DNA from: an uncultured virus (IMG/VR IMGVR_UViG_3300028797_000153)
Lineage: Duplodnaviria; Heunggongvirae; Uroviricota; Caudoviricetes
Length of the DNA stretch: 20,000 nt
Virus record (IMG/VR): IMGVR_UViG_3300028797_000153
Direction: 5' to 3' (one strand)
Shown: positions 1 through 20,000 of the stretch, piece by piece
Layout: every line of letters starts with the position of its first letter
Position numbering within the stretch: the first letter of the stretch is position 1
Program-made: the position numbers and the translations under genes
The notes under the pieces: model-generated
Seen by the model: the letters and a program-made list of their open reading frames with translations, nothing else
What the model was told of the DNA's origin: nothing
Database searches by the model: none

Positions 1-1
1 A

Positions 2-1543
2 AGCTTAAATGCTTCTGAAGAACAAAAAGATGCTGAAGAAGGTTCTGAACTTAAAACTGAAAATGAGTCTGAAAATTTAACACTTAATGAAGAAACTGTT
101 AATGAAGGTGTTGATAAAGATTTAGATGCAAAATTAAAAGCACATAATGATTATATTGCTTATCTTCAACAAATGATTAAGCAAGAAGAAGAAGCTTTAG
201 CAAAAGCAGACAATGAAGAAGTTAAAGCAGCTATTCAAAGAAGATTAGATGCTTTTGAACAAGATTTAAAAGATGCTTTGCCAGAAGCTGTTAAAGAAGA
301 AGCTGAAGTTGAAGAATTACCAACTCCAGAAGAAGCCGGAGCAGAAGAAGTTAAAGAGGAAGAAAAAGTAGAAGAAAGCTTAAATGAAAGTTTAAATAAT
401 TCAGAAGTCCAAGCAGAAGCTAAAGAAGAAAGTGAATTAGCAACTGAAAATGAATCTGAAGAAAAAACACTCAATGAAGATGTTTCTGAAATTGAATCAG
501 CTCTTACACAATTCTGCAACAGTTTAGATGAAAGCTGCGAAGGTGAAGAGTGTAAAGAATGCAAAGAAGATCTCAGCACTGAAATGAAATTAGCTGAATA
601 CGAAGCATCATTACCAGAATCATGTGCAGAAGGTAAAGACTGTAAAGAAGAAGTTTGCCCAAAATGTGGTAAAGCTCCTTGTGAATGTGAAAGCTTAAAA
701 GAAGCTTCTGCTAGTGAATTTGAAGTTTCTGATGCTGATTTTCACAAGATGATTAACAGCCAATCATTTAAAGATTTTAGTGAAGAATTAGAAGAACATA
801 TTAATGAAGAACATCCAGCAATTGAAAGTGAACAAGAATATCAAGGTGTTGATAATCAAGTAGTTCCTTGTGAAACAGAATTATTAATGACTCACTCTGA
901 AGATGAAAAACCATTAGATTGCAAAATGGAAAAACCAGCCCTTGAAGAGCCAGTTGCTGGTGAACAAATTGATGTTAAAATTACTGAGGATACATTAACT
1001 GAATCTCCATCTGATATCTGCAATATGGCTGTTTATAAAGATGTTATTAATAGAATTGAACATGCTGGTGAAAGTGCTGTTGAAGAAGATTTAGAAGATA
1101 AGCATGATGAAACAGCTGAAAAAGAAGAAACAGATAGTGCAGAAGAAGTTGATAAAGTTATTAAAACTTGGGAAAGCTTAGAAGATTTACATGAAGCTTC
1201 ATTAGATGATCATATTTCTGATTATTTAACTGAAGTATATTCTAATGTTGATAGCTTCCAAACAACAGCTTGCTCCCAAGAAGATAATAAATTAATTGTT
1301 GAAGGAAATATCTTATTCAAATCAGGCAATTCAAGAAAAACAACATTTGAATTTACCGAAAATAAAGAAGCTGAAAAAGAAAATGCCTCACAAGTTATTT
1401 ATGAAGGCTTAAATAAAGATTTCGCTGATGCTCCAGCATTTACTTTAAAAGGTATTGCTGAAGAAAACGGAAAAATTCTTGTTACAGAAAGCTTTGGCTA
1501 TAAATATACAATTAACAATACTTTAGTTGAAGGTTTAAAATAA
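2..1543 (+). CDS. Highly acidic putative prohead core/scaffold or internal head protein (5' truncated by window)
   Basis: Frame of ORF 173..1543 is open back to position 2, so the gene starts upstream of the window; ends TAA. Extremely Glu-rich, many (L/I/V)-x-E-(S/A/G) motifs, a Cys-rich patch and an internal 31-aa repeat; lies upstream of neck genes. Function is inferred. Confidence 0.6.
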   Translation, partial: SLNASEEQKDAEEGSELKTENESENLTLNEETVNEGVDKDLDAKLKAHNDYIAYLQQMIKQEEEALAKADNEEVKAAIQRRLDAFEQDLKDALPEAVKEEAEVEELPTPEEAGAEEVKEEEKVEESLNESLNNSEVQAEAKEESELATENESEEKTLNEDVSEIESALTQFCNSLDESCEGEECKECKEDLSTEMKLAEYEASLPESCAEGKDCKEEVCPKCGKAPCECESLKEASASEFEVSDADFHKMINSQSFKDFSEELEEHINEEHPAIESEQEYQGVDNQVVPCETELLMTHSEDEKPLDCKMEKPALEEPVAGEQIDVKITEDTLTESPSDICNMAVYKDVINRIEHAGESAVEEDLEDKHDETAEKEETDSAEEVDKVIKTWESLEDLHEASLDDHISDYLTEVYSNVDSFQTTACSQEDNKLIVEGNILFKSGNSRKTTFEFTENKEAEKENASQVIYEGLNKDFADAPAFTLKGIAEENGKILVTESFGYKYTINNTLVEGLK

Positions 1544-1555
1544 AAAGATACTTAT

Positions 1556-1591
1556 ATAGGACCGATACACAGTATTAGGCCCTATTTTATT
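1556..1591 (+). terminator. Putative intrinsic terminator
   Basis: Imperfect hairpin ATAGG-ACC-GATAC-aca-GTATT-AGGC-CCTAT running into a T-rich tail, directly after the stop at 1543. Confidence 0.5.
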
Positions 1592-1613
1592 AAGAAGCAA
1601 TGGGAGGCTATGT

Positions 1614-2123
1614 ATGTCTGATACACCAAATAACTATGGCATATTATTAAATAAAAATATTAAATTGCATAGAAACTGGTTTAAGCAAATGACAAAGCTT
1701 ATCGGTATCAACTGCATTTATAAAGCTCCACTACCTGGAAAACATTTTGACACACATGGTGATTTAGATGCTGACTACTTCCCAGGAAAATTAGTTGGCT
1801 GCATTTTTCAAGATCATCCAGACCAAAAAACATTAAAGAAAATGGGATGGGTCGCTGAATTACAAGAAGGCTCATCTGTTATCCATGTTCCATATGATTT
1901 ACCAGATTTACAAGTAGGCGCGCTTTTTATCGTACCTAGCGGAATAGACAATGCACAAGGCCGTGTTTTCCGTGTAATTAGTATGCAAAATATTATGGTT
2001 TATCCTGCTTCTATTGCCTGTGAAATTGCTCCTGAATATATTGATGATGTTGAACCAGTACTAACAAGAGACTTTGAAGATACTAATTTTACAATGCTTG
2101 TAGACCATGAGGAGGATGACTAA
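1614..2123 (+). CDS. Neck / head-closure protein (T4 gp14-like)
   Basis: GGGAGG RBS upstream; motifs 'LIGINCIY', 'TLKKMGW', 'PDLQVGALF' resemble the gp14/head-closure pattern (G..v.Y ... L.kfG ... P..GDLI); position before tail genes. Confidence 0.6.
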   Translation: MSDTPNNYGILLNKNIKLHRNWFKQMTKLIGINCIYKAPLPGKHFDTHGDLDADYFPGKLVGCIFQDHPDQKTLKKMGWVAELQEGSSVIHVPYDLPDLQVGALFIVPSGIDNAQGRVFRVISMQNIMVYPASIACEIAPEYIDDVEPVLTRDFEDTNFTMLVDHEEDD

Positions 2124-2124
2124 T

Positions 2125-3909
2125 ATGAATAAATTTATATTAAGTGAATTAGCCTCAAAGTTTATTTTAGCTGAAAAGTATATTTTAACTGAAGCGACTG
2201 CTGAAGAAAAAAATAAAGCTAAAGAAGCATATTTAAAAGCTAAGGATGCCTTTAATAAAATATATCCAAATGCAAAAACTTTCCTAGAAGAAGCAAACGG
2301 CTCTAAAGAATTAACTACTGATGAAAAGTTTATTAATGAAATTAAACCATTAGAAAAAGAAATTGCTGCTGGAACTATTACTGATGTTCTTGATTTAAAG
2401 AATAAAGGCAAAGAATATATTGATAAAGTATCAGCCAAACTAGATAAAATCCCAAACTTTGAAGAAAAATACCCACAAATTGACCAACTAGTTTTTGATA
2501 TTAAAAACCTTATTGAAAAAGGTAAAGATGAAGATATTAAAGGTAGACTTGGTAGTGAGGTTGAAAAACTTGGTGCAACTGTTGATGAAGTTTTTGGTAG
2601 CAGTGAAAAAGCTGATGCTGATAAAACAGTTAGCGAAAATGCATTAAAAAATCTTAATAATATAAATGATTTTGACATTTCTGCAGCATTAGAAGCTATG
2701 GATAATGGTGATGAAAAAGATGAATTAGCCAATGCTGTATATGGTGAATTAGGAAATATTACTACTATATTAACTGATATTACTAAAACTATTACTGATG
2801 CTGTTGGTAAAAAAGATACATCTGATGCTGCTTTAGCAGCTTTAAATGATGCACTTACTGACGCATATGATAAATTAAAAGAAAATAAAAAAGCCGCATC
2901 ATTAGCAGATTTAAGTAATAAAAATAAGAGTGCTGAGGAAAGTGAAGATGCTGCACACCTTATAGACCTATTAAAAGCTGCAAAGAATGATCCAAAAGCA
3001 TTTGAAGCTGCACTTATGTCAATATTAAAATTAGCTTTTGGTTCTAATGATGACCTAATTAACGCTATTTTAAAATTAAATGTTGATGGTGCTATTGCTG
3101 ATGAAATTATACATTATGGCCCAGATGCTAAACAAAATCCATTTTTATATTTCTTAGATAAAAACCAAGATTTATTAAAAAATGGTAGTATAACGCCTGA
3201 AAAATATAAGATAATTCATAATGCTTTTGTTAAAGGTAATGCTTCTGGAGTATTTGGTGATGCTGATTTAAGAGGTACTGGTAGATTTGGAAACTCTGAT
3301 ATTATTTTTAGCGGTTCACTTTATGACTATGGCCCAGATGATATTACTAAGTACTTTAATTTAAGGGAACAAGTAATTAACCTATTTAATGGCTCAACAA
3401 AATTTAGTAATGATTTATTAGCTGAAAAATATCAAAATAATATTAAAAACTTCTTTGCTGATTTAATGTATGAAGGCGGCGATTTATTTAACCCAAAAGG
3501 TAGTGCTGCTGGACCTTCTGCAAATAGACAACTTAAAGGACTTAAAGCAATTGAAGATGAATTAAAAAATTGTTTTGATGAAGAAGCACTTAAAAATAGC
3601 AAACCAAAAGGAACAACAGCTGTTAATGAAAAAGTTGTTAAAAGCTGGATTGAATCTCTTGGTGGTGATAAGAGAAAAGTTGGTCAACTTATCATCTACT
3701 TAGCAACAAGATTTGTTTCTGCTTCAAGTGCAAAAGCTGTTCAAGAACTTTTGGATAAATATGCCGAAACAAGAAAAGTCCCGCTTGATGCTGCTAATAT
3801 TGTACCACTTAGTACAACAATTGGGAAACCTGATATTACAGATAAAAATCTTGCTGATGTAATTAAACAGATTGCAGAAGCAGCAGGACTAGAAGGTGCT
3901 GGAGCTTAG
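2125..3909 (+). CDS. Hypothetical 594-aa helical protein, candidate internal head (ejection) protein
   Basis: GGAGG at 2111-2115 supports ATG 2125 rather than 2107; Ala/Lys/Asp/Glu-rich; N-terminus MNKFILSELASKFILAEKYILTEA; ends TAG. Confidence 0.6.
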   Translation: MNKFILSELASKFILAEKYILTEATAEEKNKAKEAYLKAKDAFNKIYPNAKTFLEEANGSKELTTDEKFINEIKPLEKEIAAGTITDVLDLKNKGKEYIDKVSAKLDKIPNFEEKYPQIDQLVFDIKNLIEKGKDEDIKGRLGSEVEKLGATVDEVFGSSEKADADKTVSENALKNLNNINDFDISAALEAMDNGDEKDELANAVYGELGNITTILTDITKTITDAVGKKDTSDAALAALNDALTDAYDKLKENKKAASLADLSNKNKSAEESEDAAHLIDLLKAAKNDPKAFEAALMSILKLAFGSNDDLINAILKLNVDGAIADEIIHYGPDAKQNPFLYFLDKNQDLLKNGSITPEKYKIIHNAFVKGNASGVFGDADLRGTGRFGNSDIIFSGSLYDYGPDDITKYFNLREQVINLFNGSTKFSNDLLAEKYQNNIKNFFADLMYEGGDLFNPKGSAAGPSANRQLKGLKAIEDELKNCFDEEALKNSKPKGTTAVNEKVVKSWIESLGGDKRKVGQLIIYLATRFVSASSAKAVQELLDKYAETRKVPLDAANIVPLSTTIGKPDITDKNLADVIKQIAEAAGLEGAGA

Positions 3910-3912
3910 TTT

Positions 3913-4242
3913 ATGTTATTTATTGCACAAAGCCATAAATATACACCAAAAGGACTTGTTAAAATAAAGATAAAAAGAATTGCTAAATATCATGTCTACC
4001 ATTGAAAATTATCTGGAAATGATATAGCAGTTGATAATTATTGTAAACAAAAATATAATAAATCATTAAAAGAAGTTTGTTGATATATTATTGATAAAAT
4101 AAAAGTATTTATAAGCAATGATGAAAATCAATATATTATAATACTTGAAGATAAAAATTTAGATAAGCTTGCCCATATAATCACTTATGGTAATGGTGAA
4201 ATTGGTGGAAGTCAAATATTACAAAAAGCATTTATATTCTAA
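3913..4242 (+). CDS. 109-aa putative neck/tail-completion protein (2 in-frame TGA; missing from ORF track)
   Basis: GGAG RBS at 3901, ATG 3913, TGA at 4003 and 4081, TAA 4240-4242; fills the gap exactly. C-terminus 'LAHIITYGNGEIGGSQILQKAF' resembles the (L/I)(E/T)YG motif of phage neck/tail-completion proteins. Confidence 0.7.
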
Positions 4243-4260
4243 GAAAGGGAGTAATCAAAT

Positions 4261-4938
4261 ATGGCAATAAGATATTATGATGATGCTATTATAAAAAAAT
4301 TACTACGCTGGGTACCAGAAAACCAGGGCCTACGTGTTTTAAAGCCAGATGAAACAAAAAGATTATTTGAAATAATTGCTGATGATACTAATGACAAACC
4401 AATTAGACTTCCATTCATTGCCCTTTCAAGAAATACAGATATTGAACTATTATCAAACATTAAACAAAACAAATCTTTTGATGGTTTATGATTAAATAAC
4501 AACAAACTTGACCTCAATAATAGAGTAATTGAAGAAAGTTCAAGCACAACAATATTCAATGTTATTCCAATTCTTCCACAATATCAACTAGATATTTATA
4601 CTAAAACTTATGAAGAAGCGGATGAATTATTAAGAAATATACTATTTAAATTAATTAATAATCCTGCAATTTATATTTCAATTCCTTATAATGGACAAAA
4701 TATAACGCACATTGCAAATATCAGAGTTTTAAGTGGTTTAGCTGATAATAGTGGTATTAATGAGCGTATATTTTCTGGCCAATTTACTAGATGAACAATA
4801 CAGCTTGAAATTCATGACGCCTTCCTATTCAGCATACCATATAGAAATAACTGAAGAATTGGTGAAAGTGCCCTCGAAGTGTCTGAAAAAATGGACTTAG
4901 ATGGCGAAATTGAAGTTGCATATAGCAATAAAAATTAA
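4261..4938 (+). CDS. Putative tail terminator / tail-completion protein, 225 aa (3 in-frame TGA)
   Basis: ORF 4261..4491 continues in frame through TGA 4489, 4792 and 4852 to TAA 4936-4938; 'LPFIALSR', 'PQYQLDIYTKTYEEADELLRNILFKL' match the tail-terminator pattern; lies immediately before the sheath. Confidence 0.75.
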
Positions 4939-4960
4939 TTAAAAGCAATTTAATAAATAT

Positions 4961-4975
4961 GCTAAATTAATTGAG
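4961..4975 (+). promoter_or_regulatory. Candidate late promoter motif GCTAAATTA (copy 1, upstream of sheath)
   Basis: GCTAAATTAATTGAG; the same 9-mer occurs in four intergenic positions. Confidence 0.6.
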
Positions 4976-5031
4976 TTATGAAAATATTATAACTTTTTAG
5001 AGACAGAAGTTAACAATAAGGAGAAATACAC

Positions 5032-6687
5032 ATGCCACAAATTGTTATTAGAGAACATGATAAAACAAAAGCCGGCCTTGGTACCTACTCAAATTTTTCT
5101 GTTTTAATTCCAGGATTTATCAGTTCAACTGCAGTTGCTACTGATTTATGGGATGATAACGATATTCTTGAGTTAAATAACCAAGCTGATTTTGAAAAAT
5201 ATATTGGCAAAGTTGCTGCTGATGTAAATCCACAAACTGCTGAAGCACCTGTATTCACATATCCAGAAGCATGGAGGGTGGAAGAAAAAGATGGTGACGT
5301 CGTTACCGCAGTTACATATAACATTACAGGAAAATTAACTGCTGATGAATTTTATGGAACATTCGGTGGAAGAGTTTATGAAAAAGTAGCTTGGGAAGCT
5401 GGTATAACACCATATGATGGTGAATTAGCTGTTGCAGCCACTGCTGAAGATGAAGTTGAAACTGATCCAGAAACAGGCGTTGTAACTACACATAAAGGAG
5501 CCGAACAAGGCCGTTATGTTAAAAGAACACAAGGTTGGAATGCAAATACAAACTATTGTATTATTGAGCCAGAAAATATTGGCCGTGATGCAAGAAGCGT
5601 TACACCACAAATTGGTAACCAAATTGCTTATGAATTATTAGGATTAGGTTATACTGTATTATATAAGAAAATTATTGCTGAAAATATTGCATTTAGTAAT
5701 AATGATGAAGAGTCAAGTGGCATTCAAATGTCAGAATATGATTTCTGGAGACCATTTGAAGATAAAGCAACCTATGATTTCAGATATGTAGTTACTGGAT
5801 TCTGCGGTGAAGATGATACTCAACCATATAAAGATGTTAATAGCAGAATTAGTGAATTAGCAAATGCTCGTGGCGATTGTATTGCTCTTGTTGATATTCC
5901 AAAAGAAGTTTATAAAACATACAGTAGCTGGAAATCCGATGTTATTGCTTATGCTAATGCATTAAGTAATGCTAATAAGTATACAGCTTTATTTATGCCA
6001 GTTGTTACATATGACATGAATAGTGATGCAACATATCAAAATGATACATTCCCAGCATACTTCCATTATTTACTTTGTGCAAGTGATGCATTTGTTAACT
6101 ATCCAGAATGGTTTGCTGTTGCTGGATATACTCGTGGTATTTCTTCTGTCTATAATATTAAGAGCACACAAATTAAACTTGGTGATGCTGCAATTAATGC
6201 ACTTGAACCAAGAAGCACAAGTGGTACTGGCAGATTAACAAAGGCTATCAATGTTGTTGCAAATATTAAAGGTACTTACTATTTATGGGGCAATAGAACT
6301 GCTCACTTACTTGGTACAACTGGTGATCCTGTTAATGGTGATCTTGTTGCAAGCCACTTCTTAAATATTAGACAACTTTGTACTACATTAAAGAAACAAC
6401 TTTATGTTGCATGCCGTAAGTTCACATTTGATCCAAATAGTGATACATTATGGGCAAACTTCTGTAATGCAATTACACCAACCCTTGATAAAATGAAAGC
6501 AAATCAAGGTATTGATGATTATAAAATTATCAAAGTTCCAACAGATACTAAAGCATTATTACAAGCTAAGATTAGAATTGTTCCAATTGAAGCTGTTGAA
6601 GATTTTGAAATTGACTTATACTTAGAAGATTCAATTTCTGGTGCTGATGTTGAAATTGATGAAGGAACTGTTGGTACAAATAACTAA
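5032..6687 (+). CDS. Contractile tail sheath protein
   Basis: AAGGAG RBS; 'RGDCIALVD', 'WFAVAGYTRG', 'LWGNRT', 'FLNIRQL', 'FTFDPNSDTLW', 'IVPIEAVEDFEI' are typical sheath C-terminal motifs. Confidence 0.93.
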   Translation: MPQIVIREHDKTKAGLGTYSNFSVLIPGFISSTAVATDLWDDNDILELNNQADFEKYIGKVAADVNPQTAEAPVFTYPEAWRVEEKDGDVVTAVTYNITGKLTADEFYGTFGGRVYEKVAWEAGITPYDGELAVAATAEDEVETDPETGVVTTHKGAEQGRYVKRTQGWNANTNYCIIEPENIGRDARSVTPQIGNQIAYELLGLGYTVLYKKIIAENIAFSNNDEESSGIQMSEYDFWRPFEDKATYDFRYVVTGFCGEDDTQPYKDVNSRISELANARGDCIALVDIPKEVYKTYSSWKSDVIAYANALSNANKYTALFMPVVTYDMNSDATYQNDTFPAYFHYLLCASDAFVNYPEWFAVAGYTRGISSVYNIKSTQIKLGDAAINALEPRSTSGTGRLTKAINVVANIKGTYYLWGNRTAHLLGTTGDPVNGDLVASHFLNIRQLCTTLKKQLYVACRKFTFDPNSDTLWANFCNAITPTLDKMKANQGIDDYKIIKVPTDTKALLQAKIRIVPIEAVEDFEIDLYLEDSISGADVEIDEGTVGTNN

Positions 6688-6707
6688 GGTAAAGGAGAAA
6701 ATAAATT

Positions 6708-7301
6708 ATGGCAAATTACGAACCAAGTTTATCAGGACAACACATTAGCTCAAATCTTGCTAATTATGAAGCAGCAAGAACTGGCTTCTTCTCATTCTTA
6801 GTAAATGATATCGACAATATTATCAGAGCAACTTATACTGGTGATAGAACAAAAGATATTCCAGCAAGTGATAAAATTGCAAATGCTCAACAATATCTTA
6901 AATTAAACGTTGTTAAAGCAGATGTCCCACACTTTAGCTTAGAACCATTACAATACAAACGTGGTAATGACACAATCAAGTTTGCTGGTACTCCAACATT
7001 TGATGCTGGTACAATTACAGTTGATGATGTCATTGGACTTGATACTAAATCAATCTTAATGGCATGGCAAGCACTTGCTTATGATGTATACTCACGTCGT
7101 GGTGGAAGAATGGTTGACTATAAGAAAGATTGTACTCTTATTGAATACACCCAAGATTTCCAACAAATTAGAAGCTGGAAGTTATATGGCTGCTGGATTT
7201 CTGATTTAAGTGAAGATGCATTTGATAAAGAAAATGATGGCAAACGTCAAATTTCTGCAACTATTCAATATGATAGAGCTGAAATGATTATGCCTCAATA
7301 G
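6708..7301 (+). CDS. Tail tube protein (T4 gp19-like)
   Basis: AAGGAG RBS; follows sheath; 'IKFAGTPTF', 'DYKKDCTLIEY', 'WKLYGCWIS', 'TIQYD' motifs. Confidence 0.9.
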   Translation: MANYEPSLSGQHISSNLANYEAARTGFFSFLVNDIDNIIRATYTGDRTKDIPASDKIANAQQYLKLNVVKADVPHFSLEPLQYKRGNDTIKFAGTPTFDAGTITVDDVIGLDTKSILMAWQALAYDVYSRRGGRMVDYKKDCTLIEYTQDFQQIRSWKLYGCWISDLSEDAFDKENDGKRQISATIQYDRAEMIMPQ

Positions 7302-7324
7302 TTATCAGCAAAATAACTTAATAT

Positions 7325-7357
7325 AAAAGGTTAAGCAAAGCTTAATCTTTTTATTTT
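7325..7357 (+). terminator. Intrinsic terminator after sheath-tube operon
   Basis: AAAAGGTTAAGC-aaa-GCTTAATCTTTT (12-bp stem with one G-U pair) running into TATTTT. Confidence 0.8.
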
Positions 7358-7366
7358 ACAAAATAG

Positions 7367-7388
7367 ATTTAATAAAAATTTAATAAAA
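7367..7388 (+). repeat. Tandem 11-bp direct repeat ATTTAATAAAA x2
   Basis: Exact copies at 7367-7377 and 7378-7388, upstream of the RHH gene promoter motif. Confidence 0.5.
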
Positions 7389-7405
7389 ATAAAAGCAATA
7401 AAATT

Positions 7406-7420
7406 GCTAAATTATATAGA
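7406..7420 (+). promoter_or_regulatory. Candidate late promoter motif GCTAAATTA (copy 2)
   Basis: GCTAAATTATATAGA, downstream of the terminator and upstream of RHH/chaperone genes. Confidence 0.6.
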
Positions 7421-7445
7421 AACTTGAAAGGAATAAAGTTGTAAT

Positions 7446-7607
7446 ATGGGAAGGATTAAATTAGACAGAAGCAACAAAGTAATGCAATCTTTTGAATCAT
7501 CTAAACCGCTTAAAGAACGACTTGAAAAAATTGCTCAAAAGAAAAATATTACTGTGTCTGCTTTAATCAGACAAATCTTAGAAAACTATATTGAAGAAAG
7601 GAATTAA
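7446..7607 (+). CDS. Ribbon-helix-helix (CopG/Arc-like) DNA-binding protein, 53 aa (missing from ORF track)
   Basis: MGRIKLDRSNKVMQSFESSKPLKERLEKIAQKKNITVSALIRQILENYIEERN*; 'L..IA.K.NITVSALIR.IL..Y' is the RHH helix pattern; GAAAGGA upstream. Confidence 0.8.
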   Translation: MGRIKLDRSNKVMQSFESSKPLKERLEKIAQKKNITVSALIRQILENYIEERN

Positions 7608-7608
7608 T

Positions 7609-8379
7609 ATGGAAATGGAGAGACAAGAAAATTACACAATTATGGAAGGTTATGAATTACCTTCTAAGGGCCTTATTTATGACAAAAAGGTCAATCCACA
7701 TGTTGAATTAAGAAGCATGACTGCAAGGGATGAAATGAAACGTTTATCCCCATCATCTACACCATTCAAAACACTTGCTGACATTATTGAAGGCTGCTTA
7801 ATTGAAAAGCCAGCAGTTCATGTTTATGATATGGCTATTGGTGATTATGAATATTTATTACATAAGTTAAGAATTGTTACTTATGGTGATGAATATAAAG
7901 TTGAATTACAATGTCCATTCTGTGGCGAAACATTTGATGCAATAACTCACTTAGAAGATATTGCTGTTAAAGATTTCGATCAAGAAAAATTTGAAAAACT
8001 TAGAAATTTAAAATTACCTAAGAGTGGTGATGATATTGTATTAAAATTCCAGACACCACATATTCTTGATGAAATTGATAGCAAAACACGTGAATATAAA
8101 CGTAAATATAAAGATGCTTCTATCAGTTTTGATCTATTAGCCATATTAATTTGTTCAATCGAGTCTGTTAATGGCGTTGAATATGCTGAGTATGATTTAG
8201 AAAACTATATTAATAAATTACCAGCTATGGATATGACAAAAATTATTAACACACTTGATGAGTTAAATAAATGCGTCGGTATCGAAAATGAATTACAAGT
8301 AACATGTAAACATTGTGGTGGCGACGTAAATACCTTTTTTCGCTTCGGGACCGAATTTTTTAGACCCTCAACTATCTAG
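7609..8379 (+). CDS. Tail/baseplate-hub assembly chaperone (T4 gp26-like), 256 aa
   Basis: GAAAGGA RBS before ATG 7609; 'YELPSKG', 'LRSMTARDE', 'DYEYLLHKLRIVTYG', two CxxC motifs (CPFC, CKHC), C-terminal 'EFFRP'; located between tube and tape measure. Confidence 0.8.
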   Translation: MEMERQENYTIMEGYELPSKGLIYDKKVNPHVELRSMTARDEMKRLSPSSTPFKTLADIIEGCLIEKPAVHVYDMAIGDYEYLLHKLRIVTYGDEYKVELQCPFCGETFDAITHLEDIAVKDFDQEKFEKLRNLKLPKSGDDIVLKFQTPHILDEIDSKTREYKRKYKDASISFDLLAILICSIESVNGVEYAEYDLENYINKLPAMDMTKIINTLDELNKCVGIENELQVTCKHCGGDVNTFFRFGTEFFRPSTI

Positions 8380-8584
8380 GGATGGTAAACCTTACGGTCC
8401 TAAAAGATTTAAGGAAATTATTAGGGAATGCTGGTATATAAGTGATAATTTACATACTAGCTATACAGATGTATTAGATTTAAGCTTTCAAGAAAGAGTT
8501 TATCTAATAGAATGTATTAATGAAAAGCAGGCAGCAACAAAAAAAGCTATTGACGAAATACAAGCAAAAAACAAGAGTAAATAG
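8330..8584 (+). CDS. Start-less ORF, probable frameshift extension of the chaperone (gpGT-like)
   Basis: +1 frame open from 8330 (after TAA 8327) to TAG 8582-8584 with no in-frame ATG/GTG/TTG; reads ...FLDPQLSRDGKPYGPKRFKEIIRECWYISDNLHTSYTDVLDLSFQERVYLIECINEKQAATKKAIDEIQAKNKSK*; overlaps two TTT TTT runs. Confidence 0.7.
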   Translation: MPFFASGPNFLDPQLSRDGKPYGPKRFKEIIRECWYISDNLHTSYTDVLDLSFQERVYLIECINEKQAATKKAIDEIQAKNKSK

Positions 8585-8598
8585 CTAAATTATACGAG
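8584..8598 (+). promoter_or_regulatory. Candidate late promoter motif GCTAAATTA (copy 3, upstream of tape measure)
   Basis: GCTAAATTATACGAG running into the GAGGT RBS. Confidence 0.55.
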
Positions 8599-8606
8599 GT
8601 ATTTTT

Positions 8607-10705
8607 ATGGATGCAATAACAGAGTATGAGGCAAAGTTAAAAGAATCTAATTCAAAACTTAGCGCTTATGAGTTTGAAATGGAAGATAAGCTTTATAAGC
8701 TACGCCTTCAAATACAGAAAAACTTGCAGAAGCTAAGGCAAAATATGACACTGCTGGATATGATAAGATAGCCAAGCTCGGTTTATTAGCAACCAAAAAA
8801 GATTTAGAAAATGCTCAGAAAGCTGCCCATGCTGCCGCTGAATTAAAATACCGTGAAGAACGTGGTATAAAAGGCAAGCTTTCAAAAGAAGATAAGAAAG
8901 CATTAGCTGCACAATTTGCTGAGCAAGATGCTAACTTAACTAAAAAATATAAAAAAGAATCTAAATTAGCAGACCAAATACATAAGCAAGCACAAAAGAA
9001 TATTGCTGCTGAAAATGCACAAAGAGCTGCTGGTGCCTTAAAAGAAGGTTTATTTGGCAGCGGAAAATCAATGGCTGAAAGAAAACAAGCCTTATATGAT
9101 GCTTTCCACCAAAATAAAGATGGCAGTAAAAATACTCTTGCTGGTTTAGCAACATTAACAAATGCTTTATCTGACTTAACAAAACAATTAGATAGTAGTA
9201 TTGAAGAAATTGCCAAACAAAAAGGTGCTATTGATACACGTTTACAAGGCTCTGGTTTAAAAAGGAGACTTGGTTCATATTGGGATGCTATAAGTAATGA
9301 CATTATTGGTGTAGCAGGTGTTTCGCCATTAGTTAGACAATCCGATGTTGTTAAAAATGTTGGCACAATGGTTGATGCAGGTATTGCATATAACGTTGAA
9401 CAACGTGCTTTTTTACAAACAATTAAAGATAAAATTGCAACTACATTTGATGCTAATAATGGTACACTTTTAAGATTAGTTCGTATTCAACAACAAGATT
9501 CCACAGCTGCTCGTTTAGGCATGGAGTCTGCAATGAACTCATTCTTAAATAATATGTATGAAAATACAGAATATTTAAAAGGTGTTGCAACTGCTGTTAA
9601 GAGCAACTTAGAAGAAGCTATGTCATTAATGTCTGCAACTGATGCTGTAAGCTTTGAATATCAAGTCCAAAAATGGATGGGTTCATTATACTCTGTTGGT
9701 ATGTCCCAAGGTGCTGTTCAAGGTTTAGCAGGTGTCGTTGGTAAATTAGCTGCTGGTGATATTTCAGGTATTACTGGTGGTGGACAAGGAAACTTATTAG
9801 TTATGGCTGCAAATAAAGCTAATCTTTCACTTGCAGATATGTTAGCTAATGGTTTAAATGATTCTGATACAAATAGATTATTAGATGCAATGGTTGACTA
9901 CTTAGCACAAATTGCTAATGACTCTAAAAATAGTAGAGTAGTTCAACAACAAATTGCTAATGTTTATGGATTAACTGCATCTGATTTAAAAGCTGCCACA
10001 ACACTATCTAAATCAAGAAAAGCTGTTGCAGGTGAATATTTAAGCTATAATGGTGCTCTTGCTCAATTAACAAGTATGGCAAGCAGTATGTATAGCCGTA
10101 CAAGTATTGGTGAAATGATGACCAATGTTTGGGATAACTTTAAATATACAATGGCTGGTGGTATTGCTTCTAACCTTCCACTTTATGCACTATATAAAGG
10201 TGCTGGACTACTAGATTCAATTGCTGGTGGTATTAACTTACCAGATATTAAAGTTATGGGTTCAGGCGTCAACTTACAAACAACTGTTGCTGACTTAATG
10301 AGGGTTACTGCTTTATCTGGTAGTATCTTATCTGGTATTGGCCAAATGATTGCTAATGCAGGTGCTGGAGGCGGCTTTAATCCTGTTGGCATGCTAAAAG
10401 CTATGGGTATTACTACTGTATCACGTGGCGGACGCACAACTGTTAGAGGCGCAAGTACATCTGAATCAGGTACTGTTGGTAATGCTTCTGGTGATGATGC
10501 ATATAACCAAACAATGGCTGGCGCTGAAGATACTCAAAAGAGCAAGATGGCTGAAGCAAAAGAAGATGAAGAACAAGATGTTGCAAATAAAGTAATTAAT
10601 TCTAATGTTATCTTAATTCTTGAAGAGCTTAGAAAGATTACCGGACAAACTGTAACACTTAGAGTTTCAACTGGTACAGATAGAAGAAACGGCTTTATTG
10701 ATTAA
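8607..10705 (+). CDS. Tape measure protein (about 699 aa) with a -1 frame break near 8710-8723
   Basis: GAGGT RBS + ATG 8607 opens a helical ORF that stops at TAG 8769; the frame of ORF 9071..10705 is open from 8699 with no ATG until 9071. Ala/Gly/Leu-rich helical sequence in the canonical position after tube and chaperone. Confidence 0.75.
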
Positions 10706-10718
10706 GGAGGATATAGTA

Positions 10719-12233
10719 ATGATACAATTTAACTCAGACCATATTATTGTTGGACAAATAAAGCAATTACTACATTCTTTTAACTTACCAACCTATCGTG
10801 TTTATACAAAAGAACAAAGGCAATATTATGAAAAAACTGGCCAAGAATTAAATGTAATTTCTTCTGTCCCAATTATAACAGGTTCTACAAATATTCCTGA
10901 TCATGTAAGATATATTGATTATATTAAAGATAATAAAATTCAACGTTATTATGCTGAAACAACAATCGTAAATGGCACTGCAGTAGTTAAAGCACCAAGC
11001 TGGCATGAAACAGGTAAAACATATTATTATAATAAAAAAGAATTAAATAGAACTAAAAATTTAAAAATTACTAATAATATTTATGATACTTATACTCATG
11101 AATATTTAGGAAATTACTTAAGATTTCAACGTGATTATAATGGTATCAATTTAATGCCATTCTACAACTGCTTTAGTAATAATATTGTTTCATCATCTTT
11201 AAAATATGAAATACAAACAAGTGGCATTGCTGCTGATGAAGCTGGATATAGCACAAAAATAATTAGTACATTTGATACAAGTAATGATAAGTATAAAATT
11301 TATATGGTACCTGTAAAGGCATTCCAAACATATACTATCGCTGTTGATAGTGCTGATGGACTTGAGCTTTGTTGTGGTATCTATGATAAATACAGTGATA
11401 CTCGTGAAAAATTAGCACATATTCCATCACTTACATACCTTAATGTAAAATCTGCTTCATTTAATCACCCATTTTTATATGACAAATTATTAGACATTAC
11501 AAATAGTATGTCTGAGGAAAGTAATGCGGAGTTAGCCACTATTGAAAAAAATCTAAAGCTTTTTATCAAATTACCTGCTGAAAATAAGTCAACAATTGTA
11601 ATTTTGGAAGGAAATTATTGTAGTTGAAATGATAAATCTGTGTATGAAGAAATTTCAAGTAGTGGCCAAACAAAAATGCAATATACTAATTTTGCTCAAA
11701 CAAATATTTATAATAATCATATTGTAAATAACTATGAAAAAAATACTAGCTCAATATTTGATACCTATCCAGATTTTAATGAAAGAAATATGCAATTTAT
11801 TACTGCACTACAATTACTGTTATTAAACACTGGCCAACAATATCCATTTTCTGATAAGCTAATTGAATTTTTAACTGATAATGTAATTAATCCATTAGAT
11901 ACTATTTCTGATAATATTAAACGTGCTCAAACAGTTATAAAAGAAAATAATAATGAAATAGATGTTGATGGTATTTGGTCTGGAGAAATGCAAGCAATTT
12001 TATATGACTTTGTAAATTCAAAAACAAGCTTAAATAATATTACTTCTAGTGATAGAGTAGATTGTATAGGCTATGGCGACAAAGTTGTTGAAAAAGCTTA
12101 TAAGAGTACCAAAATTACTACCACACGAGTTGGTGATAAAACAAAAAGAACCAGGGAAGTTATTAATACTCTTAATGATATTAATCTTTATGAAAGTACA
12201 TATAAAAATAATTATAAAGGAGGAAGTAAATAA
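10719..12233 (+). CDS. Hypothetical tail/baseplate-associated protein, 504 aa (1 in-frame TGA)
   Basis: GGAGG at 10706 supports ATG 10719; ORFs 10698..11627 and 11640..12233 share a frame and are separated only by TGA 11625 (ILEGNYCS-W-NDKSVYEE). Confidence 0.75.
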
Positions 12234-12235
12234 CT

Positions 12236-12871
12236 ATGCCAACAAATATAATTGATGAGCCATATCCAACCGATACTTACCCTTTTCCTGATAACTATAT
12301 TTATATTTCACACTTAGATGAAGGATTAAAATTCTGGCGTATTCCATGCTGGCCAGATGCAATTTCTGATACTATGCAATCTAACTTTGCAACAACAACT
12401 GCTTTAGGTCGTTCTGCGCCTGTTTACACATTTAGTAATGCCGGCCCAAGAACTGTCCAAATAACTATTGCTTTGCATAGGGATATTATGGACGATGTTA
12501 ATACTGGTGTTAGTAATTCTGAACTTGCTATGGGTGAAGATTATATTGATAATTTAGTAAATGCTTTAAGAGCTATTGCTGTTCCAAGATACAATCTTTC
12601 AAATAAAGCTGTTGAACCACCCCTTGTTGCACTTAGACTTGGGCGTGAAGTTTTTATTAAAGGTGTTGTTACAAGTGGCATAGGTATTGATTTTACTAAA
12701 CCAATTCTAAAAAATGATAGATATGCACAAGTTAATTTATCATTAGCAATTTCTGAAGTTGACCCATATGACGCAACATCTGTTTATCAAAATGGTGGAT
12801 TTAGAGGTGTCGTTCAAACATTTAAAGGAAGTCACCCAACTCAAAATGGTATTGATGGTATGGGCTTATAG
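12236..12871 (+). CDS. Baseplate tail-tube initiator-like protein
   Basis: AGGAGG RBS; 'PDAISDT..SNF..TTALGRSAPVYTFSNAGPRTVQITI' and 'PPLVALRLG..FIKGVVTS' fit the tube-initiator family; synteny. Confidence 0.7.
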   Translation: MPTNIIDEPYPTDTYPFPDNYIYISHLDEGLKFWRIPCWPDAISDTMQSNFATTTALGRSAPVYTFSNAGPRTVQITIALHRDIMDDVNTGVSNSELAMGEDYIDNLVNALRAIAVPRYNLSNKAVEPPLVALRLGREVFIKGVVTSGIGIDFTKPILKNDRYAQVNLSLAISEVDPYDATSVYQNGGFRGVVQTFKGSHPTQNGIDGMGL

Positions 12872-12883
12872 GAGGTATAATTT

Positions 12884-13213
12884 ATGGATACACTAAAAGA
12901 TAAAAAATATAATAGCTTTGATTATACTTGTCGCTATACAGACGTCCCATATTATTATAATATAAAAGATAAAAAATATATTTATGGAATTGGCAGTAAC
13001 TTAAATAAACAAACTGCTTATATTGCCCATAAAGTAAAAGAAACTGATACTCTTGATTATCTTGCTTTAAAATACTATAATAACCCAACTTTCTGGTGGA
13101 TTATTGCTTATTTTAATGATATTCAAGATGCATTTATTAAATTAAGTGATAAATATAGTGTACTTAATATTCCTAGTATATCTAGTATTCAATTTGGAGC
13201 TGAAAGAGAATAA
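12884..13213 (+). CDS. LysM-like baseplate wedge protein (T4 gp53 / P2 gpX-like)
   Basis: GGAGG RBS; 'HKVKETDTLDYLALKYYNNPTFWWIIAYFNDI...LNIP'. Confidence 0.85.
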   Translation: MDTLKDKKYNSFDYTCRYTDVPYYYNIKDKKYIYGIGSNLNKQTAYIAHKVKETDTLDYLALKYYNNPTFWWIIAYFNDIQDAFIKLSDKYSVLNIPSISSIQFGAERE

Positions 13214-14535
13214 TGGCAACATTAAAATTTTCTGAACAACGTAGATCATTACTATCAAGCCAGGCAAGAGTACAAGCACCATGAGTTAAAGTAACTATTG
13301 GTACTTTTACTTTTGGTGTTTTTTCAAAGGCAGAAGCTAATAGTAAAAATTCGCAGGGATTTTATACAGCCGGTGCTTACAGCATTCAGTATCCAAATTA
13401 TATTCAATCATTAACTATTACAAAAATTAATGGCCAAGTAAACCAATATACATTAAATATTACTTACCCTGTAAAACAAACAGATGACCCTAACTTTTTT
13501 GAAAAGGTATTTAGCAGTGTAAGCAAAACCCGTGAAATTATATTTAGCTATGGTGATGCAACAATGCCATCATATATCTATAAAGATGAAAAAGCTATTA
13601 TTACAAGTATTCAACAATCTTTTAATCTACAAAGCTCAAGTATTTCATATGTAGTTAATGCTGTTTCTGGTGCCGCTCTTGGGACATCAAGTTGCTTTAC
13701 TTTTATGGCAACAACTAAAAAACCAAGTGATGAAATTAAAAGAATTATAATGGCAAAACAATATGGTTTAAGAGACCTTTTTACTGGCATTACAGACAAT
13801 AATATTAATACATTAATTGCAGGTGATGACCAAGTTGTTTCATTAGCATCTAAAACAAATATTTCAGCTTTAGATTATATTAATTATTTAGTTAGTTGCA
13901 TGATTCCTATCGGCTCAAGTAAAGATAACAGAAGCAAAGATATTTATGTTTTAACTTTACATGATGACACTTCTTATGATAGAATTTATGCTGATCGTGA
14001 AACTATTGAAGGTCGTGAAATTGTTGGACCATACTGCAAAGTAACTAAAATGTCATATACAACAAAACAAAGTGATGCATTTGAGCTTGATATTGGTTAT
14101 AATACTTCAACTATTGTTACAAATTTCCAAATAAGCCAAAATGAAAACTATGCTTTATACTATGACTACAATAAAAAATTACTACCAGAAGAATATGTTA
14201 GAAGAATTAATGATAATGGTAAATGGGAAGATGTTTTTGCTCCAACAAGTACATCAAGAAATAGCACACATGCAACTTGGCCAGATGATATTACTTGATG
14301 GACAAAAATTACAAAATATCCAATTAGTGCAACAGTAACAATTCAAGGCTTACTCAGACCAGCCACACTTATGACTTATCTTAGACTAAATGTTATTTTT
14401 CCTGGTGGCCATAGACATATTAGTTCTGGCTTATACCTAATTACAAAACAAGTTGATACTATTGATGGTAATGGCTATAGAACACAATTATCACTAACAA
14501 AACTTTCAGGTGATGAATCAGACTTAGGAGTATAA
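13213..14535 (+). CDS. Baseplate hub protein (gp27/gpD-like), 440 aa (2 in-frame TGA)
   Basis: TAATG stop/start overlap at 13211-13215; same frame as ORF 13564..14298; TGA at 13282 and 14296; TAA 14533-14535; C-terminus 'ATVTIQG...SGLYLITKQVDTIDGNGYRTQLSL' is hub-like. Confidence 0.8.
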
Positions 14536-14539
14536 TTTA

Positions 14540-15382
14540 ATGCTAACAAAAGGTGAAATTCAAAGTATAGATTTTACAGGCAATTCTTGTAGAATAAGAA
14601 TACCTCTTTTTGAAGTAGCTGGTATTGAAGATAAGGTATATGCTACCGCTTATTTTGCTGTTGAGCCTGGAAAATATAATAGCTATAAACCTGGTGATGT
14701 TGTCATTATTGGTTTTGAATCAGACCTCATTGATAAGCCAATTATCTTAGGAAAGCTTTATACAAGTATTAATGAAGACCAGCTTGATGATAATGGCTAC
14801 CGTGGAAGTATTGATTGTACTAGCTTAAAAGTTAAAGAAAATGCTTCAATTCCAATTAGTACAAAAATAATTAAAAATGCATTAAGTGTTAAAGATGATG
14901 CTGCAACTACAACTATTAATGATATTATTAATACTATAAATACCAATAAAACGGATATTGAAAACATTAAGAAAAATCTTGATATAACTAATGATAATTT
15001 AAATTATAATGAACAATTACTTTGGGAAAATCCTGCACCAAATAGTGCTTTTGCTGCACAAGATATTGCACTAAATATGGATTATACTAAATTTAAATAT
15101 ATAGTTATTTTTTATAGATTTTACTTTGGCAATTGTGTTGAGCAAAGCCTGAAAATTATTCCACCAAATATTGTAGATAATATTATGGACAGTCATAATC
15201 AAACATTTATAACTGGTGGAAACTATGCAAATGACTGAGCCAGCCGCCAAATTGACTTTATTGACAGAACACATCTTAAAGTATATACTGGTAAAAGAGT
15301 GGATGCAAATAACCCAACTAGTGGTACAAATAGAACTGAATTCTGTATTCCAACTAAAATATATGGTGTAAATAACCTATAA
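14540..15382 (+). CDS. Baseplate spike-like protein (gp5/gpV OB-fold N-terminus) with fibre-type C-terminal domain, 280 aa (1 in-frame TGA)
   Basis: AGGAG RBS; 'CRIRIP', 'PGDVVIIGFE...KPIILG' OB-fold motifs; continues through TGA 15236 to 'FCIPTKIYGVNNL*' (TAA 15380-15382). Confidence 0.75.
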
Positions 15383-15422
15383 ATTTAATAAATTTTTAAT
15401 AGATAAAAAGTATATAAAAATT

Positions 15423-15438
15423 GCTAAATTATACTGAG
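15423..15438 (+). promoter_or_regulatory. Candidate late promoter motif GCTAAATTA (copy 4, upstream of wedge genes)
   Basis: GCTAAATTATACTGAG running into the GAGGAG RBS. Confidence 0.6.
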
Positions 15439-15448
15439 GAGCCAATGT

Positions 15449-15838
15449 ATGACATCAATAAAATTCCCAAATATGTTTAATACAAATAGCACAAATGTAT
15501 GAAAAAGTAGTGAACATAATGAAGCCACTACTCAGAATACAATTATTTTATTACACTGTGAGCGTGGTGAACTTTTTGATGACCCATACTTCGGGTTAAT
15601 GTTAAGGCACTATATGTTTGACCAAAATAACTATGTGCTTCGTGATGCAATTGCTGATATGGTTTATACTCAACTTGCATTATTTATTCCTCAAGTACAT
15701 GTTAAACGTGAAGATATTAGAATTATTCAAAATAAACAAAAAGGAAAATTATATTGTGTATTTAAAGGTATAAATCAAATTGACTATAAAACTAATACAT
15801 TTAATTTGACTTTATTTGAAAATACAGAAGCATTATAA
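15449..15838 (+). CDS. Baseplate wedge / sheath initiator (T4 gp25 / gpW-like), 129 aa (1 in-frame TGA)
   Basis: GAGGAG RBS, ATG 15449, TGA 15500; 'ILLHCERGELFDDPYFGLMLRHYMFD' is the gp25 signature and lies mostly upstream of the ORF-track start at 15599. Confidence 0.88.
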
Positions 15839-15853
15839 TAAGGAGACAGAAAA

Positions 15854-18800
15854 ATGATTACAGAAAAAGATTTAGAAGCTCTTGAGCTATCTCCAACTAA
15901 AAAAGATTTTTATCAAATTTGAAATGAGCTTTTAGAAACCGCTAAAAAAATATCTGCCAGATGGGATCCAACAAGTACAAATGAATCAGACCCTGGTATT
16001 GTTTTACTTAAAGTTTTAACTGGTATCGCTGATAAATTAAATTATAATATTGATAAAAATATTCTTGAAGCTTTTATGCCAAGTGCAACTCAACAAGATT
16101 CAATGCGTAAGCTTTGTGAACTTGCTGGTTATAATATTAAATATTATCAATCAGCTGAAATAAAAGTTAGAGTTGGTTGGGCAGGTTATACAAATAATGG
16201 TACTTTTACTATTGAAAAAAATGAATCTGCAGGTATTAAAAGTATTTTTATTCCTCAATTTTCTGTAATCAAAAATAATGATGAAGATATTGTCTACACT
16301 ACTACTGAAGGTGGCACTATTCAATCTAATATACCTGTTATCGAAATTAACTGTATTGAAGGTCAAGTTATTCAATGCTCACCTGATACTGATTATGTTA
16401 TTTCATTAGATAACTTAGATGATAATTTTAGATATTACTTACCAGAAGCTCAAATTGCTGAAAATGGTTTCTTTGTTTATAATATTAATAATGGAGCATA
16501 CCAAAAAAATGAGTGGTCAAAAGTTGATAACTTAAATACACAACCAACAAAAGCAAAAGTATATAAATTTGGCTTTGATTCACATTTAGGACTTCCATAT
16601 TTACAATTCCCAGAAGATGTTGGAAATATTATTGAAGATGGTTTATATATTTATTATACAAGAACTTTAGGTGTTAATGGTAATATTGCAGCAAGAACCC
16701 TTAGTAAAATTGAACTTGCTGATGGTGCAGATGAATATAATACTGATGCAAATAATTACACAGATTCAACTAATGATGTTTCTGCATATTACGAACTATT
16801 AAGCATTTCAAATGAAAATGCTGCTATGAATGGTGCCAATATTGAAACCATTACACAAGCATACAATAACTTTAAGAAAACTGTTGGTACATTTGACACA
16901 TTAGTTACTTGCCGTGATTATATGAACAAAATTTATCAATTATATGATGATTTAAATGTTCCACTAGTTTCTAATGTTATTGTTAGTGATATTCGTGATG
17001 ACCTTAATAGAGCATTTACACTTTGTACTTTTGACCAATATGGAATTAAATACACTGATACAAAGATGATTGATTCTACTACTAATAAAGAAAGAATTAC
17101 AAACTTTGATATTATTTTATACCCATTTAAAACAATATATGGTTTAAATAATGAACAAGAGTTTATTGATTCATTTAAATTTTCTGCTGCTAACTCTATA
17201 CTAATTGAAAGTGAATTAGACAGCTTAAAAACTATTTCACATAATATTATTATACCAAATGGAACAAGCACGGATATTTTATGTATTAAAAATTACTTTA
17301 AAATTAATGCAAAAATCACAACTACAACAAAAGTTAATGCCATTGAAGAAGCATATATTTTAGATAATATCTATAAAAATATTTATAAAACATTTAATGC
17401 TAGACAACTTGACTTTGGTGAAACTATCCCATTTGACTCTATCTTAGAATGTATTGAAACAGCTGATACAAGAATTAAAAACGTTTCTATGGAAGAGCCT
17501 ATAATTATTACAAAAGTTGCACTTATTGATGGTACTGAAATTGATATATCTGATATTACAAGTCAAGATAGTGGTAGCAGTGGTGCTGGTATTTATGCTG
17601 GCTTAGTTACTAAAAATATTTTAGCTGGAAGAGCACCATTATTTGATTATGATGAAACATTTAAACCAGAGCTTAGTGAATCAACTTATACAGGATTAGG
17701 TCAATATAATAAAATTACAAAAATTGAACCAATATGTGATTATAATCCACAAGCTGGCTCTTTAACTGCTAATGGTATACTAAAGAAAAATGAAATTATA
17801 CAATTTAGAGCACCTAGCTTAAAAACAACATTAACATATCCAGCATATGTTAACTATTTTGCAAAACTTAATACGGGTACTGCTGAAGATGCCCACCCAG
17901 CAACTATGAAAACAGTACTTAATTTTATGGATGAAACAGTTAGCGGTACTAATAACTGGGATGATTTATTAACGCATACATCAGATGATGTTTATACAAA
18001 TTTAATTGCTAAAAAGGTTCCTATTACATTTACAACTAGTGATGCTTTTACAGCTAACTTAGCAAATTATGGCTGTATTTTTAAACTTAATGATAGCAAT
18101 GTATTAGTTAAAGCAACAGTAGCAGATTGGCATGATGCATCTAGTCAATTCTATGTATTTCCAATTACATCTGATACATTTGTTGGCTGGACAATTTACA
18201 TTAAAACTACAGGCATTATGGAAAGCGGTGCCTTAAAAGCACGTACTGGTTTATATACAAGCTTAGGAGTTAACTTAAATAATCCGGCTGGAAAATTAGT
18301 TGATAGTGGACATAAAAAATATAGAATATGTAATATCCCAGATTCATTTACACAAGAAAGCTCACTTAAATACTATTTTGTACAAGATATGAGTGGCCCA
18401 AACCCAAGTGCAAATGATTATGGTATTGGTATAGATGCTACAGTTAGGGGCATACCAAAAAACTGTGAATATACACTTGGTGAAGGTGAATATATCTTAA
18501 TAAACTATACAAAAGCAGGTAGTAGCCAAGAAGATGGCTCTACAAGTGCTGATACAATTATTAATGAGGTACTTAGTAGTAGTGATGGTACTATTATTAA
18601 AACAAACTTTGATCTATATGACTCAAGTGTCTATAATAGTAGTTTATCACATAGTTTTTCAAAAACTACAGGCTTTGGTCCTTGGAATGGTTATTCAACA
18701 CCAGCTGGAATGTTTACACTCGGTCCAAATGAACAAATTGAAGTTAGAAAACCGGTTGCTATTACATTAGATTCTGGTAATAATAGCAGTAAAAATATTA

Positions 18801-20000
18801 ATATTTATTGGTTATTAAATAATAAAACTCAAAATGAAAGCTTCCCAATTTCTAATGATGGTTATACACTGCAAGAAAATGAATACTTCTTCTATACTGA
18901 TGAAAATAAACTTGAAATGTCATATTTTGGAAGTGGAACAAAAATAAAAATACAAGGCTTAATTCCTACTAAAAACATAAATACAAGTGATGTTTCAGCA
19001 GATGATATTATTGAAAAGGGAATTCTAGCAATACCTTGGGTACAAGTTTCTGTTAATAATACTGGAACGAGAAAAATTGATATTATAGAATACCAATATA
19101 TTACATTAGCTGAAGGTGATGCACTTAGCTCAATTAGCTTAATAGATAATAATACAGATGACCCTATAACAACTATTGGAGATCACTGATATGGATGTTC
19201 AGCTGCTACATATATTATTGATGGTGAATCAGGTGAATTACCAGCATTTAATAGTGATAGTTTAAGTTGGGAAGTACATAGTAAATTATTATTAAACGTT
19301 GGACCTGCTTTGACTCAAACATTAGCTGACTCAAGAGATTCTATTAAAATTAGATACACTCCAGATGGACAAACCACACCTACTACTAAAACTATTGCAT
19401 ATGAAGCTGGTGATGATGCAATTTCATTCAAAACTAACTATCTTTGCCAAAGTGGTAATGATATAATTTTAATTAATAATGATATAGATGATTTCAAACT
19501 TAAAGCATTTAAATCAAATACTTTAGAAACAACTTATATTAAAGCTGATACAGAAGAGTCTGTTACTGAAGCATTAACTACAAATAATTTTGGTAATTAT
19601 TGGACAAAACTTTCATTTGAAAAATGTGCCATAAATAATGATTCAACTACACAATTATATTGTAATATTAATAGTAGTGATCAATTTGGCATGCTTATGA
19701 TTTACCTTGTTAAAAAAGAAATTGACTATGCTAATGATGACTGGCCATATTTAACAATTGATAATGGTAGTTTAGCTATTTATAACTATCCAAATAGCTC
19801 TTCTGAAACATGGTGGACAAATGCTGCAGCCATTTATTCTGCAAGTATTACAGAGGATAGCCCACTTGATTGAGCAAATAAAACATATTATACACGCAGT
19901 GAATCTGCAAATAATATGCCAACTGCTAGTAGTTATGTTGATATTTATGGTTATAAATATACAGAGGCAGCTGAAGTTGACTATGATTCTAGTACTGTCT
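15854..20000 (+). CDS. Giant baseplate wedge protein (T4 gp6 / gpJ-like N-terminus), >1380 aa, 3' truncated (3 in-frame TGA)
   Basis: AGGAG RBS, ATG 15854; 'KDFYQI(W)NEL', 'NESDPGIVLL', 'DKLNYNID', 'AT...SMRKLCELAGY', 'LVTCRDY' are gp6/J motifs; TGA at 15920, 19187 and 19871 join ORFs 16076..19189 and 19310..19873 in one frame that stays open to the window end. Confidence 0.85.

Follow-up and report, generated by a model that had tools for sequence, protein, structure and literature searches.

The 20,000-nt stretch of DNA analysed here (the window) should be a late block of tail and baseplate genes belonging to a large myovirus from bovine-gut metagenomes, in which UGA is read as tryptophan through recoding run by the phage itself, and we regard this reading as a whole as likely. 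From the alignment of homologous sequences, it is almost certain that TGA in the window is a sense codon for Trp (genetic code 4), which would leave TAA and TAG as the sole terminators. That the phage operates the recoding within a standard-code host is probable, judging from its relatives and the literature.

Open frames and gene content of the window

We have analysed positions 3913–20000, where all genes lie on the + strand, and have also read the window from start to end (16 genes). The first-pass annotation had claimed 13 in-frame TGA codons in seven genes, and both counts are correct: positions 4003, 4081, 4489, 4792, 4852, 11625, 13282, 14296, 15236, 15500, 15920, 19187, and 19871 are all TGA and all in frame, and a scan of the 16 window genes reveals no further one. 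Over the ~6,175 codons of these genes, the in-frame stop triplets amount to 13 TGA, 0 TAA, and 0 TAG, as against 363 in the +1 frame and 1,124 in the +2 frame, which indicates that the frames are truly open. It had also been said that the reconstructed genes never end in TGA, and the 15 complete genes indeed terminate with TAA (11) or TAG (4). The contexts DITWWTK, FTRWTIQ, QAPWVKV, and YQIWNEL are found as quoted there.

The coding density of the + strand over 3913–20000 rises from 0.800 under code 11 to 0.925 with TGA as sense, whereas treating TAG or TAA as sense instead gives 0.830 and 0.803, respectively. The check proposed earlier, code 11 against code 4, therefore gives a gain that is specific to TGA. 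Contrary to the claim that reading through TGA closes all the large gaps, 7302–7590 and 8380–9070 are still open under code 4. In addition, GGAG-type ribosome-binding sites precede the code-4 starts 4261, 5032, 6708, 12236, 12884, 14540, 15449, and 15854, and none is found at the code-11 fragment starts 11640, 13564, 15599, 16076, and 19310, in agreement with the restored starts described before. The window has a G+C content of 0.26–0.36 (about 31%), TGA makes up 13 of its 57 Trp codons (23%), and no tRNA gene lies within its 20,000 nt.

The block is a T4-type contractile tail and baseplate module, as identified by PHROGs 23, 4542, 150, and 261 and by PF06841 and PF12322. Upstream of the range of the first-pass annotation, three genes (2–1543, 1614–2123, and 2107–3909, +) show no family match in Pfam or PHROGs; they contain 4 TGG and no TGA, too few Trp codons to call TGA avoided. 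They are followed by a 109-aa ORF (3913–4242, +; TGA at 4003 and 4081), also with no family by Pfam or PHROGs, and by a 225-aa protein (4261–4938, +; TGA at 4489, 4792, and 4852; SD AAAGGGAG upstream), which bears a weak resemblance to gp15, the tail sheath stabiliser of T4 (PF16724, below the cut-off at E 0.0029). The tail sheath (5032–6687, +; PHROG 23, E 1.3e-14) has 9 TGG and no TGA, and the gp19-like tail tube (6708–7301, +; PHROG 4542, E 3.7e-19; PF06841, 29.3 bits, over the cut-off) has 3 TGG and no TGA. The window phage is a moderate TGA user whose sheath and tube genes are kept free of TGA; in 17 recoded relatives, the TGA share is 21/98 for the sheath and 9/62 for the tube.

Next is a T4_baseplate family (baseplate hub) protein (7591–8379, +; PF12322, E 1.5e-20; PHROG 150) with no Trp codon, whose start is likely ATG 7609 according to the start context. 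The conserved tail protein at 8699–10705 (+) has no TGA, and its frame is open from 8699 with 544 aa counted from ATG 9071. It is 48% identical to a 778-aa homologue in the complete relative G003, with an alignment that extends upstream of ATG 9071, and no canonical start is present within 8699–9070. The conserved protein at 10698–12233 (+) is split at TGA 11625 under code 11, and its likely start is ATG 10719, with TAAGGAGG 8 nt before. Neither the 211-aa conserved tail protein (12236–12871, +; homologues in 61 loci; weak CIS_tube match, E 0.0084, below the cut-off) nor the 109-aa baseplate wedge subunit-like protein (12884–13213, +; PHROG 7145, E 7.1e-9) contains a TGA.

The 440-aa conserved baseplate protein (13213–14535, +; TGA at 13282 and 14296), the 'hub' of the first-pass annotation, has homologues in 69 loci, which are 40–79% identical over the full length and flank both TGAs on either side. 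It is followed by a 280-aa protein (14540–15382, +; TGA at 15236) and by the gp25-like baseplate wedge protein (15449–15838, +; TGA at 15500, codon 18). The gp25 assignment, made earlier from the letters, is supported by PHROG 261 (E 5.6e-8, residues 11–117) and by the fold: the AlphaFold model (pLDDT 67) matches 2ia7 (Foldseek E 4.5e-4) and T4 gp25 (5iw9_B, TMq 0.62 over 109 columns). The last gene encodes a large baseplate protein of more than 1,382 aa (15854–20000, +; TGA at 15920, 19187, and 19871; homologues in 45 loci) and runs off the window. Its earlier name 'gp6', like 'hub', found no confirmation in sequence searches of Pfam, PHROGs, and the PDB.

Residues opposite TGA in homologues

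After masking TGA as X, we aligned the 16 window proteins with their counterparts in 69 IMG/VR loci and derived log-odds for the residue opposite the window TGAs over the 11 usable columns of 13. Trp obtains +34.2 bits, followed by Phe (−7.7), Tyr (−11.8), Cys (−33.0), and Gly (−53.6), which bears out the earlier preference for Trp over Gly. As a control, six codons were put through the log-odds test, and each gave back its own residue.

Among the individual columns, TGG is the most frequent at 14296 (TGG 50 and TGA 16 of 69), 13282 (TGG 33, Phe 14, Tyr 11, and TGA 9 of 69), 4792 (TGG 19 and TGA 11 of 39), and 4852 (TGG 22 and TGA 7 of 39). Mixed columns are found at 15920 (Tyr 20, TGA 13, and TGG 8 of 44), 11625 (Tyr 22, Phe 13, TGA 4, TGG 3, and others of 59), 15500 (TGA 12, Val 12, and TGG 11 of 46), 19187 (TGA 9, TGG 7, Phe 7, Leu 6, and gap 11 of 44), and 4003 (Tyr 5, TGA 1, and four others of 10). 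Columns 4081 (Leu 7, Ile 2, and Cys 1 of 10) and 4489 (Lys/Arg or gap) give no support for Trp, and the TGAs at 15236 and 19871 lie inside window-specific insertions (gaps in 34 of 37 and 40 of 44 homologues, respectively) and are uninformative. Over a wider set of 165 columns with TGA in any of 70 sequences, the weight of Trp is 0.163 against a background of 0.0067.

Recoding in the relatives and alternative explanations

The related phages are as large as 237 kb (166–237 kb for the complete ones), and between 0 and 87% of their Trp codons are TGA. A tRNA(UCA) is present in four of the five recoded near-complete relatives (G003, G004, G011, and G007), but was not found in G005 although it is heavily recoded, and it is present in neither of the two unrecoded near-complete ones (G008 and G009). 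The suppressor tRNAs of the sampled clade are of three dissimilar types, one of which resembles a tRNA-Trp(CCA) whose anticodon was altered and which carries an insert of 22 nt. TrpRS is found in 4 of the 30 records searched (4 of 9 among those with a completeness of at least 90%), and these are exactly the four near-complete relatives with a TGA share of at least 0.70. In G005, and only there, an RF1 adjoins the TrpRS (472 bits, cut-off 400).

The use of TGA is mosaic in G003. Reading TGA as sense brings its coding density to 0.933 (ORFs bounded by TAA/TAG only), compared with 0.699 for code 11, and 108 of its 255 ORFs contain TGA. As a share of Trp codons, TGA stands at 0.68–0.84 in the structural block at 10–70 kb and at 0.03–0.13 at 200–230 kb. 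Forty-nine genes of at least 200 aa are free of TGA, mostly those for replication or nucleotide metabolism, and the TGA-free genes include Pol A, DnaB, primase, gyrase, ligase, NrdD, ThyA, and TrpRS. The pattern is not a clean late-genes-only one: the major capsid gene has no TGA, and TGA is carried by the non-structural genes for an SNF2 helicase, ClpP, an AAA ATPase, and Mur-ligase-like proteins.

Based on these relatives and on the literature, a phage suppressor tRNA with the anticodon UCA would read UGA, helped by a phage TrpRS in heavily recoded lineages and, in at least one lineage, also by a phage RF1 that would read UAA and UAG only. Full-length products of the TGA genes would be possible only after this machinery has been expressed, which would tie these genes to the late phase.

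On the other hand, the host itself may use code 4, as a Mycoplasma- or Spiroplasma-type Mollicute, with the phage following the host code and running no switch of its own. The low G+C of the window and the fact that none of its 15 complete genes ends in TGA are what such a host would lead us to expect, but TGA is the minority Trp codon in DNA of ~31% G+C, and the replication-gene blocks of G003 avoid TGA yet use TGG freely. A code-4 host would already provide tRNA(UCA), TrpRS, and RF1, all of which the relatives encode for themselves. Moreover, close relatives without sense TGA exist, other relatives are on the standard code, and some use TGA as terminator (6 of 13 genes in L064 and 4 of 13 in L066). 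On the hub-protein tree, recoded and unrecoded close relatives are intermixed, and at least six switches of the recoding state are needed. We therefore consider a code-4 host improbable, and the Mycoplasma-type hosts mentioned in the first-pass annotation are the less likely setting, in view of the TGA-free replication genes in one complete relative and of the standard-code relatives. More likely, the phage runs the recoding in a host that keeps the standard code, in line with what Borges et al. report for code-4 gut phages.

It is highly improbable that the TGAs are real stops or errors, i.e., split or decaying genes, TGG-to-TGA base-calling errors, selenocysteine, or low-level programmed read-through. 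Although most code-11 fragments are still longer than 60 codons, their starts lack the ribosome-binding sites, and homology runs on past every informative TGA on both sides. The gp25 fold match spans 103–114 alignment columns, beyond the reach of the code-11 fragment of only 79 residues, and Cys is rare opposite TGA (0.004 over the 165 columns). TGA also recurs at the same column in independent metagenome contigs from other samples (e.g. 16 of 69 at 14296), which speaks against base-calling error. By a word share of 0.82, near-identical DNA also occurs in a run of a second sample and study.

Finally, TGA as Gly (code 25), the code of Absconditabacteria, Gracilibacteria, and certain phages that infect them, yields identical ORFs and the same density gain as code 4, and a 2026 jumbo-phage survey takes recoded TGA as Gly (PMC13037316), but it has next to no probability here, being contradicted by the alignments, where Gly occurs opposite none of the 13 window TGAs and falls below background over the 165 columns (0.026 against 0.056), and by the pairing of recoding with a tryptophanyl-tRNA synthetase in the relatives.

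Comparison with known recoded phages and biological meaning

Borges et al. (bioRxiv 10.1101/2021.08.26.457843) describe TGA-recoded phages with TrpRS and RF1, in which recoding is concentrated in structural and lysis genes, an account repeated in an mBio 2023 discussion (PMC10746230). Like their 'Jade' code-4 phages, the window phage and its relatives are large, come from animal gut, and use TGA as Trp in structural genes. The 'Jade' set-up comprises a TGA suppressor tRNA, a TrpRS and RF1 'code change' pair in the standard code, and recoded modules genome-wide, and features of this type are seen among G003, G004, G005, and G011; compared by description, the likeness to 'Jade' is based on TGA recoding and, in G005 only, on the adjacency of TrpRS and RF1. 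Unlike 'Jade' as described there, the window phage uses TGA moderately, and the sampled clade covers 0–87% with its three dissimilar tRNA types. The 'Agate' phages of the same study include TGA-recoded and standard-code genomes at >90% ANI; as in our clade, recoded and unrecoded relatives are intermixed, and TGA tends to accumulate in structural genes, leaving those for replication largely clean, although 'Agate' is given as a lineage of about 127 kb, smaller than the complete relatives here.

The code 15 (TAG-to-Gln) crAss-like and Lak phages, for which Peters et al. 2022 (PMC9523058) provide metaproteomic validation, likewise have a stop reassigned in late genes, a suppressor tRNA, and a release factor blind to the reassigned codon, but the codon is TAG rather than TGA, the residue Gln rather than Trp, and the factor RF2 rather than RF1. 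The phages of code-25 hosts (Absconditabacteria and Gracilibacteria; PMC10746230) share the dense in-frame TGA and the density gain with TGA as sense, but there TGA is Gly and the host's code is followed.

TGA-to-Trp recoding is thus known in some gut phages, and the window phage adds another such member. Under code 11, seven genes of the module are fragmented or missed, including the gp25-like wedge and the largest baseplate protein, so standard-code annotations and viral-protein catalogues will misread this phage and many of its relatives. The residue matters as well, since the jumbo-phage survey says Gly and the alignments of this clade say Trp. Proteomic proof of phage stop reassignment, as far as the accessible text of Peters et al. 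goes, is for TAG to Gln only, with none for TGA to Trp, and an abundant cattle-gut lineage with known TGA-spanning peptides makes a practical target for such proof.

In addition, the exclusion of TGA from the most abundant virion proteins (sheath, tube, and major capsid) may perhaps mean that suppression is costly or incomplete. Considering that TGA shares run from 0 to 87% among phages whose hub proteins are 40–79% identical to that of the window, with at least six switches and at least three suppressor tRNAs, the clade may perhaps, as a tentative reading, form a natural series of genetic-code change in progress, in which case the window at 23% would stand early or midway in the series. These relatives, which differ by degree in how much TGA they use, also lend themselves to the study of how a new code is taken up across a genome.

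TGA codons within the tail and baseplate genes

The first-pass annotation had listed 13 in-frame TGA codons in seven genes between 3913 and 20000. All 13 are indeed TGA triplets lying in frame, in seven ORFs, and the 16 genes contain no further one. Over ~6,175 codons, the reading frames hold 13 TGA, 0 TAA and 0 TAG, with 363 and 1,124 stop triplets in the two other frames. It was also claimed that no gene ends in TGA, and the 15 complete genes all stop at TAA (11) or TAG (4). Counting the plus strand only and including ORFs open at the window ends, the coding density of 3913–20000 rises from 0.800 under code 11 (the standard code) to 0.925 with TGA as sense. The corresponding densities are 0.830 for TAG and 0.803 for TAA as sense codons, so this gain is specific to TGA. 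GGAG-type sites precede the starts restored by TGA read-through, in agreement with the RBS-linked starts described earlier, and are missing from the starts of the code-11 fragments. The statement that read-through closes every large gap goes slightly too far: 7302–7590 and 8380–9070 persist under code 4 (TGA as Trp).

The first of these gaps, between the tube and hub genes, is partly filled by a 53-codon ORF (7446–7607). Near the second, the gene at 9071–10705 has a frame open from 8699, with no ATG, GTG or TTG ahead of 9071, and this frame aligns with a 778-aa homologue in G003, a related 237-kb phage genome, from homologue residue 119. A 54-codon ORF in another frame (8607–8771) has no detectable similarity. 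A frameshift or an indel could explain the arrangement of 8380–9070, as could an atypical start. In addition, two TTG starts from the ORF finder are probably wrong (10698–10721 and 7591–7611). The ATG at 10719 lies 8 nt after TAAGGAGG, just past the upstream stop codon, and the ATG at 7609 is preceded by GAAAGGA.

The window is AT-rich (G+C 0.26–0.36) and all its genes are on the plus strand. According to family searches it carries a contractile-tail module, with a predicted tail sheath (5032–6687, PHROG 23), tail tube (6708–7301, PHROG 4542, with PF06841 over cut-off), T4_baseplate hub protein (7591–8379, PF12322, E 1.5e-20), small wedge-like protein (12884–13213, PHROG 7145) and gp25-like wedge protein (15449–15838, PHROG 261, E 5.6e-8), and a weak gp15-like match under the Pfam cut-off (4261–4938). 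The names 'gp6' and 'hub' in the first-pass annotation were not backed by sequence searches of Pfam, PHROGs or the PDB. No tRNA gene was found in the window, and blastn of 5032–9000 against GenBank phages gave no match. The closest record, the 5.9-kb fragment G001, has nothing matching 13213–15838.

For the gp25-like protein, a model of moderate quality only was built from a 33-sequence alignment (pLDDT 67, pTM 0.57). In the PDB it is most similar to 2ia7, a gp25-like protein (TMq 0.65, E 4.5e-4), and to T4 gp25 (5iw9_B, TMq 0.62 over 109 columns); next come baseplate proteins of other contractile systems. At this model quality, the fold match exceeds the 79 residues of the code-11 fragment (15599–15838).

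The residue encoded by TGA

An IMG/VR scan with the 440-aa protein of 13213–14535 gave 69 related loci at 40–79% identity, on contigs up to 237 kb. The ORFs of these relatives were cut from stop to stop, and TGA was masked as X to avoid assuming any residue. BLASTP then supplied homologues for each of the 16 proteins in the window; these were aligned per family, and the codons opposite each TGA were read.

Opposite the TGA at 14296, the 69 homologues carry 50 TGG, 16 TGA and 3 gaps, and opposite 13282 (also 69) 33 TGG, 14 Phe, 11 Tyr, 9 TGA and 2 gaps. With 39 homologues each, 4792 faces 19 TGG, 11 TGA, 4 Phe, 2 Met, 2 Tyr and 1 Ile, and 4852 faces 22 TGG, 7 TGA and 10 others. Opposite 15920 there are 20 Tyr, 13 TGA, 8 TGG, 2 Phe and 1 gap (44 homologues), opposite 15500 12 TGA, 12 Val, 11 TGG and 11 others (46), and opposite 19187 9 TGA, 7 TGG, 7 Phe, 6 Leu and 4 others, besides 11 gaps (44). 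Tyr is the most frequent residue at 11625 (59 homologues: 22 Tyr, 13 Phe, 4 TGA, 3 TGG, and others) and at 4003 (10: 5 Tyr, 1 TGA, 4 others). The other four columns give little or no help: 4081 faces Leu (7), Ile (2) and Cys (1), 4489 faces Lys/Arg, gaps and others, and 15236 and 19871 lie in insertions, with 34 of 37 homologues lacking the first and 40 of 44 the second.

The earlier choice of Trp rather than Gly is borne out by the log-odds over the 11 usable columns, which are +34.2 bits for W and −53.6 for G, with −7.7 for F, −11.8 for Y and −33.0 for C. The same procedure returned the correct residue for each control codon (TGG, TAT, TTT, GGA, TGT and AAA). Across the 165 columns with TGA in any sequence, the weight of W is 0.163 against a background of 0.0067, and that of G is 0.026 against 0.056. 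Judged from these alignments, TGA is Trp in this phage. They reject TGA as Gly (code 25), which is below background and absent from all 13 columns of the window, as well as selenocysteine, with a Cys weight of 0.004 opposite TGA, and true stops.

TGA at shared columns also occurs in contigs of other metagenomes, which makes miscalling of TGG as TGA very unlikely. Of the words sampled from 13000–16000, 82% also occur in a sequencing run that comes from another sample and another study. Overall, the recoding is real and the residue is Trp.

TGA usage and recoding machinery in related phages

Among the relatives, the fraction of tail-gene Trp codons that are TGA (the TGA share) ranges from 0 to 0.87. 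It is 0.23 (13/57) in the window and 0.53 in its closest relative, the locus L001 (79% identity). Two loci, L064 and L066, use the standard code, because TGA terminates 6/13 and 4/13 of their genes and their few in-core TGAs never face Trp. On the tree of the 440-aa protein, such standard-code relatives are intermixed with recoded ones: a share threshold of 0.2 gives 12 state changes, and strict classes, with 22 of 70 ambiguous rows dropped, still need 6.

Among 29 recoded relatives, TGA makes up 30 of 160 Trp codons in sheath and tube genes, compared with 481 of 841 in the rest of the tail genes, and the sheath and tube of the window (12 TGG, 0 TGA) fit this pattern. Genes for the proteins most abundant in the virion make sparing use of TGA, namely those for sheath, tube and, in G003, the major capsid protein (0 TGA and 4 TGG).

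For the whole G003 genome, the coding density is 0.699 under code 11 versus 0.933 with TGA as sense, and TGA occurs in 108 of 255 ORFs (456 TGA versus 467 TGG in total). Its use is blocky, with a share of 0.68–0.84 in the structural region at 10–70 kb and of 0.03–0.13 at 200–230 kb. For genes of 200 aa or more, a Pfam scan covered 49/49 TGA-free and 21/60 TGA-bearing ones; nine genes spanning piece boundaries were excluded. The TGA-free genes include those for Pol A, DnaB, primase, clamp loader, RecA, both gyrase subunits (A and B), topoisomerase, ligase, NrdD, ThyA, DHFR, FolD, FTHFS, Lon and TrpRS, and the major capsid gene; the 21 TGA-bearing ones include portal, prohead protease and C1 peptidase. 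This late/early split is strong but not clean, since SNF2 helicase, ClpP, AAA ATPase and Mur-ligase-like genes also carry TGA and the capsid gene does not.

Among the near-complete records, a suppressor tRNA(UCA) is present in G003 (share 0.84), G004 (0.83), G011 (0.70) and G007 (0.30), and was not found in G005 (0.73), G008 (0.07) or G009 (0). An 11-nt anticodon-arm motif common to the four suppressors is absent from the latter three and from G002 and G006, the two fragments nearest to the window. There is little resemblance among the suppressors: those of G003 and G004 are 79% alike, and that of G011 has 60–61% identity to both. The G007 suppressor (L116, 2900–2995, minus strand, 96 nt) has a variable region enlarged by a 22-nt insert that forms a stem. 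The rest of it is closest to the tRNA-Trp(CCA) of G008 and G009 (77% identity), which suggests that it was converted from a tRNA-Trp.

TrpRS (TIGR00233) occurs in 4 of 30 records, exactly the near-complete genomes with a share of at least 0.70, and RF1 in one of five complete genomes, G005. The latter scores 472 bits (cut-off 400) and only 261 as prfB (cut-off 370), which makes it RF1, not RF2. G005 (L103, 184–1938; L081, 1091–1496) is heavily recoded, has RF1 directly adjoining TrpRS and encodes a tmRNA; none of its 6 Rfam tRNA matches has a UCA anticodon. A genome-contig scan with its RF1 for a host or donor was uninformative (11 loci, 34–52% identity, unrelated phyla). In the unrecoded G009, ARAGORN reports a tRNA with the four-base anticodon 'tcac' (L118, 8667–8755, minus strand). 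The tRNA clusters of G008 and G009 (L117, L118) also contain several Rfam matches of 130–196 nt uncalled by ARAGORN, which may be tRNAs interrupted by introns, as reported for jumbo phages with alternative codes.

Recoding by the phage or by its host

This pattern matches that of the TGA-recoded gut phages of Borges et al. (bioRxiv 10.1101/2021.08.26.457843). They describe suppressor tRNAs and, in two 'Jade' genomes, a standard-code TrpRS and RF1 operon upstream of the lysis genes. In their phages the recoding is found mainly in genes for structure and lysis, the predicted hosts have the standard code, and even very close relatives can differ in code; the same machinery is restated in a 2023 mBio paper (PMC10746230). 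Based on this match, the window most likely carries the late genes of a phage of this type. A tRNA(UCA) that the phage supplies, charged with Trp, would read UGA, and full products of the TGA-bearing genes would appear only once the phage machinery is made. We infer the suppressor in this particular phage, the standard code of its host and the timing.

The main rival is a host natively using code 4, in which TGA would need no phage machinery. We consider it unlikely, since TGA is a minority Trp codon despite the very AT-rich DNA, the replication blocks are TGA-free, the machinery is borne by phages, and standard-code relatives are mixed in on the tree. Code 25, and likewise an error or pseudogene reading, can each be put close to negligible.

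TGA recoding in gut phages is already in print, and the window is a further case of it. What may be new, as we did not find it stated for this lineage in the passages covered by a literature search, is that TGA use forms a graded series, that a single clade has suppressor tRNAs of several kinds, and that the virion proteins made in the largest amounts avoid TGA.

Follow-up and report, generated by a model that had tools for sequence, protein, structure and literature searches.

The reassigned Trp codon TGA is avoided in capsid, tail tube and tail sheath genes in recoded lineages of a gut jumbo phage family

The analysed stretch of DNA (20 kb; the window) contains 16 plus-strand ORFs and represents the tail module of a ~273-kb jumbo myophage from the cattle gut that has recoded TGA to Trp and whose family also includes standard-code members. 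A near-identical 273-kb contig (L177) supplied a further 10 kb upstream of the window. Genes for sheath, tube, hub, gp25-like and terminator proteins and a Gp23-type capsid (PF07068, 94.6 bits on L177) form a T4-like contractile tail and head module of conserved order (Table 1). A tRNA scan of the 20 kb identified no tRNA gene within the window.

Table 1. Genes of the window and their Trp codons, as exact counts over 16 plus-strand ORFs
Gene	Position	Strand	Basis of label or remark	TGG	TGA (position)
Acidic 846-aa protein, C-terminal part	2..1543	+	counts for the part in the window	1	0
Conserved 169-aa gene	1614..2123	+		2	0
600-aa gene	2107..3909	+	without family match	1	0
109-aa gene	3913..4242	+	upstream of tail terminator; without family label	0	2 (4003, 4081)
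Tail terminator (T4 gp15-like)	4261..4938	+		1	3 (4489, 4792, 4852)
Tail sheath	5032..6687	+	phrog_23, 1.3e-14	9	0
Tail tube	6708..7301	+	PF06841, 29.3 bits (cut-off 28.2); phrog_4542	3	0
Baseplate hub protein, T4_baseplate family	7591..8379	+	PF12322, 74.2 bits (above cut-off); phrog_150; without Trp codon		
Tape measure-like gene	8607..10705	+	counted over 9071-10705	3	0
511-aa gene	10698..12233	+	without family label	2	1 (11625)
211-aa gene, weakly tube-like	12236..12871	+	PF19266, E 0.0084, below cut-off	2	
109-aa baseplate wedge-like gene	12884..13213	+	phrog_7145, 7.1e-9	2	
Baseplate hub (T4 gp27 / Mu gp44 / VgrG-like fold)	13213..14535	+		3	2 (13282, 14296)
280-aa gene, putative central spike	14540..15382	+	by gene order only	1	1 (15236)
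gp25-like baseplate wedge gene	15449..15838	+	phrog_261, 5.6e-8; PF04965 below cut-off		1 (15500)
Large baseplate gene, putatively gp6-like	15854..19999	+	label from position only; extends past window end	14	3 (15920, 19187, 19871)

The tail terminator matches Pfam family PF16724 weakly (E 0.0029, below cut-off); its predicted fold resembles T4 gp15 (4hud; E 1.2e-5, TM 0.43-0.46), and other tail terminators are among its 17 fold matches at E<=0.001. The best fold match of the gp27-like hub is gp27 itself (2z6b_D; E 1.6e-10, TM ~0.4, model pLDDT 61). The 280-aa gene shows a non-significant VgrG match (E 0.058), and no match to the large baseplate gene was identified in family profiles or PDB sequences. 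Within the window, the tape measure-like gene is broken into two frames (8607-8771 and 8699-10705) by a missing T near position 8707, and it is unbroken on L177, which also contains the whole 846-aa gene (L177 9003-11543).

TGA is a sense codon for Trp in this phage. Translation table 11 splits seven genes of the window that table 4 leaves whole, and the coding coverage of a recoded relative (G002) amounts to 92% with TGA as sense and 68% with TGA as stop. Five of the 13 in-frame TGA codons align with Trp in standard-code relatives, including two in the terminator (4792 and 4852; TGG in the codon alignment) and both in the gp27-like hub, while three others align with TGA/TGG or aromatic residues. 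Across the family, every standard-code relative encodes Trp by TGG at three columns of the terminator, at which the recoded ones mostly have TGA, and relatives of the 109-aa gene upstream of the terminator encode Trp only as TGA (0 TGG:5 TGA). Adaptation to a code-25 host, in which TGA would align with Gly, was also considered and rejected, as none of the 13 codons aligned to Gly in the comparison with relatives.

The approximately 45 TGG and 13 TGA codons of the original prediction correspond to an exact count of 44 and 13. TGA is, as had been proposed, far rarer than the third-position bias predicts: 23% of Trp codons end in A, compared with 87-97% in the other A/G pairs of the window (AAA/AAG 384/59, GAA/GAG 384/38, CAA/CAG 192/9, TTA/TTG 301/9 and AGA/AGG 108/12). 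The 15 complete genes terminate with TAA (11) or TAG (4) and never with TGA. Sheath, tube and tape measure proved to be TGG-only as described, and TGA is unevenly distributed at a borderline level when the window is taken by itself, both for sheath and tube (12:0 vs 32:13 TGG:TGA in the rest; Fisher p=0.050) and with the tape measure added (15:0 vs 29:13; p=0.013), both groupings being post hoc. Including the upstream 10 kb of L177, the capsid, sheath and tube genes contain 16:0 vs 44:33 elsewhere (p=4.5e-4); there, the major capsid gene (MCP) has 4:0 and the neighbouring gene for a pyruvyl-transferase enzyme 3:17 (85% TGA).

The avoidance of TGA in high-copy virion proteins extends to the whole clade. 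In 26 recoded lineages (window excluded), TGG:TGA counts are 19:0 for MCP, 75:14 for tube and 116:22 for sheath, compared with 19:41 for terminator, 22:37 for hub, 21:28 for terminase and 32:50 for the large baseplate gene. Pooled over lineages irrespective of kinship, the bulk genes have 210:36 and the others 238:303 (OR about 7.3-7.4), and TGA use of sheath, tube and capsid lies below that of other structural genes in 24 of the 25 evaluable recoded lineages, contradicting a random spread of TGA across genes, which the original prediction had named as grounds for its own refutation. MCP has 48:0 vs 300:312 in flanking ORFs of 13 recoded loci and is free of TGA in all 59 loci examined; sheath genes with at least one TGA occur in 13 and tube genes in 7 of the 26 lineages. 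Between the bulk and low-copy classes, the remaining A/G pairs show little difference (OR 0.3-1.8, vs 7.3 for Trp); the effect is therefore specific to the recoded codon. The tape measure, with 29 TGG:28 TGA in relatives (49% TGA), does not share the avoidance beyond the window. That a few TGA codons were scattered at random by a recent code change, to which the borderline tests on the window alone would correspond, is extremely improbable given the replication across lineages. A recent reassignment, also contemplated originally, is further contradicted by the 85% TGA of the enzyme gene in the phage's own genome and by the deep-branching sister G002, which is likewise recoded and only 58% identical to the window in its sheath.

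The pattern had been interpreted as a translational gate on virion assembly, in which low-copy proteins for initiation and joining (terminator, hub, wedge) retain TGA, so that bulk subunits pile up first while nucleation and head joining await a suppressor tRNA. In the window, TGA does occur in the terminator, hub, gp25-like and large baseplate genes, and the same holds for nearly all recoded relatives (for the terminator, 20 of 22 recoded lineages); predicted folds back the terminator and hub labels, and capsid, tube and sheath could be translated without a code switch. However, the TGA share of the initiator genes (61-69%) is no higher than in the terminase (57%), fibre-like, endolysin and enzyme (85%) genes. 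Low-copy late genes, lysis genes included, nearly all use TGA by default, with a share of ~40-85% in almost every one of them (terminase, fibre-like, endolysin, homing endonucleases and enzyme), rather than TGA being placed in assembly-initiating genes. Nor does the share in the initiator genes reach the 83-95% at which other codon pairs end in A; positive selection is therefore not needed. Moreover, the tape measure, itself a low-copy initiator, lacks TGA in the window and reaches 49% in relatives, TGA shows no early placement inside genes (p 0.82), and half of the recoded lineages tolerate TGA in their sheath. The premises of the gate (TGA rarity and its avoidance in bulk proteins) hold, whereas the gate itself, which we regard as doubtful, is not specifically supported; it may exist as a consequence of the TGA distribution, and selection for it finds no support here. 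It is similarly improbable that late genes are written in two coding registers, with the bulk blocks (capsid, tube, sheath) in the universal code and produced independently of the switch, every low-copy packaging, nucleation, joining and lysis protein with UGA, and tRNA(UCA), TrpRS and RF1 as a selected translational checkpoint ordering virion assembly.

With codon bias (NNC/NNT preference) as a proxy of expression, the TGA share falls in a graded manner as the proxy rises (rho -0.66, n=16 families, p 0.006; rho -0.58, n=13, p 0.036 when the preference is measured in standard-code relatives instead). The preference is 0.54 for MCP, 0.27 for tube and 0.12-0.14 for baseplate genes. Zero-TGA sheath genes were observed in 12 lineages vs a binomial expectation of 10.0, and the avoidance in sheath is therefore graded rather than all-or-none; tube is somewhat overdispersed (18 observed vs 13.9 expected), and for MCP (0/52 TGA) an all-or-none rule fits equally well. 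Regarding contexts that avoid RF2 in low-copy genes, T occupies the +4 position after 15.5% of TGA vs 20.1% of TGG codons (p 0.16), and A is enriched at +4 after TGA.

The excess of zero-TGA tube lineages and the invariant MCP would also be expected if capsid, tube and sheath were grouped with replication genes as a strictly TGA-free class translated before the code switch, irrespective of abundance. Whole blocks of the relatives' genomes lack TGA (10-kb bins), and their early and replication genes contain no in-frame TGA, according to these bins and the gene classes of the relative G004, while the window comprises late genes only. The TGA-free set of G004 (45 of 46 TGA-free genes with at least three TGG scanned) consists of MCP, tube, 17 genes of DNA, RNA and nucleotide metabolism, 4 classified as 'other', 7 of unknown-function families and 15 unmatched, and so joins MCP and tube to replication and nucleotide-metabolism genes. 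Such a strict class is nevertheless unlikely, as TGA does occur in sheath and tube genes of recoded lineages and TGA share changes gradually with the codon-bias proxy over the 16 families.

A quick sheath tree (30 rows) intersperses recoded with standard-code members, at least 4 state changes being forced by well-supported branches, and conservation is highest for MCP, at 70-80% identity within the family. Core genes might accordingly be exchanged with standard-code relatives living alongside, and this recombination would keep returning their Trp codons to TGG. We consider this very unlikely: conservation of the sheath does not exceed that of the terminator or hub, yet the sheath differs strongly from them in TGA share, and the preference of MCP for NNC is indicative of translational selection.

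The relatives bring their own decoding machinery, as would be expected of recoded phages whose hosts use the standard code and in agreement with published accounts of such phages. A Trp-like tRNA(UCA) is present in G003, G005 and G006 and was not found by tRNA scan in G004; TrpRS is encoded by G004, G005 and G006 (above the TIGR00233 cut-off), and RF1 by G004 (above cut-off), where TrpRS and RF1 are followed by a peptidase gene with 2 TGG:9 TGA. In the complete relatives, all of these tRNA(UCA), TrpRS and RF1 genes are TGA-free and open in table 11. Among 265 ORFs of standard-code relatives, 23 terminate with TGA. Because sister lineages end genes in TGA and relatives carry TrpRS and RF1, a standard-code host is indirectly supported, which most likely possesses RF2 and reads UGA as stop.

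As the probable explanation, we favour counter-selection of a costly codon in proportion to how much of a protein is made, rather than a timing of assembly. As in its relatives, UGA would be decoded by phage-supplied machinery comprising a Trp-like tRNA(UCA), TrpRS and sometimes RF1; with a host that terminates at UGA, decoding would therefore set in late and remain imperfect, since host RF2 would compete for the codon and the suppressor tRNA would be limiting. Mutation biased towards AT would drive TGG to TGA everywhere, while purifying selection, scaled to the copies needed of each protein, would hold the Trp codons of major capsid, tube and sheath at TGG. Replication genes of relatives may retain TGG because their translation is needed before the code switch, and low-copy late genes (terminator, baseplate, fibres, terminase, lysis genes and the enzyme) would drift to the mutational default.

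The strong and repeated exclusion of the recoded codon from the most abundant virion proteins provides indirect evidence that reading UGA stays costly in a standard-code cell, and offers a measurable selection signature for modelling the spread of a new code through a genome. For annotation, the lack of TGA in a capsid or sheath gene should not be taken to mean that the phage uses the standard code.

In classical codon-bias theory, strongly expressed genes are under translational selection for particular synonymous codons. Similarly, codon choice tracks expression here and MCP prefers NNC (0.54 vs 0.12-0.27), but the disfavoured codon is most likely a host stop, whose presumed cost is premature termination or stalling and not just slower decoding. 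Code-4 organisms such as Mycoplasma and Spiroplasma and their phages are AT-rich, read TGA as Trp and generally prefer it throughout. Adaptation to a code-4 host was rejected for the present phage, in which TGA is neither preferred nor found in nearly all genes: it accounts for 23% in the window, and the relatives have TGA-free blocks and encode decoding machinery of their own. The timing of late gene expression is a role proposed for stop-codon recoding in gut phages. The phage represents a known kind of system, and the refinement, avoidance scaled to abundance, is possibly undescribed: such avoidance in late modules was not found in the literature searched, which included the text of the Borges et al. 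preprint.

In the parts of that preprint considered here, Borges et al. (bioRxiv 10.1101/2021.08.26.457843) tested recoded-codon preference by family, reporting lysis genes, a tail protein and an intron endonuclease as well as avoidance in integrases; this text contains 0 occurrences of 'capsid' and 'highly expressed' and does not describe abundance-graded avoidance inside late modules. According to the same text, 'Jade' phages have genomes of ~200+ kb, inhabit the animal gut and read TGA as Trp, and they and other alternatively coded gut phages have close standard-code relatives, repeated code changes and recoded structural and lysis genes, as observed here. Their TGA-free 'code change module' (suppressor tRNA, TrpRS, RF1) adjoins lysis genes, comparable to TrpRS, RF1 and the TGA-rich peptidase gene of G004; the likeness rests on description, namely size, TGA recoding and the TrpRS and RF1 module. 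The family shares a late-gene bias of a reassigned stop, a phage suppressor tRNA and, most likely, a standard-code host with crAss-like and Lak phages, as far as the portions of PMC7886860 and PMC9523058 used here describe them. Recoding in crAss-like phages was recognised from stop codons within the MCP, TerL and portal genes (PMC7886860, in the part considered); MCP is thus not spared there, and the TGA-free MCP is therefore not universal among recoded phages. The reassignment itself differs, being TGA to Trp in the present family and TAG to Gln in crAss-like and Lak phages.

The window (GC ~31%, coding all on the + strand) holds a T4-like contractile tail module, recognized by family searches and predicted folds, in which translation table 11 splits seven genes that are whole under table 4. 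Sequence searches of PDB returned nothing significant, whether the query was the hub, the spike or the large baseplate protein or one of the profiles A5 and A6. The stop codons are 11 TAA and 4 TAG, with no TGA, and an exact count of Trp codons gives 44 TGG and 13 TGA, in line with the hand count of about 45 and 13 in the original prediction; the five other A/G codon pairs in the window are 87-97% A-ending. Five of the 13 TGAs correspond to a Trp in standard-code relatives (TGA as stop), a further three to TGA/TGG or an aromatic residue, one to Tyr/Phe and two to an aliphatic or basic residue; two could not be assigned, and none of the 13 falls on a Gly. The terminator gene contains three conserved Trp columns, where all standard-code relatives have TGG and recoded ones (TGA read as Trp) have mostly TGA. 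These alignments show that TGA encodes Trp.

Within the window, the sheath, tube and tape-measure genes contain no TGA (TGG:TGA 9:0, 3:0 and 3:0), and all 13 TGAs fall in seven other genes. Taken alone, these counts are no more than suggestive of an uneven distribution (p 0.050; with the tape measure added, p 0.013). A 42-base probe recovered L177, a 20-kb piece of a 273,303-bp contig that carries the window's sheath protein; where they overlap, L177 and the window differ by two substitutions and one base. The unevenness is clearer once its upstream 10 kb is included, where the capsid gene has 4:0 and a gene for a 942-aa enzyme 3:17, giving 16:0 for capsid, sheath and tube versus 44:33 for the rest (p 4.5e-4). 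The enzyme gene has the lowest GC (26%), and its product combines, as a fusion protein, a FrhB-like, a polysaccharide pyruvyl transferase and a GT8-like part, with two genes (1:11 and 1:6) as the counterpart in the recoded sister genome G002. The one-base difference is a T absent from the window (TTT to TT), either an assembly/sequencing error or a real frameshift variant, which cuts the tape-measure gene into two; the L177 sequence and homology to G002 show this as a single gene (~700 aa). A 53-aa ORF that sits between the tube gene and the hub gene may encode a protein resembling ribbon-helix-helix DNA-binding proteins.

A sheath profile search of IMG/VR found 79 loci, and these loci together with complete or partial sequences of six relatives gave 79 sources (46 with a BLAST match to the 53-aa ORF), which were reduced to 55 clusters by grouping tubes with 90% nucleotide identity. 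Genes were called from ORFs, and clusters with two or more in-frame TGAs within aligned regions were called recoded, which yielded 27 recoded, 22 standard-code and 6 ambiguous clusters; for short loci, standard-code status rests on few genes. Among the standard-code relatives 23/265 ORFs end in TGA, and recoded members are mixed in among standard-code ones on a quick sheath tree. With the window left out, 26 recoded lineages remain, and their genes differ strongly from one another in TGG:TGA (chi-square 157, 18 df), with 210:36 in sheath, tube and MCP (major capsid protein) versus 238:303 in the rest (OR 7.4), both figures being from pooled codons and ignoring phylogeny. With codons unpooled, the TGA share was lower in these bulk genes in 24/25 evaluable lineages (sign test p 1.5e-6), the exception being locus L085. 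The tape measure, which the original prediction had counted among the avoiding genes, does not follow this pattern in recoded relatives. A second scan with a capsid profile returned 60 loci, and the capsid gene, found in 59, was TGA-free in 59/59 (224 TGG); in 13 clearly recoded capsid loci the MCP has 48:0 and the flanking ORFs 300:312.

Features of the window, of contig piece L177 and of relatives' loci, with TGG:TGA counts from 26 recoded lineages (window left out)
Feature	Location	Basis or remark	TGG:TGA
Sheath	window	phrog_23 match	116:22
Tube	window	PF06841, above cut-off	75:14
T4_baseplate hub protein	window	PF12322	
gp25-like wedge	window	phrog_261	4:7
Tail terminator	window	predicted fold like those of T4 gp15 and further terminators	19:41
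Hub, gp27/Mu gp44/VgrG-like	window	predicted fold; model pLDDT only 61	22:37
"Spike"	window 14540-15382	gene order alone	
"gp6-like"	window 15854 onward	gene order alone	
Tape measure	window 8607-8771 and 8699-10705	cut by missing T	29:28
Missing T	near window 8707 (window 8690-8720, L177 18690-18722)		
53-aa ORF	window 7446-7607		
Prohead protease	L177, upstream part		10:2
Gp23-type MCP	L177, upstream part	PF07068	19:0
942-aa FrhB/pyruvyl-transferase enzyme	L177 4571-7399, upstream part	5.4-2.6 kb upstream of window start, between capsid and adaptor genes	
Head-tail adaptor	L177, upstream part		23:17
Portal			17:10
Terminase			21:28
Large baseplate gene (labelled "gp6-like" above)			32:50
511-aa gene			15:33
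109-aa gene			0:5
tRNA(UCA), G003	L121 201-296, minus	96 nt; ~20-nt insertion after anticodon arm	
tRNA(UCA), G006	L175 1350-1425	A73, not G73; 75 nt upstream of TrpRS	
Lon protease-like gene, G005	L176 192-1415	TIGR00763 557 bits, below 608 cut-off	
tRNA-like element, G004	L120 (entry 286-346 and 405-479)	RF00005, 40 bits	
tmRNA adjoining tRNA-Pro, recoded G004	L101 1091-1496	ARAGORN	
TGA-free homing endonucleases (GIY-YIG, HNH) directly flanking MCP gene	L006 4162-5610 (G002); L147 4445-5857, minus (G004)		

A broad preference for G-ending codons does not account for the effect in bulk genes, since odds ratios between gene classes are 0.3-1.8 for Lys, Glu, Gln, Leu(TTR) and Arg(AGR) versus 7.3 for Trp. 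The preference for NNC over NNT in six two-fold pyrimidine codons, used as an independent proxy for translational selection, is 0.54 in the MCP, 0.27 in the tube and 0.12-0.14 in baseplate genes, and across gene families the TGA share falls with this proxy (rho -0.66, n=16, p 0.006), also when the proxy is taken from standard-code relatives (rho -0.58, n=13, p 0.036). Avoidance in the sheath is graded, with 12 zero-TGA lineages observed versus a binomial expectation of 10.0, and the tube shows some excess (18 versus 13.9). Raw ORFs contain an N-terminal excess of TGA (first decile 14% versus 6.9%), which is likely an artefact of 5' over-extension; within aligned regions it is gone, and TGA lies no nearer the N-terminus than TGG (p 0.82). 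The +4 context, compared between TGA and TGG as a possible mark of RF2 avoidance, differs genome-wide (chi-square p 2e-12), but gene class confounds this comparison, and T depletion is non-significant within low-copy genes.

Genomes of six relatives (G003-G006 93-100% complete; G002 and G007 46%) have TGA at 17% to 49% of Trp codons genome-wide. In G004 and G005, blocks with large structural genes reach a TGA share of 0.7-0.85, and those with small genes have 0.02-0.2. The TGA-free genes of G004 with at least three TGG (45/46 scanned) comprise the MCP, tube, 17 genes of DNA/RNA/nucleotide metabolism, four "other" genes, seven from unknown-function families and 15 unmatched ones, and its TGA-rich set (21/23 scanned) includes fibre-like, baseplate, pyruvyl transferase, endolysin, peptidase and homing endonuclease genes. 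Other homing endonucleases of G004, apart from those beside the MCP gene, are wholly TGA-coded (0:6, 0:5).

The relatives also encode components for UGA decoding. G003, G005 and G006 carry a tRNA with anticodon UCA, which we take to resemble bacterial tRNA-Trp; all three have an A1-U72 pair, and they end in GCCA in two and in ACCA in G006. TrpRS was identified above the TIGR00233 cut-off in G004, G005 and G006, directly downstream of the Lon protease-like gene in G005, and directly adjoins an RF1 above its own cut-off in G004; these TrpRS and RF1 genes are open under table 11. A weak tRNA match in G004 was rejected as a suppressor, being a tRNA-like element without an anticodon arm; beside it lies a sub-threshold c-di-GMP-I-GGC riboswitch match (45 bits versus a gathering score of 59).

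Because relatives carry their own decoding kit, UGA is most likely a stop codon to the host, and its decoding most likely a phage-imposed, imperfect state, in agreement with the original premise of a recoded phage on a standard-code host. The suggested alternative of a recent reassignment is unlikely, given a gene with 85% TGA in the phage's own genome and a recoded sister, G002, whose sheath is only 58% identical. The proposal that TGA was kept for assembly-initiating genes, as a translational gate on virion assembly, disagrees with the distribution, as nearly all low-copy late genes use TGA by default irrespective of their role, non-structural genes included. In these genes TGA makes up 40-85% of Trp codons, no more than the A-ending codon does in other pairs, and mutation bias alone therefore explains the presence of TGA. 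The feature that calls for explanation is that TGG persists, chiefly in the most-made proteins and in replication genes. It is most simply accounted for by purifying selection, in proportion to each gene's flux, against a codon that would carry a danger of termination or stalling, together with the known need for early genes to be translated before a switch of code during infection. Selection for an assembly gate is improbable. A gate may nevertheless arise as a by-product of the codon distribution, because bulk subunits would be switch-independent and initiators switch-dependent.

Of the sampled words of the stretch, 0.83-0.99 occur in three DNA runs that carry the label bovine gut metagenome, and one of these may be the source; two RNA runs hold just 0.06-0.07, which is no evidence of expression. 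Genome contigs scanned with the 942-aa enzyme yielded no relative, and a scan of genome contigs with the G004 RF1, its patterns being arbitrary 8-mers, returned 11 scattered taxa at 34-52% identity and is uninformative on the host. An account of abundance-graded TGA avoidance was not found in the literature searched, which included the Borges preprint. Our findings agree with what that preprint describes for alternatively coded gut phages (bioRxiv 10.1101/2021.08.26.457843), and the phages studied here can be likened, by description only, to its TGA-recoded "Jade" phages, which encode a tRNA-TrpRS-RF1 module near their lysis genes.
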